From positions 5,315-69,314 of the forward strand of contig JAJDNL010000133.1 of assembly GCA_022340745.1 (NCBI GenBank): a stretch of 64,000 nucleotides of DNA, in the 5' to 3' direction. The first letter of the stretch is position 1, and each line of letters begins with the position of its first letter. The DNA comes from Deltaproteobacteria bacterium. GTDB lineage: Bacteria; Desulfobacterota; Syntrophobacteria; BM002. Under the pieces are notes generated by a model. It was not told the origin of the DNA, ran no database searches, and saw nothing but the letters and a program-made list of their open reading frames with translations. Position numbers and translations under genes: made by a program. Below are positions 1 through 64,000 of the stretch, one piece after another.

Positions 1-2948
1 GTATCTTGTAGCGCTTGGCGATTTTTAGCTACCAGGGCCTGGAATTTCTTGAGGCAGCGAAGAACATACCCAGGAATTGTCTCCCCGGCGTGAGTGTCTT
101 TTGTCGGTTTGATTCTGTCAAGCTCCCAAAACTCGGTAAGAATGCGACGGCCAACACTTGGGCAGTGTTCGTGGATGATCTCCAAGGTGTCAAAAACTCG
201 TTGAGGCAGAAAAAGCTTCTGGGCAAAAAGTTCTTGGAGGCGAGAACAATAAAATTCGATTTCGGTTTTCAGCTGAGCCAATGATTCGGTGTCCATCCCT
301 GTTTCTTGGGTGAGCTTTTGCAGGTGTTGGTCGTAGCTGTATAGTTCCCGGAAGAGTCGATCGGTCTCTCTTAGCTCAGAGATAGGAATCTCAGGAATCA
401 AGCGGTTGCGAACGGACTGGAGGATAGGCTCCATTTTTATGAGGTTATCCATTACATCGATGAAGATGACTTCTGTGGTCTGATTCTGTGCGTTGTAGCG
501 AAGCTGAATGCCGCTGGTAAAAATAAAGGCTGGCAGTCCTTGGGAAAGTGTCTTCCTGATGCTCGTCAGGTAGTTAAAATGGAGTTGCTCAGGTACCAGA
601 GCTTCCAGTCCCTCCTTTACCTTCGCCAGTCCTTCTTCGCTGTCATGACGTTCGTAGCTGAGAAGTGGGTTAAAATTGATGACATTTCCCGGCGAGGCGC
701 TGATGGTGATCCAGAGAAGAATAAATCCCGCTCGGGTACCAAGCATTGGAAATATGTGGCCGGTGCCGTGGAACTGGCAGTTGAGCAATTTCCGAAAGAA
801 GTATGGCCGGCTGAAAAGTTCGCGCTCATAGAAGCGCTCCTTGAATTCGTTGGTAATACTGATGAGCGCTATTACTTGATCAATCTGTTCCAGCTTCTTG
901 GAACTGTAGTGGGCCAGGGCCTCCTTTTGAAATGGGCCCTTGTCTGCAATATCAGTCCAAGAATCTAAATATTCAAAGAGATTAAAGAGCTTGAGCATCT
1001 GGCGGACGGCCAAGTTCTGCGCCCCACCCAGGTCTGCGATCTTCTGGTCATGAAGGATTTCCCAATCCAGCAGCGGATCAGCGGCTATCCAGATGGCCTG
1101 ATCATAGAGGCTGAAAAGCTCTTTTCCCTGTTCCTTGGTGAGTTTGTCGCGCAGTGAGGCGGCAATTTCTGACATGCTCAACAAACGAATGATTCTGAGC
1201 AAATCAGCCACCTCCTCCAAACTCTTGTGTTTGGCTTGGTCAGTGATTGACTTCAGGGTTTTTTCAGGGAGTTTCCCAAAGGTGATTCGCCCCATCGTGG
1301 TGTGACCTACCACAATCAGGTAAATTTCCCTGAGGAGGGCCGGTGGTAAACCAAGAAGCGACAACTTCTCGATGTTTTCCAAGACCTTTGTACGGGGTCC
1401 CTCGATGGCGTCAGGGTTGAGGAGTTTTTCCAACCTGCCCAGGCGACTGGTCTGCTTCATCAACTTTTTCACGTGGTTGAAGGCACGGTATCTATTTTTC
1501 GGGGCCTCGAAGGGATTATGCAGCCGGTTTAGCTCGAGTTCGGACAATCGGCCGAATCGCTTCTCGCGGATTTCCTCCAGCATCTGCAGCACCGCATAGA
1601 CATAGTCGAAAGTGTTCTTGTAGTCCGCCACCAGGGCAAGAGAACATCCGGCCATGCCACTAAGCCGCTCTTCTTGCTCTAGTCGCTCGAGGAGTAGCGA
1701 GGGTTCACGCTTGCGACCAACGTAGATCTGCAGGTTGTCCGGAAGCTCTCCTTCGACGATATAGTTTCTCTCCCAGTTTCTCTTCAGTGATGGGGACAGC
1801 TTGGAATGGCAGGTACTTTTTAGAAAGAATGGTTTCAATACCCTGTCCCATCTGGCCTCCAAATCAACGGGCTTGGCACTGGAGATTTTTAAATCCAACC
1901 GAGGCAAACGGTCAATTTGCTCTACGGTAAGCTGCATCAGATCCTGTTCGCCAACGATTTTTTTCAAATCCTCGCGGTAGACGAAAATTCCGCTTAGGTA
2001 ATTGTAAAAATCTGAAAGATGGACCCGAAGGAGACTGCCGCTCTTGCCACGGTATCTCTTTTTGGAACGAAACACATGGGTAAAAAGGAGGAAATTTCGC
2101 AAATCAGTCGGGTTCAGAAATTCCACCCAGACCTCTTCATTGGTGCGGGGAAACTGTCTGCTGGCAATAATGCAGAGTTCGCAATCGGCCACTAGAAGGT
2201 CATAGATCTTGCCAGCCACATACGTACCGTGGGTGATGAAGGTTTTCTGGGTTAGCCTCGGGCCAGTCAATCCCTGAATGGACAAGGACAAGAGCAGATC
2301 ATCCATGTCTTGCGGGATAACAATGAGATCGAATGGTCCACTGGCCTCACGGAGCATTTCTACAGAGTCGATAATCACAAATTCCTGCGCCGCCATTCTA
2401 CCGGTGATCTCATGCACAATGAGGTCGTTGGGAGCTGTGAGGAGGACGACATTGAGCTTTTCTTTCTTGCGGCGATGAGCTTGCTCGAGGAGGACTCGCT
2501 CGATCTCATCCACTTTGTCTTTGATGTCTTCCAAGGAGTGAGACAGCCAATTTATTGGAATGAGAAAGTAACGCTTCCCGTGTTTGCTGAACCGCATCAA
2601 TAACCCCAGTTTCCGGTATATGCTATTGATACGGCGGTAGTTTTTCCTGAGGATCTTTGGGTCGCCAAGATCCACGCTTTCAAGAAAGTCAAGCTCTCCG
2701 ACTCCCAATTTATCCTGCAGTTCCATGATGCCAAGGCCGTAGGCGTTACCGCCATAGCGACTGGCAAGGAAAGGGGGATGATCTTCAGCCACAAATGTAC
2801 CCACGGGAATATCTTGAGGGTCGATTCCCAAGGAGGCGAAATTCTCGGGCCGGACGATGCGGTAGGAAATATCGAAGGTATGAATACGATCGGGTAGCGG
2901 TGGGCCGGCTGGTAAGCTAGAAGATGGGGTTTCGCTCTTAAGGCTCAT
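1..2948 (-). CDS. large multidomain hypothetical protein, N-terminal ~980 aa (C-terminus lies beyond window start)
   Basis: Uninterrupted minus-strand frame from ATG 2948..2946 (alternative in-frame ATG 2984..2982) to position 1. Absent from ORF track because it runs off the edge. Hand translation of several segments is coherent (MSLKSETPSS..DRIHTFDISYRIV..; ..LNVVLLTAPNDLIVHEITG..FDLIVIPQDMDDL.., receiver-like but no phospho-Asp context; ..GMAGCSLALVADYKNTFDYVYAVLQMLEEIREK..). No family recognised. Confidence 0.6.
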   Translation of the reverse strand, partial: MSLKSETPSSSLPAGPPLPDRIHTFDISYRIVRPENFASLGIDPQDIPVGTFVAEDHPPFLASRYGGNAYGLGIMELQDKLGVGELDFLESVDLGDPKILRKNYRRINSIYRKLGLLMRFSKHGKRYFLIPINWLSHSLEDIKDKVDEIERVLLEQAHRRKKEKLNVVLLTAPNDLIVHEITGRMAAQEFVIIDSVEMLREASGPFDLIVIPQDMDDLLLSLSIQGLTGPRLTQKTFITHGTYVAGKIYDLLVADCELCIIASRQFPRTNEEVWVEFLNPTDLRNFLLFTHVFRSKKRYRGKSGSLLRVHLSDFYNYLSGIFVYREDLKKIVGEQDLMQLTVEQIDRLPRLDLKISSAKPVDLEARWDRVLKPFFLKSTCHSKLSPSLKRNWERNYIVEGELPDNLQIYVGRKREPSLLLERLEQEERLSGMAGCSLALVADYKNTFDYVYAVLQMLEEIREKRFGRLSELELNRLHNPFEAPKNRYRAFNHVKKLMKQTSRLGRLEKLLNPDAIEGPRTKVLENIEKLSLLGLPPALLREIYLIVVGHTTMGRITFGKLPEKTLKSITDQAKHKSLEEVADLLRIIRLLSMSEIAASLRDKLTKEQGKELFSLYDQAIWIAADPLLDWEILHDQKIADLGGAQNLAVRQMLKLFNLFEYLDSWTDIADKGPFQKEALAHYSSKKLEQIDQVIALISITNEFKERFYERELFSRPYFFRKLLNCQFHGTGHIFPMLGTRAGFILLWITISASPGNVINFNPLLSYERHDSEEGLAKVKEGLEALVPEQLHFNYLTSIRKTLSQGLPAFIFTSGIQLRYNAQNQTTEVIFIDVMDNLIKMEPILQSVRNRLIPEIPISELRETDRLFRELYSYDQHLQKLTQETGMDTESLAQLKTEIEFYCSRLQELFAQKLFLPQRVFDTLEIIHEHCPSVGRRILTEFWELDRIKPTKDTHAGETIPGYVLRCLKKFQALVAKNRQALQD

Positions 2949-2987
2949 AAGTAAACCATTCCCAAAAAACTCAATTATATACATTTT

Positions 2988-3174
2988 GGATGTGAGATCT
3001 GGGATCTATGCATTCAGGAATTGCGAATTAAGGGATTAAGGAATTGAGTTTGGTCTCGAAAATCCCTGAATTCTTCGCGCTCGCTGCGCTCCGCTCAGTC
3101 CCCACACTTTCAGGGCGGGGCCCCGGTTTCCTCAATCCCTAAATTCCTGAATTTGAATCTCACATCCCAGATCT
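2988..3174. repeat. ~187 bp imperfect palindromic word-repeat element (GATGTGAGAT / ATCTCACATC, ATTCAGGAATT..AGGGATT arms) in leader of the large gene
   Basis: Left arm ggatgtgagatctgggatctatgcattcaggaattgcgaattaagggattaaggaattgag. Right arm ctcaatccctaaattcctgaatttgaatctcacatcccagatc is its approximate reverse complement. Related words recur at 27376..27460 and 45875..45900. Confidence 0.6.
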
Positions 3175-3223
3175 TCATCGCTTGGTATCTTGGCGATGAA
3201 GGGCTTGCAAGAAACACCTCACT

Positions 3224-3862
3224 TTACTTGGGCCCTTTCGCATTACCCAACCCATGTCGAGCCTTGAGGCGCAACAAGCCCGGGCTCCGGTGAAGGTACA
3301 TCAGGGGGCTGTCGAAACCAGCTGCGACGAAGTAGGCCTCCAACTCATCAAAAAGTACCGGTCGAGTCGGCCAGGTATATCGACGTTCTCGTTGACGGAG
3401 TGTTTTCCACTGGGAGTTCAAGGCCTCGTTGTTGTCGAGCACGAGGTTCCTGGCGTGCTCGCAGAGAAACATCTCGCAGACAATGGGTTTGGCCCGCCAG
3501 AGACAACCTGTGTTATGCAAATAGACACAATTCGATCCACCTGTGTCTGTGTCGAGAGTATCCAGCAAAACATCGATTTCTTGCTGGGTGGAAAGCAGCA
3601 CATTGACCACAACATCAGCAAAAAAGGTGATAATTCCTTCCCGACCACAACAAGCACTCGTAGAGCTCGTGAAGCATTTTGCCGAGCAGAGATCAGCAAA
3701 GTGCATCTCTTGAAAAGATGCTACAGCCTCTCGAAATACCAGGTACGAATTGATTCGTTGTTTCAGTCTGCGTAGTTGAGATACGGGAAGCCCCGACAGA
3801 TGCTGGCGCACCATGAGAAGGGCCTCCTCCTGTTGCTGATTGTATTCGCTCTTCACTGACAT
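3224..3862 (-). CDS. YkgJ-family cysteine-cluster protein (COG0727-like, putative Fe-S/zinc-binding)
   Basis: 212 aa. Motifs CSAKC..SACCG and CVYLHNTGCLWRAKPIVCEMFLCE resemble the YkgJ C..G.C.iY..RP..C..FPC signature. Confidence 0.5.
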   Translation of the reverse strand: MSVKSEYNQQQEEALLMVRQHLSGLPVSQLRRLKQRINSYLVFREAVASFQEMHFADLCSAKCFTSSTSACCGREGIITFFADVVVNVLLSTQQEIDVLLDTLDTDTGGSNCVYLHNTGCLWRAKPIVCEMFLCEHARNLVLDNNEALNSQWKTLRQRERRYTWPTRPVLFDELEAYFVAAGFDSPLMYLHRSPGLLRLKARHGLGNAKGPK

Positions 3863-4085
3863 TTTGTTTCTTCTAGTCCCAAGTGTGATTCATAGAATCC
3901 AGGAGTCAGAATCAAGAATTCAGGAGGCTTAGAGCAGAAGGCATAGATCATAGAGTAAAAAAAATCAGATTTCCCTCAGCCCCTGTTCCTTTCTTGCTTA
4001 GTGTCAGTGTTTAGTTCCTAGTTCCTAATTTTATTTGCGGCCCGCTGCCAGCTGCCAGCTATATTTCTCCATGCCTTGTGCCGTA

Positions 4086-4574
4086 TTATAACTCATAGAG
4101 CTTGTCATCCTTCCTGGGTGGAACCTTCCGGCGACCGGTCTTCTTTTGTCCTTGAAAAACCAGGGGATCTTCCTCTTCCAGTAAATCACCCATTTCTGCT
4201 TCAATCTGCTCAGGGTCTTCACCGGCCTCCATTCTTCGTAGGGCCTCTTCCATACCCGAACCCAACTCAAGACCCGTCATTTGAGTAAGCTTGCGCATCA
4301 ATTGGGCCGCCTGTTTTGGATCATCCTCATTGATGCGCTCAGCTTCACCGGCGAGAGCGGTCATGGCCTTCTCCAGTTTAGACTCATCAATGTCAGGGAG
4401 GCCATCGTCCTGATTCTCCTTAGCACCGCGAAGCACTGCGAAAGCGGACATCTGTCGATCCAGCTTCGAACGATTGCACCTGGGACAGTCCGGTATCTTT
4501 TCAGTATTGATTGTACGGGAGAAAAAGTTGAAAATCATGTGGCAATCCGGGCAATAGAATTCATAAATCGGCAT
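4086..4574 (-). CDS. FmdB-family zinc-ribbon protein
   Basis: N-terminus MPIYEFYCPDCHMIFNF...IPDCPRCN matches the FmdB/TIGR02605 zinc-ribbon signature (MPIYEY.C..C...F....CP.CG). Confidence 0.7.
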   Translation of the reverse strand: MPIYEFYCPDCHMIFNFFSRTINTEKIPDCPRCNRSKLDRQMSAFAVLRGAKENQDDGLPDIDESKLEKAMTALAGEAERINEDDPKQAAQLMRKLTQMTGLELGSGMEEALRRMEAGEDPEQIEAEMGDLLEEEDPLVFQGQKKTGRRKVPPRKDDKLYEL

Positions 4575-4853
4575 AACAATGTACCTCCAGTCCTCTCTCC
4601 CAAATCACAATTAGGAATATTCGCTGTAGTCCTCTGCATTTGGTAAAGAATTTCAGCACAAAAGTCAACGGTAACCACGGATCAGCAAGCAGAAAACAGC
4701 GGACAGCAGGCAGCATGAGCTAGACTCGGAACATGGAGGCGCAGAGCTAAGGCCATTGCAGATTGTAGATTGCGGATTGCAGATTGTGTCAATCTAAAAT
4801 CTCAAATCTGAGATCAACAATCGCTAAAACTTCAATACTCCCAGGATGCTGCA

Positions 4854-4882
4854 TTGACTTGATGAACGATGTGACTTAGGAT
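4854..4882 (+). promoter_or_regulatory. sigma-70-like promoter for rdgB
   Basis: TTGACT (4854-4859), 17-nt spacer, TAGGAT (4877-4882). ATG of rdgB at 4921 preceded by GAGG. Confidence 0.45.
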
Positions 4883-4920
4883 AGCTACCTCCCATGATCA
4901 AACATTGAGGCGAGGTTTAT

Positions 4921-5565
4921 ATGGATCGAATACCATTGGTTATAGCCACGAGGAATAAGGGCAAAACCGAGGAGATCAGGGCGCTGCTGATCGATTTTCC
5001 TGTGGACATCAAGGATCTAGCTGACTTTGGGCCAACGCCGACAACCGAGGAGGATGGCGAAACATTTGAAGACAATGCAGTAAAAAAGGCGCGCTTCACC
5101 GCCAAGATTCTGGGATTACCTGCTCTTGCCGATGACTCTGGTCTGATGGTAGAAATTCTGGGCGGTGCTCCAGGAGTTCGGTCTGCCCGCTACGCAGGAG
5201 AAAACGCCAGCGATAAGGCAAATAACACCAAACTGCTCCAAGAACTTGAGAGTGCTGAAAATCGCAATGCCGCTTTTGCTTGTGTTATCGCTATAGCAGT
5301 TCCTTGGGGTCCGGCTCTCGTATACGAAGGACGCTGCGAAGGGATTATTACGAAAGAAGGGGTTGGAAGCCAGGGGTTCGGTTACGACCCGGTTTTTTAT
5401 TATCCACCGTTGGAAAAAACCTTCGCGCAACTCAATACCGAGGAGAAGAATCGGGTGAGTCATCGGGGACAGGCTCTGGGTCATTTACACGATGAGTTCG
5501 ATAAGGTACTAATCTGGCTGCGGCAAAGGCTGTTGGAGTCCGGCTGGCAGTGGTTGAAGGAATGA
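4921..5565 (+). CDS. rdgB: RdgB/HAM1 non-canonical purine NTP pyrophosphatase (dITP/XTP pyrophosphatase)
   Basis: 214 aa. VIATRNKGKTEEIRALL.. Ham1 signature, ..FGYDPVF.. Confidence 0.85.
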   Translation: MDRIPLVIATRNKGKTEEIRALLIDFPVDIKDLADFGPTPTTEEDGETFEDNAVKKARFTAKILGLPALADDSGLMVEILGGAPGVRSARYAGENASDKANNTKLLQELESAENRNAAFACVIAIAVPWGPALVYEGRCEGIITKEGVGSQGFGYDPVFYYPPLEKTFAQLNTEEKNRVSHRGQALGHLHDEFDKVLIWLRQRLLESGWQWLKE

Positions 5566-5615
5566 AAAAAGCCGACTCCCCACAGTGGAGTCGGCTTTTC
5601 TAGCGTCAGCGTATT

Positions 5616-5927
5616 CTAACAGCTGCAAGAACCGCAAGCGTCTGGTTGGGAAAGCGTTGAGGTAATAGAAAAACCCGAACAGTGAGCGTCTTCCATGTAA
5701 TCTACCTTTATGGGCTTAGCCTGATTCATTAAAGTGGTATCAACAAGATAGGTAAGACCGTCAAGTTCGACAACCTGATCTTTCTCGTTTGGCTCATCCA
5801 GAGCCATTCCCAATGAGGGGCCCCCTCAACCAACTTGGGAGACAAAAATACGAATTGCAGATTCGATCTCACGCTCTTCCAGGTACTCCTTCAGTTTCTC
5901 TGTCGCTTTTTCAGTAACCTCGATCAT
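5616..5927 (-). CDS. HesB/IscA-like A-type carrier selenoprotein (Sec encoded by in-frame UGA at 5828..5826)
   Basis: ORF track lists only the TTG-started 65-aa C-terminal fragment (5616..5813). The same frame continues upstream through TGA (5826..5828 on plus) to ATG 5927..5925, preceded by SD agagggag. Product: MIEVTEKATEKLKEYLEEREIESAIRIFVSQVG-U-GGPSLGMALDEPNEKDQVVELDGLTYLVDTTLMNQAKPIKVDYMEDAHCSGFSITSTLSQPDACGSCSC (103 aa). It aligns with IscA: the ..SGCSG.. first conserved Cys is replaced by U, DEP motif retained, C-terminal Cys pair retained. Confidence 0.75.
5791..5828 (-). other. UGA-Sec codon plus putative bacterial SECIS hairpin
   Basis: mRNA 3' of UGA reads GAGGGGGCCCCUCAUUGGGAAU-GGCUC-UGGAU-GAGCC. 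There is a perfect 5-bp stem with 5-nt G/U-containing loop (plus 5805..5791), about 20 nt downstream of UGA. A second GC palindrome lies directly after the UGA. Confidence 0.55.
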
Positions 5928-6233
5928 GCTGACTCCCTCTCTTTATTGATTTATCTGGTAATATATTCACTGCACAATTTTATGCCAGACTTTCTATTTT
6001 AAGGATCCTCTTCGTGGGTGTCAAGACCTCAGTGTAAGGTCTGGTACCCTTCCCAACCAAACACTCAAGAATCACAGTTACCCAATTTCTCTGGCTGTGG
6101 TTTGAGGCTGGGGAGATTGGCCAGATAAACCCCAAGCAGCAAAAGACGAGTCACCACGTAAAAGATGTTTCGCTCTCGGGATTAAGCATTTTCCAAGTGG
6201 AAACACAAAGTAAACCATGTTAAGAAAAGGGCC

Positions 6234-7415
6234 ATGGTCCGTTTTCTCATAACCTTCCTTTCCGTCTACGGCGCCGTCCATCTCTACTTGTTCCTGAAAG
6301 CGAGGGCCGCATTATCGCCTGGGGTTGGGCTCAGTCTAGTGATGGCGCTGTTTTTAGTGGCCATGGTGGTTGCGCCCATAGCCGTGCGGTTACTCGATCG
6401 TCACGGACTGCCTCTGGCTAGTCGCTATCTCGCCTATATTTGCTATACCTGGATGGGACTGCTCTTCTTTTTCTTCTGGATGAGTATTTGCCTGGATGTG
6501 TTCAATGTGAGCATGCGGATTTTGGCTTTCCTCCCGGGATCTGCCACCAGCCGTTTTGTCTGGACCGGGAAGAGTAGCTTTGTGTTTCTAACACTTGCTG
6601 TTGTCATGCTGGGAGTTTGGTCTGCATTGAGTGCCTGGCAGATTCGCTTGGATAGGGTTGTGCTGCACACCACAAAACTGCCTGCCGGCAAGAGCACGTT
6701 AACCATTGCGCAAATATCTGATGTACACTTGGGACTGATGGTGGGGGAGAAGAAAATATCCCGCATTATCAGGCTGTTGGAACGAGCTAAGCCGGACGTC
6801 CTGGTTTGCAGCGGTGATCTTGTAGATGCCCAGATGGAACGGTTCGACAACCTGGCAGCTATGTTGGCAAAGATAAAGGCCCCATTGGGGAAATTCGCCG
6901 TCATGGGCAATCATGAATTCTATGCAGGGGTTCGTCAAAGTGAGGGGTTTCTGAAGGCTGCGGGATTTAAACTGTTGCGGAATCAAGAGTATGGTCTAGA
7001 CGATCTATTTCGTATTGTGGGGATTGATGACCCTGTGGGAAGAAACCGCTATAAGGAAGAGGCTGCAGGCAACCAAAGCGAAAAAGATTTGCTTGCTCGT
7101 TCCAACTCACAAGTATTCACTATCTTGCTGAAACATCGACCGACGGTGGAGAGTGAATCCCTGGGACACTTTGATCTGCAATTGAGTGGCCACACTCATG
7201 GGGGGCAGATATTTCCTTTCAATCTGGTGGTACAACACTTCTACCCCAAACAGAACGGACTTTACCGTCTGGACAAAGGCAGTACACTCTATGTAAGCCG
7301 GGGGACCGGAACCTGGGGCCCGCCCATGCGTTTTCTTTCTCCTCCACAGGTAACACTTATTACACTCGAGAAGGTTGGAGATGGATCAGGTGGGCGCGAA
7401 AATGAGGTTCGTTAA
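6234..7415 (+). CDS. membrane-anchored metallophosphoesterase (calcineurin-like, YkuE-type)
   Basis: 393 aa. N-terminal TM helices, then GDLVD..MGNHEF..GHTHGGQ metallophosphatase motifs. Confidence 0.8.
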   Translation: MVRFLITFLSVYGAVHLYLFLKARAALSPGVGLSLVMALFLVAMVVAPIAVRLLDRHGLPLASRYLAYICYTWMGLLFFFFWMSICLDVFNVSMRILAFLPGSATSRFVWTGKSSFVFLTLAVVMLGVWSALSAWQIRLDRVVLHTTKLPAGKSTLTIAQISDVHLGLMVGEKKISRIIRLLERAKPDVLVCSGDLVDAQMERFDNLAAMLAKIKAPLGKFAVMGNHEFYAGVRQSEGFLKAAGFKLLRNQEYGLDDLFRIVGIDDPVGRNRYKEEAAGNQSEKDLLARSNSQVFTILLKHRPTVESESLGHFDLQLSGHTHGGQIFPFNLVVQHFYPKQNGLYRLDKGSTLYVSRGTGTWGPPMRFLSPPQVTLITLEKVGDGSGGRENEVR

Positions 7416-8434
7416 CGAATGATTTCCACGATATCAGTTCTCTTTACGGTAAAGCTGTACCTGCCACCAAAGCGGAAACTCTCAAGAGTGATAGAGCTGT
7501 CGTCTTCAGCAATGACCACACCTTTGTGGAGGGCGCCGTTTTTCATCTTGATATACACGGTGCTACCGACCAAGTAGTCTCTTTTCTTTTCAATACTCTT
7601 CTCAAGTTGTTGTTCCAATTTCTCGATAGAAACACCCGAGGTTGCCGAAGTGGCCCCATCACCATAACTGTCCACAATGGCGGTGTAATAGGGTTGCAGT
7701 TTTGCGAACTCTTGTTTCGAGGCTATCAGTCTAACGATAAAATACCTGTCAGGCTGATTCTCAAAAATGCTGATGGCCATACGTTTATCAGCCAGGGCTC
7801 CAGTTATTTGCGAGACATCGCGCTGGTTGAGCTGCTTGCTCTCTGCTTTGACCTTGGTATAGCCTCCTCTTTTCAGCGTATCTTTCAAGGCTTGGGCGTA
7901 ATTGTCCCCAACTTCTCTACTCCGAGTGTAGCACTTAAAGCTTGCTTTACTGTCGGGCGCTTGCAGACGAATGCCATGGATAATGCTATTTTCCGAATCC
8001 ACTTCACTTTGGCTCCAGTCAGTGGGAAAGGAAATATGGGAGCCATCCGGAAATGTAAGACTCTTCCAAGTGCTAACGTCAAGTTTGTTATCGGGAGCAG
8101 GCTTGGTCTTTTCGGCCACCTTTTTCGTTGGTTCCACCTGTTTTGGGGCTTCCTGCTTCGGAGCTGGAACAGGTGCTTGCTTCTCAGCAGGAGGTTTTTT
8201 CCTGGGTCCTCGAGCCTTTCTTACCTGCTCCACTGTAGGCTTGGCGGCAGCCCGTTTCTCAGGACCACTGGTAATATCCTTATACATTACAACCAGGAAG
8301 TAGATACCGTATCCCAGAACCATCACCCCGATTACCAGATAAAGCCCCAGAATGCGGTTTTTCCGGACATCTTCAGTGACAAATTTTTTCAGTCTCTGGA
8401 TGATCTCAGTGAGCTTGCCTGCCCGAGCTCCCAT
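7412..8434 (-). CDS. hypothetical membrane-anchored protein with Pro/Ala/Lys-rich linker
   Basis: 340 aa. One N-terminal TM helix, a PAK-rich low-complexity linker, and a globular C-terminal region. The antisense 314-aa ORF (7526..8470) looks like junk composition. Confidence 0.5.
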   Translation of the reverse strand: MGARAGKLTEIIQRLKKFVTEDVRKNRILGLYLVIGVMVLGYGIYFLVVMYKDITSGPEKRAAAKPTVEQVRKARGPRKKPPAEKQAPVPAPKQEAPKQVEPTKKVAEKTKPAPDNKLDVSTWKSLTFPDGSHISFPTDWSQSEVDSENSIIHGIRLQAPDSKASFKCYTRSREVGDNYAQALKDTLKRGGYTKVKAESKQLNQRDVSQITGALADKRMAISIFENQPDRYFIVRLIASKQEFAKLQPYYTAIVDSYGDGATSATSGVSIEKLEQQLEKSIEKKRDYLVGSTVYIKMKNGALHKGVVIAEDDSSITLESFRFGGRYSFTVKRTDIVEIIR

Positions 8435-8605
8435 GGTCTCAGCCTTCCGTTTAGCCCATCAGAACCATAATCTTGAAAGGTAGTGGTCAGTACAAAGTAT
8501 GAGCCTGCTCAATGTAACTCACTACGTGCCGGTCCAATCAATGATGGAAACAAGCAAAGAGCATGCCAGCCAGATGGCAAAATCTCATGGTTCGGGAAGC
8601 TTTGA

Positions 8606-10870
8606 TCAAGAGTATGGTGACATCCCTCTACCAGTAGTGGAAACCCACTGTCGGAATACCCTCACGTACTTTTCCACCTCTGGGTCTTGCCACAGTTCTT
8701 CCAGTGTATAGTTCATCTTTGTGGACCAATTGGAATGCTCTGTGACTGTTCCAGGCACATTCTGTTGCCGGGTATCCCTGAACAAGTCCTCTTGACTTAT
8801 AACCACCAACTTTGCCGGGGTTGACAACAAGAAACCGATGATACCGCTGTGAAGTTCATCGCTTATTTCAGCTTGCAACGCCAAATCGTTACCCACTTCC
8901 GTCCCCAGGAAACCCGAGGCGGTAAGTCGTTGGACGATCTCCTCTTTTTCGTGCGTCCGTCTCTGCAAAGCAGCATGAAATTGATCTTCGCTGGGGAAAA
9001 GGCCCAAACTGTTACGCAAGGAAAGATCTTCTCCTGTCCAAAATCCTGCCAGGGTGGGAAGATCGTGGGTGCTCACCGCAGCCAGAGCGTAGGGCGGATA
9101 CGATCCCGGGTCCCTCAAACCACCCTGGTCGTCTCTTTCAAAGTAGAAAAGGCGGTAGGAGAATATACGGAAATACGCTAAGACATCCCTTACCTGAGGA
9201 GGAACCGTGCCCAGATCCTCGCCAATGATTAGGGTCTTGGCTCGGTCACTTTCAAGCGCCAAGATTTTAAGGAGATCCTGGTAGTAGTCTTCCACATAGG
9301 TTCCATTCTTCGCTCGCTGTCCTTGAATGATCCAGAAGAGACGAAAAAACCTCATTATGTGATCAATTCTTAGTGCCCCAGCCGCTTGACAGTTCTTTCT
9401 GATCTCTTGAACGAACAGGGAGTAGCCGTCGCTGCGGTACTTTTCTCTGTGGGGCGGATGAAAGCCCCAGTCCTGACCTTCAAGGGCAAAATCATCAGGT
9501 GGTGCCCCCACCGTGACTCCCGGAACAAAGAAATCCGAGTAGGCCCAGTTGTCGGCCCCGCCAGGGTCACTACCCAAAGCAAGGTCGTGGTAAAGACCAA
9601 CACTTGCTCCCATTGATTGAGCCAGATCCTGTGCTTCCTTCAGTTGCTCCTCCACCTGCCATTGCAAGTACTTATGGAAAAGTATACTTTGCCAGTGGTT
9701 TTGTTGAAACTCTTGCACCTCCTGAGATGCAGGGTTCTGAAAAGGCTCCGGCCATTGCCTCCAGGCCCATGCATCAGGGGCCTTCTGACGAAAAGAATCC
9801 TCAAGGGCGCAGAAGGTAGCGAAATAGTCTAACAAGGCGGTTTCCTTTTGGAGGTAAGCTTGAAATTGCCGGGAGTGTTCCGTCATACCTGCCTTGTCGA
9901 GCCAATGGACATCAAGAAATGTTTGGAATACCCTCTCGAGCACTTGGAGTTTCAAGGTGGCCACTCGCTCGTACTGCACCAACTCAGAGGCGCGAAGGTC
10001 GGCCAGTAGATTCTGGGTCGCTGCAGCCTGCACAAACTCATTTGCCGCGGGAGAAGAGCGAAAATCCTCCATCGCGGCAATATCGAGATAGATATAATTT
10101 CGATAAAATCGGCTGGAGGGAAAATAGGGACTGATGTTGTAAGGCTGCCGATTGGGGATGGCGTGCAGAGGATTCAGGCCGATCACATCCACGTGGAGAG
10201 AGCCGATTGCCCAGCGAATGAATTCCTTGAGGTCACCAAAGTCTCCCACCCCCCAATTGTGTTGCGAGCGAAGGCCATACAGAGAAATGGCTATTCCGGC
10301 TCTCTTACCATCTCCTTGGAGAGCCGGCGGCAGATAGGCCTGCCCTGGACAAATAGCAACCAGAGTTGTTTGTTGATGCTTGTGGTTATCATATGCAACA
10401 GTAAGTTTGAAATGGTAATAGCCAGTGGACAGTGCAGTGGGGAAAGGAAAGGACCAGCACTCATAGGTGATGTCATCAAGCTGGTGATCCTTTTTGAAGT
10501 TCAGCTGTTCTAAATGATAGGAGTGGTTGATTGGGGAGGTGTTTTCGCCGGTAATCTCCAACCGAACCTGAAGTTTCTTCTCCGCCACTGCGCCGGGAGA
10601 ACTGTTGGATGGAACTTGAAAAAGAAAATCGGCGGGTAGTTGATTGATTGATACCACCAGTACCGGTGGGGCTAGTTGATTCCAGGCACGATGTTCTACA
10701 TCCCGTAAAACCTCTCGCGGATTGCTGACATCCACTCCCATGGCCCCCAGCAGCAGTTCCAGTGTCTCAGGTGCAACGGTATAGGTATTACCCCAGATGT
10801 CCGAATAAGACGGCTGGATTCCGAAGGCTGTTGCTAAGACCTCAATATCTACTTTTTCCTGTTCGACCAT
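8606..10870 (-). CDS. malQ: 4-alpha-glucanotransferase (amylomaltase, GH77) with N-terminal extension
   Basis: 754 aa. ..GVGDFGDLKEF..LHVDVIGLNPLH.. and GEDLGTVPPQVRD motifs of GH77. Confidence 0.85.
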   Translation of the reverse strand: MVEQEKVDIEVLATAFGIQPSYSDIWGNTYTVAPETLELLLGAMGVDVSNPREVLRDVEHRAWNQLAPPVLVVSINQLPADFLFQVPSNSSPGAVAEKKLQVRLEITGENTSPINHSYHLEQLNFKKDHQLDDITYECWSFPFPTALSTGYYHFKLTVAYDNHKHQQTTLVAICPGQAYLPPALQGDGKRAGIAISLYGLRSQHNWGVGDFGDLKEFIRWAIGSLHVDVIGLNPLHAIPNRQPYNISPYFPSSRFYRNYIYLDIAAMEDFRSSPAANEFVQAAATQNLLADLRASELVQYERVATLKLQVLERVFQTFLDVHWLDKAGMTEHSRQFQAYLQKETALLDYFATFCALEDSFRQKAPDAWAWRQWPEPFQNPASQEVQEFQQNHWQSILFHKYLQWQVEEQLKEAQDLAQSMGASVGLYHDLALGSDPGGADNWAYSDFFVPGVTVGAPPDDFALEGQDWGFHPPHREKYRSDGYSLFVQEIRKNCQAAGALRIDHIMRFFRLFWIIQGQRAKNGTYVEDYYQDLLKILALESDRAKTLIIGEDLGTVPPQVRDVLAYFRIFSYRLFYFERDDQGGLRDPGSYPPYALAAVSTHDLPTLAGFWTGEDLSLRNSLGLFPSEDQFHAALQRRTHEKEEIVQRLTASGFLGTEVGNDLALQAEISDELHSGIIGFLLSTPAKLVVISQEDLFRDTRQQNVPGTVTEHSNWSTKMNYTLEELWQDPEVEKYVRVFRQWVSTTGRGMSPYS

Positions 10871-10875
10871 ATTCT

Positions 10876-11040
10876 TTCAACATTGAAAACCTGGTCCTTA
10901 GAGCCAGGTCAGAGTTCAATGGCTTTGCCAGCAAAAGAGGTTTCAGTTTTCAGTTTTTTGTTTTTCTTTCCTGACACCTGACACCCGACACCTGACACCC
11001 TGAGTTTGGGTCCTTTGAGTCCGGATTCTTTACTAACTGC
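10876..11040 (+). repeat. REP-like dispersed element, family TTCGAAAACCTGGTCC..CCTGACACCTGACACC..CCGGATTCTTTACT (copy 1)
   Basis: ttcaacattgaaaacctggtccttagagccaggtcagagttcaatggctttgccagcaaaagaggtttcagt...cctgacacctgacacccgacacctgacaccctgag...ccggattctttact. It contains a CTGGTCC/GGACCAG-type hairpin. Seven copies in this window, all in the same orientation. Confidence 0.7.
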
Positions 11041-11053
11041 CAAGCTGTCCACA

Positions 11054-12700
11054 TTAGTTGTCAAATTTTGCGGCGATTGGCATTCTCCTACCCATTCCAA
11101 AGGCCTTGGAGGTAACCTTCAGTCCCGGAACTGCTTGCCTGCGCTTGTACTCGTTTCGGTCCACTGTTTGAATTACCCATTTGACTGTTTCAGGGTCGAA
11201 ATTGTGTTGGAGAAGGTCAGCCATGGAGTAATGCTCGTCCACGTAGTAGTGCAGAATTTCGTCCAGCACCTCATAGGGTGGGAGGGTGTCCTGATCGGTT
11301 TGATTTTCTCTCAATTCCGCTGAGGGCGATTTATTGACAATCTCCTCCGGAATTATGGTGGAGTCTCGATTTATGTACCGCGCCAGTTCGTACACCATTG
11401 TTTTGGGGACATCGGCAATAACACTCAGCCCGCCGCTCATATCGCCATACAAGGTGCAATAGCCAACTGCAAGTTCGCTCTTGTTGCCAGTGGAAAGCAC
11501 CAGATGGCCAAATTTGTTTGAAAGTGCCATGAGGATGTTGCCTCGAATCCTAGCCTGAAAGTTCTCTTCGGTGATGTCAGGTTCTCTCCCCTTGAAATGG
11601 TCCTGGAGGGACTTCATATAAGCCTCGTAGGCAGGAGAAATTGGTATGACTTCGAACCTGATAGCAAGGTTCTCCGCCAGCTTCCTCGAATCTTCGATGC
11701 TACCCGTTGAAGAGTAAGGTCCAGGCATGGTGACTGCGACAACGTTTTTAGCTCCAATTGCCTCTATGGCTATACAACAGGTCACCGCAGAGTCAATGCC
11801 GCCGGAGAGGCCAACAAGAGCCGAGGTGAAACCACATTTTCGCATGTAGTCCCGAACGCCCAAAACAAGCGCCTGATAAACACTTGCAATCTCTTCTTGG
11901 GGGACATACGAGTCTGGGATACCATCACGGTCCACAGAAATTGTCTGCACGTGCTCCTCGAAGGGAGGAAAAACCACAAAAGGATCACCCGCCCCATCTA
12001 CACCTACACTCCTGCCGTCAAAGATTAGCTCGTCGTTAGCACCCACCTGGTTAATGAAAAGAAATGGAATGCGGTGCTTGGTTGCATGGCTCCGGACAAT
12101 GTTGTATCTCAGCGTTTCTTTGCCTCGATAGAAAGGGGAAGCAGCAATATTAATAATCAGGTTCGCACCCTTTTCGGCCAGAACCTCGATAGGATCATAG
12201 GAATACGTGGGCAGGTGCCATAGGGCCGGGTCATTCCAGGCATCTTCACAGATGGATATTCCCAGGATCTTGTCCTTGAATTGTACTACCGGATCCTCCG
12301 TAGCTGGGTCAAAGTACCTAGGTTCGTCAAAAACGTCATAAGTAGGCAGCAGGGATTTGTGCTGAGTAAAGAGGATTCGGCCTTGATAAAGCAGCAGCGC
12401 TGAATTGTGTAGGCCTTTGCCGGTGGATTGCTGCCCAGGTTGAGGAGCGCCCACAATGATGCCCGTATGCGGGTACTTCTGCGAAACCTCAGAGAGCTCT
12501 CGGATTGCCTCGTTCGTCCTGGCGATAAAAGAAGGTCTCTCCAGGAGGTCCCTGGGTGGATAGCCGACGAGAAAGAGTTCCGGGAAAACAACCAGGTCGG
12601 GAGAGTCCTTCCTGCACTGTGATAGCGTCTGCGTTACCTTGGCCACATTGCCGCAAATATCGCCAACGGTCGGATTCAGTTGTGCCAGTGTAATTTTCAT
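11054..12700 (-). CDS. nadE: glutamine-dependent NAD+ synthetase (N-terminal nitrilase/CN-hydrolase domain plus NAD synthetase domain)
   Basis: MKITLAQLNP.. typical start (upstream ATG at 12721 also possible). PP-loop LVGLSGGIDSAV. Confidence 0.85.
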   Translation of the reverse strand: MKITLAQLNPTVGDICGNVAKVTQTLSQCRKDSPDLVVFPELFLVGYPPRDLLERPSFIARTNEAIRELSEVSQKYPHTGIIVGAPQPGQQSTGKGLHNSALLLYQGRILFTQHKSLLPTYDVFDEPRYFDPATEDPVVQFKDKILGISICEDAWNDPALWHLPTYSYDPIEVLAEKGANLIINIAASPFYRGKETLRYNIVRSHATKHRIPFLFINQVGANDELIFDGRSVGVDGAGDPFVVFPPFEEHVQTISVDRDGIPDSYVPQEEIASVYQALVLGVRDYMRKCGFTSALVGLSGGIDSAVTCCIAIEAIGAKNVVAVTMPGPYSSTGSIEDSRKLAENLAIRFEVIPISPAYEAYMKSLQDHFKGREPDITEENFQARIRGNILMALSNKFGHLVLSTGNKSELAVGYCTLYGDMSGGLSVIADVPKTMVYELARYINRDSTIIPEEIVNKSPSAELRENQTDQDTLPPYEVLDEILHYYVDEHYSMADLLQHNFDPETVKWVIQTVDRNEYKRRQAVPGLKVTSKAFGMGRRMPIAAKFDN

Positions 12701-12731
12701 TTTATTAGTCCACCCATGCAACCATTATTAC

Positions 12732-13340
12732 CTAATAACCAGATTCTTTGCCGGTCATACTTTCTATTTCAACCTTTATGATAACGGTGCTTTTCACGGC
12801 AGGCTCATCATATTCAAAAGATCTGCCTGCATAATGCTGCATAATTGCATCGAGTCCTTTTTTCTTCTCTTGGAGATTGTCAACCAGTGAACCCTTACCA
12901 AATGCTATAACACTGCGGTATTTCATGCCCCACTTGCACGGATTGTCGTCCTGAATGACCTTTTGGTCCAGGTCGAATTGAAGCTCCCTGCAGCAAGCTG
13001 CAAGGAATCTTCGACTGTAAGGAATTAGTCTATTTTATAAAGTTCGCTCGCTAACCCCGCAGCCCCGGCGACGGGATTTCCGCTCCGCTCCAACAAGCTG
13101 CGGGGAATGCGCTCGCTGGTTCAGTTCAACACAGACGTTGGGATTGTGTTGGAGTATCTCTAATTTCAAACCGTCGCCTGCGGAGTGAAAATAAAGCGTA
13201 TTATTGCTGTAAGCAAAACAGAGAGGAACAACATAGGGTTGATCATTTCTAGACATACCCAGACGACAAACCAATGAGTTGCCGATAACCTCTTCAATCA
13301 AGGCAGTATCGGCAATTTCTCTATCTTTCCTACGCATCAA
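12732..13340 (-). pseudogene. pyridoxamine 5'-phosphate oxidase-family (PNPOx-like FMN-binding) gene interrupted by an in-frame 141-nt repeat element carrying a TAA stop
   Basis: ORFs 13035..13340 (MMRRKDREIADTALIEEV..NPNVCVELNQ) and 12732..12926 (..KYRSVIAFGKGSLVDN..) are in the same frame. They are separated by 47 codons, including TAA at 13037..13035, that exactly span the repeat element. Deleting 12975..13115 gives ..NPNVCVELNQ|DLDQKVIQDDNPCKWGMKYRSVIAFGKG.., a normal PNPOx core. Confidence 0.6.
12975..13118 (+). mobile_element. ~140 bp two-hairpin intergenic element, copy A (MITE-like or structured RNA; inserted in PNPOx gene)
   Basis: gaattgaagct-CCCTGCAGcaagCTGCAAGG-gaatcttcga..gttcgctcgctaa-CCCCGCAGC..GCTGCGGGG-aatgcgctcgctg. 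Copies at 16228..16373 and 24223..24350 share the flanks. The hairpin stems differ between copies with compensatory changes. Confidence 0.65.
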
Positions 13341-13343
13341 CTC

Positions 13344-14345
13344 CTACCTCCCCAAATCCACAATCACTCTCCCTTTCTGCTTTCCAGCCAGGATGCGATC
13401 TATTTCGGAGTCCAGCTCTTCTAAGGAGCACACGGAAGTCTGCCTATCCAGGTTGTCCAGTTTCCACTCACTGGCAATTTTTTCCCATGTTCGGCGCCGA
13501 AAGGTCATTGGAAAGCTCTGGGAATCAATGCCCACAAGAGAGATACCCCTCAAGATGAAGGGATAGACGTTAATATGCAAGTCAGGCGATGCCACATTGC
13601 CGCAGCAGGTAACCGCGCCGTGGAGTTTGGTGGATCTGATGGCTGTTGATAGGATCTCACCCCCTACCGCGTCTACTACCCCAGCCCAACGGCCTTTCAA
13701 AAGGGGCTTTCCCGAGGTGTCTGTCGCCTCAGCTCTGGAGATGACTTCTTTGGCGCCAAGATCGACAAGAAACTGCTTCTCATCCATCTTTCCGGTTACT
13801 GCAATCACTTGATAGCCTATTCTGGCAAGCATTGCCACGGCAAAACTCCCAACTCCACCGGTGGCTCCTGTAACCAATATCTCTCCCTGATCGGGAGTGA
13901 TGCCATGCTCTTGGAGCTTAAAGATGCAAAATCCGGCCGTAAGACCGGCTGAACCATATGCCATGCTTTCTTTTGGTGAGAGATTCTCCGGAAGCGGCAC
14001 CACCCAACCGGCCGGTACTCTAATGTATTGTCCAAAACCACCTGGGGTGTTCATACCAAGATCATAACTGGTGACAATTACCTGGTCCCCAGGCTGAAAC
14101 GCTTCACTATGGCTTTCTTCTACAACACCGGCGGCATCTACTCCCGGCGTGTGTGGATAATGCTTGGTGACCCCCCTGTGACCAGTGGCTGAAAGTCCGT
14201 CTTTGTAATTTAGTGATGAATAGTGAACCCGGATCAATACTTCACCTGCTGGCAAATCATCCAGTGATTTCTCGGCAATCCGCCTGGTATATGTGCCAGC
14301 CGCTGTTTCTTGCACTACCATGGCTTTGAAAGGTTTACTGTCCAT
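13344..14345 (-). CDS. YhdH/YhfP-family MDR quinone oxidoreductase (AcuI-like)
   Basis: 333 aa. ..GEVLIRVHYSSLNYKDGLS.. and a GG..G Rossmann motif, typical of the YhdH family. Confidence 0.75.
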   Translation of the reverse strand: MDSKPFKAMVVQETAAGTYTRRIAEKSLDDLPAGEVLIRVHYSSLNYKDGLSATGHRGVTKHYPHTPGVDAAGVVEESHSEAFQPGDQVIVTSYDLGMNTPGGFGQYIRVPAGWVVPLPENLSPKESMAYGSAGLTAGFCIFKLQEHGITPDQGEILVTGATGGVGSFAVAMLARIGYQVIAVTGKMDEKQFLVDLGAKEVISRAEATDTSGKPLLKGRWAGVVDAVGGEILSTAIRSTKLHGAVTCCGNVASPDLHINVYPFILRGISLVGIDSQSFPMTFRRRTWEKIASEWKLDNLDRQTSVCSLEELDSEIDRILAGKQKGRVIVDLGR

Positions 14346-14594
14346 AGTTATCTTCCCTTTCGATTACAGATCCTCTCGCCAGATAAGTCTAACATGAGCT
14401 TATTCTCGCTTCCCGTTGCAGTCAAGAAGTAAGTATGTAGATGAGCTTTCAGCAATCGGCGCTCAGCGCTCAGCGGTCAGTGAACAACAATCAGGAGTGT
14501 ATCATTGGAATGCTGTAAAAATGGATAACCTCTTAGGGATGGGTACAGGAAGAAAGGCGTAGACTACTGCAGACCGCTCTAAAGAAAACGGGAC

Positions 14595-14662
14595 TAGCCC
14601 CTAACCCCAAACTTCCCTCTCCCCTGGGGGAGAGGGTTAGGGTGAGGGGGATATTTTTTGAA
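14595..14662. terminator. GC-rich extended hairpin with T-run, possible bidirectional terminator between convergent/tandem genes
   Basis: cccctaacccc..CCCTCTCCCC-tgg-GGGAGAGGG-ttagggtgaggggg-atatttttt. A 9-bp perfect stem inside a longer imperfect palindrome. T6 on plus. Confidence 0.4.
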
Positions 14663-14700
14663 AGATTCTGGAAGTTCCGACCTTAGGCCGGAGAGATTAA

Positions 14701-15801
14701 CTAAGGTTTTAGCAGAATTTTTCCGAATAACCCTTTTCCGGTGAGCATCTTTGTGTGGGCTTCTGCTGCCTCTTCAAAGGGATACACTGAGTCAATTGCA
14801 GCCTTTATCTTCCCCTGAGACATCCAGTAGAATCCCTGTTCTACCTCTGCCTTTGTGCCCTGACTTGAGCCAAGGATGTTGGTTCCTTTGAAGAAGATAT
14901 GTCTTAGGTCTGCTTTGGCATCGTAGCCTGTGGTGGCGCCGCATTGAACCAGGGTTCCGCCATATTTGAGCAGAGTAAGCTGCTTGTTGAAGTGGGTCTC
15001 GCCGATGTGATCAAAAGATACATCGATTCCCGGAGATACCCCAGTCTTTTGAGAGATTTCCTTGGACAAACCCCGGACTTCCTTGTGCCAGTCATCCTTC
15101 CTATGATCCACGGCGTAATCGGCACCAAGTTCGAGACATCTGTCTAGTTTATCAGGACTCGCTGTTGCAATCACCGTACAGTTGTAGAGTTTCGCAATCT
15201 GGATTCCAAAGCTACCAACACCGGAACCCCCTCCCATTACCAGTACGGTTTGTCCTGGTTTAATCTTGGCCCTGCCTACAAGCATGTGCCAGGAAGTGAG
15301 CAGGGTCATTGAGGCTGCCGCCGCCTCATCGAAGCTGACGTTATCTGGAATCTTGATGACGTTTACTTCCGGAAGATGGGTAATCTCCGAAAACCCACCC
15401 CACAGGGGGCCGGTCTCGAAACCCCAGATCGTCCGCTTATTACAGTCATACTCACGACCGTCAGTACAGGCAGAACAAACTCGGCATGACATATTAGAGT
15501 GGGATACAACTCTGTCCCCAACGTTGATTCTGGCTACATCCTCCCCCACGGCGATTACTTCACCGGCTGCATCAGAGCCTGAAATGTGGGGCAACGGGAC
15601 CGGTATGGGAGTTCCTCTCATTCCCCAAATATCGTTGTAATTCAATGCAGCTGCTTTGACTTGAAAAACTACCTCGTTTGGTTTTGGTTTTGGATCGTCT
15701 ACATCTTTTACCTGCAAGATGCGCTTAAAATCATCATCCGGAGCATACTCTTCGTAAACCACAGCTTTCATCTGTGCTTCTCCTTTCTTTGTTTCATTCA
15801 A
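14701..15801 (-). CDS. zinc-binding MDR-superfamily dehydrogenase / enoyl reductase (crotonyl-CoA reductase-like)
   Basis: 366 aa. ..AAALNYNDIWGMRG.. and GGGSGVGS nucleotide-binding motif. Probable true start MKAVVYEEY (15771). Confidence 0.65.
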   Translation of the reverse strand: MNETKKGEAQMKAVVYEEYAPDDDFKRILQVKDVDDPKPKPNEVVFQVKAAALNYNDIWGMRGTPIPVPLPHISGSDAAGEVIAVGEDVARINVGDRVVSHSNMSCRVCSACTDGREYDCNKRTIWGFETGPLWGGFSEITHLPEVNVIKIPDNVSFDEAAAASMTLLTSWHMLVGRAKIKPGQTVLVMGGGSGVGSFGIQIAKLYNCTVIATASPDKLDRCLELGADYAVDHRKDDWHKEVRGLSKEISQKTGVSPGIDVSFDHIGETHFNKQLTLLKYGGTLVQCGATTGYDAKADLRHIFFKGTNILGSSQGTKAEVEQGFYWMSQGKIKAAIDSVYPFEEAAEAHTKMLTGKGLFGKILLKP

Positions 15802-15872
15802 AATCAGAAATTTATTCCTCAGGGCCAGTCCACGATCCCGCCCTGCGGGGGTCAGAGTTCAATGGCCTCGAG
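15797..15872 (+). repeat. REP-like element (copy 2, partial) overlapping start codon of the MDR gene
   Basis: ttcattcaaaatcagaaatttattcctcagggccagtccacgatcccgccctgcgggggtcagagttcaatggc. Confidence 0.55.
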
Positions 15873-16227
15873 GGTAAAGATTGCGACCTGTTCTGGAGCA
15901 CTGGAGCACGTATGATTTATGATTGCAGATTGAGGTGTATGCACTCTTCTCCGGTTGGTCTAAAGCTTTTAAATCTAAAATCTGCATTCTAAAATCTAAA
16001 ATCACTGAACTCCATGACTCTAGCAGATTTCCGCAAGCGGGGGAAGAGCATTCAAGCTCCCTCCTTGATACGCCATAGTCACGCCCTAGCCTGACGACTG
16101 CGGTAGGGGCCAGCCCCAAGGCTTTCCCTTTGTGCCGGATTCTTTACTAATCTATGCACCAATACGTTTTCATATCCTTGCAAGGAAGTATGAAAACTGG
16201 CATGATTACAGCCTATATGAGGATACA

Positions 16228-16373
16228 AATTGAAGCTTTCTGCAGTCCCGCTACAGCGGGACAGGGAATCTTCGAAAGGTAAGGAAGTGATTCCATTTTA
16301 TTGTAGCTCGCTCGCTAACCCCGTCCGCCTCCGGCGGACTACGGGGAATACGCTCGCTGTAGCATTTTCAAAT
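16228..16373 (+). repeat. two-hairpin element copy B, 28 nt upstream of UbiA-family gene
   Basis: aattgaagctttc-TGCAG-TCCCGCTacAGCGGGA-caggg-aatcttcgaaaggtaaggaagtgattccattttattgtagctcgctcgctaa-CCCCGTCCGCCtccGGCGGACtACGGGG-aatacgctcgctgtagcattttcaaa. The ORF track 16230 start is read-through of this element. Confidence 0.65.
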
Positions 16374-16400
16374 ATCCATTCTCAAAGGAGCTCCACTTCG

Positions 16401-17303
16401 ATGAGTAATACCCTGAGAGCGGTGATATTTGGCCCCATGCGTTTACCCTTTCTCATCCTGACTCCGGCATGTGTAATGCTGGGTGCAGCCACCGCAGCTT
16501 GGTCAGGATCTGAACTCAAGCTGTATTATCTTGCTCTTACATTTGCCGGTGCGTTGGCGGCCCACATAAGCGTTAATGCCCTGAATGAGTACGATGATTG
16601 TAAAAGTGGTCTTGATTTCAATACCCAACGCACTCCCTTCAGCGGCGGCAGCGGCACCCTGCCCCAGAGCCCTGACAAGGCCCATGTAGCACTGATTACC
16701 GGTCTCTGCAGCCTGGTTGTCACGGCTATTGTGGGCCTGTACTTTCTCTCTATCCGGGGACTGTGGCTTTTACCCGTGGGCCTTGTCGGCCTGGTGATTA
16801 TAGTTGTCTATACAAAGTGGATTACCAAAAACGCCGTTTTCTGTTTAGTAGCGCCCGGGCTTGGTTTTGGCCCCTTGATGGTAATGGGAACTGACTTCGC
16901 TTTAAGTGGTTCCTATTCGTGGACCTCATTTGTAGCTTCCCTGGTTCCATTTTTCCTAGTGAGTAATTTATTGCTACTCAACCAGTTTCCAGATGTGGAA
17001 GCGGATAGAGGGGTGGGCAGGCACCATTTCCCCATCGCCATCGGCAGAGAGGCCAGTGTAAGATTATACGTGTTATTCCTTGCAGGTGCCTATCTGGCGG
17101 TTATCTTCGGTTATATAAGCGGCTGCCTTCCGCTGGCAGGCTTCTTGGCCCTTGGCTCACTTATCATTGCCGTTCCTACTGTCAAGGGTATCGCCAGGTT
17201 CGCAGAAGATATGGACAGCCTGATACCCTATATGGGCAGGAATGTCGTAGTAATCATTTTGACGCCGGTGTTGCTTGCTATTGGTCTCTTTATTTCGTCT
17301 TAG
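16401..17303 (+). CDS. UbiA-family prenyltransferase (MenA/UbiA-like, menaquinone-type)
   Basis: N..NEYDDCKSGLD Asp-rich motif, about 8 TM helices. SD AAGGAG before ATG 16401. Confidence 0.75.
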   Translation: MSNTLRAVIFGPMRLPFLILTPACVMLGAATAAWSGSELKLYYLALTFAGALAAHISVNALNEYDDCKSGLDFNTQRTPFSGGSGTLPQSPDKAHVALITGLCSLVVTAIVGLYFLSIRGLWLLPVGLVGLVIIVVYTKWITKNAVFCLVAPGLGFGPLMVMGTDFALSGSYSWTSFVASLVPFFLVSNLLLLNQFPDVEADRGVGRHHFPIAIGREASVRLYVLFLAGAYLAVIFGYISGCLPLAGFLALGSLIIAVPTVKGIARFAEDMDSLIPYMGRNVVVIILTPVLLAIGLFISS

Positions 17304-17365
17304 AAAACCTTGTCCTCAGGGCGAGACTAAATCGCATAGAGCATGGCGCATAGAGCATAGCGCAC
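17299..17365 (+). repeat. REP-like element (copy 3, short variant)
   Basis: tcttagaaaaccttgtcctcagggcgagactaaatcgcatagagcatggcgcatagagcatagcgcac. Confidence 0.5.
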
Positions 17366-17427
17366 AAATCCAGGGATTCGTGACATTGAAACTTTTTTGC
17401 TTTGCGCTCTGCGCCAAGCGCTTTGCT

Positions 17428-18300
17428 TTATCTTTCGGGCCCAATCAACTCAATTTCAAAGAGTTTAGGCCACAGTTTTCCGGTTACGAACAAGCGATCA
17501 TTTTTGACGTCGTAGGCAATGCCATTGAGGACGTCGACCCGGCGATCGCGATCTTCAGGTCTTAGAAGTCCTTCCAGGTCTATCCACCCTATCACTTCAC
17601 CGCTCTCAGGGGAGATTTTTGCAATGCGGTCTGTTTGCCAAACATTCGCGTAGATCTCCCCTTGAACGTATTCCAGTTCATTGAGTCTGGACACGGGACC
17701 CTCTCTGGTGTGGACTTTAAGCCGGTGGACTTCCTGAAAGGTCTGAGGATCTAGAAAGTACAATGTTGAGGTGCCGTCACTCATGATGAGAGACCTGCCG
17801 TCGTGGGTTATGCCCCAACCCTCGGTAGGATAGGTAAATGTGTCCAGCAATTGAAAGGTTTCTCTGTGGTAAACAAAACCTACCCTCGAGCGCCAGGTCA
17901 ATTGAATGACTCGGTTGCCGTAGATTGTGATCCCTTCACCGAAAAACTGGGCTGAGAGTCGCCGGACTCGAAGGATATTCCCGGTCTTTAGGTCAACCTT
18001 CCTCAGGCTGGAATGACCTCGCAGCCCTGTCCCTTCGTAGAGGAAGTCGTCTGCAAAAACCAATCCCTGGGTGAAAGCGTTTCGGTCATGAGGATAGGTA
18101 TTAACGATCCTATAACTTACAACCGGAGCAGGATCAGGTGTTGCGGGTTGGGTGGAGTTTGTTACAGCAGGAGCGATTGCCTCAGCTGAACTATGCCGGC
18201 CTGTCTCTGCGGAAAATACCGTGGTTGGGACCAACAAAATCCAAGAGAAAAACAGGAAGAGTCCAACAAGAGAATACATTCGGGCAAGCAAGCTCTTCAT
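17428..18300 (-). CDS. glutaminyl-peptide cyclotransferase (beta-propeller type), secreted
   Basis: 290 aa. Signal peptide, ..YRIVNTYPHDRNAFTQGLVF..DFLYEGTGL.. Confidence 0.75.
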   Translation of the reverse strand: MKSLLARMYSLVGLFLFFSWILLVPTTVFSAETGRHSSAEAIAPAVTNSTQPATPDPAPVVSYRIVNTYPHDRNAFTQGLVFADDFLYEGTGLRGHSSLRKVDLKTGNILRVRRLSAQFFGEGITIYGNRVIQLTWRSRVGFVYHRETFQLLDTFTYPTEGWGITHDGRSLIMSDGTSTLYFLDPQTFQEVHRLKVHTREGPVSRLNELEYVQGEIYANVWQTDRIAKISPESGEVIGWIDLEGLLRPEDRDRRVDVLNGIAYDVKNDRLFVTGKLWPKLFEIELIGPER

Positions 18301-18304
18301 CTCA

Positions 18305-18877
18305 TTACTCGATAAGACTAATCAGTTGTTCAACCGATACACCTAAATTAGGACTGTTGTGCAAGGAGTTGCCAGGTCGCAAGACCTGTTCAGGAATGAA
18401 ACCAGGCAAATGAAAGTTGCACGACACAACCACAGTCCCGGGCTTGAGATTGGCTTCGAGCTTCGCTGCCAAATCCCTCATTACATCCGGAAAGAGATAG
18501 CGGAAAACAACGTCGGCCGCCGACAGATCTTCTGTCCAAAAGTTGCGCCATATTACCTCTACGTTTTGCGGACCAAGGCGCAGGAGTTTGGCCTTCAAAT
18601 AGGCCAGGAGATTCAGGTCGTATCCAAGCTCTCTCGCACCATATCTTTTCCGCACCTTGCGAAGAACTCACCAGTCTCCGCAACCAATGTCGACGAGGAG
18701 TTGGCCTGATTGTGTGGGTACCGCGTCCATAAAGGCGGTAATTCTTACCCGGGAGGTTGAGACGTACAGTGCTCCTCGAGTAATAGGAAGAAGCAGGGCA
18801 GTGCAAAAGACGTACGCAAGTTTGAGCACGATGAAAACTGCAGCGACAGTTAAGCATATCAGAAGCCACGTGTACAT
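18305..18877 (-). pseudogene. class I SAM-dependent methyltransferase with in-frame TGA after motif I (nonsense pseudogene, split gene or recoding)
   Basis: ORFs 18668..18877 (..LVDIGCGDW*) and 18305..18655 (GTG-started VLRKVRKRYGAREL..) are the same frame separated only by TGA at 18668..18670. The combined 190-aa product is a normal Rossmann MTase. Confidence 0.5.
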
Positions 18878-18895
18878 TTCCCGGGCCTGGATTCT

Positions 18896-19126
18896 TTACT
18901 CTTCGCTCTTGTTCTGTTTTGATATTTTTCGGGCTTTATTGACTTCACCACTCAAGTCAATAGTCCCGCAATCCAAACACATGGTTGAAAAAATGGGAAC
19001 ATGCCCTGTGAGAGCAGTTAAAAAACGTGGATCATCAAAATGAAAGTTTACCCGACCCGTGGACTGAACCCGGCCAGGTTCCAGGTTTGAGCCTCCACAG
19101 CGAGAACAGGTCTTGGAATCACTCAT
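18896..19126 (-). CDS. small zinc-ribbon protein
   Basis: 76 aa. MSDSKTCSRCGG...CLDCG. Strong SD AAAGGGGAG before ATG 19126. The longer 97-aa ORF start lacks an SD. Confidence 0.5.
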   Translation of the reverse strand: MSDSKTCSRCGGSNLEPGRVQSTGRVNFHFDDPRFLTALTGHVPIFSTMCLDCGTIDLSGEVNKARKISKQNKSEE

Positions 19127-19216
19127 AGTTACTCCCCTTTCTTCAGATGAAATAGTAGGGCCTGCATACTCACCGAGATATCTATGCAAAAATTATCCCA
19201 AAACAAGGTCTACTCA

Positions 19217-19330
19217 ACTTCGAAAACCTGGTCATTGGAGCCAAGTCAAAGCTCCCTGGTTTTGCCGGCAGAAGAGGTTTCAGCTCCTATGTTTCTTTTG
19301 CCTGACACCTGACACCTAAAACCCTGGGAT
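19217..19330 (+). repeat. REP-like element (copy 4)
   Basis: cttcgaaaacctggtcattggagccaagtcaaagctccctggttttgccggcagaagaggtttcagctcctatgtttcttttgcctgacacctgacacctaaaaccctggg. Confidence 0.65.
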
Positions 19331-19390
19331 TTCAGACGGGAGGAGAGGTTCAGCTTGGAAAACCTGGGACAAGGATGCAGGTGTAGCAAT

Positions 19391-19756
19391 TTATTGCGGC
19401 AAATCAACGATCATGACTTTCCCTCCATATCCGTGGACCGAATCGTGGGCTCGAATGGTTACCCGGTGAATTTCTTGGGGTATCTTTACTCCTGACAGGC
19501 TCCTTGTGAATGGTTGTTCCTGGACATGTGGGTGGTAAAGAGTACGAGTGCCAAGAATGGTCCCGTCCGGAGCAACAACATCCCACTTGTTCGCATAGTG
19601 ATTCCAGCCTTCGTCTTTGTGAGTAACAGTAACGTCAAAATCATAAACATTGTCGCCACTGCGGTTTACCTTTACCTGCAAGACATCCACTTCGCCAGCA
19701 TAGGTTACGGCACATGAAAAGAGAAAAATCAACACCAGAACCTGAAACGTCTTCAC
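19391..19756 (-). CDS. secreted hypothetical protein
   Basis: 121 aa with clear signal peptide MKTFQVLVLIFLFSCAVTYA. Confidence 0.5.
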   Translation of the reverse strand: MKTFQVLVLIFLFSCAVTYAGEVDVLQVKVNRSGDNVYDFDVTVTHKDEGWNHYANKWDVVAPDGTILGTRTLYHPHVQEQPFTRSLSGVKIPQEIHRVTIRAHDSVHGYGGKVMIVDLPQ

Positions 19757-19892
19757 TTTTCGAGACCTCGGGTTGAAAAACGGATCAGTGCTTCATTCCA
19801 ATCATTGAAGCAACAGGTCCTATGGATCGAACGACTATTAACTTAGCTCCGCAAGAATCTATTGTACCCTGGGCACCATGTCACAATTCGCC

Positions 19893-20160
19893 CAACACGT
19901 CATTCCGGACGAGGCCGCCCAAGGCAGGCGAGATCCGGAATCCACAAATACAGGTTAATAAATGATGCCTGGATTCCCGCCTGCGCGGGAATGACGTGAT
20001 TACATGAGCCCGTCATTCCGGAATTCGCTGCAGGCGGATGTCCGGAATCCAGAAAACCTACAATGACCTCATTTGGTGCCTGGTTCCCCGCCTTCGCGGG
20101 GACGTTGTCTGGATCCCGGCTCGCGTCCCGCTTTGCAGGACTTGGCCGGGATGACGCATT
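19893..20160. repeat. tandem array of five non-identical hairpin units (ATTCCGGA/TCCGGAAT, ATTCCCGC/GCGGGAAT, TTCCCCGC/GCGGGGA, ATCCCGGC/GCCGGGAT)
   Basis: Units are ~45-70 bp. Each is flanked by cctgg..gacg or cgtcattcc.. and carries an 8-9 bp stem; loop length alternates 24/4/18/4/24 nt. Stem sequences covary between units. Not CRISPR, since the units are not identical direct repeats. Confidence 0.6.
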
Positions 20161-20226
20161 GCGACACAGCACCTCAAAGTGAAAAGCACTTTTTTCGGAG
20201 TTAAGGGCATAGGCGTATTGATCATT

Positions 20227-20733
20227 TCACCGAGATTTATCGTTCTCTTGAAAGGTGATTCCTCTGATGATGCTGTCTTTGGCAACCTTGAAGGTAGAAG
20301 AGAACTCCAGCACCGGTCTTTCAGCTTCATTGTAAACAGTTGCCTGCCCTTGCAGTATTCTTCCTTCTTGTTGCAGGACTTTTGCTCTGGCGGTAACGAC
20401 CCCTTGTTTGACAGGATAAAGAAATTTTGACTCCAGAGCAATTGTGGCAAAGTGAGTTTGAACCGGAGCCAAACTCTTGATGGCCATGACAACCGCGGTG
20501 TCGGCCAGGCTAATCAGAGCACCACCGTGCAAGAGCCCGGCTCCTTGAGCGAGGTCGATAAGAAAAGGCATGGTCAAGGTGGCCCGACCGTCAGAGGCTT
20601 CGACGATCTCCATGTGCAACAATCGCTCAAAGGGCGCACAACTAATCCAGCCGTCCATATCAAATTTATGTGGGCCAGTGTATCGATCCATGGCTACAAT
20701 CCTCTCCTCCGTGGCATCCTGGTTATTCAACAT
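20227..20733 (-). CDS. PaaI-family hotdog-fold thioesterase
   Basis: 168 aa. ..LLHGGALISLADTAVVMA.. is a 4HBT/PaaI signature. Confidence 0.75.
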   Translation of the reverse strand: MLNNQDATEERIVAMDRYTGPHKFDMDGWISCAPFERLLHMEIVEASDGRATLTMPFLIDLAQGAGLLHGGALISLADTAVVMAIKSLAPVQTHFATIALESKFLYPVKQGVVTARAKVLQQEGRILQGQATVYNEAERPVLEFSSTFKVAKDSIIRGITFQENDKSR

Positions 20734-20900
20734 CGAAAATCTGGTCCATAGGACCAGTCCACGATCCCGCCTTGCGGAGATCAGAGTTCAATGACTTTGC
20801 CGGCAGAAGAGGTTTCAGTGTTCTTGTTTTTCTTCCCTGAGACCTGACACCCGACACCTGAAACCCTGAAATTTGGGTCCGGATTTTTTACTCTCCCACT
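20727..20900 (+). repeat. REP-like element (copy 5, full length) overlapping PaaI start codon
   Basis: ttcaacatcgaaaatCTGGTCCatAGGACCAGtccacgatcccgccttgcggagatcagagttcaatgactttgccggcagaagaggtttcagt..ccctgagacctgacacccgacacctgaaaccctgaaatttgggtccggattttttact. Confidence 0.7.
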
Positions 20901-21637
20901 ACTCTGACCCACAAAGCGGAGCTCCTTTGAATGAGTTCCGGCCAGATCTCAGAGGGAGTTTTATCGAAAACACTTTCTTCATCGGCCGATAAAATATGCC
21001 AGCCGCCTCTTGACACTTCATGGTCCAATTGCCCAGGGGCCCAACCGGCATAACCCGCATAAACACGAAATCTTTCTGGGGTGTCGGGATTGTCGATCAT
21101 TTTCTCAATGATCGCGTGACTGGAGCTGAGGTAGATGTCCTTGAATACGAGGCGAGATCCCTCAGGTGGACTGCTGGTTTTTATGAGAAGCATCAACTGA
21201 TTCTTGGCCACAGGGCCGCCCAGATAAATGGTGTCAGACCGTTTCTGCAAACCCTCTATCTCCGGCAACACCTTTGAAAGTTTGACCGTGGTGGGTCGAT
21301 TAATTACTAGTCCCATGGCACCCTGGGTATCATACTCAAGCAGGAGTACGACCGTTTCAAAAAATTGCGGATCTCTCAGCTGTTTGCTGGCGACCAGAAA
21401 TTTCCCTTTTGACAGCTTGATCTGGGGCCGTGACTGATCCGATGTGTGGAAGATAAGGGGACCCTCAAACGATGGCAAGGTAGAGATGTGGCTGGAAAAA
21501 GCCGTATTCATCAACACCATGTCAGCCACTGGTGAGATGAGAATCAATAGGACCGTAAGTGCAACAATAGCCCACCACTTAGGGATTCGCCTGTACTCAC
21601 TCGATGTGGAATGCAGGGTCACAAAAGCCTCTTCCAA
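20888..21637 (-). CDS. YqgE/AlgH-family protein (UPF0301) with N-terminal membrane extension
   Basis: ..FFETVVLLLEYDTQGAMGLVINRPT..YLGGPV.. is a DUF179 signature. Confidence 0.7.
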   Translation of the reverse strand: MEEAFVTLHSTSSEYRRIPKWWAIVALTVLLILISPVADMVLMNTAFSSHISTLPSFEGPLIFHTSDQSRPQIKLSKGKFLVASKQLRDPQFFETVVLLLEYDTQGAMGLVINRPTTVKLSKVLPEIEGLQKRSDTIYLGGPVAKNQLMLLIKTSSPPEGSRLVFKDIYLSSSHAIIEKMIDNPDTPERFRVYAGYAGWAPGQLDHEVSRGGWHILSADEESVFDKTPSEIWPELIQRSSALWVRVVGE

Positions 21638-21744
21638 TCTGCTGAAGGTTTTCTCCCGTGCTTCCTGTTTTTCGAGCTTGGTTGCTTCAGAGATTGCGCT
21701 TCGCTCTTCCAGAGTTTTCGGAATGACACTGGTTGGGGTGCAGA

Positions 21745-22167
21745 TTAGTTAAAACCCTCATATCTGTCAAAAAAGGAATGAATTCCATCTTCAGAAAACC
21801 AAACCGGGTCCCATGGCTCGTCTTCCACTAAATCTCTATACCGTTCTTTAAAGACATAAACCCAGGCTGTAATGGTGCGTCCGTCAGTCAACCCACATTC
21901 GACCATTTCCTTTTGATAATATTCCCCCTCGAATGCATCCAATGTCTTCACGTCGCTCTTGCTCACATTCAGGTAGATAATACCATCAACATAATCTCGG
22001 CTCGTCCCAGGAAGTACCGTCGGATATATCTCACCCCGTATTTTCCTCCTCTTGTAGCCATACAATCTTGCGCCTACCTTTTCGTGCATACCACCCACCA
22101 CTTTCGACCAAACTCGATGGAACATGAGGGAACCGTATGTAAAAACATGCAGACTCATAAGCATCAA
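21745..22167 (-). CDS. gamma-glutamylcyclotransferase-like (AIG2/GGCT fold) protein
   Basis: HVFTYGSLM.. N-terminal signature. Confidence 0.65.
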   Translation of the reverse strand: MMLMSLHVFTYGSLMFHRVWSKVVGGMHEKVGARLYGYKRRKIRGEIYPTVLPGTSRDYVDGIIYLNVSKSDVKTLDAFEGEYYQKEMVECGLTDGRTITAWVYVFKERYRDLVEDEPWDPVWFSEDGIHSFFDRYEGFN

Positions 22168-22213
22168 TGTAATATTAACGATTGAGCTAACCGGTTCATC
22201 ATATATCGACCAG

Positions 22214-23362
22214 TTACGATGACATCTCCTCTAACTCCTTCAGTTTGGCAATACCCCATCGTATTTCTTCTGGCTCGTAGGCGGGAAAAGTCAAACGCGT
22301 AAACAAGCCGTCCTTACGCTTTTTCTCTCTCAAATTAGGAGCGACAGCATCCCAGGCCGCAGCGATACCAACGCCGGCTTCTTTGGCAGCTTGGATGAAT
22401 GCTTCTTCTTTTTCTGATGTTATTTTCTGCAAGCTGATACTCGCAAAGAAGCCGCCGCTGATATCAACAGAAGAGACTTCCGGAAAATGAGCATAAAGCG
22501 ACACATTAAGTGCCTCCATTTTCGGTTTATAAAGAGCACGTAGATAGTCCAGAAAGTCTGCATACTTACCAGATTCAATGAAATCGGCTATGAATGCCTG
22601 CGTTGGTAGGTTGGGATTGATCCGGCTGTTGGCAACAACCTTACCCATGTGTTCTACATAGTCTTTGGGCAGAACGATGTATCCACACTTCGTCCCCGGA
22701 GAAACAGTTTTGGTAAAGGAACTCATCAAAATAGGTCCCCATTCTGAAACCGTAATAGAGGTATTTTGATTGCCGTCATAGCGCAGCAGTTCATAGCAAA
22801 TATCCCAAGCGCACAGGATGGACTGTTCTCTGCATATCTGTTCCACAGCCTGCCGATTCTCTTCAGAGTAATTGATACCAGTGGGATTTTGATGAAACGG
22901 GATTCCGTAAAAAACTGCGGCTGGGATTTTATTCGCCACTTCTTTGAATTGATCGAGATTTATTCCAGTCGATGTCAATTCGACTCCGATCAGATTATGC
23001 CCGTACCGTTCTGCATCGAACAGGAAGCGATCATATGTTGCTTCCTCAACAATAATATTGCTTGCTCGCGGGATTGACTTGAGAAAAAGTGAAATCACTT
23101 CCATGCCGCCATTGCCAACAATGACTCGTTCCGGATCAACCTGATGTGACTGGCCCATGAGTTCTCGCAAAGGCTTAAAGCCATTGATATGACCGTACTG
23201 AAGCACATCTGTTCCATATCTTTGTATCGCTTTTTCATAGCCCTCGGATGCCATTGGTATGAGGCGGGAAAGTGCTTCTTCAGCAGGAATACCCCGCAAG
23301 AAATTGATTGATCTTTGTTCGCGTGCTTTACCCACTGTACAATCCTCCCTTTTTTCATTCAT
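22214..23362 (-). CDS. PLP-dependent aminotransferase (class I/II fold)
   Basis: ..MSSFTKTVSPGTKCGY.. Lys region. Internal start MNEKRED (23362) chosen because the long ORF N-terminus overlaps the upstream ACT-domain gene. Confidence 0.65.
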   Translation of the reverse strand: MNEKREDCTVGKAREQRSINFLRGIPAEEALSRLIPMASEGYEKAIQRYGTDVLQYGHINGFKPLRELMGQSHQVDPERVIVGNGGMEVISLFLKSIPRASNIIVEEATYDRFLFDAERYGHNLIGVELTSTGINLDQFKEVANKIPAAVFYGIPFHQNPTGINYSEENRQAVEQICREQSILCAWDICYELLRYDGNQNTSITVSEWGPILMSSFTKTVSPGTKCGYIVLPKDYVEHMGKVVANSRINPNLPTQAFIADFIESGKYADFLDYLRALYKPKMEALNVSLYAHFPEVSSVDISGGFFASISLQKITSEKEEAFIQAAKEAGVGIAAAWDAVAPNLREKKRKDGLFTRLTFPAYEPEEIRWGIAKLKELEEMSS

Positions 23363-23438
23363 TTTGATGCAAGATGTGAATAGCACAGCATTGGGGCGGG
23401 AACAAGGGAAAAAGGGTGAGAACAGAGAGATATCCAGG

Positions 23439-23837
23439 CTATACAAAGCGGTGTCCAGCATGCGACAGTGCCTGGACAGCACTATCCACCTGTGCTTCCT
23501 TGACCAGCAGATAGTCGGTATCAAAGGTAGATATTGCCAGAACGCTGATACCGGCCTGGGCCAGAGGCATCGTTAATGAGGACAGGATTCCAGTCAAAGA
23601 AAAGTCCAGAGGCCCCCCCACCTTGAAACAGCGAAAGCCTTTCTCACAACGAGTCCCTTGAGGTATTGTTTCCTGTAGACATAAAAGTGAGAGTTCTTCC
23701 TTTGTCCGGGTAACAGAGAAGAAATCCCCGGCCAGGACCCAAGAGGGAATGTCTTCCTCGGGTCCCAGTCTACAAATGGCAAAAGTGTCAGATAACAATG
23801 AGAGAGCAAGGTTGGTGTGGCTCATGCCGTTCTCCAC
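23439..23837 (-). CDS. ACT-domain-containing small regulatory protein
   Basis: 132 aa. beta-alpha-beta-beta-alpha-beta-like pattern. ..GILSSLTMPLAQAGISVLAISTFDTDYLLV.. is typical of an ACT ligand-binding fold. Confidence 0.5.
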   Translation of the reverse strand: MENGMSHTNLALSLLSDTFAICRLGPEEDIPSWVLAGDFFSVTRTKEELSLLCLQETIPQGTRCEKGFRCFKVGGPLDFSLTGILSSLTMPLAQAGISVLAISTFDTDYLLVKEAQVDSAVQALSHAGHRFV

Positions 23838-23940
23838 TTGTCAAAGGCAACTCAAATAGCGTGTTTACCATTTACATTTCAACCCAGAAAACATCAAATT
23901 GATCATTACCATGTACCCTGCTAAGATCAGAGGCAATTTA

Positions 23941-24000
23941 TTTCGTCTTGAAAACCTGGTCCTCAGGGCCAGTCCAGAGCACAAAGAGCATAGCGTAAAA
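23941..24000 (+). repeat. REP-like element (copy 6, short)
   Basis: tttcgtcttgaaaacctggtcctcagggccagtccagagcacaaagagcatagcgtaaaa. Confidence 0.55.
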
Positions 24001-24222
24001 ATACAGGGAGCTTTGGCATTGACAGTTTTTCGCTTTGCGCAAAAAATACAAGAGTACTGGAGTGAACCCGAGACTATTGTGCACATTTGGGGGCACGGGG
24101 ACAAGGGGGTATTGAGTCAGGCAAGCAACCTTTTAGGAGAGCTTGAGTAAAGTGATTGTACTCCACAGATCTGCTCGAGACTTGGAAATATGATTGTGTT
24201 GTGGTAGATTCACCCGTTCGCG

Positions 24223-24350
24223 AATTGAAGCTCCCTGCAGCAAGCTGCAGGGAATCTTCGAAATGTAAGGAAGTGGTTCCATTTTGTTGTAGTTCGCTCG
24301 CTAACCCCGCAGCAAGCTACGGGGAATACGCTCGCTAGAGCATTTTCAAA
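24223..24350 (+). repeat. two-hairpin element copy C, 50 nt upstream of cNMP-binding gene
   Basis: aattgaagct-CCCTGCAGcaagCTGCAGGG-aatcttcgaaatgtaaggaagtggttccattttgttgtagttcgctcgctaa-CCCCGcagcaagctaCGGGG-aatacgctcgctagagcattttcaaa. Confidence 0.65.
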
Positions 24351-24400
24351 GGCTGAGGCGACCATTTTGCAGGGCACCAAGGGATGTACGAGGAGAAGTT

Positions 24401-24847
24401 GTGATCCCGATTGACGAACTCAAGAAGTACGAAATCTTGGCTGAACTGGATCCGGCTGAATTGAAATTCCTGTCCGGGATGGCCGAGGTCACCCATGCCC
24501 AGGAGGGTGAGGTGCTGATACAGGCTGGACTTCCGGCTCGCACGCTCTATATCCTCCAAGAAGGAAATCTCATGGTGGCCTTTCCTGATGGTCGCGCTAT
24601 TACATTGCACAAACCCGGTGGGGTGGTGGGTTGGTCGGCACTGGTCAGTCCAACACGTTACACGGCATCGGTTACCTGCCTGACGGACTGTACGCTCATT
24701 ACCTTTCCAGGCAGCGAGCTCTTACGTCTGGTCCAAAGAAACGTGGTGATGGGAACCAAAATCATGCGCAACATTTCCAAGGTGCTCGGCCGCCGGCTCC
24801 CTTTTTTGCAAGAAGAAGACAGGCAAAGACTGAGAGAGAAGAGGTAA
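24401..24847 (+). CDS. cyclic-nucleotide-binding (cNMP/Crp-like effector) domain protein
   Basis: 148 aa. GTG start with SD GGAGAAG. ..GEVLIQAGLPARTLYILQEGNLMV.. beta-barrel cNMP-binding pattern. Confidence 0.65.
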   Translation: MIPIDELKKYEILAELDPAELKFLSGMAEVTHAQEGEVLIQAGLPARTLYILQEGNLMVAFPDGRAITLHKPGGVVGWSALVSPTRYTASVTCLTDCTLITFPGSELLRLVQRNVVMGTKIMRNISKVLGRRLPFLQEEDRQRLREKR

Positions 24848-24851
24848 ACCC

Positions 24852-25316
24852 ATGGGTGGATTTTCTGCAATTAGCGTTGGCAATGGCTGGCTGATCGCTG
24901 CCCTGGGAATCTCTGTGGTTTTTTTCGGGCTTGCAGCCCTCGCGTTTATTATCACCTATTTCCCTCGGGCAATCCGCTGGTGGAATGACCATGCTGAAAA
25001 ACCCAAATATACCATTGAACTGCTGAGGAGTCTTTTCAGCAAGCGCGAGACCGAGACACCCATAAGCGCAGATACTGGGGAGGGCCATGGACCTGGCGGA
25101 CTCGATGACGTAGAAGAAGCTCTGCGCTTGCTCACTACTCATATGAAGGAGCCATTCAAGCTTCCCCGGCTTATTGAGGTGGCCGAGCAGCGAGGACTGG
25201 CCAGGGTTCACTCAACCATTAATCGTTTACTTGTAAAGGGCACGATGGTCGGTGAGACAGATGGCCTGTTCCGCTGGGCAAAGGGAAGCAAGAAGGAGGG
25301 AAATCCGCATAGTTAA
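24852..25316 (+). CDS. small membrane protein, possible OadG-like gamma subunit
   Basis: 154 aa. Single N-terminal TM helix (LIAALGISVVFFGLAALAFIITYF) immediately upstream of oadB. Confidence 0.3.
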   Translation: MGGFSAISVGNGWLIAALGISVVFFGLAALAFIITYFPRAIRWWNDHAEKPKYTIELLRSLFSKRETETPISADTGEGHGPGGLDDVEEALRLLTTHMKEPFKLPRLIEVAEQRGLARVHSTINRLLVKGTMVGETDGLFRWAKGSKKEGNPHS

Positions 25317-25665
25317 CGAGGGTTCGGCACAGCCTCAAAAAGATATAAAGGTGGTACCACTGAGACAGAGAAGAGTAGCTGCACTCAAATTCGAAATCCG
25401 AATTCCGAAGCACGAAATGGTTCGACAAGCCGTTCGACAGGCTCACGGTCCTGAGCGGAGTCGAAGGACTCACCACCCTGAGCCAAGTCGAAGGGCAAAT
25501 ACAAAATCCTAATGTTTAAATGTTCAAAACGTGACCACTCTCTCAGAATTATCTGGCGTTTCTGTCATTTGAATTTTGGGAATTCGAATTTGTTTCGGAT
25601 TTAGATATTCGAATTTCGGATTTAACCAACTCTTTGATGAACGAAGAAAGAAAACAAGGATTGTT

Positions 25666-26790
25666 ATGGAGCTCCTAATAGACTTTTTTCAAAATACCGG
25701 TTTTGGTATGGCTGACTATCGCCACTTTGTCATGATCGGTGTGGGGCTAATCTTCATTTATCTCGGTATTGCCAAACATTACGAACCGCTGCTTTTGGTC
25801 CCCATTGGCTTCGGTATTCTGGTTGGTAACGTCCCGGTTTTCAAAGGTCTGGGCCTGGGCATCTATGAGAAAGGTTCGGTGCTCAACTACCTCTACTTTG
25901 GAGTGAGCCAGGGTATTTATCCTCCGTTGATCTTTTTGGGTATCGGTGCCATGACAGATTTCTCCACACTTCTGGCCAGGCCAAAACTCATTTTGCTGGG
26001 GGCAGCTGCGCAACTAGGTGTTTTTATGACATTTTTAGGGGCTCTATTTCTGGGTTTTGTTCAAAGAGAGGCAGCGTCTATAGGCATCATTGGAGGTGCA
26101 GACGGCCCTACCGCCATCTTTTTGTCGGCCAAGTTGGCACCGCACCTGGTAGGACCCATTGCCATCGCAGCCTATTCATATATGGCCTTGGTGCCGGTTA
26201 TCCAGCCACCCATTATGAGACTGCTCACCAGCCGAGAAGAACGTCTCATCAAAATGAGTGATCCCAGAGAGGTGAGTTCGCAAGAGAAGATCCTCTTCCC
26301 CATCGTGGGCTTCTTGTTTTGCTGCTTCTTGGCGCCTGCCGCCCTGCCATTGCTTGGCATGCTCTTTTTTGGCAATCTTTTAAAGGAATGTCTGGTTACC
26401 GACCGGTTGGCGAGAACTGCCAGAACTGCTGTGGTTGATACAGTAACAATTGTTCTCGGGCTCACCGTAGGTGCCAGCACCCAGGCTGATGTATTTCTTA
26501 CTGCCAAGTCCGTAGGTATCTTTATCCTTGGCGCCTGCTCCTTCATGGTGGCCACGGCAGGTGGGGTGCTTTTTGCGAAACTGATGAACTTTTTTAGCCG
26601 CGACAAAATTAACCCTCTGCTCGGTGCAGCCGGAGTGTCGGCGGTGCCGGACTCGGCCCGAGTAGTGCAAATGGTAGGCAACGCAGAGGATCCGAGTAAC
26701 TATCTGCTCATGCACGCCATGGCGCCAAATGTTGCGGGGGTTATCGGTTCTGCCATAGCCGCCGGTGTTCTCTGGAGTTTCATTGGTTGA
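25666..26790 (+). CDS. oadB: sodium ion-translocating decarboxylase beta subunit (OadB/GcdB/MmdB family)
   Basis: MELLIDFFQNTGF..HFVMIGVGLIFIYLGIAKHYEPLLLVPIGFG.. is the hallmark OadB N-terminus. Multi-TM. SD AAGGA before ATG 25666. Confidence 0.8.
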   Translation: MELLIDFFQNTGFGMADYRHFVMIGVGLIFIYLGIAKHYEPLLLVPIGFGILVGNVPVFKGLGLGIYEKGSVLNYLYFGVSQGIYPPLIFLGIGAMTDFSTLLARPKLILLGAAAQLGVFMTFLGALFLGFVQREAASIGIIGGADGPTAIFLSAKLAPHLVGPIAIAAYSYMALVPVIQPPIMRLLTSREERLIKMSDPREVSSQEKILFPIVGFLFCCFLAPAALPLLGMLFFGNLLKECLVTDRLARTARTAVVDTVTIVLGLTVGASTQADVFLTAKSVGIFILGACSFMVATAGGVLFAKLMNFFSRDKINPLLGAAGVSAVPDSARVVQMVGNAEDPSNYLLMHAMAPNVAGVIGSAIAAGVLWSFIG

Positions 26791-27268
26791 CAGACTAAAA
26801 GGACATCCCTGGAAAACCGCGTCGGTGGGGGACGAGACCGACTCCATCTGTCCCCGTTGTGATGATGAGACCATTCACCGGGTGGTGGCCATGAAAGATA
26901 AAAAGATTCACCTGGTGATTTGCCGCCGTTGCAACAGCCAACACCGCTACCGACCCTCACTGGCTACCATAACCAAGAAGGTTCCTCTTCCATCCGAACG
27001 CCAAGCAAAGGTGTTGAAGAAAGTTGGGTCAGTCAGAACCTCTCGTCCCCAGGTGTCCTTGAACGAGTGGCAAGCACTCAAGGAGATAGCCGGCGACAAG
27101 GAGCCTCTGCCATACGACCCGACCGTTTCTTACCGTGAAAAACAGATCGTGTCCCATCGAATCTTCGGACTTGGCTTCGTGCGCAAGGTGATTGACAAAT
27201 CGAAGATCGAGGTGGTTTTCGAGCACGAGGTCAAGATTCTGGCTATGAGCAGACCGAGGCGAGATTAG
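26765..27268 (+). CDS. hypothetical zinc-ribbon protein
   Basis: CPRCDDE...CRRCNS ribbon. Start uncertain (overlaps oadB end). Confidence 0.4.
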   Translation: MFSGVSLVDRLKGHPWKTASVGDETDSICPRCDDETIHRVVAMKDKKIHLVICRRCNSQHRYRPSLATITKKVPLPSERQAKVLKKVGSVRTSRPQVSLNEWQALKEIAGDKEPLPYDPTVSYREKQIVSHRIFGLGFVRKVIDKSKIEVVFEHEVKILAMSRPRRD

Positions 27269-27375
27269 GCGCTGACGGAGAGTGGTCAGTAGCCAGCAGG
27301 AATTGAGAATAGAGCAGAAGACAGGCTGAGTATCAAATGCGAAATTCTAAGCACGAAACAAATTCTGAGCAACAG

Positions 27376-27460
27376 ATGTGGGATGTGCGATATGTGATGT
27401 GAGATTCAACATTTCTCCCGGGATTCAGTATCCCACATCTCAGATCTCACATCTCACATC
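27376..27460. repeat. palindromic word repeat (TGTGGGAT..ATCCCACA, GATGTGAGAT..ATCTCACATC) between convergent genes
   Basis: Same word family as 2988..3174. Confidence 0.55.
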
Positions 27461-27513
27461 AAAATTGGGGTTGTTTGGAATCTATCTTTTTGCCCGATGC
27501 CTCATGGTTGTTT

Positions 27514-29799
27514 CTAGGAACGTGTGCTCAGTATTGCAGTGATGAAGGGCAAAATGGCCGTCAGATTTAGCAAAGCAAGAATAAAGAGCGTCTGATAAAT
27601 TCCCACCGTAGGTATAAAAACGAGTCCCACCAAGAGACAGCCCAGGCAGGATCCCAGAAGATCAACACCATATAGTAAACCCGAGATTGGGCCGACTTGC
27701 GGTAGCTCCTCCAGCAATATCCGGTTGGCCAGTGGAAAGTGAACCCCGCCGAGAAAACCCGCTACCAAACTTACTACAGAGAATGCTTCCCGGTACATGA
27801 ATTCGTGATGGCCAAAGCTCAGCCAATGGGAATAATGAACAAAAATGAAAGCCAAACCGAGACAGAAGCAGGCCAGGACGAACTGGAAGGTGACGAGGGT
27901 TCTAATCTGTAGGGGTCTATTTCTGGGGTAGTAACTAAAGGTGAAACTCCCCATAGCCAACCCTATCATGAAGAGAGCTAACAGAATCCCGATCTGATAG
28001 TAGACATAGCCGAAGAATACTTGGAAGGCAAAAACGATAAGAATTTCCAGGGATATTCCAGTAAGGCCAAAGACAGTAACAGTGTAGAGTATTCTGCTTT
28101 TTGGAATCTGGGAAGCACCGGATCGAAAGCCTTTGGTACAGCTAGTAACTGCAACAACGAGGCAAAAGAGAAGCATGCCTATCCAGATGGTACGCTTGCT
28201 CAACGCTGAGAAGGCTTTTGCTATTATGGGCGAGTAGTGCGAGCCCCAAAGGAGGAGATTATAGGAATAGGCTCTGGGGTTAAGATCACTGTTTTCTTGG
28301 TTTTCGTCTGCTTCCTCGATCATGGCCATGAAACTTTCTTGTCGCAAAGGCGAAAGATCCCAGAGTATATAGTGATCTTGTACGTAGAGGAGATCCAGCT
28401 GGCGCTGGCGCATTCTTGCCACCAAGGTCTCCGGTTGTTTGGTTAGGATGCCTGGAGAATTTGAGCAAAAGAAACGGGCAGTTTGGCCAGGGAATACCAC
28501 CACTTCAGCGAAAACGCTGGATGCAGTTCGATAGAGGAGTTTCAAGTACCTAGCCTGAATAGGACCGAGTGCAGTCTCAGCTGCACTGGCAGTAAAAAAG
28601 AAAACGCCACCAGCACGCATCTTACTAGCGGCCAGGCGGAAAAATTCTTGGGTGTAAAAGCGGTTTATCTGTGCGGTAAAAGGTTCGGGAAGATTTAGCA
28701 AAATAACGTCGAACTTGTTAGATGTACGAGAAAGATAGCTTCGCCCATCTTCATAGAGGACTCTGGCCCGGCCGTCTTGCAGGGCAGCAGTCACATCCCC
28801 CGGCAGATATTTTTCCCCCAACTGGATGAGTGCGGGATCCAGTTCCACGTACTCTACCTTGAGAACACTCGGATGTAAGAGCAACTGCGCCAGAGATCCG
28901 GAGACCCCACCTCCGATGAGAAGTACACTCTCAGGCTGTGGATGTTGTAAAAGTCCATAGTGAACCGCCTCTTCAGCGCTCAATTCATCTGGGACTGTAA
29001 AGTTCCAGAGACCGTTTTCAAAGAAGGTGATCTGGTTCTCTCTGGCTACTACAACGATGTGACCGTAGATGGTTTCTTGAGAGTCGAAAAGGCGGAATCC
29101 GGACCATTGCCATTGGCGACTGGCCCTGTCCATATCTGTACTTCGGTATTGCACGGTGGCAAGGCCAAGGAAAAGACATGCAAAAATCAAAATATCAACC
29201 TGGCGGTTTCGGACGGCCTGTAGGGCGATTAAAAACCCTGCAGAGCAGAGAAGGAGCCCGATGGAGCTAGCGATCTGTAGTGCACTGAAATGGTGAATCA
29301 ATATGAGGGTAAAAAGGAGTCCTCCGATACCAGCCCCCAAGCCCTCCAGAAAGTAAACCAGACCGGGAGACCTCGTCCAGGCTGGTATTTGAGCAGCCAA
29401 GAGAGAACAAGCCAGACTGAACAACAACCCGGAGATCAGACAGAAGGGTGCAAGAGTGAGAAAAGAAATTGCCAGCATCTGCCCCAAGGTGACTAGCTCT
29501 CCGGCGCCGACCTGAAAAAGAGTACGCGCCGCCCTGATAAGGAAGATAGTCGAGACAAGGATGAGACCGCTGCCCCCCTGAAGGTAGCCAAACAAGAGCA
29601 GGCTGCCGCCATAATACTGTGACAGTTTGCTGCCTAGCAGTCCGCCAAGGGCCGTCCAAAAAAGCCAGGCAGCAAGGACGATGGCCACTGCCAATTCAGT
29701 GCCGGAAAAAACGGTGAGCAATTCTCGCAGTACAAGAATTTGACCAATGGTGGCCGCAAAACCTAGGAGGACAAAAGCGAGGATGGTGGTCACTTTCAT
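27514..29799 (-). CDS. membrane-embedded spermidine synthase-like protein (polyamine aminopropyltransferase domain fused to multi-TM regions)
   Basis: 761 aa. About 7 N-terminal and about 6 C-terminal TM helices. Central ..VLLIGGGVSGSLAQ..VEYVELDPALI..DVILLNLPEP.. spermidine synthase motifs. Confidence 0.7.
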   Translation of the reverse strand: MKVTTILAFVLLGFAATIGQILVLRELLTVFSGTELAVAIVLAAWLFWTALGGLLGSKLSQYYGGSLLLFGYLQGGSGLILVSTIFLIRAARTLFQVGAGELVTLGQMLAISFLTLAPFCLISGLLFSLACSLLAAQIPAWTRSPGLVYFLEGLGAGIGGLLFTLILIHHFSALQIASSIGLLLCSAGFLIALQAVRNRQVDILIFACLFLGLATVQYRSTDMDRASRQWQWSGFRLFDSQETIYGHIVVVARENQITFFENGLWNFTVPDELSAEEAVHYGLLQHPQPESVLLIGGGVSGSLAQLLLHPSVLKVEYVELDPALIQLGEKYLPGDVTAALQDGRARVLYEDGRSYLSRTSNKFDVILLNLPEPFTAQINRFYTQEFFRLAASKMRAGGVFFFTASAAETALGPIQARYLKLLYRTASSVFAEVVVFPGQTARFFCSNSPGILTKQPETLVARMRQRQLDLLYVQDHYILWDLSPLRQESFMAMIEEADENQENSDLNPRAYSYNLLLWGSHYSPIIAKAFSALSKRTIWIGMLLFCLVVAVTSCTKGFRSGASQIPKSRILYTVTVFGLTGISLEILIVFAFQVFFGYVYYQIGILLALFMIGLAMGSFTFSYYPRNRPLQIRTLVTFQFVLACFCLGLAFIFVHYSHWLSFGHHEFMYREAFSVVSLVAGFLGGVHFPLANRILLEELPQVGPISGLLYGVDLLGSCLGCLLVGLVFIPTVGIYQTLFILALLNLTAILPFITAILSTRS

Positions 29800-30056
29800 G
29801 TCTTGATCAATACACTATTTTGTCAGGCCAATCCAAGGGTTTTCATATTTAAAAGCAAGAAGACAGGAGACAGGAGACAGGAGTCAGGAGTCAGAATGAA
29901 AAATCAAATAGCGAATACCTCTTTTCTACTGACTACTGGCTATTTAGTTTCTTCGTTTTGCCTCCAACCTAAAGCGCAGCGCTCCTCCAACCTCCAACCC
30001 TATGCTCTATGCTTCTTGCCGTGTGCCTTCAAAGCTGACAGCTTCGAAATTTGCCC

Positions 30057-30085
30057 TTGACAAAAACATTCGTCCCAGCTACTAT
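30057..30085 (+). promoter_or_regulatory. sigma-70 promoter for fur
   Basis: TTGACA (30057-62), 17-nt spacer, TACTAT (30080-85), 27 nt before ATG 30113. Confidence 0.5.
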
Positions 30086-30112
30086 CGCAAATCGTTCTCA
30101 ATAAGGATCAAC

Positions 30113-30547
30113 ATGAAAAGTGAAATTGAGGTATTCAGAGAATTCATTCGCAATAAGGGTTTAAGAAAAACACCCGAGCGTGAACAGGTTGTCAGAGCGG
30201 TATTTGCCATCCACGACCATTTTGACGTGGATGAACTTTACGTGCTACTCCGGCGCGAGAACGAGAAAATCTCCAAAGCTACGATTTACCGTACTATTCC
30301 CCTGCTGCTTGAGAGCGGCCTCATCCAGGAAGCCTACTTCGAGGATGGGCATCTGCATTACGAACATATCTATGGGCATGAGCACCACTGCCACCTTCGT
30401 TGTCTAGAATGTGGTCAAATTATTGAATTTACAGAAGAAATTGTCAGAGATGTAGAGGAAAAGGTCGGTGAGCGTTATGATTTTCTTGTAACTGGACACA
30501 AACTCGAAGTGTATGGGCATTGTGTCAAATGTAAGGTGCACAGGTGA
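30113..30547 (+). CDS. fur: Fur-family transcriptional regulator
   Basis: 144 aa. ..KGLRKTPEREQVVRAVF..HHCHLRCLECGQIIEF..HKLEVYGHCVKC.. Confidence 0.8.
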   Translation: MKSEIEVFREFIRNKGLRKTPEREQVVRAVFAIHDHFDVDELYVLLRRENEKISKATIYRTIPLLLESGLIQEAYFEDGHLHYEHIYGHEHHCHLRCLECGQIIEFTEEIVRDVEEKVGERYDFLVTGHKLEVYGHCVKCKVHR

Positions 30548-30621
30548 GTAACAGCGCAAATGGCAAAAGTGTGCGACAGATTCGCGACGAAATGGTGCTT
30601 AGATAAGGGAGTCGAGGCTCG

Positions 30622-31320
30622 ATGGAACGGTTACACCAATACGAGAAAGATGAATTCATCCACATCTGCAAAGAGCATGGCCTGAACTATAGCGATAAGA
30701 GGTTGCTGGTGCTCGAGGCATTCTTGGGGACAACAGAGCACCTCACTGTTGCCGCTATCAAGGAGGAGCTCGAAAGCCAAGGCCAGCAATTGGCCAGCGA
30801 CTTTATTGGCGAGACCTTGGATCTTCTCTGCCGCTATGGCTATGCTTACAAGACGGAATTTGAGGGCCAGGAGGTCCAGTATGAACATCGCCACATAGGT
30901 TGGCATCATGACCATCTCATATGCGCCGACTGCGGCAAAATTCAGGAGTTCCACAACAGAGAGATTGAAGCATTGCAGCGACAAATCGCCCAGGATAGAT
31001 ATTTTACCTTGCTGCATCATAAAATGGAGCTCTACGGCATTTGTGGAGAGTGCCGGAAACAGCGGCGACCTGGTATTCCTTTATCTTATGTACTTCCTGG
31101 AGAGGAAGTTGTTATCGAGCGATTGCTCGGTGGGAAACAGGTTCAACAGCGATTGGCTGACATGGGACTTATCCCCGGAACAACTGTAGAAGTTATAAAA
31201 GCAAGCGGACCCGGCCCTATCATCGTTGCCTTCCGAGGCAGCAGAATCGCCCTGGGGCGCGGCCTCAGCCAGAAAGTGCTCGTCTCTACCAATAACAACC
31301 CTGCCAAAGACACTGGCTGA
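30622..31320 (+). CDS. Fur-family regulator fused to C-terminal FeoA domain
   Basis: 232 aa in one uninterrupted ORF. Fur core (..HDHLICADCGKIQEF..HKMELYGICGEC..) followed by LSYVLPGEEVVIERLLGGKQVQQRLADMGLIPGTTVEVIKASGPGPIIVAFRGSRIALGRGLSQKVLV, a FeoA SH3-like domain. Confidence 0.7.
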   Translation: MERLHQYEKDEFIHICKEHGLNYSDKRLLVLEAFLGTTEHLTVAAIKEELESQGQQLASDFIGETLDLLCRYGYAYKTEFEGQEVQYEHRHIGWHHDHLICADCGKIQEFHNREIEALQRQIAQDRYFTLLHHKMELYGICGECRKQRRPGIPLSYVLPGEEVVIERLLGGKQVQQRLADMGLIPGTTVEVIKASGPGPIIVAFRGSRIALGRGLSQKVLVSTNNNPAKDTG

Positions 31321-31416
31321 GGAGTTCCTCTCATATTGGTTCCCGGTTACAATCCTTATCATCTCTGCAGACGAGGGTGAATTTGGTGGGACACTTTATA
31401 GGTCGAATTTGGAGCT

Positions 31417-31665
31417 ATGGTGATGATTCCATTGAGTGAGTTCAAAGAAGGTGAGCGAGGTGTGATCAGACAATTGAACGGCAGTGGCACCTTTCGCAAG
31501 AGACTGCAGGAGATGGGCTTTATCAGGGGATCTGAGGTATTCGTTGAAAAATATGCTCCTCTGCGAGATCCAATTGAACTGGTGATCAAAGGCTACCACG
31601 TGTCGCTACGGATGGATGAGGCGTCCCAGATAATGATGGAAAAGCTGGAGCAAGAACAAAAGTGA
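31417..31665 (+). CDS. feoA: FeoA-family protein
   Basis: 82 aa. ..LSEFKEGERGVIRQLNGSGTFRKRLQEMGFIRGSEVFV.. Confidence 0.8.
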   Translation: MVMIPLSEFKEGERGVIRQLNGSGTFRKRLQEMGFIRGSEVFVEKYAPLRDPIELVIKGYHVSLRMDEASQIMMEKLEQEQK

Positions 31666-33845
31666 AGAAAGAAACCATTACTGTTGCCCTGACCGGCAAC
31701 CCGAACTCTGGCAAGACCACCATTTTCAATAATCTTACAGGTACTCGCCAGCATGTGGGAAACTGGCCGGGGGTGACGGTAGAGAAGAAGATGGGAACCG
31801 TGCTCCATAACGACCACCGGTTGCAGGTGGTTGACCTGCCGGGGACTTACAGTCTTACCGCATATTCCATCGAAGAAATCGTGGCCCGCAGTTTTCTGGT
31901 TGACTCGAAGCCGGATGTGGTTGTGGATATTGTGGATGCCTCCAATCTGGAGAGAAATCTCTACCTCGCCACCCAGCTTATAGAGATGGGGGTAAAGCTT
32001 ATTCTGGCCCTTAACATGGCTGATGTGGCCCAGTCACGCGGCCACCAGATTGACGCTGAGAGTCTGGGTACTCTCCTGGGTGTGCCTGTGGTTTTCACTA
32101 TCGGTACCAAGAATCAGGGGATGAAGGAACTACTGGACAAAGTGCTGGAAGTGGTGGAGGACAGGGATACGGTGAGCCGGCACATCCACATTTCTTACGG
32201 CCACGAGATGGAGAAAGAGATCAAGAAGATCCAGGACGTTATCTGGAAGGATCCCTCAGTTGGCGAGCGCTTTTCAACCCGCTGGTTGGCCGTGAAATTG
32301 TTGGAAAATGATGCAGCCGTGCAAGAGAGGGTACGATCGTTCGGGGAGATCGGCGAAGAAATTTTGGCTCAAGCTGAGGCGAGTCGCGAGCGGTTGGTTG
32401 AGTTTTATAAGGACGACGCTGAAATGGTACTCACAGACCAGCGTTATGGCTTTATTGGGGGGGCTCTCAAGGAGGTCCTTAAAGTCTCCACCAAAAGCAA
32501 ACTTGATCTCTCCAGGCAGGTAGATCTGTTTCTTACCAATAGGATTCTGGGTTTTCCCGTCTTCATTTTCTTCATCTGGGCCATGTTTCAGCTGACCTTT
32601 ACCGTGGGGGCCTATCCAATGGAATGGATAGACGCCGGGGTGACCTGGCTCGGGGCCGTTGTGACTGCGCTGCTGCCGGCGGGACTCCTACAGGACCTAC
32701 TGGTCAACGGCATCATAGCCGGAGTGGGTAGTGTAATTATTTTCTTGCCCAACATTTTGATTCTTTTTTTCTGTATTGCCGTGTTTGAGGATACAGGCTA
32801 CTTGGCGAGAGCCGCCTTTATCATGGACAGGGTAATGCATGTCATTGGTCTGCACGGCAAGTCGTTTATTCCCCTGCTCATGGGTTTTGGTTGCAACGCT
32901 CCGGCGATCATGGCTACTCGCACCCTCGAAAGCGAGCGTGATCGGTTGCTGAGCATCCTGATCAACCCTCTGATCAGTTGCTCAGCCCGATTACCCGTGT
33001 ATATACTGCTGGCCGGCACATTTTTCGGAGCCAGTGCTGGCAACGTCATCTTCAGTATCTATGGGCTCGGCATTGCTCTGGCCATAGCCATGGGCAAGCT
33101 CTTCAGTGTGACTCTTTTTCGGGGTGACATCGCTCCCTTTGTAATGGAACTTCCCCCCTATCGGGCGCCAACATTGAAGAGTTTGCTGATTCACATGTGG
33201 GATCGCAGTCAGATTTTCTTGCGTAAAATGAGTGGAGTGATCCTGGTAGGTTCCATCCTGGTCTGGGTCCTCAGCAGTTTCCCACGAAGCCCCGATCTGC
33301 TCCGGGGCCAGGCTGTGGAGACAGGGGCCACGAGTGCCACCCAGGAACGGGTGCTCACCGCTGCTGAATCCCAACGATCAGCGTCGGCCTCGATGGTGGA
33401 CGAGAATCTGAAGAGTTCGGTAGCAAACATTGAAATGGCAAGGCTGGAAAATAGCTTTCTCGGGAGGTTGGGCCATTTCATTCAACCAATCTTTGCTCCC
33501 TTGGGTTTTGACTGGCGAACGAGTGTTGCCGTGCTCACAGGATTTGTGGCAAAAGAGATTGTGGTGAGCACGCTTGGAGTATTGTATGCAGCCGGAGCCG
33601 ATGTGAACGAGGAGAGTGAAGCCTTGCGCCGGTCCTTGCGGGCCTCAGGCATGACTGCTCTCGGGGCATACACCCTCATGGCTTTTGTGCTTATTTACAT
33701 TCCGTGTTTGGCTACGGTGGCGGTGATTCGGCGCGAGACCAATTCCTGGAAGTGGACCGGGTTTAGTATTGGCTATTCTCTGGTCCTGGCATGGATGGTC
33801 TCCTTCCTAATCTATCAAGGCGGGAAGATTGCTGGGCTGGGATAG
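31662..33845 (+). CDS. feoB: ferrous iron transporter FeoB
   Basis: 727 aa. GTG start overlapping feoA TGA (GTGA). G-domain ALTGNPNSGKTTIFNNLTG, gate motifs and multi-TM region. Confidence 0.9.
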   Translation: MKKETITVALTGNPNSGKTTIFNNLTGTRQHVGNWPGVTVEKKMGTVLHNDHRLQVVDLPGTYSLTAYSIEEIVARSFLVDSKPDVVVDIVDASNLERNLYLATQLIEMGVKLILALNMADVAQSRGHQIDAESLGTLLGVPVVFTIGTKNQGMKELLDKVLEVVEDRDTVSRHIHISYGHEMEKEIKKIQDVIWKDPSVGERFSTRWLAVKLLENDAAVQERVRSFGEIGEEILAQAEASRERLVEFYKDDAEMVLTDQRYGFIGGALKEVLKVSTKSKLDLSRQVDLFLTNRILGFPVFIFFIWAMFQLTFTVGAYPMEWIDAGVTWLGAVVTALLPAGLLQDLLVNGIIAGVGSVIIFLPNILILFFCIAVFEDTGYLARAAFIMDRVMHVIGLHGKSFIPLLMGFGCNAPAIMATRTLESERDRLLSILINPLISCSARLPVYILLAGTFFGASAGNVIFSIYGLGIALAIAMGKLFSVTLFRGDIAPFVMELPPYRAPTLKSLLIHMWDRSQIFLRKMSGVILVGSILVWVLSSFPRSPDLLRGQAVETGATSATQERVLTAAESQRSASASMVDENLKSSVANIEMARLENSFLGRLGHFIQPIFAPLGFDWRTSVAVLTGFVAKEIVVSTLGVLYAAGADVNEESEALRRSLRASGMTALGAYTLMAFVLIYIPCLATVAVIRRETNSWKWTGFSIGYSLVLAWMVSFLIYQGGKIAGLG

Positions 33846-33872
33846 CCACAAAGTGCCTGGCACTTTGTGGCA
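33846..33872 (+). terminator. perfect 13-bp palindromic hairpin directly after feoB stop (no T-run)
   Basis: GCCACAAAGTGCC-t-GGCACTTTGTGGC followed by agcaggcagg. Confidence 0.35.
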
Positions 33873-34084
33873 GCAGGCAGGAGTCAGCAAGCAGCAGGCA
33901 GTTTTCCGGTGAGCAGCCCTGGGTGGGGGCCTCGAGGTTGGGGGCAAATCGAAATGAAACGGAGAGGAGACGAGGAATACAGAGGCCAAGTGACAGAACG
34001 CAGCATCAGGAAAAGAAAAAGTCAAACGAGAATCTCTTAACTCCTGGATTCTGACTCCTGACTTCTGGCTCCTTTATTTTTATT

Positions 34085-34789
34085 ATGGCCATGAAAGACT
34101 ATCAAGTCAAAAGAATGTTCGAGACCATAGCCTTCTCCTATGACTTCCAGAACAGCTTTCTGTCATTAAGAAGGGATTCATATTGGAGGCGAGCCATGGC
34201 TCAGTGCCTTCGGTTGCCGACGGAAGCTCTTGTACTCGATATGGCCACGGGTACAGGTGAAGTAGCAATCGAGATTTGCAAACATCACCCGCGGGTCGGG
34301 GTTGTTGGGGTGGATTTCTCACCCAAGATGCTTAGATTTGGCAGGCGAAAGGGAAAGTTCAAGAGGTTCGACAGCCGTATTCACTTGAGTCTGGGCGATG
34401 GCCGTCACCTACCGTTAAAGAGTGCGTCCTTTGATGCAGCCACGATTGCATTCGGAATCAGGAACATTGAGGAACGAGACCAAGCGCTGGCAGAGTTCTA
34501 CCGTGTGCTCAAGCCAAAGGGGCAACTACTCATAATGGAGTTCGATATCCCTGACGATCCACTACTGGGGACCATATACAAACTTTACTTTGACTACCTT
34601 CTGCCTCCTCTGGGCAACTTGTTGTCGCGGACAAATTATGCTTACAGTTATTTAGCCACTTCCGTACACGGTTTTCCATCCGCACCAGAATTTTTGCAGG
34701 AAATGGGTAAAGCCGGATTTACTTCTTTGAGGATTAAGAAGCTTACTTACGGGGTTGCCAAGATATTCAGAGGAATCAAAAGCGCATAG
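34085..34789 (+). CDS. ubiE: demethylmenaquinone/ubiquinone C-methyltransferase (UbiE/MenG family)
   Basis: MAMKDYQVKRMFETIAFSYDFQNSFLSL.. is the UbiE N-terminal signature. LDMATGTGEVAIE SAM motif. Confidence 0.8.
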   Translation: MAMKDYQVKRMFETIAFSYDFQNSFLSLRRDSYWRRAMAQCLRLPTEALVLDMATGTGEVAIEICKHHPRVGVVGVDFSPKMLRFGRRKGKFKRFDSRIHLSLGDGRHLPLKSASFDAATIAFGIRNIEERDQALAEFYRVLKPKGQLLIMEFDIPDDPLLGTIYKLYFDYLLPPLGNLLSRTNYAYSYLATSVHGFPSAPEFLQEMGKAGFTSLRIKKLTYGVAKIFRGIKSA

Positions 34790-34962
34790 CGTATGAAGCA
34801 AGAAGGGTGGAAACGGAATATTAGCGTAGATGTTCCCGAAAAGTTAAAATGTTTCTCCTGAATTCTGACTCCTGGCTCCTTACTCTATGCTCCATGCCCC
34901 ATGCCCTATGCTTTTTCCCACGGACAACGGACGACCGACTACGGACCACCGGAAGGTGTTAG

Positions 34963-35556
34963 ATGAAAGTTAACTGGCCTGAAAGACTATGGGTTAACAG
35001 TCCATTGCGTTATCTAATCCTGCAGCGTGAAACCCAGTACCTCAAGAGGGTAAGGGATCTGGAGCCTGGGACTCGCTGTCTGGAGATTGGCTGTGGTCAC
35101 GGTGCGGGAGCCAGAATTATTTTAAGAACCTTTCAACCGGAGCGGCTGGATGGCTTAGACGTTGATCCGGCCATGATTCGCTTGGCCATAAAAAGACAGC
35201 CACATTGGACAGTTGATCGTCTTCTGTTTTTTGTTGGCGATGCACAGCAGCTGCCCTATGGTGATGGTAGCATGGATGCTGTGTTTAATTTTGGTATTAT
35301 TCATCATTTAGAAGATTGGGAGCAGGGGATAAGAGAGATCTGCCGGGTTTTAAAGAAGGGTGGCGGGTTTTATTTCGAAGAGATTTATCCTGCGCTTTAC
35401 GCCAATGTAATTACGCGCAGGTTGCTCGACCATCCAACTGAGAACCGTTTTTACGGCCCAGAGTACCGCGCGGCCTTGCAGCAGGGGGGTCTCAGGCTGC
35501 TTCCCGGGCACAAGGAAACGCGGTTTGCTATTCTGGGCGTGGCGGTGAAGGAGTGA
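34963..35556 (+). CDS. class I SAM-dependent methyltransferase (Methyltransf_11-like)
   Basis: RCLEIGCGHGAGAR motif I. Confidence 0.7.
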   Translation: MKVNWPERLWVNSPLRYLILQRETQYLKRVRDLEPGTRCLEIGCGHGAGARIILRTFQPERLDGLDVDPAMIRLAIKRQPHWTVDRLLFFVGDAQQLPYGDGSMDAVFNFGIIHHLEDWEQGIREICRVLKKGGGFYFEEIYPALYANVITRRLLDHPTENRFYGPEYRAALQQGGLRLLPGHKETRFAILGVAVKE

Positions 35557-35682
35557 GCAGGAAGCCCTTCGGCAAGCTCAGGGCCTGGCGGCAAGCAGCA
35601 GGCAGTAATAAACTGGGCAGTAAGAACTAAGCACTGGGCACCCACAAGTCATTACACTTCGCGCAGATGCGCTTCGTTGTCA

Positions 35683-35815
35683 ATTGGGCTGGCGGCCGTC
35701 ATTAGGCCTTACGGCCGTCATTAAGTCGTAACAACAAATGACCACAAATGACAGCGTAGCGTTGTGACGGCCACTTTCAGTGGCCAAATGACCATGAGTG
35801 ACAGCCAAAAGCTGA
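35683..35815. repeat. GTCATT/AATGAC word palindrome element (copy 1)
   Basis: gtcaattgggctggcggccgtcattaggccttacggccgtcattaagtcg...aaatgaccacaaatgacagc..GGCCACTttcAGTGGCC..aatgaccatgagtgacagcc. Shares gggctggcgSccgtcatta and ggccttacggccgtcat with 52850..53100. Confidence 0.6.
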
Positions 35816-35837
35816 TAGCTTCTAAAGGAGTTTACAC

Positions 35838-36170
35838 GTGAGTGCTGGCAAACTAAAAAACATAATGCCAAAACGGCCTCGGTACCATGACAGGTTGCCG
35901 AAAAGACTCAGTGGGCGGTTAGCCAAAATCTACCAGAGGCTTCAGGAAGTTCCATATATCAATAAGCAGCAAATGGAGAAATGGCAGGAACGATTCTGTT
36001 ATTCTCCAGAGCCGGAACGCGAGGTCGACATATGGGAATGGATGGCCAACGAGTATGAGAAACGTACGGCTGACATCGAGGACCAGCCAGAAAAGAACCG
36101 TATATTCAAGAGACTATTAAGTGAATCGGTAGACTATGAACCCCTAGGCGTGCGGAAGTTGCCGGAATAA
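35838..36170 (+). CDS. hypothetical protein
   Basis: 110 aa, charged, no recognised motif. Confidence 0.4.
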   Translation: MSAGKLKNIMPKRPRYHDRLPKRLSGRLAKIYQRLQEVPYINKQQMEKWQERFCYSPEPEREVDIWEWMANEYEKRTADIEDQPEKNRIFKRLLSESVDYEPLGVRKLPE

Positions 36171-36208
36171 AGAAGAGGCGCAAGGCACAAGGCTCGAGAT
36201 GGGTTGGA

Positions 36209-36406
36209 TCATTCGGCGCCGTTTTTTTCTCTCCGCGTCTCTTCTTCGCGTTCGGCCGCGAGCTCCTGCTGGGCTTTCCAGGCAGGGCAGTACTGGCCAT
36301 GCCAGGACATAACCTTGCCAAAACGGGTTTCCGGATTCTTCCTGGCATAATTACATAAAGGGCAGTTATCACAGACCTTACCCAGTGTGTGTTGAAAACG
36401 ATTCAT
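36209..36406 (-). CDS. small cysteine-rich hypothetical protein
   Basis: 65 aa. CDNCPLCN...CPAWK. Confidence 0.35.
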   Translation of the reverse strand: MNRFQHTLGKVCDNCPLCNYARKNPETRFGKVMSWHGQYCPAWKAQQELAAEREEETRREKNGAE

Positions 36407-36457
36407 AGCTCATATTCCTGCAAGGAGATAGAATCTAGGAGCCAGAAGTTAGGAGAA

Positions 36458-36817
36458 CTATTTCTTTTCCCTCATTGACTTCATGTAGGATTCTAACATA
36501 CGACCTATTTCTCCAAGGTCATCGTTCAGATCCATGGCATCTACATATTCCAGATCGTGCGCGAGAATAATATAGTATCTTACTTCTTCCAATGAACCTT
36601 GGGCAATGTTGAAGTAACGCAGCTTCTCGGGAATGGTAGCTCGCTTAAAACCTTCAACGATGTTTGCCGGGATGGATACTGCTGCTCGACGAAGTTGAGA
36701 GGTTAAGCCAAAGAGTTCGTCTCTAGGAAACCCCTTGCTCAATTTATAGATTTTTATGACAAGCCTATGCGCCTTCTGCCAAACTATCAAATCTTCAAAC
36801 TTTTTCGCTTTTGACAT
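36458..36817 (-). CDS. four-helix-bundle protein (TIGR02436, 23S rRNA intervening-sequence protein / bAvd-like)
   Basis: MSKAKKFEDLIVWQKAHRLVIKIYKLSKGFPRDELFGLTSQLRRAAVSIPANIVEG.. is the characteristic family signature. SD AAAGGGGG before ATG 36817. Confidence 0.75.
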   Translation of the reverse strand: MSKAKKFEDLIVWQKAHRLVIKIYKLSKGFPRDELFGLTSQLRRAAVSIPANIVEGFKRATIPEKLRYFNIAQGSLEEVRYYIILAHDLEYVDAMDLNDDLGEIGRMLESYMKSMREKK

Positions 36818-36905
36818 TTTGTGCCCCCTTTCCAAATGAATTTGATTGATACTACTTGATATACTCCTGACTCCTATCTCCTGACTTCTCCTTATAACTT
36901 TTTTC

Positions 36906-36934
36906 TTGACAATGTGAAAAGTTTATCATAATAT
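36906..36934 (+). promoter_or_regulatory. near-consensus sigma-70 promoter driving a non-coding transcript
   Basis: TTGACA (36906-11), 17-nt spacer atgtgaaaagtttatca, TAATAT (36929-34). No plus-strand gene follows. Confidence 0.55.
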
Positions 36935-36940
36935 CCGCTC

Positions 36941-37136
36941 GTCTCCTGCCAAAAAGGGGAATCTTTCCGAGGGAGACTCCTGCAGTTCTCATCAAAATAG
37001 CGGTTTTCAGTTCTTGTACACACGTTCGTGCTCGTATTGATGCGGTTGTTGGTTTGGCGTTGCTGGTCTGGACCCGTGCGGAAGTTCGAGTGACTATCCC
37101 GTTGGCGGAGTGACAACTTGGAAAGGTTCCCCTTTT
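36941..37136 (+). ncRNA. candidate ~190-nt small RNA (possibly 6S-like) between bAvd-like gene and dnaE
   Basis: Starts ~7 nt after the -10 and ends at small hairpin GGAAaggTTCC plus T6 (37121..37136). The 5' cgtctcctgcc can pair with the 3' ggcggagtgac as a closing stem. No SD-preceded ORF inside. Confidence 0.35.
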
Positions 37137-37273
37137 TTCAAATATATCCTCTAGCCCGGATATTTCAGCATTATACTGCTACTCACGTTGTTCCTAATCC
37201 CTCGTCCGTCGCATCTCATTTTTATTTCATCCACCATACGGCGCGTAGCTTTCCCACGGACAACGGACAACTA

Positions 37274-40200
37274 TCAACGGACACCGCCAGGATGGCGGTT
37301 TCGTCGATTGTTTCTATGATTGATCTTGGAATTTCGCACAGGGCCGGGTCCGTTTGACAGTACTGCAGAAACCACCTCAGCACCGAAGTACCGATTTACT
37401 TCTTCAACCAAACTCCGATCAGGTTTCACTCTAATTCTATCACCCAATCGTATGACGGCCTCACAGTGCTCGTCCGTGCACAGATGCACGTATGCCTTGC
37501 AATCGCCTTTGTGACGCCCCAAGATAGCTTTGAGATCAGCCAGATTTTCCTTGGTGACTGTTTGCGCCGGGAGTTTAATGTGAATTGCTTGGGTCATATG
37601 CTCCTTGGCTTCCAGGAGGGTGAGAATGCGCTGTGCTATGATCTTGGCTCCCTTCTCCTCCTGCTGTACAGTGCCCACAATCAGCAAGGGATCATCCACC
37701 TCAAGGAGGTGGCGGCTACTCTGATAGATGTCGCTAAAAATAACAACCTCCACAGTACCCTTGCGGTCTTCCAGGGTTAAAAAGGCCATACGGTCACCTC
37801 TTTTCGTGGTAATCTCCTTGAGATCGGCATTGAGACCACAGAGGATTATTTGGATTCCATCAGTCTTGTCCGCAATACTTGAGATATCCACTATGGCGAA
37901 GGCTTGCATCTCTTTTTCGTAAGCGTCAAGAGGATGACCGCTAAAGTAAAAACCGAGAGCCTCCTTTTCCATGGCAAATTTCTGTCGGTGGTTCCATTCA
38001 GGGATATTCGGTAAAGGGGGCTCGGAGTTACGCTGCTGCCCGGCAAAAGTGCCGAACATACTTATCTGGCCGCTCAAACGATCTTTCTGGATGGTTTGCG
38101 CCATCTCCATTGCCTCTTCCAGTGCGGCCATGGCTTGACTCCGAACAAGGTGAAGAGAATCAAAGGCGCCGCACTTGATGAGGCTTTCCACTACACGACG
38201 GTTGACGCGTTGCAGATCAACCCTTTCACTGAACTCATAGAGAGATGAGAAGGGGCCACCATCAGCCCTTGCCTCAACGATTGACTCGACTGCAGCCGCA
38301 CCCACGTTTTTTACCGCACCCAAACCGAAGCGAATACTATACCCTACTACAGTGAAGTCCCATGTGCTCAGATTTACATCAGGAGGAAGTATTTCCAGTT
38401 CCTTTTCCCGGCACTCATTCAGGAGTTTGACCAAGCTGTCGGAGTTGCTCAAAAAGCTATTCATCAGTGCCGCCATATACTCGAGAGGATAGTGGGCCTT
38501 GAGATAGGCTGTCTGGTAAGCTATAAGCGCATAGGCGGCACTATGGGATTTGTTGAACCCATAGCCGGCAAATTTTTCCATGAGATCAAAAATGTGCGCA
38601 GCTTTCTTGAGATCAATACCGTTTTCCTCGGCTCCTGCGAGAAAACGATCACGCTGTGCCGCCATCACCTTCGGGATTTTCTTGCCCATGGCCCGCCTCA
38701 GAATATCAGCCTCGCCGAGGCTATAATTGGCCAGGACACTGGCAATCTCCATTACCTGTTCCTGATAGAGAATGACCCCGTAGGTGTCCCGGAGAATGTC
38801 CCGCAGTTGCTCCAGTTCGTAGCTAACTTTTATATTGCCGTGCTTTCCGTTGATAAAGTCGTCCACCATACCGCTCTCGAGGGGACCGGGGCGGTAGAGA
38901 GCAACCAAGGCGGTTATGTCGTTGAAATTTTCAGGCCTAAGCCGTACAACCAAGTCGCGCATCCCGGAGCTTTCCAACTGGAACACACCGGTTGTATCCC
39001 CGCGGCTCAGGAGTTCAAACGTTTCCGGATCGTCCAGGGGCAGGTCACGCATGTCCAATTCGGCACCATTATTCTCCTTGATGAGTTTAACCGCATTGTC
39101 GATGACTGTAAGGTTACGGAGCCCCAAAAAGTCGAACTTGATAAGGCCGGCTTTTTCCACGTATTTCATTGGAAACTGAGTCACCACTTCGCCCTTGGAA
39201 CCCTTATAGAGAGGCATGTACTCGACGAGGGGAAGATCTGAAATGACAACGCCGGCTGCATGAGTGGAAGCATGACGTGTGAGGCCCTCCAGGGCCAGGG
39301 CCACATCGAAAAACTCTTGAAGCGCCGGATCTTTGCGAAGTTCCTTGAGGCGAGGCTCAGTCTTGAAGGCTTTTCTGAGCGTCATGTTGAGAACCGGAGG
39401 AATGAGCTTGGCAATCTTGTCAACCTCTCCATAAGCCATGCCGAGGGCGCGACCCACATCGCGGATAACAGCTCGCGCCTGCATAGTGCCGAAGGTGGTG
39501 ATTTGAGCAACCCGATCTTTGCCGAAATGTTCTGAAACATACTGCAGGACCCGGTCCCGGCCATTCATGCAGAAATCAACGTCGATGTCCGGCAGGCTAA
39601 GCCGTTCCACATTGAGAAAGCGTTCGAAGATCAGGCCATGATCTATGGGATCGAGATCAGTAATGCCAAGGCTATAAGCCACCAGGCTGCCAGCCGCAGA
39701 CCCCCTACCAGGGCCGACAGGTATCGCATTCTCTCTGGCAAACCGAACAAAGTCTGCGACTATGAGAAAGTAGGTGCTAAATCCCATCTTTTGGATGACC
39801 GAGATCTCGTGAGCCAGGCGCTGGCGATATTTTTCCTCTTCCTCCCCGCTGAACTCTGGGTGCTTCTTGCGAATTTCTGCAAGCCTTTTGGCAAAGCCCT
39901 CCTCGGTTTCCTTTTCAAAACGGGACTCTGCCGACTCACCCGGCTCAAGAGGGAACTCTGGGAAGTGAGGTTGACCAAGCTCCAAACTGACGTGGCAGCG
40001 TTCTGCTATTGAGAGGGTATTGTGCAAAGCGGCCGGGACATCCTGGAAGGTGGACCACATCTGCTCAGGAGATTTGAAATAGAGCTCACTGGTTGAAAAC
40101 CGCATACGCTCTTCATCCAGTACCGTCTTTCCTGTCTGGATGCAGAGCAGCACGTCGTGCGCCTTTGCATCTTCTGCTCTCAGGTAGTGGCAGTCGTTGG

Positions 40201-40819
40201 TTGCAACCAGAGGAATGCCGGTTTTTTCACTGAGGTGGATGAGATCACGGTTGACAATTTCTTGCTCTGATATGCCGTTTGCCTGCAGTTCCAGGAAGAA
40301 ATTATCCTTGCCGAAGATGTCGCGATACTCCATCGCAGCCTGTTCGGCGCGGGTATAACTGGCGGCCAACAGATGGGATGCCACCTCGCCATGTAAACAA
40401 GAAGAAAGGCCAATGAGCCCCTCGTGATACGTGGAGAGCAGCTCCTTGTCCACCCTGGGTTTGTAGTAGAAACCTTCAAAGTTGGCGAGAGTCAGCAGCT
40501 TGAGCAGATTTCGATAGCCCGTATTGTTCTCAGCCAAAAGAACAATGTGGTGGCTTCGGGCGCCACCGAGACCCTCGCCGCGGTCCCTTCGGCTTTTCGG
40601 CGCCACGTAAATCTCACAACCCAAAATGGGCTTGATCCCAAATTCGTTGGCTTTGACATAGAATTCAAGTGCGCCGTGCATGTTGCCGTGATCAGTGACG
40701 GCGACGGCAGGCATACCGAATCCAGCGGCGGTCCTGAGCACGTCAGTGATGCGGATGGCACCGTCTAGAAGGCTGTACTCGCTATGCACATGCAGGTGGA
40801 CGAATTCCTTTGACGACAT
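37274..40819 (-). CDS. dnaE: DNA polymerase III alpha subunit
   Basis: 1181 aa. PHP domain start MSSKEFVHLHVHSEYSLLDGA.., polymerase core, OB-fold. Confidence 0.95.
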   Translation of the reverse strand: MSSKEFVHLHVHSEYSLLDGAIRITDVLRTAAGFGMPAVAVTDHGNMHGALEFYVKANEFGIKPILGCEIYVAPKSRRDRGEGLGGARSHHIVLLAENNTGYRNLLKLLTLANFEGFYYKPRVDKELLSTYHEGLIGLSSCLHGEVASHLLAASYTRAEQAAMEYRDIFGKDNFFLELQANGISEQEIVNRDLIHLSEKTGIPLVATNDCHYLRAEDAKAHDVLLCIQTGKTVLDEERMRFSTSELYFKSPEQMWSTFQDVPAALHNTLSIAERCHVSLELGQPHFPEFPLEPGESAESRFEKETEEGFAKRLAEIRKKHPEFSGEEEEKYRQRLAHEISVIQKMGFSTYFLIVADFVRFARENAIPVGPGRGSAAGSLVAYSLGITDLDPIDHGLIFERFLNVERLSLPDIDVDFCMNGRDRVLQYVSEHFGKDRVAQITTFGTMQARAVIRDVGRALGMAYGEVDKIAKLIPPVLNMTLRKAFKTEPRLKELRKDPALQEFFDVALALEGLTRHASTHAAGVVISDLPLVEYMPLYKGSKGEVVTQFPMKYVEKAGLIKFDFLGLRNLTVIDNAVKLIKENNGAELDMRDLPLDDPETFELLSRGDTTGVFQLESSGMRDLVVRLRPENFNDITALVALYRPGPLESGMVDDFINGKHGNIKVSYELEQLRDILRDTYGVILYQEQVMEIASVLANYSLGEADILRRAMGKKIPKVMAAQRDRFLAGAEENGIDLKKAAHIFDLMEKFAGYGFNKSHSAAYALIAYQTAYLKAHYPLEYMAALMNSFLSNSDSLVKLLNECREKELEILPPDVNLSTWDFTVVGYSIRFGLGAVKNVGAAAVESIVEARADGGPFSSLYEFSERVDLQRVNRRVVESLIKCGAFDSLHLVRSQAMAALEEAMEMAQTIQKDRLSGQISMFGTFAGQQRNSEPPLPNIPEWNHRQKFAMEKEALGFYFSGHPLDAYEKEMQAFAIVDISSIADKTDGIQIILCGLNADLKEITTKRGDRMAFLTLEDRKGTVEVVIFSDIYQSSRHLLEVDDPLLIVGTVQQEEKGAKIIAQRILTLLEAKEHMTQAIHIKLPAQTVTKENLADLKAILGRHKGDCKAYVHLCTDEHCEAVIRLGDRIRVKPDRSLVEEVNRYFGAEVVSAVLSNGPGPVRNSKINHRNNRRNRHPGGVR

Positions 40820-40887
40820 AGAGGAGAATCCTTAAATGGAAGTAAGGGATTGAGAAATTATACTTCGTACAGACTTGAGGGAAAGTC

Positions 40888-41997
40888 TTAATTGTTGAAA
40901 TCCCTCAATTCCTTAATCTGCGTCAGGCTGTGACGCATTTCGTTCACGGGAACCGGATGAATAACCGCTCGTCCAATCTCAGCAAGAAGCACGAAGTGAC
41001 AGATGCCTGCTTGGATCTTTTTGTCTTTTTCCAGAGGGCCAAGTAGGGCTTGCGGATCTATGTTTTCGGGTATGTCTGTGGGCAGGCCTAATTTCTGGAT
41101 AAGATCCAGAGCACGAGCTGCCTCTTCCTTTGTGAGACCGGCCCACCGTTGGGAAAACCGGATGGCAACTGCCATTCCAGCAGCCACGGCCTGTCCGTGG
41201 GTTATGTTGTAATTGGCCGCAGCCTCTAGGGCATGCCCTAGAGTGTGACCAAAGTTTAAAACGCGCCGCAATCCACTTTCATGCTCGTCTCGATTCACCA
41301 CCCGGCACTTAACATCACAGGCCTTGGCTATGATCATTTCCAAAAGCGGATTGCTGGTGTTAAGAAGGTCAGCCCCTTCCTTTTCCAGAATTGAAAAGAG
41401 ATCAGGATCTTCGATGAGGGCTGCCTTGATAACCTCGGCGAACCCGTCGCGCTTGGCCTCAGAGGAAAGAGAGGCCAAAACATCAAGATCGGAGAGCACA
41501 AGTCGAGGTTGATGGAAGGCACCCAACAGATTCTTACCTGAAGGTAGATCGACACCGGTCTTTCCCCCAAGAGAGCTGTCCACTTGGGCGAGCAAGGTAG
41601 TGGGAACTTGAATGTAGGGGATCCCTCGCATATAGATAGCAGCAGCAAAGCCGGCGATATCACCAACAACACCGCCCCCAACAGCCAGTAGTAGACTTCT
41701 GCGGTCAAAACCCTGAGCAAGGAGCTGCTGACAGAGGTCGAGGACCGTTTCTATGGTCTTTGCGCTTTCACCCGGGGGTAAGGCAATTAAGGTGGTATCA
41801 ATGGAGTTAGACCGCAGTTGATTTTGAAGTGGTTCGGCCACCAGCGGTTTTACCACCTCATCAGTAATCAAGCCAAAAGATGAAAAGCGTCCCAACCGTT
41901 GTATTTCGCTGTGAAGACTAGCTAGAATACCCCTGCCCACCAATACGTCATATGAGCGATCAATATCTTTCTTTAGCTCCAGGCGGAGACGTTTCAT
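40888..41997 (-). CDS. aroB: 3-dehydroquinate synthase
   Basis: 369 aa. ..LLAVGGGVVGDIAGFAAA..LAQVDSSLGGKTGVD.. Confidence 0.9.
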   Translation of the reverse strand: MKRLRLELKKDIDRSYDVLVGRGILASLHSEIQRLGRFSSFGLITDEVVKPLVAEPLQNQLRSNSIDTTLIALPPGESAKTIETVLDLCQQLLAQGFDRRSLLLAVGGGVVGDIAGFAAAIYMRGIPYIQVPTTLLAQVDSSLGGKTGVDLPSGKNLLGAFHQPRLVLSDLDVLASLSSEAKRDGFAEVIKAALIEDPDLFSILEKEGADLLNTSNPLLEMIIAKACDVKCRVVNRDEHESGLRRVLNFGHTLGHALEAAANYNITHGQAVAAGMAVAIRFSQRWAGLTKEEAARALDLIQKLGLPTDIPENIDPQALLGPLEKDKKIQAGICHFVLLAEIGRAVIHPVPVNEMRHSLTQIKELRDFNN

Positions 41998-42146
41998 AGG
42001 CTCGCTCGTTTAGCTCGCCGCCTGGCGCATTGCGCTAAGCGCATGGCGACTGGTGAACATTGAACAATAAAGAGTTAAAGGAATCTCCCTGATGACTCAA
42101 CGTTCACCTTATCGTGCCAACTTGTGCCAAGCTAGTTGCGGGGCTG

Positions 42147-43196
42147 CTAGCTGCCGTCTGCCCGCTGGTTGCGGTCTTCAAGCAATCTCCTTCTTTGTTT
42201 CTCCGTAAGAATGGGGAGGATCTCATTGACCATCTGAGTGAATTGCGTAGGGAACAAAGCTTGCTGGCCGTCACTCAATGCCTTTTCTGGTTCATGGTGT
42301 ACTTCCACCATCAGACCATGGGTTCCGGCAGCCACAGAGGCCTTACTCATGGGAATCACCTGGTCCCGGCGGCCGCAGGCATGGCTCGGATCGGCAATAA
42401 CTGGAAGATGACTTTCTTGCTTAACCACCGGGATGGCACTCAAGTCCAGAGTGTTGCGGGAATGGTCGGCAAAAGTGCGGACGCCGCGCTCACAGAGAAT
42501 GACATTCCGATTTCCCTTGGCCATAATGTATTCGGCTGCCATGAGCCATTCTTGAATCGTTGCGGACAAACCACGCTTGAGAAGAACAGGTTTCCGAGCC
42601 TCGCCAGCCCGATTGAGCAAGGAGAAGTTCTGCATGTTCCGGGCGCCGATCTGGATGATGTCGGCATACTCTTCCACCAGATCGCACTGTTCGCGGTCCA
42701 TTGCCTCGGTGACAATGTATAACCCCGTTTCCTCCCGCACCTTGGCGAGGATCTTCAGCCCTTCTTCTCCCAAGCCCTGAAAACTGTATGGTGAAGTGCG
42801 AGGCTTATATGCACCGCCCCGGTAGAGACGGGCGCCTTGACTCCGAACTGCGCGGCCGATGGTGAGGGCCTGGGTCTCGCTCTCGACAGCGCAAGGTCCG
42901 GCAATGATCACGAAATGATCGCCGCCGATGGCAACATCCCCAAGGGTGACGATAGTGTCGGTTTGTTCGAACTCACGACTTACGAGCTTATAGGGTTTAG
43001 AAACAGGGATGGTCTCTTTTACTCCCGGCAGGAGCAGAAAAGGGGCGGGATCAACTGGTCCTCTGTTTTGAAGAATGCCTATGGCGGTACGCTCACCGCC
43101 CTGTATCACTCGGGCAACATTACCTTGTTGTTCAATGGCCATGACGACCTGAGCAATTTCTTCTTCGGTGGCATAGCTGCTCATAACCACCAGCAT
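42147..43196 (-). CDS. 3-deoxy-7-phosphoheptulonate (DAHP) synthase, type I-beta with N-terminal ferredoxin/ACT-like regulatory domain
   Basis: 349 aa. ~80-aa N-terminal domain then ..IIAGPCAVES..LYRGGAYKPRTSPYSFQG..KRG.. core. Confidence 0.8.
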   Translation of the reverse strand: MLVVMSSYATEEEIAQVVMAIEQQGNVARVIQGGERTAIGILQNRGPVDPAPFLLLPGVKETIPVSKPYKLVSREFEQTDTIVTLGDVAIGGDHFVIIAGPCAVESETQALTIGRAVRSQGARLYRGGAYKPRTSPYSFQGLGEEGLKILAKVREETGLYIVTEAMDREQCDLVEEYADIIQIGARNMQNFSLLNRAGEARKPVLLKRGLSATIQEWLMAAEYIMAKGNRNVILCERGVRTFADHSRNTLDLSAIPVVKQESHLPVIADPSHACGRRDQVIPMSKASVAAGTHGLMVEVHHEPEKALSDGQQALFPTQFTQMVNEILPILTEKQRRRLLEDRNQRADGS

Positions 43197-43472
43197 TTGA
43201 ATCTCCTTTCATTGGGAACCAAACCGAGCCTTGAGACGGTGTGGAGGGTTATAATGACCTGACGAAATTCCATCTCTAGCGGGTGAGCATCCCTCTAACA
43301 TACGGGTCCAGTTGGTGTCAACGGATTAAAAAGCTGACCTTCCTCTTTTGCCGTAAAGAGCATGAAAAGATAATTTCGGATTTCGGATTGCGGATTGCGA
43401 ATTTCGATAAGACGCAAGGAACAAAGTAATAGAAGACGTGATTTTTGCCTTGCGTCCTGAGCCTCTTATCTC

Positions 43473-44762
43473 TCACTGTGGATATAGGCCTCGAAGTAAC
43501 ATGGCCTCAGCCACCCGTTTCACCGCAACCATATACGAGGCCATCCGCATGTTTACCTTCTCAGTCTGGTATATATGCCAGACGTTCTCGAAGGCACGAT
43601 CCATTATTCCCTTGAGCTTAGAGTTTACTTCCTCTTCAGTCCAAAAATAACGTTCCAATCCTTGCACCCATTCAAAGTAGGAGACGGTAACCCCTCCCGC
43701 GTTGGCAAGTACGTCAGGCAGGTGATATTTGCCTCGGTCATAGAGGATCTCATCAGCGTCTGGGGAGGTGGGGCCATTGGCTCCCTCAGCAATGATCTCA
43801 GCCTTGATGCGGTCGGCATTTCGCGAGGTAATCACATTTTCTAATGCTGCGGGGATTAGAATAGAACAGTCAATCTCCAGCAGTTCTTCATTGGTAATAC
43901 TTTCTCCGTCAGGATACCCTTGCACTGAACCAGTTTCCGCCTTGTATTTTGCCAAGAGACGCGGGTCCAACCCTTTGGGATTATAAACCCCTGCTTTACT
44001 GTCACTGACGGCAATGACTTTGCCACCGTCATCGTGCAAAATCTCGGCAGCGTTATAGCCGACGTTGCCGAAACCTTGGATGGCGACTGTTTCATCATCT
44101 ACCCTACGATTCAACTTTTCAAGCAGCGAGTAAATGGCATATGCACAGCCACGGCTGGTTGCGCCAAATCTTCCCAGAGAACCCCCCACAGGTATGGGTT
44201 TGCCGGTCACCACACCGGGTTCGGCATAGCCAATGGACATGCTGTAGGTGTCCATGATCCAGGCCATTATCTGGGGATTCGTATAGACGTCCGGTGCCGG
44301 AATGTCAGTCCTGGGACCAAATACATTCACGAGTTCAGAGGTATAGCGGCGGGTCAAATGTTGCAGTTCACCCCGCGACATTTGCTTGGGATTACAGGCG
44401 ACTCCCCCCTTGGCTCCGCCATAGGGGATATCCACCACCGCACATTTCCAGGTCATCCACATGGAGAGGGCGGTTGTCTCGTCTAGGGTGACGTCAGGAT
44501 GGTAGCGAATGCCCCCTTTCGCAGGACCACGGGAGGTGTTGTGGTGTACACGATAGCCTGTAAAGACCTCAACGCTGCCGTCATCCATCCTTACCGGGCA
44601 GGCAACTATATAACATCGAGCCGGACTGCGAAGCCGCTTGTGAATGGCCGTATCCAAGTTGATTTGCTCGGCAACCATGTCAAGTTGGCGGACAGCAACG
44701 TCCAAGGCATTGTCTTTGTCGCTCATGGTTATGCTCCTTTCTAATAGTGAGCAGAGCGCCAA
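43473..44762 (-). CDS. gdhA: glutamate dehydrogenase (Glu/Leu/Phe/Val dehydrogenase family)
   Basis: ..PYGGAKGGV.. catalytic motif, GFGNVG Rossmann. Likely start MSDKDNALD (44726). Confidence 0.9.
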   Translation of the reverse strand: MALCSLLERSITMSDKDNALDVAVRQLDMVAEQINLDTAIHKRLRSPARCYIVACPVRMDDGSVEVFTGYRVHHNTSRGPAKGGIRYHPDVTLDETTALSMWMTWKCAVVDIPYGGAKGGVACNPKQMSRGELQHLTRRYTSELVNVFGPRTDIPAPDVYTNPQIMAWIMDTYSMSIGYAEPGVVTGKPIPVGGSLGRFGATSRGCAYAIYSLLEKLNRRVDDETVAIQGFGNVGYNAAEILHDDGGKVIAVSDSKAGVYNPKGLDPRLLAKYKAETGSVQGYPDGESITNEELLEIDCSILIPAALENVITSRNADRIKAEIIAEGANGPTSPDADEILYDRGKYHLPDVLANAGGVTVSYFEWVQGLERYFWTEEEVNSKLKGIMDRAFENVWHIYQTEKVNMRMASYMVAVKRVAEAMLLRGLYPQ

Positions 44763-44926
44763 GCGCTTGGCGCATAGCGTTTTGATTTCAAAAGGTCACT
44801 TCGTATCACTGCCATTTTGCCTTGAGCAAGAAGCATGAGACAAGCATATCAATTCTTTTACTCCATGCTCAATGCCCCATGCTCCATGCCAGAAATGAGG
44901 GCGAAAACAGATGATTTAAAGCCACG

Positions 44927-45616
44927 TTATCTTCCGAGTAGCCGATGCAGATTCTTCTCCTTCCACTCTTGCAGTCTGTGGTAATGGCGATACCGTGCTT
45001 CCAGTTGGCGGAACCTTCTGGTGTGGGCCATTTTGCGGCCATTGCGATGTACAACTCCCAGGTGATGGTGCAGCATCTCGTGGTAAACGATACCCATGAT
45101 CACATACTTTGGCACGTAGCTCTTATCCAACGCAGGATGGACGCGGATTGTTTTGGTTCTGTCAGAGTAGCTGGCAAGCTTAATGGAAATTTGGTTCCTG
45201 ACCCTCCTGTTGGCTCCCCAGGTGATAGGGCAGTCAAGCTGGTTTTCGAAGTATTCAGAGTTGACTTGGTGAAACAGATCATGGAGATCGAAGAAGCGCC
45301 CCTTCGAACGCACTATAGCCTGCCGGGACTTACGAGGAGATCGCTTTATCTTATCTGAGTTGTTGGCAACAAAGCTTCGTAAAACCGAAGGTGCTTTCCT
45401 ATTTCGACTCTTGACGAAGCGAGCCAGGGATCTCAAGACTCCAGTGTTTGCCTCGAGAAACATGTGATGGAGGCGCATTTTATAGCCACTGTTGGAAGGC
45501 CTGATGTGTATCATCGAGTGGGTGTTGTCGGTAATGGTGAGATGGACCGGTTTTTTAACCAGACGGGAGAGGTTCTGTTGGAGATGGCTGACATTCTTCC
45601 GGTTGAACTTTTCCAT
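44927..45616 (-). CDS. SprT-like zinc-metalloprotease-domain protein
   Basis: 229 aa. ..ITWGANRRVRN..IRVHPAL.. and HEMLHH (HExxH). Confidence 0.55.
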   Translation of the reverse strand: MEKFNRKNVSHLQQNLSRLVKKPVHLTITDNTHSMIHIRPSNSGYKMRLHHMFLEANTGVLRSLARFVKSRNRKAPSVLRSFVANNSDKIKRSPRKSRQAIVRSKGRFFDLHDLFHQVNSEYFENQLDCPITWGANRRVRNQISIKLASYSDRTKTIRVHPALDKSYVPKYVIMGIVYHEMLHHHLGVVHRNGRKMAHTRRFRQLEARYRHYHRLQEWKEKNLHRLLGR

Positions 45617-45712
45617 GCAGTTACCTAGACTTTTGTCTTGCCTCCTGCCGGACTTTTCTGTGCACTTCTAACAGAAAACGGATGACAAATGCCAGCATTA
45701 ATTTGTATTCAA

Positions 45713-45860
45713 TTATAGAAAACGAGGTCCTAAGGACCAAGTCAATATTCAGTGGGTTTGCTTGTGAAGATGGCGTACGGCTGAAGGTTTCAGTGCTCAG
45801 TGTTCAGGTTTCAGTTTCTCTGCCGCTTTTTCCTGACACCTGACACCTGACACCTTTCCC
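45713..45860 (+). repeat. REP-like element (copy 7)
   Basis: tagaaaacgaGGTCCtaaGGACCaagtcaatattcagtgggtttgc...ggtttcagt..cctgacacctgacacctgacacc. Confidence 0.6.
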
Positions 45861-45918
45861 TATGCTCTATGCCCAATCTCACATCACACATCAAAACATA
45901 GCTCTTGAGAGGTGACTC

Positions 45919-46341
45919 ATGGACCCAAGAATCAAAGAGGCGATGCAGAGACAGGTTGCTAGGGAACCCTTCGCCACGAAGCTCGGGCTCAAATTGATCG
46001 ACGTGGGCGAAGGTTATGCCCTAGTTGAAATGAAATGTACCAGAGAGATGGAAAACATTTTCCAAATGACTCACGGCGGGGCCATATTTACCCTGATCGA
46101 CGAGGCCTTCGAGATCTCGTGCAATTCACACGGCACCGTGGCCGTGGCGCTGAATGTAAATATTACCTACCACAAGGCTCCGTCCCCGGAAAGCACCCTG
46201 AGGGCTGAAGCCAAGGAGGTGGCGAAGACCCGGAGGACAGGCAATTACTACATCACCGTGAAAGATGAGAAAGACCATCTTATCGCTAGTTGCCAGGCCC
46301 TCGCATACAGGGTGGGGGAAAAGTTGCCCTTTCTTGAATAA
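45919..46341 (+). CDS. PaaI-family hotdog thioesterase
   Basis: 140 aa. ..MTHGGAIFTLIDEAF.. Confidence 0.75.
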   Translation: MDPRIKEAMQRQVAREPFATKLGLKLIDVGEGYALVEMKCTREMENIFQMTHGGAIFTLIDEAFEISCNSHGTVAVALNVNITYHKAPSPESTLRAEAKEVAKTRRTGNYYITVKDEKDHLIASCQALAYRVGEKLPFLE

Positions 46342-46636
46342 AAAGGGGGTGCCAATTCCTTGTCGTAAGCAAGAGAAAAGGCCACTATAATTATCGAAAG
46401 AAGAGCTCCTTCATCCACCTTCCGTTCGATTGCAAGCTACTCCTAATTCCAGATTCATCTGATTATAAGCCAAGATAGTAACTCCGAGGCATAGAGAAAG
46501 GTAGGGGTGAGAGGTCATTAGCATAGAAATTTCCTATTTGACTAATAGGGATCTTCGAGTAATAGTTGTTCCCATCCCGGCTGCCTGTTCGTGGAAGACC
46601 GAGAGTGAATACATTACAAACAGTGTGGAGGTATAT

Positions 46637-47206
46637 ATGAAGAAGAAATTACTACCACTGCTCATTTTGGCTTGGATTATCTTATTTTCTGCAGCTCTGG
46701 CAACAGCCGCCTCTAATGTGCCGAAGAAAAAACAAACGGTGTTAGGACTTTACCTGACTGCGAAGGATGCCTTTTCAAAATGGCATGTTGATGCCGACAA
46801 GGTTGTTGTCTTGGATGTAAGGACGCCGGAAGAATACATCTTTGTTGGCCATGCACCGATGGCCAGAAACATCCCCCTCAGTGTCTTGAACCAGGAATTG
46901 ACGGCTGAGAAAAGAAGACCTGTTATGGAGTTGAATCCTGGTTTTGTTTCTCAAGTCAAAAAGGACTACAAAATTACCGATACGATTCTGGTTATGTGCC
47001 GTTCGGGGGGCCGCAGCGCCAAGGCGGTCAACCTTCTAGCCGAGGCTGGATTCAAAAATGTCTACAATATCACAGACGGATTTGAAGGGGACTCAGTCAA
47101 GGACCCGCAGAGCTACTTCAACGGGAAAAGAGTGAAGAACGGGTGGAAGAATTCGGGAGCCCCCTGGACCTATGAGCTGGACCCCAACCTGATGTATCAG
47201 CCCTAA
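46637..47206 (+). CDS. secreted rhodanese-domain sulfurtransferase
   Basis: Signal peptide. Active-site CRSGGRS. SD GGAGG before ATG 46637. Confidence 0.75.
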   Translation: MKKKLLPLLILAWIILFSAALATAASNVPKKKQTVLGLYLTAKDAFSKWHVDADKVVVLDVRTPEEYIFVGHAPMARNIPLSVLNQELTAEKRRPVMELNPGFVSQVKKDYKITDTILVMCRSGGRSAKAVNLLAEAGFKNVYNITDGFEGDSVKDPQSYFNGKRVKNGWKNSGAPWTYELDPNLMYQP

Positions 47207-47571
47207 CCCGAATTTTACAAACTGAAACCGGACAAAATCGCTGCGTTCACACCATTGCACCGCCTTTGGCGGGACGGCTATGCTTGGCTCGGACAGGATC
47301 TCACCTACGGCCAAGGACGCTTCATCAGGTCCGAAGAAGCCGTACTACCTTCGTTTTTAAGGCCAATAATCTCCCTTTCCCTAACTCTATTCCCATAGAA
47401 TTTTCCGATATTAGTCATTGGTAAACATCAAAATTATCTATTTGACTTTTACGTACATTAGTCTTGTAATAGTGCAAATATTCACATTTCTTAAAAGGGT
47501 GAAATGCTGGCCGAATGAAATGATGGTGATGATTCGCCAAGGCTGGTGAACCGCTCAGAGAGGCGGGCTTC

Positions 47572-48273
47572 ATGCGCTACTTTCTAGCTGCCGCAATGCT
47601 AACGTGCACGTTTCTCCTGTTTTTTATCACCCCTAATGTCTTCGGGAGCTCACCTGCAATCCGTTTCCAGGAGAGTGTGTTCACCTTCCCGCCGGTTTTG
47701 GAGGGTGAATCAGTTGAGATCGCTTTTGAATTTTGTAATGCAGGTGGCGAGCCTCTGGTGATCCATGATGCCGTGACCTCGTGTGGTTGCACCACGGCAG
47801 ACTACCCAAGCTATCCTGTAAAAGCGGGAGAAAGTGGCAAGATCAGAACCATATTCAGGTCTGCAGGACATGGCGGTGAGAATGATATTGTGCTGCTCGT
47901 CAAGAGTAACGACCCCATTGCTTCGATAACGAAGTTGCGCATCCGGGGAACAGTGATACGCCAATGGCAAGCGCAGCCGGATCGATTCATTTTGACCAAC
48001 CTGAAGCCGAATCGTAGGTACACTCGGCGGCTGCAAATAGATAATTTCATGAAGGAATCACTACACATAAGACAACTAGTAGCTGGGAACCCTCACCTTC
48101 GCTTTCTCTCCAAGTCAAGGGAAGTAGCACCAGGAGGGGGGAAAATTATTGCCTTTGAAGTGAACACCAGGAATCTCGAGCCGGGGAGAATCGTTCAGTC
48201 TTCTATCCGGCTCGAAGTTGTTAATGCTGAGATGCAAGCGGTTGAGATCCCCGTACTCATAAGACTCAAATGA
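47572..48273 (+). CDS. secreted DUF1573-domain protein (CGC-motif Ig-like domain) with extra C-terminal domain
   Basis: ..VIHDAVTSCGCTTADYP.. is the DUF1573 hallmark. Confidence 0.65.
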   Translation: MRYFLAAAMLTCTFLLFFITPNVFGSSPAIRFQESVFTFPPVLEGESVEIAFEFCNAGGEPLVIHDAVTSCGCTTADYPSYPVKAGESGKIRTIFRSAGHGGENDIVLLVKSNDPIASITKLRIRGTVIRQWQAQPDRFILTNLKPNRRYTRRLQIDNFMKESLHIRQLVAGNPHLRFLSKSREVAPGGGKIIAFEVNTRNLEPGRIVQSSIRLEVVNAEMQAVEIPVLIRLK

Positions 48274-48295
48274 GTAAGGGAAAGGGAGGTGATCA

Positions 48296-48817
48296 ATGAG
48301 AAAGGTTATTGTATTTTTCTTGGTGGTTGTTGTGGTTGCGAGCCTTGGATTCCTTTCCGGCTGCGATAACTCCAAAAAAGTTGGTGTTAGCGAAGCCAAT
48401 GTGCAAGCAGAGTTCCTCGCGTTAAAAGCAGCCAGTGAGAAAGAACGCGGCAGCTACAAGCTCATCAGCCTAAAGGATTTGAAGGCAAAATTGGACGCCA
48501 AGGAGGATGTGCTTGTGGTTGACACCATGCCCTATGAGGCCAGCTACAAGAAACAGCACATTCCGACGGCAGTGCAATTCGAGTTCCCAATTCCCGAGAT
48601 GACGACCGTTGATCCGGAAATGGAAAAGCAATATGCTGACTTACTTGGTCCTGACAAGGACAAAGTGATTGTAGTCTACTGCGGCTTCGTAAAATGTGGC
48701 CGGAGCCACAACGGGGCCATGTGGGCAGTGAAACTAGGTTATACAAATGTATATCGGTGCTTGGGCGGTATCCGCGGCTGGAATGAGGCGGGCTATCCGG
48801 TAGAGGCGGTGAAATAG
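48296..48817 (+). CDS. rhodanese-domain lipoprotein
   Basis: Lipobox LSGC. Active-site CGFVKCGRS. Confidence 0.7.
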   Translation: MRKVIVFFLVVVVVASLGFLSGCDNSKKVGVSEANVQAEFLALKAASEKERGSYKLISLKDLKAKLDAKEDVLVVDTMPYEASYKKQHIPTAVQFEFPIPEMTTVDPEMEKQYADLLGPDKDKVIVVYCGFVKCGRSHNGAMWAVKLGYTNVYRCLGGIRGWNEAGYPVEAVK

Positions 48818-49087
48818 CGCTTTGCGCTATTTCCCAGCGGGCAGCAAGCAGGAGGCAGCAGGCAGCAGTATATTGATCTTTGGCGATGGCCTTGACTGCC
48901 AGCTGCTGGCTGCCTGCTGTGCGATTGTACATTGTACTATGTCACTTGTTATTATCTTCGACACTGCTTCGGTTGAAACACATCCTGCTTGTTCGGTAGG
49001 TCTCTTGACTTTTCAATTTCGCGAGTTACTCTCCAGGAGGTGGGTTAAAAACAAGGCCCCAGCGGAAGCAGAGGGGAGGCGATATAA

Positions 49088-49264
49088 ATGGCACAGTCAA
49101 GATCCGCCAGTGCTGGAGCGTGTTGCTTCAGTGAAAAACGGAGACTGGTAAAGGAGCTGAGCACCTGTGGCTATTGTTCCACCAGCTTCGAAGAGTATAA
49201 GCGTTGTAGGCAAGAGGCAAGTCGCGAGAGTGGCGAGCACTCTAAGGAATGCATGATTGCCTAA
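49088..49264 (+). CDS. unannotated 58-aa cysteine-rich small protein
   Basis: MAQSRSASAGACCFSEKRRLVKELSTCGYCSTSFEEYKRCRQEASRESGEHSKECMIA. SD GAGGGGAGG 8 nt before ATG. TAA at 49262. Strong intrinsic terminator 40 nt downstream. Below the 60-aa ORF-track cutoff. Confidence 0.45.
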   Translation: MAQSRSASAGACCFSEKRRLVKELSTCGYCSTSFEEYKRCRQEASRESGEHSKECMIA

Positions 49265-49304
49265 CTTCAGATAACCTCCAACAAATCGGAATCCACAGAA
49301 ATCA

Positions 49305-49340
49305 AGAAAGCCCGGACATGTTTCGGGCTTTCTTTTGTTC
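49305..49340 (+). terminator. rho-independent terminator
   Basis: AAGAAAGCCCG-gacatgttt-CGGGCTTTCTT followed by TTTGTT. Confidence 0.75.
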
Positions 49341-49502
49341 GGAGTGTTACCTGCGAATCTTACACCGTAAACTCGAGCTTGGCGGACCCATTCTCTCTAG
49401 CAATTGTTACGAAAAGAATATAAGCTCTAACAAAAAGAAAAGGAATGATTGAAGGGGAATGAAACGTTTCCATTTGAGTGGAGAGGTCACGGAGGTGAAA
49501 CC

Positions 49503-50129
49503 ATGAAGAGAAAATGTAAGCCCTCAAGTTTTCATAAGAGCATATCATTGGTCGCCATGATTTTTTTGTTGATTTCTTGCGCGGGACCTTCTGTAAAGCG
49601 GACAGAGGTAGATGAGACTATTGATCTGAGTGGCCGCTGGAACGATACCGATTCTAGACTGGTCTCAGAGGAAATGATTGAAGACTGCCTCAATCGTCCG
49701 TGGCTCCAGAGCTATCAGGGGAAGCATCAGGGCAATATGCCGACAGTGATTGTTGGCACCGTTAAGAACCAAAGCTACGAACACATCAACACCCAGGTTT
49801 TCATCAAGGATCTGGAGCGGGCCCTGATCAATTCGGGTCGGGTGCAATTCGTGGCCTCCCAAGATGAACGCATAGAATTGAGGCAAGAGAAGGCCGATCA
49901 GCAACAAGGGTTTACCGATCCGGAAACCCAGAAATCCATGTACAAAGAAGTGGGGGCGGACTTTATGCTTCAGGGCTCCATCAATGCGATCAAAGATGAA
50001 ATAAAAGGCAAATATGTAATGCTCTACCAGGTGAATCTTGAACTCATCCAATTGGAAACGAATGTGAAAGCGTGGATAGGTCAGAAGGAAATTAAGAAGG
50101 TGGTCAAGCGGAGTAGACTTAGCTGGTGA
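49503..50129 (+). CDS. lpoB: penicillin-binding protein activator LpoB-like lipoprotein
   Basis: Lipobox LLISC. TVIVGTVKNQSYEHINTQVFIKDLERALINSGRVQFV and ..DFMLQGSI...YVMLYQVNLELIQLETNVKAWIG parallel the E. coli LpoB C-terminal domain pattern. Confidence 0.6.
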   Translation: MKRKCKPSSFHKSISLVAMIFLLISCAGPSVKRTEVDETIDLSGRWNDTDSRLVSEEMIEDCLNRPWLQSYQGKHQGNMPTVIVGTVKNQSYEHINTQVFIKDLERALINSGRVQFVASQDERIELRQEKADQQQGFTDPETQKSMYKEVGADFMLQGSINAIKDEIKGKYVMLYQVNLELIQLETNVKAWIGQKEIKKVVKRSRLSW

Positions 50130-50211
50130 ACAAAGGCAGCAGGCACTCTAGTTGCAGATTAATGGGTCAAGAATTACAGACATGGTGGACAGTAAAGCTG
50201 AACAACTTTGT

Positions 50212-51606
50212 ATGAAGTCCTACAGTCGTAGGAAAGACGGTTTCGCCCTCCTGATAGTGCTCGCATCGGCATTCGTTTCTCTAGCCACTATCTCCGGTTG
50301 CGGCATGCCGCATCACCTCACCACCACGGTTGATGAGATGAGCGCTCGAGGGGAGTTTTCCCAAGCTCTCAGCTATGTAGAGGAACACGAGGAAGACTAT
50401 CAAAATCGCAATCGGTTGCTGTTTTATTTGGATGAAGGGATGCTTGCCTTTTGGGTTGGAGACTTCGAAAAAGCTATCCAGGCTTTCACTGCGGCAGAGC
50501 AACTTATGGAAGAACTGTACACCATCTCCATAAGTGGGGAGGCCACAACCTTCCTGATCAATGACAACACGGCTCCGTACCGGGGTGAGGATTTCGAGTC
50601 AGTAATGGTCAACCTTTTTCTGGCCCTGTCATACGCTAACCTTTCGAAGATTGAAGATGCCCTGGTGGAAGCACGGAAGATTGACAGTAAGCTGGCAACA
50701 ATCAACCTGCAATACGACGAGGAACACCAAAATGCCTACCGTGAAGACCCCTTTGCTCGAATGCTCATTGGAATTCTCTATGAGATGGGACAGACGAGCG
50801 CTGATTTGAATGATGCCTATATATCATACTACCTTGCCATTAGTGGGTACGAGTCGGAATACCAACGCTTCGGTTTAAGTGTTCCTGGAATCCTTGCGGA
50901 AAACGCTTTGTCAACCGCAGAGTTCATGGGGGGAGAACAACAAGATCAATTGCGGGAGCGCTTTCCGGCGCAGCAATTTCCAAGTCTGGCAGAACGCAAG
51001 GAGAAGGCGGAAGTATTTGGCCTGCACTTTAATGGTAGAGCCCCGGTTAAGGAACCGGCTACCATCGCTTTTCCGATGCCTGACGGATTTTTACTGAAAT
51101 TGGCTTTCCCAACCTACAAAGAGGTGGATAAACGTATCGTCGGCGGGCGACTTTACGCTAAACCGCCGGAAGAAGATAGGGCCTTTGATGCAGCGTTCAC
51201 CGTTGCTGAACCCATCGGCAAGATCGCCAAGGAGAACCTGGAAGACCGGAAGGGTCGGATTGTTGTAAAAACTGTTGCTAGAGTGACTGCTAAATATCTG
51301 GCTGTAAAAGCAGCACAGCACGCGGCAAAGGAGGCGGGTGGACGGGACTACGGGGCCCTGGCTGGTTTTCTCACGGGGATTACTGGGAATATACTTGCCT
51401 TTGCCAGTGAAGAACCGGATCTGCGATCATGGCGAACCTTGCCAGCGGAAATCTTGATCAGCAAGTTGACTTTGGAGCCGGGAACCTACGAGTTTTGGGC
51501 TGAATGTTACGATGCCTCTGGTAGGTTTATTCGGAAAGTGGAACTCGGAGAGAGAGAATTGGCACCAGGCGAGAAGATATTATTACAGTTTCGCACCACG
51601 GAATAA
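50212..51606 (+). CDS. hypothetical lipoprotein (TPR-like N-terminal region)
   Basis: Lipobox ATISGC after signal peptide. Co-oriented 20 nt after lpoB. Confidence 0.5.
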   Translation: MKSYSRRKDGFALLIVLASAFVSLATISGCGMPHHLTTTVDEMSARGEFSQALSYVEEHEEDYQNRNRLLFYLDEGMLAFWVGDFEKAIQAFTAAEQLMEELYTISISGEATTFLINDNTAPYRGEDFESVMVNLFLALSYANLSKIEDALVEARKIDSKLATINLQYDEEHQNAYREDPFARMLIGILYEMGQTSADLNDAYISYYLAISGYESEYQRFGLSVPGILAENALSTAEFMGGEQQDQLRERFPAQQFPSLAERKEKAEVFGLHFNGRAPVKEPATIAFPMPDGFLLKLAFPTYKEVDKRIVGGRLYAKPPEEDRAFDAAFTVAEPIGKIAKENLEDRKGRIVVKTVARVTAKYLAVKAAQHAAKEAGGRDYGALAGFLTGITGNILAFASEEPDLRSWRTLPAEILISKLTLEPGTYEFWAECYDASGRFIRKVELGERELAPGEKILLQFRTTE

Positions 51607-51699
51607 AGAAAAGGCATAAGGCACACGGCGGCGCAAGGCACAAGTAAAAAATAAACGAAATATCGGCTTACACCTTAAACCCTGAGCCTCAGTTACTGC

Positions 51700-52809
51700 C
51701 TACTGGCTTTTTCCTCTTGCGGCGATTTTGAATTCCTCCACCACCCTCCCTTCTCTTAGCCCATATGCCCTATCGAAGAGATTGACTACTGCACAGGCAT
51801 GGTTGGGAATGATTCGCACTCTGTCGCCGATATCTAGATCTTGATCTGGGTCAAGGTGCATAATACCGTGCTCTTCGGAAAGTCTTACCAATGTTGCATT
51901 CTTGCCCAACACTATGCCAAAGCCGGACGCCATCTCTTTCCCATGCGCCCCCCGATCCGAACTAAAAGCCTTGCTTCCTCCATCTATGACGGCCCGTTCT
52001 CGTGCAGGTCGGCTAATAACGGTTGCGACTATGGTCAAAGCGCATTCCTCTAGCGTCGCCGAGCCCAGAGACACCTGTATGGCATCGTGAAAAATATAGT
52101 TGCCCGGACGGATCTCATTGACAGCCTCATGCCCCTGCCAGACCTTCATCGTTGGAGTGGAGCCTACGGAGACAAAATCGGGAGAAGTTCCGACCTCCGC
52201 AAATGCTTGCGCGGTCTCGGCCATTATTGTGCTTTCATGGCGGCTGAATTCCTTTACTTCCGAGAGTGAATCTGCCCCATATACCTGACCGGCATGGGTG
52301 AAGATTCCCTTGAACCTGAGAGCGGGAAGGGTATCAACGGTTTGAAAGAGCTCCACTGCTTCATTCCCAGGTGAAACGCCACACCGATTCAGGCCACTGT
52401 TGATTTCAATGAGATATTCAATGCTGAGTCCGGAAGCAGCAAATACATCTGAGAGTTTGTGCGCTGCTGCGACGCTGTCCAGGCCTATTGATATGTTTAC
52501 TTCTTTTGAGAGGGCTGCGAGTCTAGTAAGCTTGTCTTTGCTCACAATCTGGTTGGCGACGAAAATGTTTGTAATTCCAGCCGCAGCCATGACTTCGGCT
52601 TCTGAAACCTTGGCGGCGCTAATCCCGCTTGCGCCCAGGCGCATTTGCAGAAGAGCCAGTTCGGGTATCTTGTGCGTCTTTATATGAGGACGGAGAGCTA
52701 CCCCGAATTTGTCGGCTCTTTGCTGCATCCGTTCAAGGTTGCGGTCAACTATATCGAGGTCGATTAATAAAGCGGGGGTATCAATGGAGGGTAGGCCTGA
52801 ATCCATCAT
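51700..52809 (-). CDS. alanine-racemase-fold PLP enzyme (D-Ser dehydratase / D-Thr aldolase DSD1 family)
   Basis: ..LRPHIKTHKIPEL.. PLP-Lys motif of alanine racemase N-terminal domain family. Confidence 0.7.
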   Translation of the reverse strand: MMDSGLPSIDTPALLIDLDIVDRNLERMQQRADKFGVALRPHIKTHKIPELALLQMRLGASGISAAKVSEAEVMAAAGITNIFVANQIVSKDKLTRLAALSKEVNISIGLDSVAAAHKLSDVFAASGLSIEYLIEINSGLNRCGVSPGNEAVELFQTVDTLPALRFKGIFTHAGQVYGADSLSEVKEFSRHESTIMAETAQAFAEVGTSPDFVSVGSTPTMKVWQGHEAVNEIRPGNYIFHDAIQVSLGSATLEECALTIVATVISRPARERAVIDGGSKAFSSDRGAHGKEMASGFGIVLGKNATLVRLSEEHGIMHLDPDQDLDIGDRVRIIPNHACAVVNLFDRAYGLREGRVVEEFKIAARGKSQ

Positions 52810-52849
52810 TTCACGGTTCTCAATCGTAATCGAGTCATTTGGCCACTTC

Positions 52850-53100
52850 CGTGGCCGTCACTACGCTGCGCTGTCATTACGCTCCGCTGTCATTGCGGCT
52901 GCGCCTGTCATTTGGCCTTACGGCCGTCATATGTGGTCATTTGGCTTCGCCGTCAATAGGGCTGGCGCCCGTCATTAAGTCGTTTCAAAGCCATAGTCAC
53001 AATTAACTATGAATGACAGCAAAGCGTAATGACCTAATGACTATAAATGACGCCGCAGGCATAATGACAGCCACTTTAGTGGCGTAATGACTACCTTATG
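52850..53100. repeat. GTCATT/AATGAC word palindrome element (copy 2, ~250 bp, left arm GTCATT x6, right arm AATGAC x6)
   Basis: ctgtcattacgctccgctgtcattgcggctgcgcctgtcatttggccttacggccgtcat..gggctggcgcccgtcattaagtcg | ..gaatgacagcaaagcgtaatgacctaatgactataaatgacgcc..ataatgacagccactttagtggcgtaatgac. Confidence 0.6.
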
Positions 53101-53115
53101 ACCTGCCTGCGGCAG

Positions 53116-54030
53116 CTAGGCAGCTAAGGTAGCCGTCGATCCCACACAGCTGACAGCAAAGGTTTCGCCCAATTCCTGACTCATGCGGATGTGGGGCCGA
53201 AAGCCGGTGCAATGGCCGGTGAGGGCGAGTTGAGCCCCGCAATCCTTGATGCCGTTGATGGTCTGGGTGAGGACCTCCTCGCCCACTTGAGCCAGGTGCA
53301 GACCTCCAATCACAGCATAGATTTGAGAGTTTCCTGTAATTTCCTGGGCGTATTGTATAGTATTCACGATTCCCGGATGAGAACAACCCGAAATAATTAC
53401 CAACCCCTTCTCACCTAAATTAACCACCAAGGCTTGCTCATCAACGAGAGGGTCGTCCATATCCTCACCGTTTTTGATGATTTTGGCCCCAGGCATGGGA
53501 GCTTCAAAATCAGTGCGGCGGGGAATTTCACCGGTAAGAAAGACACCTTCCTGCACTTGCTGAGCATCCGTAGCGCAGGTCAATTGAGCACCGGTTTTCT
53601 CTATCTTCTCACGTTCAAGTTTCCAGGGCCCCACTTTACCCCTCGGAGTCATGAGGTATTTGGGCCAGAAGACATCAGGGTGGCAGTAGATGGGCAGAGG
53701 TGTTCCCCGCCACTCCAAGAAACCGAGAAGCCCTCCATAGTGGTCAGGGTGCCCATGAGTCAGGAAAAGGGCATCAACCTCGGCGGGGGTCCGTCCCAAA
53801 GCTTCAAAGTTGTGTTTAAAGGGTTCAAAGGCATTGCCGGTATCCATGAGCAAGCAAAATGTGCTTTCACTCCGGCTGATGTCCACCAAATAAGAAAGTC
53901 CGTGACCCGCCAAGAGTGGTTTTTTTAGCTTGCCAGGAACTGCGCGCTCGACCAAGGGAGTGGAGGGTTCAAAAACGTCGATGTAGTTATCAACGACCGC
54001 GGTGACACTGACTTTTTCCGGTAGCGACAT
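53116..54030 (-). CDS. MBL-fold metallo-hydrolase
   Basis: ..LTHGHPDHYGG.. HxHxDH motif. Confidence 0.75.
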   Translation of the reverse strand: MSLPEKVSVTAVVDNYIDVFEPSTPLVERAVPGKLKKPLLAGHGLSYLVDISRSESTFCLLMDTGNAFEPFKHNFEALGRTPAEVDALFLTHGHPDHYGGLLGFLEWRGTPLPIYCHPDVFWPKYLMTPRGKVGPWKLEREKIEKTGAQLTCATDAQQVQEGVFLTGEIPRRTDFEAPMPGAKIIKNGEDMDDPLVDEQALVVNLGEKGLVIISGCSHPGIVNTIQYAQEITGNSQIYAVIGGLHLAQVGEEVLTQTINGIKDCGAQLALTGHCTGFRPHIRMSQELGETFAVSCVGSTATLAA

Positions 54031-54276
54031 AGCGAGCCTCCTCTAGCCGTTTCAAATAATAAAAAAAGGATTGATACTATTTCTCCCGAGCCGCAAAAAT
54101 ACAACTGAAAAACCCTCTTTCTTGCACGAGAAAAATGGCCGAAAGTGGAAGTGAATATTTCCAAGTCAACTGCCAACAGTTTATACCATTGTGCATTAAA
54201 GTGCAAAGTTTTTTGGCCTCGTCGGCTCCAGGAAATAATAGCAACTGCCTAATGGTTTCAGTTTACTCCTGTACTA

Positions 54277-54305
54277 TGGTATTATTTGTTGCAAGAGGTT
54301 GCAAC
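54277..54305 (+). promoter_or_regulatory. extended -10 promoter (TGgTATTAT) overlapped by inverted TTGCAA pair (operator) upstream of the sigma-54 activator gene
   Basis: atGGTATTATttGTTGCAAgagGTTGCAAC. Two palindromic TTGCAA hexamers 10 bp apart, at or just after the predicted TSS. Confidence 0.45.
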
Positions 54306-54393
54306 ATTAGGTTCTCGTGTTCGTTGCCAATAGTGACGCGGGCTAGGTTTCCAGGAGAACCGAACGGGTCAGAGGGAAAAGGGCTCCCAATCA

Positions 54394-56139
54394 ATGGTGA
54401 AAGAGAAACCGCCTTACAGCACAAACATCTTGCACGAACAATTCAGCCAGTTGCTCGAGAACCTTGGCATCGGCGTCTTCACTGTGAATAGGGAACGGCA
54501 GATCACCTCCTTTAATGAGACGGTGGAGCGGCTTACTGGCTTCCGTGAAGAAGAAGTACTTGGAAAAAAGTGCCACGAGATCTTTTTTAGTGATCTGTGC
54601 CATGGCAGGTGCATGTACCCGCAAGAGGTTGAGCTCGAAGGCAAACCGCATGTCTTTGAGATGGATATCTCCGATCAGGAAGGCAACCTGCACCGCATAA
54701 CCAAGCTGGTCTCTCCTCTCCTTGGTAGTGAAGGACAAGTCACGGGTTGCATCGAAGTCTTCCAAGATTTCTCAGTTTACAATCAACTGCTGGACCGAAT
54801 TCGATATGACGAGCATCGGCTCAAACTCATCCTTGACAACCTCGACATTGGGATTTTTACGGTAAACCGTGGTGGGCACATAACCTCATTCAACTCAATG
54901 GCCGAGAAAATCACGGGCTACCAGCGGCAAGAGATTGTGGGCCAGCATCACGCCAAACTCACGGGTTGCGATCGGCCTGGGGAGACGTGCAGCCTGAAGG
55001 AATCAATCAGCACGGGCAAGTCCCTTGCCAACCTCCACCGTCGATTATTTACCAAGGACGGGCGCAACCTACCCATCCGGGCAAGTTTTATGGCTCTCCG
55101 TAACGAAGCGGGAAATACTATCGGTGGGCTGGAGACCTTCCAGGATCTCTCCCTAATCCAACAGCTCAACCGTGCCATAAGCAATAAGTACTCCTTCGCC
55201 GATATGATCGGCAAGGATGGAGTAATGCAACAGATATTTGAAATTCTCCCGGTGGTGGCTGAAAGTGAAGCCAATGTTCTGGTAGAAGGGCCTACGGGTA
55301 CAGGAAAGGATCTGTTGGCCAAAATTATCCATAATGCTTCACAGCGAGGAGAAAAGCCTTTCGTAAAGGTCAATTGTGCAGCCTTGCCTGATAATCTTCT
55401 GGAATCAGAGATGTTTGGCTACGTCAAAGGTGCCTTCACCGGGGCGGATAGGGACAAACCTGGCCGTTTCCAGGAGGCGGACGGCGGTAGTATTTTTCTA
55501 GATGAAATTGGTGATTTACCCCTATCCTTGCAAGCGAAACTGCTGCGAGTATTGGAAGATAAGGAATTCTACCCCCTGGGGGGGCGTGAGCTTTGCCGAG
55601 TTGACGTGCGAATCATCGCCGCCACCAACCAGGTATTAGAAGATCTGGTGCGAGAAAAACGGTTCCGAGAAGATCTTTTCTATCGTCTCAATGTGATGCA
55701 GCTGGAACTTCCGCCTTTAAAAGAACGACGGGGCGATATACCTTTGCTCATAAGTAATTTTATTAAGAAACACAATGTTACCAAAGGATCTGCGGTGTCA
55801 CGAATTGATGAAGATGCAATGGACATACTGCTGAACTACCACTATCCTGGCAACATACGAGAACTGGAAAACATCATAGAGCACGCCGGAGTGCTATGCC
55901 AGGGAGAGCTCATTGAGCGGCGGCACTTGCCAATGTATATTCAGGAAATTACGGACCACAGGGGAGTAGATAGAATTGCCAGAGCCGAAGTTACAACCAG
56001 ACGAGATCAGCGGGAGAGGGAGGTCATTGTGGAGGTGTTGAAAAAAAACCGCTGGCAACGACAGAAAGCTGCCCAGGCCCTTGGTATGGATAGAACCACG
56101 TTGTGGCGCAAGATGAAGAAGTACGATATTTCTCCTTGA
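54394..56139 (+). CDS. sigma-54-dependent transcriptional activator with two N-terminal PAS domains (no receiver domain)
   Basis: 581 aa. PAS x2. AAA+ core with GTGKDLLA Walker A, GAFTGA loop, ..GGSIFLDEIGDL.. and C-terminal Fis-type HTH. Confidence 0.9.
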   Translation: MVKEKPPYSTNILHEQFSQLLENLGIGVFTVNRERQITSFNETVERLTGFREEEVLGKKCHEIFFSDLCHGRCMYPQEVELEGKPHVFEMDISDQEGNLHRITKLVSPLLGSEGQVTGCIEVFQDFSVYNQLLDRIRYDEHRLKLILDNLDIGIFTVNRGGHITSFNSMAEKITGYQRQEIVGQHHAKLTGCDRPGETCSLKESISTGKSLANLHRRLFTKDGRNLPIRASFMALRNEAGNTIGGLETFQDLSLIQQLNRAISNKYSFADMIGKDGVMQQIFEILPVVAESEANVLVEGPTGTGKDLLAKIIHNASQRGEKPFVKVNCAALPDNLLESEMFGYVKGAFTGADRDKPGRFQEADGGSIFLDEIGDLPLSLQAKLLRVLEDKEFYPLGGRELCRVDVRIIAATNQVLEDLVREKRFREDLFYRLNVMQLELPPLKERRGDIPLLISNFIKKHNVTKGSAVSRIDEDAMDILLNYHYPGNIRELENIIEHAGVLCQGELIERRHLPMYIQEITDHRGVDRIARAEVTTRRDQREREVIVEVLKKNRWQRQKAAQALGMDRTTLWRKMKKYDISP

Positions 56140-56149
56140 TTGACCCTTG

Positions 56150-56187
56150 TTGCAAAATGTTGCAAAATATGTTGCAATACGTTGCAA
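56150..56187. promoter_or_regulatory. four phased TTGCAA palindromes, candidate enhancer (UAS) for the adjacent sigma-54 activator
   Basis: cTTGTTGCAAAATGTTGCAAAATATGTTGCAATACGTTGCAAATAG. Hexamers at 56150, 56160, 56172, 56182 (spacing 10/12/10), ~170-200 bp upstream of the -24/-12 promoter. Confidence 0.55.
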
Positions 56188-56353
56188 ATAGAAATAAGAC
56201 TAAAAGATTTATTTATTATAGCTAGTTACAAAATTTTAGTCTGTCAAACGTTGCATGGCTGCAGCAATATCCCACCCATCTTTCAACCGCCTTCCGACTT
56301 AAATCCACCTTAACTAATTGAAATAATAAACATTTGTCTCTTGAGTTCCATTA

Positions 56354-56369
56354 TGGCACAGCACTGGCA
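56354..56369 (+). promoter_or_regulatory. sigma-54 (-24/-12) promoter for the sensor kinase operon
   Basis: TGGCACagcacTGGCA: GG (56355-56) and GC (56367-68) 12 nt apart, matching the TGGCAC-N5-TTGCA consensus. 38 nt before ATG 56407 (SD AGGAGAG). Confidence 0.65.
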
Positions 56370-56406
56370 TTGCCATCTGGGCACCCATCCCCAGGAGAGT
56401 GTGCTC

Positions 56407-58741
56407 GATGGCAGCGTCACAAAACAATCAGTCCGGCCGAGAAATCCTCAAAACCGTTCGGCGAAGCCTCAGTTTCAAGCTTGGCCTTGCGGTTGGTTTG
56501 ATTTTTCTGGCTGCGGTGCTTGCACTGACTTCTTACCTTGTCTCACTCCAGGAACAGCAGTCTTTTGAGCGAATGGAGGAAAATGTCAACCAATTTAGCG
56601 ACACGGTGAAACGTGGCACCCATTACAGCATGCTCAAGAATCAGCGCGAGAGCCTACACAAAATCATCGAGGCCATAGGCGCCCAGCCGGGAGTTGAAAA
56701 CATCCGCGTATTTAACAAAGATGGCGCCATCATGTTTGCCAGCCGGAAGGAGGACATCGGCAATTATGTTGACCTGCAGGCGGAGGCCTGTTACGCCTGC
56801 CACCGTCGTGATCAACCTCTTGAACGGCTGAGCATGAGCGACCGCAACCGTACCTACCTTAGTCCAGCCAATTATCGAGTGCTAGGGGTGATCAACCCCA
56901 TCTATAACGAATCCAGTTGTTGGCAGGCTGCATGTCACTACCACCCTGAGAAACAAAAGGTTCTTGGCGTGCTGGATATTGGTCTCTCCCTTGAATCCCT
57001 TGATCAAGAAATTCTGGCCACCAAGAAAAAGATTACCTTATTTGCTGCCATAATATTTCTGCTTGTTACCGTCATTGTGGCCGGCTGCATCCTCTACTTC
57101 GTTAAGCGGCCAATTAGCCGCTTGGTCTCGGCCACCAAACAGATTGCAAGCGGCGATTACGAGCAGGAGGTGACGGCCATCACTCAGGATGAGATTGGCG
57201 ATCTGTCCCTTGCCTTCGACGAGATGCGAAGAAATATTAGGGACCAGGCCCACGCCTACCAGAAGAGCAAAGAGGAATACCAGACCCTATTCGAACAAGT
57301 CCCCTGTCAGATCAGTGTGCAAGACCGGGATTTCCGCATTATCCAAGTAAACAGAGTCTTCCAAGAGCAGTTTGGCGAGCCACTCGGGGAATACTGCTAC
57401 AGAGCCTACAAGGGCAGGGATGAGGTCTGCCCCGTCTGTGCAGTTGAAAACACATTTCAGGATGGCAAGCCCCACTCCAGCGAGGAGGTGGGGCTGAGCA
57501 AGGACGGCACCCTCGTTCACATGCTGGTTTCAACTTCTCCCATCTTCAATGAAGAGGGCGAGGTGGTGGCCGCCATAGAGATGTCGACGGACATCACCCA
57601 GGTGCGGCTGCTGGAAGAAGAATTGAAACGCTCAGAAGAAAAGTACCGCACCCTATTCAACAGTGATCCCAACCCCATCTTTGTCTTGAACTTAGAAACC
57701 TTGGAGATCCAGGATGCCAACGACCGGGCTTTAAACTTTTACGGCTACGAAAAGGGCGAGGTCCTGGGAGGAAGCTTTCTTGATCTGGCCGATCCTCAAG
57801 AGTGGGACCGACTCAGGAAAGTCTCCTGGGATAAAGAGGGCGCTATCTTTAAGGTGAAGCACCACACCAAAGACAATGACTCGATCCATGTGAACATTCG
57901 TTACTCCAGTTTAAAGGACCTGGGCCAGGATACGGTGATTGTCACCACTTCCGATGTGACCGAACGGGTAAAGAGCGAAGCGCAGCTCATCCAGGCGAGC
58001 AAAATGGCCACTTTGGGAGAGATGTCTGCCGGCGTTGCCCACGAGTTGAACCAGCCGCTTTCCGTGATCAAGACCTCTGCCAGCTTTATAGCCAAAAAGA
58101 TAGATCGGAACGAACCGGTGGATCCGGACATTCTCCGAGAACTTGCTACGGAGATGGATAGCCAGGTGGACCGTGCCTCCTTGATCATCAATCATCTCCG
58201 CCAATTTGGCCGGAAGACCGATATTCGCAAGATGCATGTCCAGCTCAACGACTGCATTCGTGGAACCTTTACCGTCCTGGGACGCCAGCTCGAAGTGCAT
58301 GGCGTCAAGGTGGAGCTGCACCTGGAAGAAGAACTCCCGTCCATTAGAGGAGACAGCAACCGATTAGAACAGGTCTTTCTCAACCTCATTATGAACGCCA
58401 GAGACGCCATGGACGAAAAGGAAGCACTGGCGGGGAAAGGGGTTGAAAAGGTCTTGGAAATCTCCTCATTCCGAGAAAATGGTGAGGTGGTGGTGACCAT
58501 ATCCGATACCGGGTTAGGCATGAGCGAAGAGGTGAAGGAAAAGATATTCGAACCTTTCTTCACCACTAAACCAGTGGGAAAGGGAACCGGGCTTGGTCTG
58601 TCCATCAGTTTTGGCATCGTCCGGGACTACGACGGCAACATAGATCTGGAAAGCGTGGAGGGGCAGGGGACTACTTTCAGGATTAGGTTTCCAGCCGTAG
58701 AGGAGGAAACCCGGGAGCCGATGGAGGTGCTTGGTGGCTGA
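56407..58741 (+). CDS. sensor histidine kinase with periplasmic CxxCH (c-type haem) motif domain, HAMP, PAS x2, HisKA, HATPase
   Basis: TM1 and TM2 flank a ~165-aa periplasmic region containing EACYACH and SSCWQAACH. Then HAMP (..IASGDYEQEV..), PAS, H-box ..MATLGEMSAGVAHELNQPL.. and ..GTGLGLSIS.. ATPase motifs. Confidence 0.85.
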
Positions 58742-60341
58742 AACTAACCTGCACCGCGTCCTTTTGGTTGACGACGAAGAGGGTATCCGCAAGGTTGTGT
58801 CAATTGCCCTTAAGGATGCCGGCTATGAGGTTTGGACTGCCGAGAATGGCGAGCAGGGTCTGGACATCTTCAGACGCCAGCAGCCACCGCTCGTTCTTAC
58901 GGATATCAAGATGCCGGGCATAGATGGCATCGAGGTTCTACGTCGCATCAAGGCAATGGAGACCGATTCCGAAGTGATAATCATCACAGGCCACGGCGAG
59001 ATGGAACTGGCCATCAGCGCCCTGCAGCTGGAGGCCTCAGATTTTATTACCAAGCCGATTCATGATGAGGCCCTGTTCATTTCTCTAAAACGCGCCGAAG
59101 AAAAAATCTTTCTCAAAAGGCAACTCCGTGACTACACGGAGAACCTTGAACAGAAGGTCCAGGAGGCTACCGCTGAAATCCAACGTATTAGCGATTTTCA
59201 GGCCAATCTCATCGACAACTCTCTGGATGGGATAGTGGCCGGAAATAAGGAGGGAGAGATTGTTATCTTCAACAGTAGCGCCCAGCTGTTGACCGGTTAT
59301 TCGGAGGAGGAGGTGGTGGACAAGCTATCTCTGGGTGATATTTATGGTCCGGAGGTAGAAGAGAAATGGCGCACCAATTGGTGCGAGCTCAACAGAAACG
59401 CAGTGGAAGAGGCTGGCACCTATTTGGACACTACCATCCGAACCCGAGAAGGAGAGCAGATTCCAATTCGACTGACAGGCGTGAGGCTCCTTCAGGCTGA
59501 TCAGGTAATGGGCTGTGTTACCTTCTTTCAAGACTTGCGCGACATTCGCCGTCTTGAAAAACAGCTGGTGCAATCAGAGCGGATGGCGGCCATCGGCCAG
59601 ACCTCAGCCACTATCGCCCATGCCATAAAGAATATTGTCGGTGGGCTGAAAGGCGGGATGTTTGTGGTCAACAAGGGCTTCGAGTTGTCAAACCAGGACT
59701 ATCTTCAGAATGGCTGGGACATGGTGCAGCGCAACGTTAGCAAGATCTCCAGCCTGGCCATGGATCTGCTCACTTACTCCAAGGAGCGCAAACCTGAATA
59801 CCGCTTGGCTCAAGTTAATGAGGTTGCTGGGGAAGTGGTGGATCTCATGAAAGCGCGGGCAGAGGAATTCAAGGTCAATCTCATTCTGGATGCCACCGAT
59901 GGGTTGGAACCGGTGGCAATGGATGTAAGCGGTATTCATCAATGTTTGGTCAATCTGGTTAGCAATGCCATTGACGCCTGCTGGCCGGAAATCTGCGGTC
60001 ATGAACGGGGGCAGGTTGTGGTGCGCACGTGCCGCCACCCGGACTGGGCAGTTTGTGTGGAGGTTGAAGATAACGGTTGCGGCATTGAGGAGGGCGACAA
60101 GGAGAAGATCTTTACCACCTTTTTCAGCACCAAAGGTGCCGATGGAACAGGACTGGGCTTGATGAACGTCCAGAAAATAGCCCGAGAACATCAAGGACGC
60201 ATGGAGGTTGAATCCGTGCTGAATAAAGGCTCGTTATTCCGCCTGCTGCTACCTTCCGGGCCAGCCGAAGAGCGGCAAAATGGCAGTGAATCTGATCTGA
60301 GAGAGAATGCAAGCCTCGAACCGCCCTCGGCAGGGGCCTAA
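58731..60341 (+). CDS. response-regulator receiver fused to PAS and histidine kinase (hybrid REC-PAS-HK)
   Basis: TTG/GTG start overlapping upstream stop by 11 nt. REC (..LLVDDEEG..LVLTDIKMPGIDG..), PAS, H-box ..AAIGQTSATIAHAIKN.., ATPase G-boxes. Confidence 0.85.
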   Translation: MVAETNLHRVLLVDDEEGIRKVVSIALKDAGYEVWTAENGEQGLDIFRRQQPPLVLTDIKMPGIDGIEVLRRIKAMETDSEVIIITGHGEMELAISALQLEASDFITKPIHDEALFISLKRAEEKIFLKRQLRDYTENLEQKVQEATAEIQRISDFQANLIDNSLDGIVAGNKEGEIVIFNSSAQLLTGYSEEEVVDKLSLGDIYGPEVEEKWRTNWCELNRNAVEEAGTYLDTTIRTREGEQIPIRLTGVRLLQADQVMGCVTFFQDLRDIRRLEKQLVQSERMAAIGQTSATIAHAIKNIVGGLKGGMFVVNKGFELSNQDYLQNGWDMVQRNVSKISSLAMDLLTYSKERKPEYRLAQVNEVAGEVVDLMKARAEEFKVNLILDATDGLEPVAMDVSGIHQCLVNLVSNAIDACWPEICGHERGQVVVRTCRHPDWAVCVEVEDNGCGIEEGDKEKIFTTFFSTKGADGTGLGLMNVQKIAREHQGRMEVESVLNKGSLFRLLLPSGPAEERQNGSESDLRENASLEPPSAGA

Positions 60342-60358
60342 AGGGAGAGGAGGAAGCT

Positions 60359-60841
60359 ATGGTTAAATACAGCAACATTCTGTATTGCAGCGATTTTTCC
60401 GAAGAGTCGGAGATGGCATTCCACCATGCCGTTGACTTCTGCCAACGTTATGACGCCCGCCTTCACATAATTCACGTGCTGCACTCCGGTTACAAGTACA
60501 TGCGCCATGTAGTGAATGAATATGTGGAGGAAGGTAAAGAAGAAGACGTAGCAGATGAGGAACTTGTCGCCAAGGCAGAAACGGACCTCAAGGCACGATA
60601 TGGCGAGAAGTTAGAGGAGTGCAAGGAGGTAACCTTCGCAGCACGGGTCGGAGTTCCTTTTGTGGAGATTGTCCGTTACGCCAGAGAAAACAAGGTGGAT
60701 TTCATCGTCATGGGCGCCTCAGGGAGCTCTGAGTTGGACAAGCAAACTTTTGGCAGCACCGTGGAAAACGTCGCAAGACGGGCCCACTGTCATGTAATGG
60801 CCATCCGGAACCCAGAGATTGCCTTCAAGTTGCCCGGTTGA
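60359..60841 (+). CDS. universal stress protein (UspA family)
   Basis: ..ILYCSDFSE..ARLHIIHV..VMGASGSSELDKQTFGSTVENVARRAHCHVMAIR. SD GGAGAGGAGG. Confidence 0.85.
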   Translation: MVKYSNILYCSDFSEESEMAFHHAVDFCQRYDARLHIIHVLHSGYKYMRHVVNEYVEEGKEEDVADEELVAKAETDLKARYGEKLEECKEVTFAARVGVPFVEIVRYARENKVDFIVMGASGSSELDKQTFGSTVENVARRAHCHVMAIRNPEIAFKLPG

Positions 60842-60955
60842 GTCGGCAGACAACAGTCTTGGTCAGGTTGGAAGGTAAATCAGAGTGGCAGTGTATGGTC
60901 ACAAGACCAAGCCATTAAATAAAAAATAAATGATTCCAGTTAGAAGGAGAATGCC

Positions 60956-61354
60956 ATGAAGAAAAAGAAAATCTTGGTGGTGGATGATGAGCTGGACATG
61001 CGGACCTTCATCACCACTCTGCTGGAGACCAGTGGCTATAAGCCGATTATTGCCGTCAACGGAGAAGAGGGCATTCTGAAAGCCCGGGAGAAAAAGCCGG
61101 CGGCAATCATTCTAGATGTGATGATGCCTCGAGAGGGCGGGATTCAAATGTATCGGGAATTGAAAACTGACGAGGAACTCAAGGATATTCCGGTGATTAT
61201 GCTCTCGGCCATAGCCAAGAAGACCTTTTTCCATTCCCAACAAGTATTGAATACCTATCGGGGACAAAAGGTGCCTGAGCCGGCGGCCTATATCGAAAAG
61301 CCTCCGGAGACCGAGGAACTTCTACAGGTGCTAGAACAATGTATCGGTTGTTAA
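60956..61354 (+). CDS. single-domain response regulator (CheY-like receiver)
   Basis: MKKKKILVVDDELDMR..AAIILDVMMPREGG.. Confidence 0.85.
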   Translation: MKKKKILVVDDELDMRTFITTLLETSGYKPIIAVNGEEGILKAREKKPAAIILDVMMPREGGIQMYRELKTDEELKDIPVIMLSAIAKKTFFHSQQVLNTYRGQKVPEPAAYIEKPPETEELLQVLEQCIGC

Positions 61355-61422
61355 GCTTGAGCGGCTGGTGGTTTCTTATTCAACCAGTGCCAGGCGAAAT
61401 CATCTATCTGCGAGGTTAGACT

Positions 61423-64000
61423 ATGGCGGCGAAAATTGGAGTCTATATTTGTCATTGTGGAAGCAATATTGCTGGCAAGGTTGACCCTGGGGAAGTGGCA
61501 GAATTCGCCAAGGGTCTCAAGGATGTGGTGACGGCCAGGGATTACAAGTTTATGTGCTCAGATCCCGGGCAGGAGATGATCCAGGACGATATTAGGAACA
61601 TGGGACTCAACCGGGTGGTGGTGGCCTCCTGTTCCCCGAGGCTACACGAAAAGACCTTCCAGGGTGCCTGTCAGCGGGCAGGTATCAACCCTTATCTTTT
61701 CCAAATGGCTTGCATTCGTGAACACTGCTCCTGGGTCATCGAGGACAAGGATGAGGCTACCAGCAAGGCTAAAACCCTGGTGGCGGCAGCAGTAAGTCGG
61801 GTCAGTCATCATCAGAGTCTGGCGACTCGGGAAGTAGGTGTGCACCCGGATGTTTTGGTGGTAGGAGCTGGCATCGCCGGAATCCAGGCTTCCCTGGACA
61901 TTGCCAAGTCCGGCCACCAGGTCTATTTGGTAGAGAGAAACCCGTCAATTGGCGGGCACATGATGAAGTTTGACAAGACCTTTCCCACCCTGGACTGCGC
62001 CGCATGTATTTCAACACCGAAAACGGTGGCAGTGGCGCAAGAGCCTAATATTCATCTCTTTTCCTATAGTGAGGTGGCCGAGGTAGGCGGCTATGTGGGT
62101 AATTTCACTGTCAAGATCAAACGCAACGCGCGCTATGTCCGGGAGGATCAGTGTACCGGCTGTGGTCAGTGTGCTGAGGTCTGCCCGGTGTCGGTACCCA
62201 ACGAGTTTGATGAATACCTCAGCGAGCGCCAGGCCATTTATCGCTTCTTCCCCCAAGCAGTGCCCATAACCTTCTGCATTGAGAAAAAAGATCGAGCACC
62301 CTGCACCATTACCTGTCCAGCGGGCATAAACGTGCAAGGCTATGTCCAGCTCATTAAGCAGGGGAAGTATAAAGAAGCGGTCCAACTCATCATGGAGCGT
62401 TTACCCCTGCCAGGTGTTCTGGGCCGTGTCTGTCCTCACCCGTGCGAGTTCCAGTGTCGTAGGGCGGAGATGGATGAGGCCATTGCCATAAGGGACTTGA
62501 AGCGCTTTGCCGCTGACCAGGTAGATTTGGAAGCTCTGCCCTTGCCTGAAATCGAGGAAAAGCAGGAAAGAGTGGCGGTGGTGGGCTCGGGCCCCGCGGG
62601 ATTGACTGTGGCCTACGATCTGCGGCTCAAGGGTTATCAAGTCACCATCTTTGAAGCGCTCCCGGTGTTGGGCGGCATGCTGCGTGTGGGCATTCCCGAC
62701 TACAGGCTGCCTCCAGAGATTTTGGACCGAGAAATCCAGAACATTCTCAGGTTGGGCATCGACACTCAGACCGACAAGAGACTGGGATTCGATTTCACTC
62801 TGGATGACTTGAGGGAACAAGGTTACAAAGCTATTTTTCTGGGCATCGGTGCCCACCGAAGTTTGAAGCTGGGCATAAGTGGCGAGGAAGATTTCGAGGA
62901 CGTCCTGGATGCAGTGGATTTCCTTCGGGAGGTGAATCTCGGCGATCGGCAAAAGCCGGGTAGCCGGGTGGTCGTTGTTGGCGGGGGCAACGTGGCCATT
63001 GATGCTGCCAGAGGGGCGTTGCGACTCGGCTGTGAGCAAGTGGACATTGTCTACCGGCGAAGTCGCGAGGAGATGCCCGCCTATGCAGAAGAGATTGAGG
63101 GTGCTTTGTCCGAGGGAGTGAAGATCCACTATCTCACAGCACCTATGCGCATTGTGGGCGAAAACGGCAGGGTTACCGGATTTGAGTGTCTCCGAACCGA
63201 ACTGGGGCCACCGGATGAAAGCGGCAGGCGAAGGCCGGTGCCGGTGGAAGGCTCGGAGTTCATCATAGATTGCGACGCGGTCATACCGGCTATTGGCCAG
63301 CAGCCCGAGGTAGATTGGACTGTGGATCAGACTGATCTCGAGATCACCCGCCGGAACACATTAGTGGTAAGTCCAAACACCATGCAAACTGCTATCCCTG
63401 ATGTCTTTGGTGCTGGCGACGCGGTGAGCGGTCCGGCAACGGTAATAGAGGCGGTGGCTGCAGGTCATAAAGCGGCGGAAGCCATGCATCGCTACATTAA
63501 CGGGGAAGATCTCGACCTCTTGGCTGAAGAGTTGGTAGCCAAGGAGCCACCGGGGCAGGACTGGCAGGAGATTCCTGAAGATGCTGTCCCAGAGTCCAGG
63601 GCTCATCTGGCTCATCGGGATCCTCAGGAAAGCGCTTCTTCCTTTGACGAGGTAGCCCTGGGATTCAGCGAGGATGAAGCACAGCGGGAGGCGAGCCGCT
63701 GCATTAATTGTGGGATCTGCTGTGAGTGCATGGAGTGTGTTAGGGCCTGTGAAAGAGATGCGGTTGACCACCAAATGATTGAGGAAGAGGTCGAGATAAA
63801 GGTGGGTAGCATCGTCATGGCCACGGGATTCCAAACCCTGGACCCCACTCCAATGAAGCAATACGGGTACGGAGAATTTGATGAGGTTTACACCGGCTTG
63901 GAGTTTGAGCGGTTAAACAACGCGGTTGGACCCACAGGTGGGCAGATCCTGATGAAGAACGGCAAGGTACCGGAAAGCGTTGGCATCTTTCACTGTGTAG
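61423..64000 (+). CDS. hdrA: HdrA-like FAD/FeS flavoprotein with inserted GltD/NfnB-like NAD(P)H-binding domain (partial, continues beyond window end)
   Basis: Open frame from ATG 61423 to the window end (verified by hand, not in ORF track). MAAKIGVYICHCGSNIAG.. Cys-cluster, ..VLVVGAGIAGIQAS.. FAD motif, 2x[4Fe4S] ferredoxin CTGCGQCAEVCP, second Rossmann ..VAVVGSGPAGL.. (GltD-like), C-terminal CINCGICCECMECVRAC. Confidence 0.8.
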   Translation, partial: MAAKIGVYICHCGSNIAGKVDPGEVAEFAKGLKDVVTARDYKFMCSDPGQEMIQDDIRNMGLNRVVVASCSPRLHEKTFQGACQRAGINPYLFQMACIREHCSWVIEDKDEATSKAKTLVAAAVSRVSHHQSLATREVGVHPDVLVVGAGIAGIQASLDIAKSGHQVYLVERNPSIGGHMMKFDKTFPTLDCAACISTPKTVAVAQEPNIHLFSYSEVAEVGGYVGNFTVKIKRNARYVREDQCTGCGQCAEVCPVSVPNEFDEYLSERQAIYRFFPQAVPITFCIEKKDRAPCTITCPAGINVQGYVQLIKQGKYKEAVQLIMERLPLPGVLGRVCPHPCEFQCRRAEMDEAIAIRDLKRFAADQVDLEALPLPEIEEKQERVAVVGSGPAGLTVAYDLRLKGYQVTIFEALPVLGGMLRVGIPDYRLPPEILDREIQNILRLGIDTQTDKRLGFDFTLDDLREQGYKAIFLGIGAHRSLKLGISGEEDFEDVLDAVDFLREVNLGDRQKPGSRVVVVGGGNVAIDAARGALRLGCEQVDIVYRRSREEMPAYAEEIEGALSEGVKIHYLTAPMRIVGENGRVTGFECLRTELGPPDESGRRRPVPVEGSEFIIDCDAVIPAIGQQPEVDWTVDQTDLEITRRNTLVVSPNTMQTAIPDVFGAGDAVSGPATVIEAVAAGHKAAEAMHRYINGEDLDLLAEELVAKEPPGQDWQEIPEDAVPESRAHLAHRDPQESASSFDEVALGFSEDEAQREASRCINCGICCECMECVRACERDAVDHQMIEEEVEIKVGSIVMATGFQTLDPTPMKQYGYGEFDEVYTGLEFERLNNAVGPTGGQILMKNGKVPESVGIFHCV

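Follow-up and report, generated by a model that had tools for sequence, protein, structure and literature searches.

An OrpR-like activator gene adjoining candidate enhancer sites and a sigma-54 promoter upstream of a haem-motif sensor kinase gene in Desulfobacterota

The window analysed in the present study, a 64,000-nt stretch of contig JAJDNL010000133.1, carries a gene for a bacterial enhancer-binding protein (the activator) and a sensor histidine kinase gene on the same strand, with short conserved elements on both sides of the activator gene (Table 1). These were compared with eighty related loci from Desulfobacterota genomes, 55 loci being used for the enrichment and promoter counts. An initial annotation of the sequence had proposed a core layout in which the activator gene has an operator of its own and is succeeded by an upstream activating sequence (UAS), a -24/-12 promoter and the gene of a haem-motif kinase; this layout is borne out, and the comparative evidence for it is strong. 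Direct observations are the elements with their conservation and fixed geometry, and the homology of the activator to OrpR-like proteins.

Table 1 Genes and sequence elements of the locus, with positions in the window
Feature	Position	Strand	Basis
T-rich block TTTC[A/G]nTTT, -35 region of activator promoter	54256..54264	+	alignment of 13 clade-A loci
Extended -10 TGgTATTAT, sigma-70-type promoter of activator gene	54277..54285	+	sequence; 13 clade-A loci
Putative operator GTTGCAAGAGGTTGCAAC, two GTTGCA copies 10 bp apart	54288..54305	+	nearly all bases invariant in 13 loci
Bacterial enhancer-binding protein, 581 aa	54394..56139	+	Pfam and translation
Distal UAS, four GTTGCA(A) half-sites, start-to-start 10, 12 and 10 bp	56149..56187	+	clade-A equivalents
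Proximal UAS GTTGCAtggcTGCAGCAA, derived form of inverted repeat GTTGCA-N4-TGCAAC	56250..56267	+	13 clade-A loci
IHF-like site TAACTAATTGAAA, reverse orientation of WATCAANNNNTTR, one mismatch	56311..56323	-	fixed position
Sigma-54 promoter TGGCACagcacTGGCA, GG 56355-56356, GC 56367-56368	56354..56369	+	exact match; 49/55 loci
Sensor histidine kinase: TM, periplasmic domain, TM, HAMP, PAS, PAS, HisKA, HATPase	56409..58741	+	Pfam, translation
REC-PAS-HATPase hybrid protein, start overlapping kinase stop codon	58734..60341	+	Pfam
Universal stress protein (Usp)	60359..60841	+	Pfam; module-linked in clades A, B and C
Single-domain receiver, nearest DVU0259/DivK family but under model cut-off	60956..61354	+	Pfam
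HdrA-like flavoprotein, inserted GltD/NfnB-like domain, runs off window end	61423..64000	+	Pfam

Pfam gave the activator the domain order PAS-PAS-Sigma54_activat-AAA_lid-HTH_8, the order initially annotated, with PF00158 (Sigma54_activat) matching at E = 3e-69 and the Fis-type HTH (HTH_8) at residues 538-577, and the Walker motifs GPTGTGKD and FLDEIG as well as GAFTGA were read in its translation. An NtrC-type response-regulator activator was ruled out, as Pfam found no Response_reg domain in the protein and hence no N-terminal receiver. PAS1 contains the invariant cysteines C60, C69, C73 and C119, and the C-x8-C-x3-C triad C60/C69/C73 is invariant in eight diverse activator orthologues. PAS2 is a degenerate copy with one triad cysteine left. 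The activator shares 47% identity with an OrpR-like PAS-AAA-HTH protein, whose cysteine triad aligns with its own, and by homology we assign it to the paralogues of OrpR, its PAS domain being duplicated. PMC8359166 reports that C52, C61 and C65 of OrpR are needed for [4Fe-4S]-based redox sensing, and that OrpR works with IHF, controls a regulon that is purely local and binds DNA regardless of redox state. Because this iron-sulfur triad is retained, redox is the likely signal of the activator: PAS1 would hold a redox-sensitive [4Fe-4S] cluster, as in OrpR, and a low redox potential in the cytoplasm would probably permit activity, DNA binding being constitutive.

All six TTGCAA copies of the initial annotation were located, two at the activator promoter (54289 and 54299) and four directly after the stop codon in 10/12/10 bp phasing (56150, 56160, 56172 and 56182), each as GTTGCAA. 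Over the whole window TTGCAA shows no enrichment (22 observed vs 27 expected), and these six of the 22 copies fall in two clusters flanking the activator gene. Four GTTGCA/TGCAAC sites within 40 nt occurred in none of 500 dinucleotide-preserving shuffles of the window, and three sites in 21 of 500. An unbiased count over the 300 nt past the activator stop codon in the 55 loci placed GTTGCA/TGCAAC as the top enriched hexamer (191 observed vs 6 expected). After the activator gene the enrichment was 32-fold for (T)GTTGCA/TGCAAC(A) compared with 24-fold for TTGCAA, so that the palindrome first taken as the unit gives way to an asymmetric half-site. In most close relatives the array comprises an inverted pair and two direct copies, and the four TTGCAA palindromes are a peculiarity of the window's genome. 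Two conserved elements were absent from the initial annotation, namely a proximal inverted repeat, which lies at -105 to -107 from the promoter GG in 13/13 clade-A loci and has the canonical form GTTGCA-N4-TGCAAC in L012, L014 and clades B and C, and an IHF-like site.

The promoter sequence is the sole zero-mismatch match to TGGCAC-N5-TKGCW in the 64-kb window, in agreement with the near-consensus -24/-12 promoter annotated downstream of the array, and is present with sites at fixed offsets from its GG in 49 of the 55 loci. In clade A these offsets are -208 to -174 (the distal sites, in all clade-A loci) and -106; in clade B they are -92/-82, and in clade C -285 to -250 together with -116/-106. 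The promoter lies 167 bp beyond the four-copy array, which stands at approximately -193 to -231 from the predicted transcription start near 56380; the enhancer position of -170 to -210 given previously therefore holds when counted from the -24 element but not from the predicted start. The IHF-like pattern YAAnnnnTTGAWW also keeps a fixed offset from the GG (-44 in clade A, -54 in clade C), and its strict form was found in 26 of 49 loci (background, 0.011 per 70 nt). With the proximal repeat on one side and the -24/-12 promoter on the other, this site would bend the DNA, so that a bound AAA+ oligomer could reach the sigma-54 polymerase and bring about promoter opening near 56380. No terminator was found after the activator gene, so read-through from the activator's promoter may add to kinase expression.

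The four repeats past the stop codon could conceivably work as RNA, as a 3'-UTR hairpin or terminator of the activator transcript, given that a 140-nt stretch containing them folds better than 200/200 shuffles (z = -3.1), because the palindromic cores pair mutually. The repeats are, however, followed by no U-tract or terminator-like site and have no Rfam match. Across loci the hexamers of the array are conserved while spacers and orientation vary, and the hexamer is found again at the activator promoter and in the proximal repeat, whose distance to the sigma-54 promoter is fixed. A role in RNA is consequently highly improbable, and DNA sites for an activator are the preferred reading of the array.

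Upstream of the activator gene, an extended -10 is kept as TGTGGTATTAT in 13 clade-A loci with divergent flanks, and transcription is predicted to start near 54292. The -35 is poor; alignment of the 13 loci shows a T-rich block of invariant and near-invariant T/C columns in this region, which may be a weak -35 or the site of another factor. The second GTTGCA copy of the putative operator is extended to the palindrome GTTGCAAC, and the operator covers the predicted transcription start. The extended -10 of the initial annotation thus stands, but its overlap by TTGCAA palindromes does not, as GTTGCAAGAGGTTGCAAC begins after the -10, its sites starting 3 nt past the -10 hexamer. The extended -10 and operator block is nearly invariant in the 13 clade-A loci, its flanks diverge, and it lies 37 to 107 nt from the ATG. 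An activator bound over its own start point would block RNA polymerase and keep its own level steady. The direction of control is deduced from position alone, and the site pair might instead activate, be idle, or act on the divergent metallo-beta-lactamase-fold gene at 53116-54030, particularly as a promoter with a weak -35 might need help. The operator is moreover restricted to clade A, the window's own clade, and in clade C the activator gene has another sigma-70-type promoter, likewise conserved, without such sites. We nevertheless consider a non-repressing role quite unlikely: sites just past the -10 hexamer and over the predicted start are placed as is usual for repression, they are separated from the activator ATG by no -24/-12 element, they are just 37 nt from that ATG in L004 and L009, and the block is fixed relative to the -10 element and not to the upstream gene. 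Negative autoregulation is accordingly the direction we favour on positional grounds.

The kinase start was placed at ATG 56409, and not at GTG 56399, by comparing orthologous upstream regions. Between its two predicted membrane helices are the motifs CYACH and CWQAACH (CxxCH and Cx4CH), and across 56 orthologues the CxxCH is invariant and the Cx3-4CH conserved, which upholds its description as a haem-motif sensor kinase; haem may be attached there. Pfam returned a weak dCache_1 match for the periplasmic domain, under the family cut-off, and the domain had no sequence match to any solved structure. The genes past the kinase lie on the same strand with tight spacing, and a single weak terminator-like hairpin was found among them, after the receiver gene. 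The operon therefore probably runs on through the hybrid kinase, Usp and DivK-like receiver into the HdrA-like gene, and the transcript would encode a periplasmic two-haem-motif kinase, a REC-PAS-kinase hybrid, Usp, a DivK-like receiver and, very probably, an HdrA-like redox enzyme. In clade B the receiver gene comes first behind the UAS and sigma-54 promoter, and the HdrA-like counterpart, of 1137 aa, is followed by an MvhD/FlpD gene. Equivalent UAS and promoter elements in other clades precede REC-HdrA-MvhD or hyp-Usp-Usp-REC in the kinase's place. Given the probable extent of the operon and the different genes behind equivalent elements elsewhere, the term "self-contained" initially applied to the circuit does not fit.

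The downstream genes differ by clade, yet the motif with its promoter keeps its place at the activator gene's 3' end, and in 798 kb of related loci multi-site clusters almost only adjoin the activator gene, whose product is the sole DNA-binding-domain protein of the conserved module. The motif is, however, not private to it. The GTTGCA-N4-TGCAAC and sigma-54 layout also precedes orp-like (seen at L146), AbfD-like, TadG-like and other operons by paralogous activators that are only 31-50% identical to the window's activator, and twenty-six metagenome matches with at least 1.8 kb upstream had no activator gene nearby. The sites could on these grounds be real but filled by a paralogous activator or other factor, with the adjacent activator acting elsewhere; an OrpR-like protein encoded elsewhere would be one candidate occupant. 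We regard this explanation as unlikely, since in each motif-bearing clade the motif lies directly behind the orthologue of the window's activator whatever follows, and since clade A has a second motif copy over the activator's own promoter. Sigma-54 activators are also usually encoded beside their targets (PMC8359166, citing Kazakov 2015). Clade D, with no motif nearby, conserves the recognition helix RTTLWRKMKKY just as well, so that covariation of helix and motif is unusable as a test. OrpR-like and other activators share the layout, and TTGCAA arrays, proposed previously as a predictor of the regulon, do not serve as one: a motif scan alone would merge the regulons of paralogous activators, which may cross-bind in one cell.

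We conclude, with a probability of roughly 0.7, that the locus is a local sigma-54 enhancer circuit in which the activator gene adjoins its own candidate sites and target promoter. The Fis-type HTH of the activator would bind (T)GTTGCA half-sites at three places, namely the operator, the four-site array directly after the stop codon and the inverted repeat 70 bp further, and under reducing conditions the circuit probably turns on an operon for the haem-motif sensor kinase and a redox enzyme. The circuit is well supported, and its kind, the sigma-54 enhancer type, is already ordinary. A wider reading, which we put forward tentatively and consider possible but not probable, is that of a redox cascade in two tiers, conserved across Desulfobacterota. 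In the first tier a cytoplasmic activator with an Fe-S PAS domain, the OrpR paralogue with duplicated PAS, may license expression; it may turn on, as the second tier, a phosphorelay of the periplasmic di-haem sensor kinase with the hybrid kinase, DivK-like receiver and Usp, together with HdrA/MvhD-type or membrane-bound redox complexes, and the six half-sites in their 4+2 layout may template one activator hexamer. If true, energy-conservation genes of sulfate reducers and syntrophs would here be under a regulator that is as yet uncharacterised. The module occurs widely among uncultured Syntrophobacterales-like and Desulfobacterales genomes, and the present analysis provides a concrete, testable cis-regulatory map of it, with a putative operator, two candidate activating sites, a putative site for a bending protein and the sigma-54 promoter. 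OrpR is the single Fe-S PAS activator studied, and its type is here extended to a second, larger paralogue group that is tied to haem-motif kinases and HdrA/MvhD-like genes, the regulation of which is poorly known in such organisms.

Enhancers of the NtrC/NifA type that use IHF (glnAp2, nifH, Pu) have multiple sites 100-230 bp upstream of a -24/-12 promoter with a bending site between, and NtrC, XylR and PspF also occupy sites at the sigma-70 promoter of their own operon. The window's circuit has an equivalent arrangement of sites, putative bending site, promoter and own-promoter sites, but its activator senses by PAS-PAS with cysteines and not by REC, GAF or V4R, and its six half-sites are in a 4+2 layout of mixed direct and inverted orientation. 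The kinase resembles periplasmic c-haem sensor domains, of which we take the Geobacter GSU0582/GSU0935 type to be a comparable example, in having CxxCH between the two membrane helices of a signalling protein, and differs in having two motifs, one of them Cx3-4CH. The LuxO UAS of Vibrio qrr genes (TTGCAWWWTGCAA; PMC10162802) likewise consists of TTGCA/TGCAA half-sites in inverted repeats upstream of a sigma-54 promoter. Identity with a LuxO-type UAS was rejected, as this 13-bp element has a 3-nt spacer and GTTGCA-N4-TGCAAC a 4-nt one; LuxO is in addition a phosphorylated response regulator, and its organisms and targets (small RNAs) are unrelated to this circuit. A further close likeness is to OrpR (DVU2106) of Desulfovibrio vulgaris Hildenborough, described in PMC8359166. 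Both are one-component sigma-54 activators without a receiver domain, C52/C61/C65 of OrpR correspond to C60/C69/C73, and in both the target promoter adjoins the regulator gene with an IHF-type element between UAS and promoter. An own-promoter operator, present in clade A of the window's activator, was not found for OrpR in the passages of PMC8359166 consulted. The OrpR-like proteins of other Desulfobacterota, 47% identical to the window's activator, sit before orp-like operons and use GTTGCA-N4-TGCAAC, but have a single PAS and about 460 aa, compared with two PAS and 581 aa here. According to PMC8359166, D. vulgaris OrpR binds GGGCGYRTTTTGCGCCC, which differs from the GTTGCA half-sites of the window's locus, and its gene, unlike that of the window's activator, lies between two divergent target operons. 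The targets of OrpR are the NifX-like and Mrp/ParA-like Fe-S ATPase orp genes, in place of which the present locus has the kinase, REC-PAS-kinase, Usp, receiver and HdrA-like genes.

As read from its sequence, the locus is a sigma-54 enhancer circuit of textbook form. It is part of an OrpR-like group that is so far unstudied, and its interest rests on the controlled module rather than on the mechanism. The GTTGCAA repeats flanking the activator gene are present as the initial annotation had claimed, with two copies upstream of the ATG and four past the stop codon, the first of these 10 nt beyond it. Their clustering, rather than the overall TTGCAA count, is the signal: TTGCAA occurs 22 times in the whole window versus 27 expected, i.e. 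with no overall enrichment, and the half-site total is what chance would give (35 versus 37 in shuffles), but four GTTGCA/TGCAAC sites within 40 nt were seen in none of 500 dinucleotide-preserving shuffles. The 8-mer palindrome GTTGCAAC is present as three lone copies, with neither partner sites nor a sigma-54 promoter match nearby.

Features of the window, with positions and strands
Feature	Position	Strand	Sequence or landmark
Activator gene	54394-56139	+	
Operator half-sites, upstream of activator	54288, 54298 (operator 54288-54305)		GTTGCAA
Distal array, past activator stop	56149, 56159, 56171, 56181		GTTGCAA
Proximal site	56250-56267		clade-A form, TGTTGCAnnnCTGCAGCAACA
IHF-like site	56311-56323		TAACTAATTGAAA
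Sigma-54 promoter	56354-56369		TGGCACagcacTGGCA
Haem-motif sensor kinase gene	56409-58741	+	
HdrA-like gene	61423-64000	+	leaves window at its end
Antisense ORFs	62401-63129, 63361-63861	-	
Element upstream of activator	54187-54214		CATTGTGCATTAAAGTGCAAAGTTTTTT
Canonical -24/-12 match	8553-8568	-	TGGCATgctctTTGCT
ORFs flanking this match	8606-10870, 7412-8434	-	
8-mer palindrome	26928-26935, 32890-32897, 40200-40207		GTTGCAAC

Activator orthologues are numerous in metagenomes (57-99% identity), and scanning species-representative genomes with the PAS-PAS region of the activator yielded 80 loci, all in Desulfobacterota assemblies (labelled Syntrophobacterales, Desulfobacterales and similar). 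Hexamers were counted in the 300 nt past the activator stop in 55 loci and compared with the remainder of each locus. GTTGCA/TGCAAC ranked first (191 observed versus 6 expected), followed by TGTTGC and then TTGCAA (87 versus 3.6), so what is conserved is the asymmetric half-site (T)GTTGCA. The TTGCAA arrays described initially do exist here, but the set of four palindromes is peculiar to this genome; in most relatives within clade A, the group of related loci that holds the window, the distal array consists of an inverted pair and, after it, two copies in direct orientation. Across 798 kb of related loci, clusters of at least two sites are almost confined to the flank of the activator gene. 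The site-promoter arrangement is real and strongly conserved. When the recognition helix of the HTH domain (RTTLWRKMKKY) was compared with motif presence, it proved invariant, also in clade D, where no motif lies nearby. Binding of the sites by a paralogue of the activator is a possible alternative. That the distal array acts instead as RNA is unlikely, as its good folding (z = -3.1) arises only because the site cores are palindromic, and it has neither a U-tract nor an Rfam match, a search of 53900-61500 having returned just two sub-threshold chance matches.

The sigma-54 promoter proposed ahead of the kinase is borne out by the sole exact match to the consensus (TGGCAC-N5-TKGCW) in 64 kb, and a -24/-12 element lies 3' of the activator in 49/55 related loci. 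Between array and promoter, clades B and C carry a proximal site that is a clean inverted repeat, GTTGCA-N4-TGCAAC, relative to which the clade-A site looks like a version with a 3-nt insertion. Closer to the promoter follows an IHF-like pattern, YAAnnnnTTGAWW (the IHF consensus reversed), whose strict form occurs in 26 of 49 loci (background, 0.011 per 70 nt). Judged by sequence, the proximal and IHF-like sites are conserved elements that the first reading had overlooked. Elsewhere in the window, TGGCATgctctTTGCT lies between two minus-strand ORFs, ~120 nt ahead of the ATG of the second (7412-8434); as no GTTGCA array is near, it is probably another sigma-54 promoter, unrelated to the first.

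Gene order and site positions in the four clades of related activator loci (P54, GTTGCA-type half-sites plus sigma-54 promoter; offsets in nt from the GG of the -24 element)
Clade	Gene order	Distal sites	Proximal site(s)	IHF-like site
A	activator, P54, haem kinase, REC-PAS-kinase, Usp, REC, HdrA-like	-208 to -174	-106	-44
B	kinase ... Usp, REC, activator, P54, REC, HdrA-like (1137 aa), MvhD	variable, about -198 to -152	-92 and -82	
C	REC, kinase, REC-kinase, activator, P54, 180-aa unknown, Usp-Usp, REC, beta-propeller, NarI-like	-285 to -250	-116 and -106	-54
D	kinase, activator, REC-PAS-kinase (no intergenic region, no motif)			

The activator itself was confirmed by Pfam (PAS, PAS, Sigma54_activat, AAA_lid_14, HTH_8), with GAFTGA and Walker motifs seen in its translation. 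The kinase (HAMP-PAS-PAS-HisKA-HATPase) is followed by REC-PAS-HATPase, Usp and single-receiver genes. Its designation as a haem-motif sensor stands, with haem attachment putative, since an invariant CxxCH and a conserved Cx3-4CH are kept in 56 orthologues, both between two hydrophobic helices. PDB sequence searches returned no significant match for the kinase periplasmic domain and generic PAS domains only for the PAS-PAS region, and no NCBIfam family scored above cut-off for activator, kinase or receiver. Gene order differs between clades, while half-sites and promoter remain at the 3' end of the activator gene. The genes past the kinase overlap or are 17, 114 and 68 nt apart, and a terminator scan detected a single weak hairpin, after the receiver gene, and nothing in the interval separating activator and kinase genes. 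The kinase thus probably heads a longer unit and, contrary to the initial annotation, the circuit does not stand alone. A large HdrA-like gene, into which a GltD-like domain is inserted, is missing from the ORF listing because it extends past the window end. Two minus-strand ORFs, considered as conserved genes, were rejected as antisense shadows of this HdrA-like gene; they still yield tblastn matches in related loci. A search of the literature on HdrA, sigma-54 and Usp turned up no account of this module.

Upstream of the activator, an alignment of 13 clade-A loci contains a near-invariant block, TGTGGTATTATTTGTTGCAAnnGGTTGCAACAT, with diverging flanks and a distance to the ATG of 37 to 107 nt. 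The block fits an extended -10 promoter whose predicted start would be covered by the two half-sites, a position expected for repression and the one from which the direction of autoregulation is taken. No -24/-12 element was found between the operator sites and the activator ATG, nor a sigma-54 promoter for the activator or the divergent gene. Clade C is without the block, and this kind of autoregulation would therefore be clade-specific; the putative autoregulatory operator claimed initially is conserved over the predicted start in clade A and does not extend to clade C. There, a different conserved sigma-70-like promoter, CTTGCAGATTTAATCAAATTGGTWCAAAAT (L029-L071), precedes the REC-kinase-REC/kinase-activator operon, at some 100-200 nt from the REC gene that comes before the kinase and with no GTTGCA operator, except in L034, which has three sites further upstream. 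In the window, CATTGTGCATTAAAGTGCAAAGTTTTTT, conserved in L001, L003, L008 and L012, resembles on its minus strand a sigma-70 promoter (TTTGCA, 16 nt, TATAAA, A-tract) for the divergent metallo-beta-lactamase-fold gene, and also holds directly repeated GTGCA (period 11 bp).

The initial annotation had taken the motif to define this regulon, which does not hold: when metagenomes were scanned for GTTGCA-N4-TGCAAC ahead of a sigma-54 promoter, at least 120 matches resulted, with only a handful estimated by chance, and the motif was found beside other activator families too. Among the matches listed, the first downstream genes encode the clade-C 180-aa protein with Usp (24 loci), NifX-like proteins (15), receivers (7), AbfD-like proteins (7) and TadG-like proteins (6), the remainder occurring as pairs, triples or singly. 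An activator gene lies just upstream on the same strand in 35/76 informative matches among those listed (20 orthologues with ≥53% identity, 15 more distant), is upstream and divergent in 5, sits elsewhere in the locus in 10 and is lacking in 26. The motif is common to other activator families rather than private to this one, so a motif scan alone would mix regulons. A literature search for GTTGCA with sigma-54 returned unrelated papers only.

Several of these loci have individual features. In L084, L124 and L135 one strand carries two composite site and promoter copies at a distance of ~630 bp; a 60-aa ORF comes after the first copy, and no activator gene is in view. In L123 (3733-3854) and L126 (4548-4668) site and promoter lie between a REC-PAS-kinase gene and a downstream DivK-like receiver; no activator gene was found within either locus, and such sites could, in some genomes, belong to the same regulon without being linked to the activator. 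In L090, L097, L105, L110, L114, L155 and L170 the composite site precedes genes for a ~497-aa protein whose sequence resembles the 4-hydroxybutyryl-CoA dehydratase/4-hydroxyphenylacetate hydroxylase type, and nearby activators in some of them are only 31-37% identical to that of the window.

The closest studied relative is OrpR (DVU2106), the Desulfovibrio vulgaris Hildenborough sigma-54 activator with an Fe-S PAS domain. According to its published description (PMC8359166), OrpR requires C52, C61 and C65 for sensing, is inhibited by its PAS domain when oxidised, binds DNA independently of redox state, needs IHF, and has a regulon of the adjacent orp operons only. A D. vulgaris sigma-54 regulome paper contained no matching entry. 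~460-aa activators (PAS-AAA-HTH) with the same cysteine triad precede the three NifX-like loci whose activators were read (L146, L186 and L193), and, like the orp cluster, the L146 operon comprises Nitro_FeMo-Co and ParA/Fer4 genes. Such orp-like operons stand behind GTTGCA-N4-TGCAAC and a sigma-54 promoter in L146 (7679-12923) and in about 14 similar metagenome loci, including L100, L108, L173, L186, L188 and L193, so OrpR relatives outside Desulfovibrio seem to use a motif unlike that of D. vulgaris OrpR. [quoted passage not shown] PAS2 is a degenerate version of the PAS domain with the cysteines: at residues 183-199, His and Pro occupy the first two triad positions and the third cysteine alone is kept, clade B keeping only the first there. 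The half-sites are the same as in the LuxO site TTGCAWWWTGCAA (PMC10162802), although the spacer is 3 nt in LuxO and 4 nt here. The activator's C60, C69 and C73 are invariant, as is C119, and the first three are spaced as C52/C61/C65 in OrpR; by this analogy, the best inference is that the signal would be redox, perceived via an Fe-S cluster.

Follow-up and report, generated by a model that had tools for sequence, protein, structure and literature searches.

A sensor histidine kinase with two predicted c-type haems in a periplasmic Cache domain, encoded in a conserved module with HdrL in Desulfobacterota

Results

We identified a 777-residue sensor histidine kinase in the 64-kb stretch of DNA analysed here (the window) whose single periplasmic domain carries two c-type haem motifs, CYACH and CWQAACH (Table 1). 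The combined evidence from sequence, predicted fold and homology suggests that residues 48-208 form a single Cache domain, which probably binds two covalent haems and uses them, through the relay proposed below, as the input of the kinase. The best reading of the protein is as a variant of the known haem-c Cache sensors that bears an extra predicted haem.

The kinase and its topology

The open reading frame ends at 58741 and could begin at either GTG 56399 or ATG 56408. Start codons of eight orthologous loci align at the ATG, which has a GGAG just 5' of it; all residue numbers given here are counted from this codon. The preliminary description had placed the gene at 56407-58741, and while the frame is real, the start given there lies one base early. 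From N- to C-terminus, the protein consists of a first transmembrane helix (TM1), a periplasmic domain of ~160 amino acids, a second transmembrane helix (TM2), a HAMP domain, two PAS domains, and HisKA and HATPase domains. It is a class I two-component sensor histidine kinase, as both HisKA (PF00512, E=9e-10) and HATPase_c (PF02518, E=4e-23) are present. The first PAS domain contains four cysteines (C300, C330, C341 and C344), all of which are kept in 16 of 16 orthologues, down to ~50% identity.

Residues 48-208 are placed in the periplasm because they lie between two hydrophobic segments, the N-terminus is rich in K/R (five within 24 residues), and the HAMP, PAS and kinase domains all follow TM2. 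Hydropathy and charge bias thus agree with the preliminary description, which had put both cysteine motifs in one periplasmic domain between the transmembrane helices.

Table 1. Features of the kinase gene and its surroundings (window coordinates).
Feature	Position (nt)	Strand	Evidence
Sigma-54 enhancer-binding protein, PAS-PAS-AAA+-HTH_8, no receiver domain	54394..56139	+	Pfam Sigma54_activat E=3e-69
Four palindromic TTGCAA boxes, spacing 10, 12, 10 bp	56150..56187	.	Sequence reading, repeat search
Inverted repeat GTTGC-N9-GCAAT (GCAAC in most relatives)	56250..56268	.	Conserved block in nine-genome intergenic alignment; repeat search
Sigma-54-type promoter TGGCAC-AGCAC-TGGCA (GG-N10-GC), TGGCACAGCACTGGCA	56354..56369	+	Nine-genome conservation
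Two-haem-motif sensor histidine kinase, 777 aa	56408..58741	+	ORF; Pfam HAMP, 2x PAS, HisKA, HATPase_c; orthologue-conserved start
TM helix 1, about residues 25-47	56480..56548	+	Hydropathy peak, positively charged N-terminus
Periplasmic single-Cache domain, residues 48-208, both haem motifs	56549..57031	+	AlphaFold2, Foldseek, profile vs PDB sequences
Met75 codon, candidate distal ligand of second haem	56630..56632	+	Conserved in 187/187 homologues
CYACH (C128, C131, H132), canonical haem-c motif, strand 2-3 loop	56789..56803	+	99-100% conserved
CWQAACH-Y-H (C171, C176, H177, H179), CX4CH haem motif and conserved downstream His	56918..56944	+	Conservation, alignment
TM helix 2, about residues 209-231	57032..57100	+	Hydropathy
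HAMP domain	57101..57244	+	Pfam PF00672, E=7e-12
Cytoplasmic PAS 1, invariant C300, C330, C341, C344	57272..57607	+	Pfam PAS_9/PAS_4
Cytoplasmic PAS 2	57638..57967	+	Pfam PAS_8/PAS_3, TIGR00229
Kinase core: HisKA residues 536-604 (H-box AHELNQP) and HATPase_c residues 648-763	58013..58696	+	Pfam
REC-PAS-HATPase kinase	58731..60341	+	Pfam; start overlaps first kinase's stop by 11 nt
Universal stress protein	60359..60841	+	Pfam Usp E=5e-28; syntenic
Single-domain CheY-like response regulator	60956..61354	+	Pfam Response_reg
HdrL-type flavoprotein, HdrA-like with inserted GltD/NfnB-like module	61423..64000, off window	+	Translation; Pfam Pyr_redox_2, Fer4_20, FAD_oxidored

Haem motifs and candidate ligands

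CYACH occupies residues 128-132 and CWQAACH residues 171-177 (nt 56918-56938). Across 188 homologues the conservation is 100% for C128 and C131, 99% for H132, 98% for C171, and 99% for C176 and H177, so that orthologues retain the motif cysteines and histidines almost without exception, in keeping with the haem-binding role first ascribed to them. This conservation rules out a chance origin of the motifs. The combination of CX2CH and CX4CH spacing is found in 169 of 189 sequences examined, and a few homologues have CX3CH, CX2CH or CX5CH at the second site. Only two CXXCH motifs occur in all six-frame open reading frames of at least 80 amino acids in the window, and the other one belongs to a cytoplasmic Zn-ribbon protein.

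We read the invariant Met75 and His179 (conserved in 94% of the 188 homologues) as candidate distal haem ligands. Four arginines of the domain (Arg100, Arg146, Arg148 and Arg157) are conserved at 86-99% in the same set, and we infer that they would pair with the four haem propionates. No genes for Ccm or other cytochrome c maturation, and no other cytochromes, were detected in the 37 open reading frames of the window scanned against Pfam, a set that excludes a few frames of at least 150 amino acids at 46.5-51.6 kb.

Homology to the Geobacter haem-c sensors

Searched by itself against PDB sequences, the sensor region gave only insignificant matches to NrfA, and family profiles were required. 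The two best matches of family profile A3 in the whole PDB are 3B42 (GSU0935, E=1.9e-7) and 3B47 (GSU0582, E=5.4e-5). In the profile alignment, the CX4CH site is in register with the CQSCH of both structures, and Met75 aligns with residue 26 of the 3B42 chain, which is Met60 of GSU0935, the distal haem ligand of that protein (PMC8396549). The E-values, together with a haem motif and a distal methionine in register, establish that the relation to Geobacter-type haem-c sensors drawn in the preliminary description is one of real homology. The site before the last strand is CX4CH rather than the canonical CXXCH, which occurs here at the inserted site; we take CX4CH to be a variant of the haem motif and not its absence. 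The kinase scores 19.1 bits against PF21563, the Pfam family of these two Geobacter sulfurreducens domains, below the Pfam cut-off of 27, and sub-threshold matches to this model were found in 29 of 30 family members. For some family members, PF21563 appears among the Pfam scores pre-stored in the protein database. The kinase has no match to PF11845, even at E<=1.

As in GSU0935 and GSU0582, a periplasmic PAS-like/Cache fold lies between two transmembrane helices and is followed by HAMP, the haem motif stands just before the last strand after a shared 'P-x-x-NE' context, and the distal methionine is in the N-terminal helix. The kinase differs from them in having CX4CH instead of CXXCH at the homologous site, a second, canonical CXXCH in a segment between strands 2 and 3 that is ~17 residues longer than its GSU0935 counterpart in the profile alignment, and a conserved histidine two residues past the proximal one. 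Furthermore, the Geobacter proteins are chemoreceptors, whereas the output here is a histidine kinase with two extra PAS domains.

It is possible, but unlikely, that the domain carries a single haem at the inherited CX4CH site, with CYACH binding a metal or forming a redox-active disulfide that tunes the sensor. The second motif alone aligns with the proven haem site of 3B42 and 3B47, and the CYACH loop has low pLDDT in our haem-free AlphaFold2 models, being the least confident part of both. On the other hand, CYACH is a canonical haem-c motif whose H132 is 99% conserved and would not be needed for a disulfide switch, and the segment bearing it weakly resembles a haem-binding stretch of NrfA (E=0.002). 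The presence of a second conserved candidate distal ligand, His179, and of four conserved arginines also fits two haems, and the literature counts such sensors as proteins with two haem motifs (PMC8396549, PMC3831638).

Fold of the periplasmic domain

Structure prediction of the periplasmic region, which the preliminary description had suggested, gave a single Cache fold (two AlphaFold2 models with pLDDT of 82.9 and 87.9, the latter with pTM 0.83). The best Foldseek matches are the Cache domains of WalK, KinD, DctB and CitA, as well as 3B42_B (E=1.2e-3). WalK (YycG; PDB 4YWZ, 5IS1, 7DUD) is the best structural match, with a target-normalised TM score of 0.72-0.75, and likewise has a single Cache domain between the two transmembrane helices of a histidine kinase. 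However, it shares only 10-13% identity with the domain and lacks the haem motifs and both insertions.

Alternatively, the domain might be an ordinary receptor for a small molecule such as a carboxylate, with a pocket ligand as stimulus and haems that are structural or vestigial. We consider this improbable. The closest folds are indeed ligand-binding Cache domains (WalK, KinD, DctB, CitA and DcuS), one family locus adjoins a DctPQM transporter, and some homologues are labelled 'sensor histidine kinase regulating citrate/malate metabolism', but such labels were assigned automatically. Conservation is highest at the haem motifs and candidate ligands, not at a carboxylate-binding set, and where an ordinary single Cache domain has a segment that closes off the pocket, this one has the insertion with the first motif. 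Moreover, it is the haem that does the sensing in the homologous domains of Geobacter, from a position between the sheet and the N-terminal helices (PMC8396549).

Distribution and outputs of the family

The family comprises at least 1,741 clusters at 50% identity (E<=1e-10) from at least 566 species, which does not agree with the earlier view of haem-c sensors of this kind as rare. Genomes with family members are labelled Desulfobacterota, Ignavibacteria, Zixibacteria, KSB1, NC10, Acidobacteriota, Gemmatimonadota, Bacteroidota and Calditrichia, and a metagenome-assembled genome of the Geobacteraceae also carries one. No model covering the two-motif family was found in Pfam or NCBIfam, and the sources label its members merely as generic kinases.

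We examined the outputs of 81 long representatives. A kinase core is present in 77, and two have GGDEF or GGDEF-EAL, each after HAMP; one of the remaining two has HAMP with no output domain detected and the other is fused to an unrelated enzyme domain. Among 80 family loci, 19 have a c3/c7-type multihaem cytochrome gene directly upstream, on the strand of the kinase and with its end no more than 400 nt away. Such loci, of which the window is not one, come from genomes labelled Ignavibacteria, Bacteroidota, Calditrichaceae, NC10, Cytophagia and Chloroflexia, and further family loci have NrfCD with c3/c7 cytochromes, or MtrA/MtrB-like genes, nearby. It is very improbable that the protein serves mainly in electron transfer, as a membrane-anchored dihaem cytochrome with a multihaem partner and an incidental kinase fusion: the directly upstream cytochrome genes and the redox roles proposed for stand-alone haem-Cache domains (PMC12889525) would fit, but the domain appears to be fused to a signalling output wherever one was readable, and most loci have response regulators downstream.

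Activator and promoter upstream of the kinase

The gene preceding the kinase encodes a sigma-54 enhancer-binding protein with PAS domains. Of the 17 Desulfobacterota loci that have the module described below, 16 carry the activator gene upstream of the kinase; the contig of the seventeenth begins inside the kinase. Since this activator is without a receiver domain, it is not a phospho-partner of the kinase. The GTTGCA cores of the four TTGCAA boxes in the intergenic region are kept in nine genomes while the flanking DNA diverges, and we infer that the boxes are candidate activator-binding sites.

Across the same number of genomes, a sigma-54 element, TGGCAY-N5-TGGCAT, is conserved ~40 nt 5' of the start codon, and the rest of the intergenic DNA has diverged. 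The element in the window is one of only two exact pattern matches there. Matches to sigma-54-like patterns in the window are not in excess of chance (9 found against 9.9 expected), so our promoter call is based on cross-genome conservation only. This conservation lends sequence support to the earlier proposal that the kinase is the target of a sigma-54 circuit, and the kinase is probably transcribed from this promoter, driven by the adjacent PAS-containing activator.

Downstream module and the link to Hdr

Downstream of the kinase we find a REC-PAS-HATPase kinase, a universal stress protein, a single-domain response regulator and an HdrA/GltD-type flavoprotein, the order originally described. 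At 16 of the 17 module-bearing Desulfobacterota loci the REC-PAS kinase comes immediately after the first kinase, and the remaining contig ends inside the kinase gene. The whole Desulfobacterota module (sigma-54 activator, kinase, REC-PAS kinase, universal stress protein, CheY and HdrL) is conserved at 48-87% identity, and the CheY-like protein is 95-96% identical in Syntrophobacterales relatives and ~60% in Desulfarculales. The kinase is thus followed by two REC-containing genes in a conserved, operon-like arrangement; no DNA-binding response regulator was found in the module. Elsewhere in the family, an NtrC-type response regulator follows the kinase.

HdrL follows CheY in 14 loci. In one distant locus that we examined, from Desulfocarbo, CheY and HdrL are separated by HdrC- and HdrB-like genes, and a gap of the same size (~1.5 kb) is seen at other distant loci. 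Synteny with HdrL or HdrC/HdrB/HdrL, down to ~50% identity, supports the link to energy metabolism that had been suggested from the gene order. In Syntrophobacter fumaroxidans, HdrABC/HdrL is produced only under particular conditions (PMC5947623). We considered selenocysteine in the hdrL of one relative and rejected it, as the in-frame stop is TAA where the window has GAA, indicating an assembly error or a pseudogene. A search for genes beyond hdrL with the CheY protein of the window returned only contigs of ~5 kb or less.

Discussion

Haem-c Cache sensors have only lately been recognised as a large class (2026 preprint, PMC12889525). Members of its sCache_heme family (DUF3365/Tll0287-like, PF11845; PDB 5B82) resemble the domain studied here in being Cache domains with a covalent c-type haem; they are fused to kinases, chemoreceptors and c-di-GMP enzymes, are proposed to sense NO or redox state, and have a Gracilicutes-rich distribution that includes Desulfobacterota (PMC12889525). 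They have one strictly conserved CXXCH (PMC12889525), whereas the kinase has two motifs and lies outside PF11845. The terms 'two heme' and 'diheme' are absent from the preprint, which omits dihaem forms (PMC12889525).

Signal transducers with two CX2-4CH motifs were noted in 2006 and 2013 in Geobacter and Anaeromyxobacter. They include GSU0599, annotated as a two-component protein, and GSU0591 of G. sulfurreducens, and Adeh_2011 and Adeh_3383 of Anaeromyxobacter, some of them described as Geobacter-like haem sensors 'with an additional heme-binding motif' (PMC8396549, PMC3831638). Compared by description, these four proteins share with the kinase the two motifs within one periplasmic PAS-like domain; the literature gave sequence-level mentions of them only, and we found no characterisation. 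Nor did the literature yield experimental evidence of haem for the kinase or any member of the two-motif family. Two further literature candidates, the perchlorate regulator PcrS and a review of NrfA regulation, proved not to be relevant.

We propose the following mechanism. The second haem, attached to C171 and C176 with His177 as proximal ligand, would be the homologue of the single haem in GSU0935 and GSU0582, and its sixth ligand would be Met75 in the long N-terminal helix. The first haem, on C128 and C131 with His132 as proximal ligand, would sit in the extra insertion between strands 2 and 3. Judging from the sequence, this haem is probably low-spin and His/His-ligated, with His179 on the distal side. 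On the same reasoning, because His179 is two residues past His177, the haems would lie next to each other, close enough for electron exchange.

In the Geobacter domains, Met60 switches the spin state with redox conditions and is bound only when the haem is reduced, and the haem reversibly binds NO and CO, either of which displaces the methionine (PMC8396549, PMC12889525). In the kinase, periplasmic carriers would donate electrons to the first haem; reduction of the second haem, or binding of a gas to it, would then switch the ligation by Met75, and the N-terminal helix, continuous with TM1, would move. From there the signal would travel via TM2, HAMP and both PAS domains until it reached the HisKA/HATPase core. 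The phosphoryl group would most likely pass to the receiver of the REC-PAS kinase, whose gene is translationally coupled, to the CheY-like protein, or to both. The module is tied genomically to an HdrL-type flavin/FeS complex. The stimulus is probably the periplasmic redox state or a gas such as NO; signalling-linked haem-Cache domains are regarded as sensors of NO rather than O2 (PMC8396549, PMC12889525).

The locus represents a sister family to the haem-c Cache sensors, with a second predicted haem and a modified first site. The regulation of energy-conserving complexes in syntrophs is poorly understood, and the repeated adjacency of family members to multihaem cytochromes, and here to Hdr genes, suggests that strict anaerobes may read the redox state of their periplasmic electron carriers to regulate such complexes. 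We tentatively speculate, as a possibility well short of an even chance, that the two-haem Cache domain is a dedicated sensor of the periplasmic cytochrome pool, in which the His/His haem would take electrons from c3/c7-type multihaem cytochromes and relay them to the His/Met switch haem, whose ligation would set kinase activity. If so, Syntrophobacterales and Desulfarculales would couple the redox poise of periplasmic carriers (serving hydrogen, formate or extracellular electron transfer) to a kinase-kinase-CheY cascade, and an HdrL-type electron-confurcating complex in the cytoplasm would be under the control of this cascade, whose conserved module begins with a gene that has a sigma-54 promoter. 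Anaerobes would then have, in such sensors, a widespread means of sensing electron flow, as opposed to a chemical, that has so far gone unannotated.

A periplasmic domain with two haem-c motifs

The open reading frame of the two-haem kinase lies on the + strand and runs from GTG 56399 or ATG 56408 to 58741. In the intergenic alignment, eight orthologous loci have their start codons in register with ATG 56408, and GGAG precedes it; residues are numbered from this codon (777 aa), one base later than the start at 56407 in the preliminary description. Hydropathy peaks near residues 25-47 and 209-231 mark two membrane segments, and the N-terminal 24 residues include five Lys/Arg. Because the ATP-dependent core must be cytoplasmic, residues 48-208 are assigned to the periplasm. 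Hydropathy, charge and domain order thus agree with the original placement of two c-type haem motifs, CYACH (motif 1) and CWQAACH (motif 2), between the two TM helices.

CYACH is one of only two CXXCH motifs in six-frame ORFs of ≥80 aa across the whole window, the second being in a cytoplasmic Zn-ribbon protein. Using the N-terminal 235 residues as query, we collected homologues from a 5.8-billion-protein database, 1.84 billion cluster representatives and one genome per species, and aligned 188 of them to a family HMM, counting only non-gap residues. Loss of the Cys/His residues in orthologues had been named as a ground for rejecting the haem assignment; instead, both motifs are 98-100% conserved, which excludes their chance occurrence. 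Spacing at motif 2 is CX4CH in 169 sequences, CX3CH in 6, CX2CH in 3 and CX5CH in 1. Also conserved are Met75 (100%), His179 and Asn167 (94% each), and Arg100, Arg146, Arg148 and Arg157 (86-99%). We conclude that the periplasmic domain carries two haem-c motifs. Alongside this conservation of both motifs, a domain holding a single haem and a thiol or metal site appears improbable, while being the strongest of the alternatives.

Features of the two-haem kinase, its control region and associated genes (window positions, except L058)
Feature	Residues	Position (nt)	Strand	Remarks
CYACH	C128, C131, H132	56789-56803	+	inside periplasmic segment; C128, C131 100%, H132 99% conserved (188 homologues)
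CWQAACH	C171, C176, H177	56918-56938	+	inside periplasmic segment; C171 98%, C176, H177 99% conserved (188 homologues)
HAMP	232-279			Pfam
PAS 1	289-400			Pfam
PAS 1 Cys cluster	300-344	57305-57439		VPC...GEYCY..YKGR...CP.C
PAS 2	411 to about 520			Pfam
HisKA	536-604			Pfam
HATPase_c	648-763			Pfam
Four palindromic TTGCAA boxes		56150-56187		10-12-bp spacing; conserved in nine genomes
Inverted repeat GTTGC-N9-GCAAC		56250-56268		GCAAT in window; conserved in nine genomes
Predicted sigma-54 promoter, TGGCAY-N5-TGGCAT		56354-56369		conserved in nine genomes
TTGAAAT block				activator-kinase intergenic region; conserved in nine genomes
HdrL-type gene		61423-64000, past window end		HdrA-like with inserted GltD/NfnB-like module
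Upstream multihaem cytochrome gene		L058 6825-7967		usual size about 390-450 aa; 18 more loci: L026, L029-L031, L045, L047, L050, L055, L056, L059, L063, L066-L068, L073, L074, L076, L078

Relationship to Geobacter haem-c sensors

The sensor region has no above-threshold Pfam match (dCache_1, sCache_4 and sCache_3_2 are sub-threshold only), and no NCBIfam model covering it was found. PF21563, a model built on Geobacter haem sensors, matches the kinase below threshold and is matched by 29 of 30 family members (best E-value 2.4e-7). AlphaFold2 with family alignments gave pLDDT 82.9 for residues 1-235 and 87.9 for residues 48-208 (pTM 0.83). The model opens with a long N-terminal helix and a short one, after which CYACH lies in a 35-residue loop between strands 2 and 3 and CWQAACH-Y-H in an 18-residue loop between strands 4 and 5; a helix then leads into TM2. 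In the PDB, Foldseek matched it to WalK's single Cache domain (target-normalised TM 0.72-0.75), to KinD, DctB, CitA and DcuS, and to 3B42_B (GSU0935; E=1.2e-3). An ordinary Cache domain that binds a ligand and has haems only as accessories is, in our view, unlikely.

A profile of 56 periplasmic-domain sequences ranked two Geobacter haem-c sensors highest of all PDB sequences, 3B42 (GSU0935; E=1.9e-7) and 3B47 (GSU0582; E=5.4e-5), in keeping with the Geobacter-type link first suggested. In this alignment, 'PIYNEPSC..A.CH' stands opposite 'PFPNEQRCQSCH', so that CX4CH falls at the position of the CXXCH for which haem binding is proven. Met75 stands opposite chain residue 26 of 3B42, which is Met60 by the offset equating His110 with His144. 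Between strands 2 and 3 the domain has ~17 residues more than GSU0935, and the canonical CXXCH lies in this longer segment. The profile match, the register of motif and Met, and the longer segment together indicate, at the level of sequence, that the domain is a homologue of the Geobacter sensors that gained a second haem motif. Compared with GSU0935 and GSU0582, it is the non-canonical motif 2 that is inherited, and the canonical CYACH is the addition. Residues ~73-141 (window ~56624-56830), around the CYACH insertion, show a weak likeness to a haem-binding stretch of NrfA (PDB 1FS7/1FS9; family profile, E about 0.002), which echoes the published idea that Cache haem motifs derived from cytochrome fragments.

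GSU0582 and GSU0935 each contain one haem c that is high-spin in the oxidised state and turns low-spin on reduction through ligation by Met60, the distal ligand in GSU0935; its binding of NO and CO is reversible (PMC8396549). In February 2026 a preprint regrouped the Geobacter sensors with DUF3365/Tll0287 as 'sCache_heme', comprising about 20,000 sequences with a defining single CXXCH (99% conserved) and NO-sensor properties in signalling-linked forms; it makes no mention of two-haem forms (PMC12889525). Two-motif sensors with CX2-4CH were already noted at sequence level in G. sulfurreducens (GSU0599 and GSU0591; PMC8396549), as was 'an additional heme-binding motif' in Anaeromyxobacter Adeh_2011 and Adeh_3383 (PMC3831638); the literature searched contained no characterisation of them. 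Such sensors have thus been glimpsed in Geobacter and Anaeromyxobacter, and we liken them to the present family by description only. The two-haem kinase is best regarded as a variant of the haem-c Cache sensors, for which we likewise found no published characterisation, and its interpretation as a haem-c redox/gas sensor is supported.

Gene neighbourhood and predicted sigma-54 control

Gene order was surveyed in seventeen Desulfobacterota loci with 48-87% identity (L001-L009, L011, L012, L021, L024, L036, L043, L046 and L081), some on short contigs ending within the module. As far as contigs reach, it is constant and as the preliminary description gave it downstream of the kinase: a PAS-AAA+-HTH sigma-54 activator, the two-haem kinase, a REC-PAS kinase, a USP, a CheY-like protein and the HdrA/GltD (HdrL-type) flavoprotein. 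In the window, the REC-PAS kinase start overlaps the two-haem kinase stop by 11 nt, and the CheY-like and HdrL-type genes are 69 nt apart, with nothing more than a weak hairpin between them. HdrC- and HdrB-like genes lie between CheY and HdrL in Desulfocarbo locus L011 (12471-13942), and gaps of this size occur in other distant loci. The HdrABC/HdrL complex of Syntrophobacter fumaroxidans is made only with sulfate present and is therefore a regulated complex (PMC5947623). In relative L003, hdrL encodes 1,130 aa; its in-frame TAA (15147-15149) was rejected as selenocysteine, the window having GAA (Glu) there, and is likely an assembly error or pseudogene.

The activator-kinase intergenic DNA has diverged, yet four elements are kept in nine genomes (see table), which speaks for control of the kinase operon by sigma-54, as initially proposed. 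The TTGCAA boxes, which start just 3' of the activator stop codon, and the inverted repeat are candidate upstream activator sites for this promoter. Lacking a receiver domain, the activator (54394-56139) cannot be the phospho-partner of the kinase. Its two PAS domains carry the Cys/His-rich stretches KKCHEIFFSDLCHGRC and GCDRPGETC, and a cofactor or redox signal, not phosphorylation, probably acts on it directly. One other exact sigma-54-type match occurs in the window (8553-8568, - strand; TGGCATGCTCTTTGCT), about 120 nt upstream of a 340-aa ORF (7412-8434, - strand) with no Pfam match. No cytochrome c maturation genes were seen among the 37 ORFs of the 64-kb window scanned against Pfam. The window also encodes an iron-uptake cluster (Fur-family gene, Fur-FeoA fusion and FeoB; 30002-33845) and gamma- and beta-like subunits of a Na+-translocating oxaloacetate (or related) decarboxylase (24852-26790).

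In other parts of the family the kinase is short, and an NtrC-type REC-AAA+ regulator or other REC proteins come after it. A secreted c3/c7-type multihaem cytochrome gene on the same strand ends ≤400 nt upstream of the kinase in 19 of 80 family loci, with 13 CXXCH in 14 of the 19 (about 383-494 aa); the records assign these loci to Ignavibacteria, Bacteroidota, Cytophagia, Calditrichaceae, NC10 or Chloroflexia. In other loci the kinase has nearby genes for NrfCD together with c3/c7 cytochromes, or genes of MtrA/MtrB-like type. That the protein serves mainly in electron transfer is the least probable alternative, and very unlikely.

Predicted signalling mechanism

Returning to the two-haem sensor, His132 and His177 as proximal and Met75 and His179 as candidate distal ligands would fit one His/Met and one His/His haem, with four propionates matched by the four conserved Arg. 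The inserted haem 1 (His132/His179) may be a low-spin relay exchanging electrons with periplasmic cytochromes, and the inherited haem 2 (His177/Met75) the switch, its Met ligation set by redox state and displaced by NO or CO, as in GSU0935. Because Met75 is on a helix continuous with TM1, a ligand switch would be passed on through HAMP and the PAS domains to the kinase core, and the phosphoryl group would probably pass to the REC-PAS kinase and/or CheY. In PAS 1, C300, C330, C341 and C344 do not vary across 16 orthologues with identities as low as about 50%, and may form a metal, Fe-S or redox site that gives the kinase a second, cytoplasmic input. We infer haem binding, stimulus and output.

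Distribution of the family

At 50% identity, profile searches yielded 3,108 clusters for E≤1e-3, falling to 1,741 for E≤1e-10 and to 531 for E≤1e-30, and at least 566 family loci were confirmed among species-representative genomes. Record titles name, among others, Syntrophobacterales, Desulfarculaceae, Geobacteraceae, Ignavibacteria, Zixibacteria, KSB1, NC10, Acidobacteriota, Gemmatimonadota, Bacteroidota and Calditrichaceae; the nearest relatives among the matches listed are Syntrophobacterales MAGs (77-87% identity). No Pfam or NCBIfam model covers the two-motif family, and source annotations of its members are generic and never mention haem. Given this wide spread, such sensors, first thought rare, are common but unannotated. 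The usual length is about 540 aa. A kinase core is present in 77 of 81 long representatives and a GGDEF or GGDEF-EAL output in two; of the last two, one shows HAMP alone, without output domain, and the other is a fusion with an enzyme domain of unrelated type. Representatives P0123 and P0145 join the sensor domain to GGDEF or PAS-GGDEF-EAL. This marks the two-haem domain as a portable input module that is not confined to kinases.
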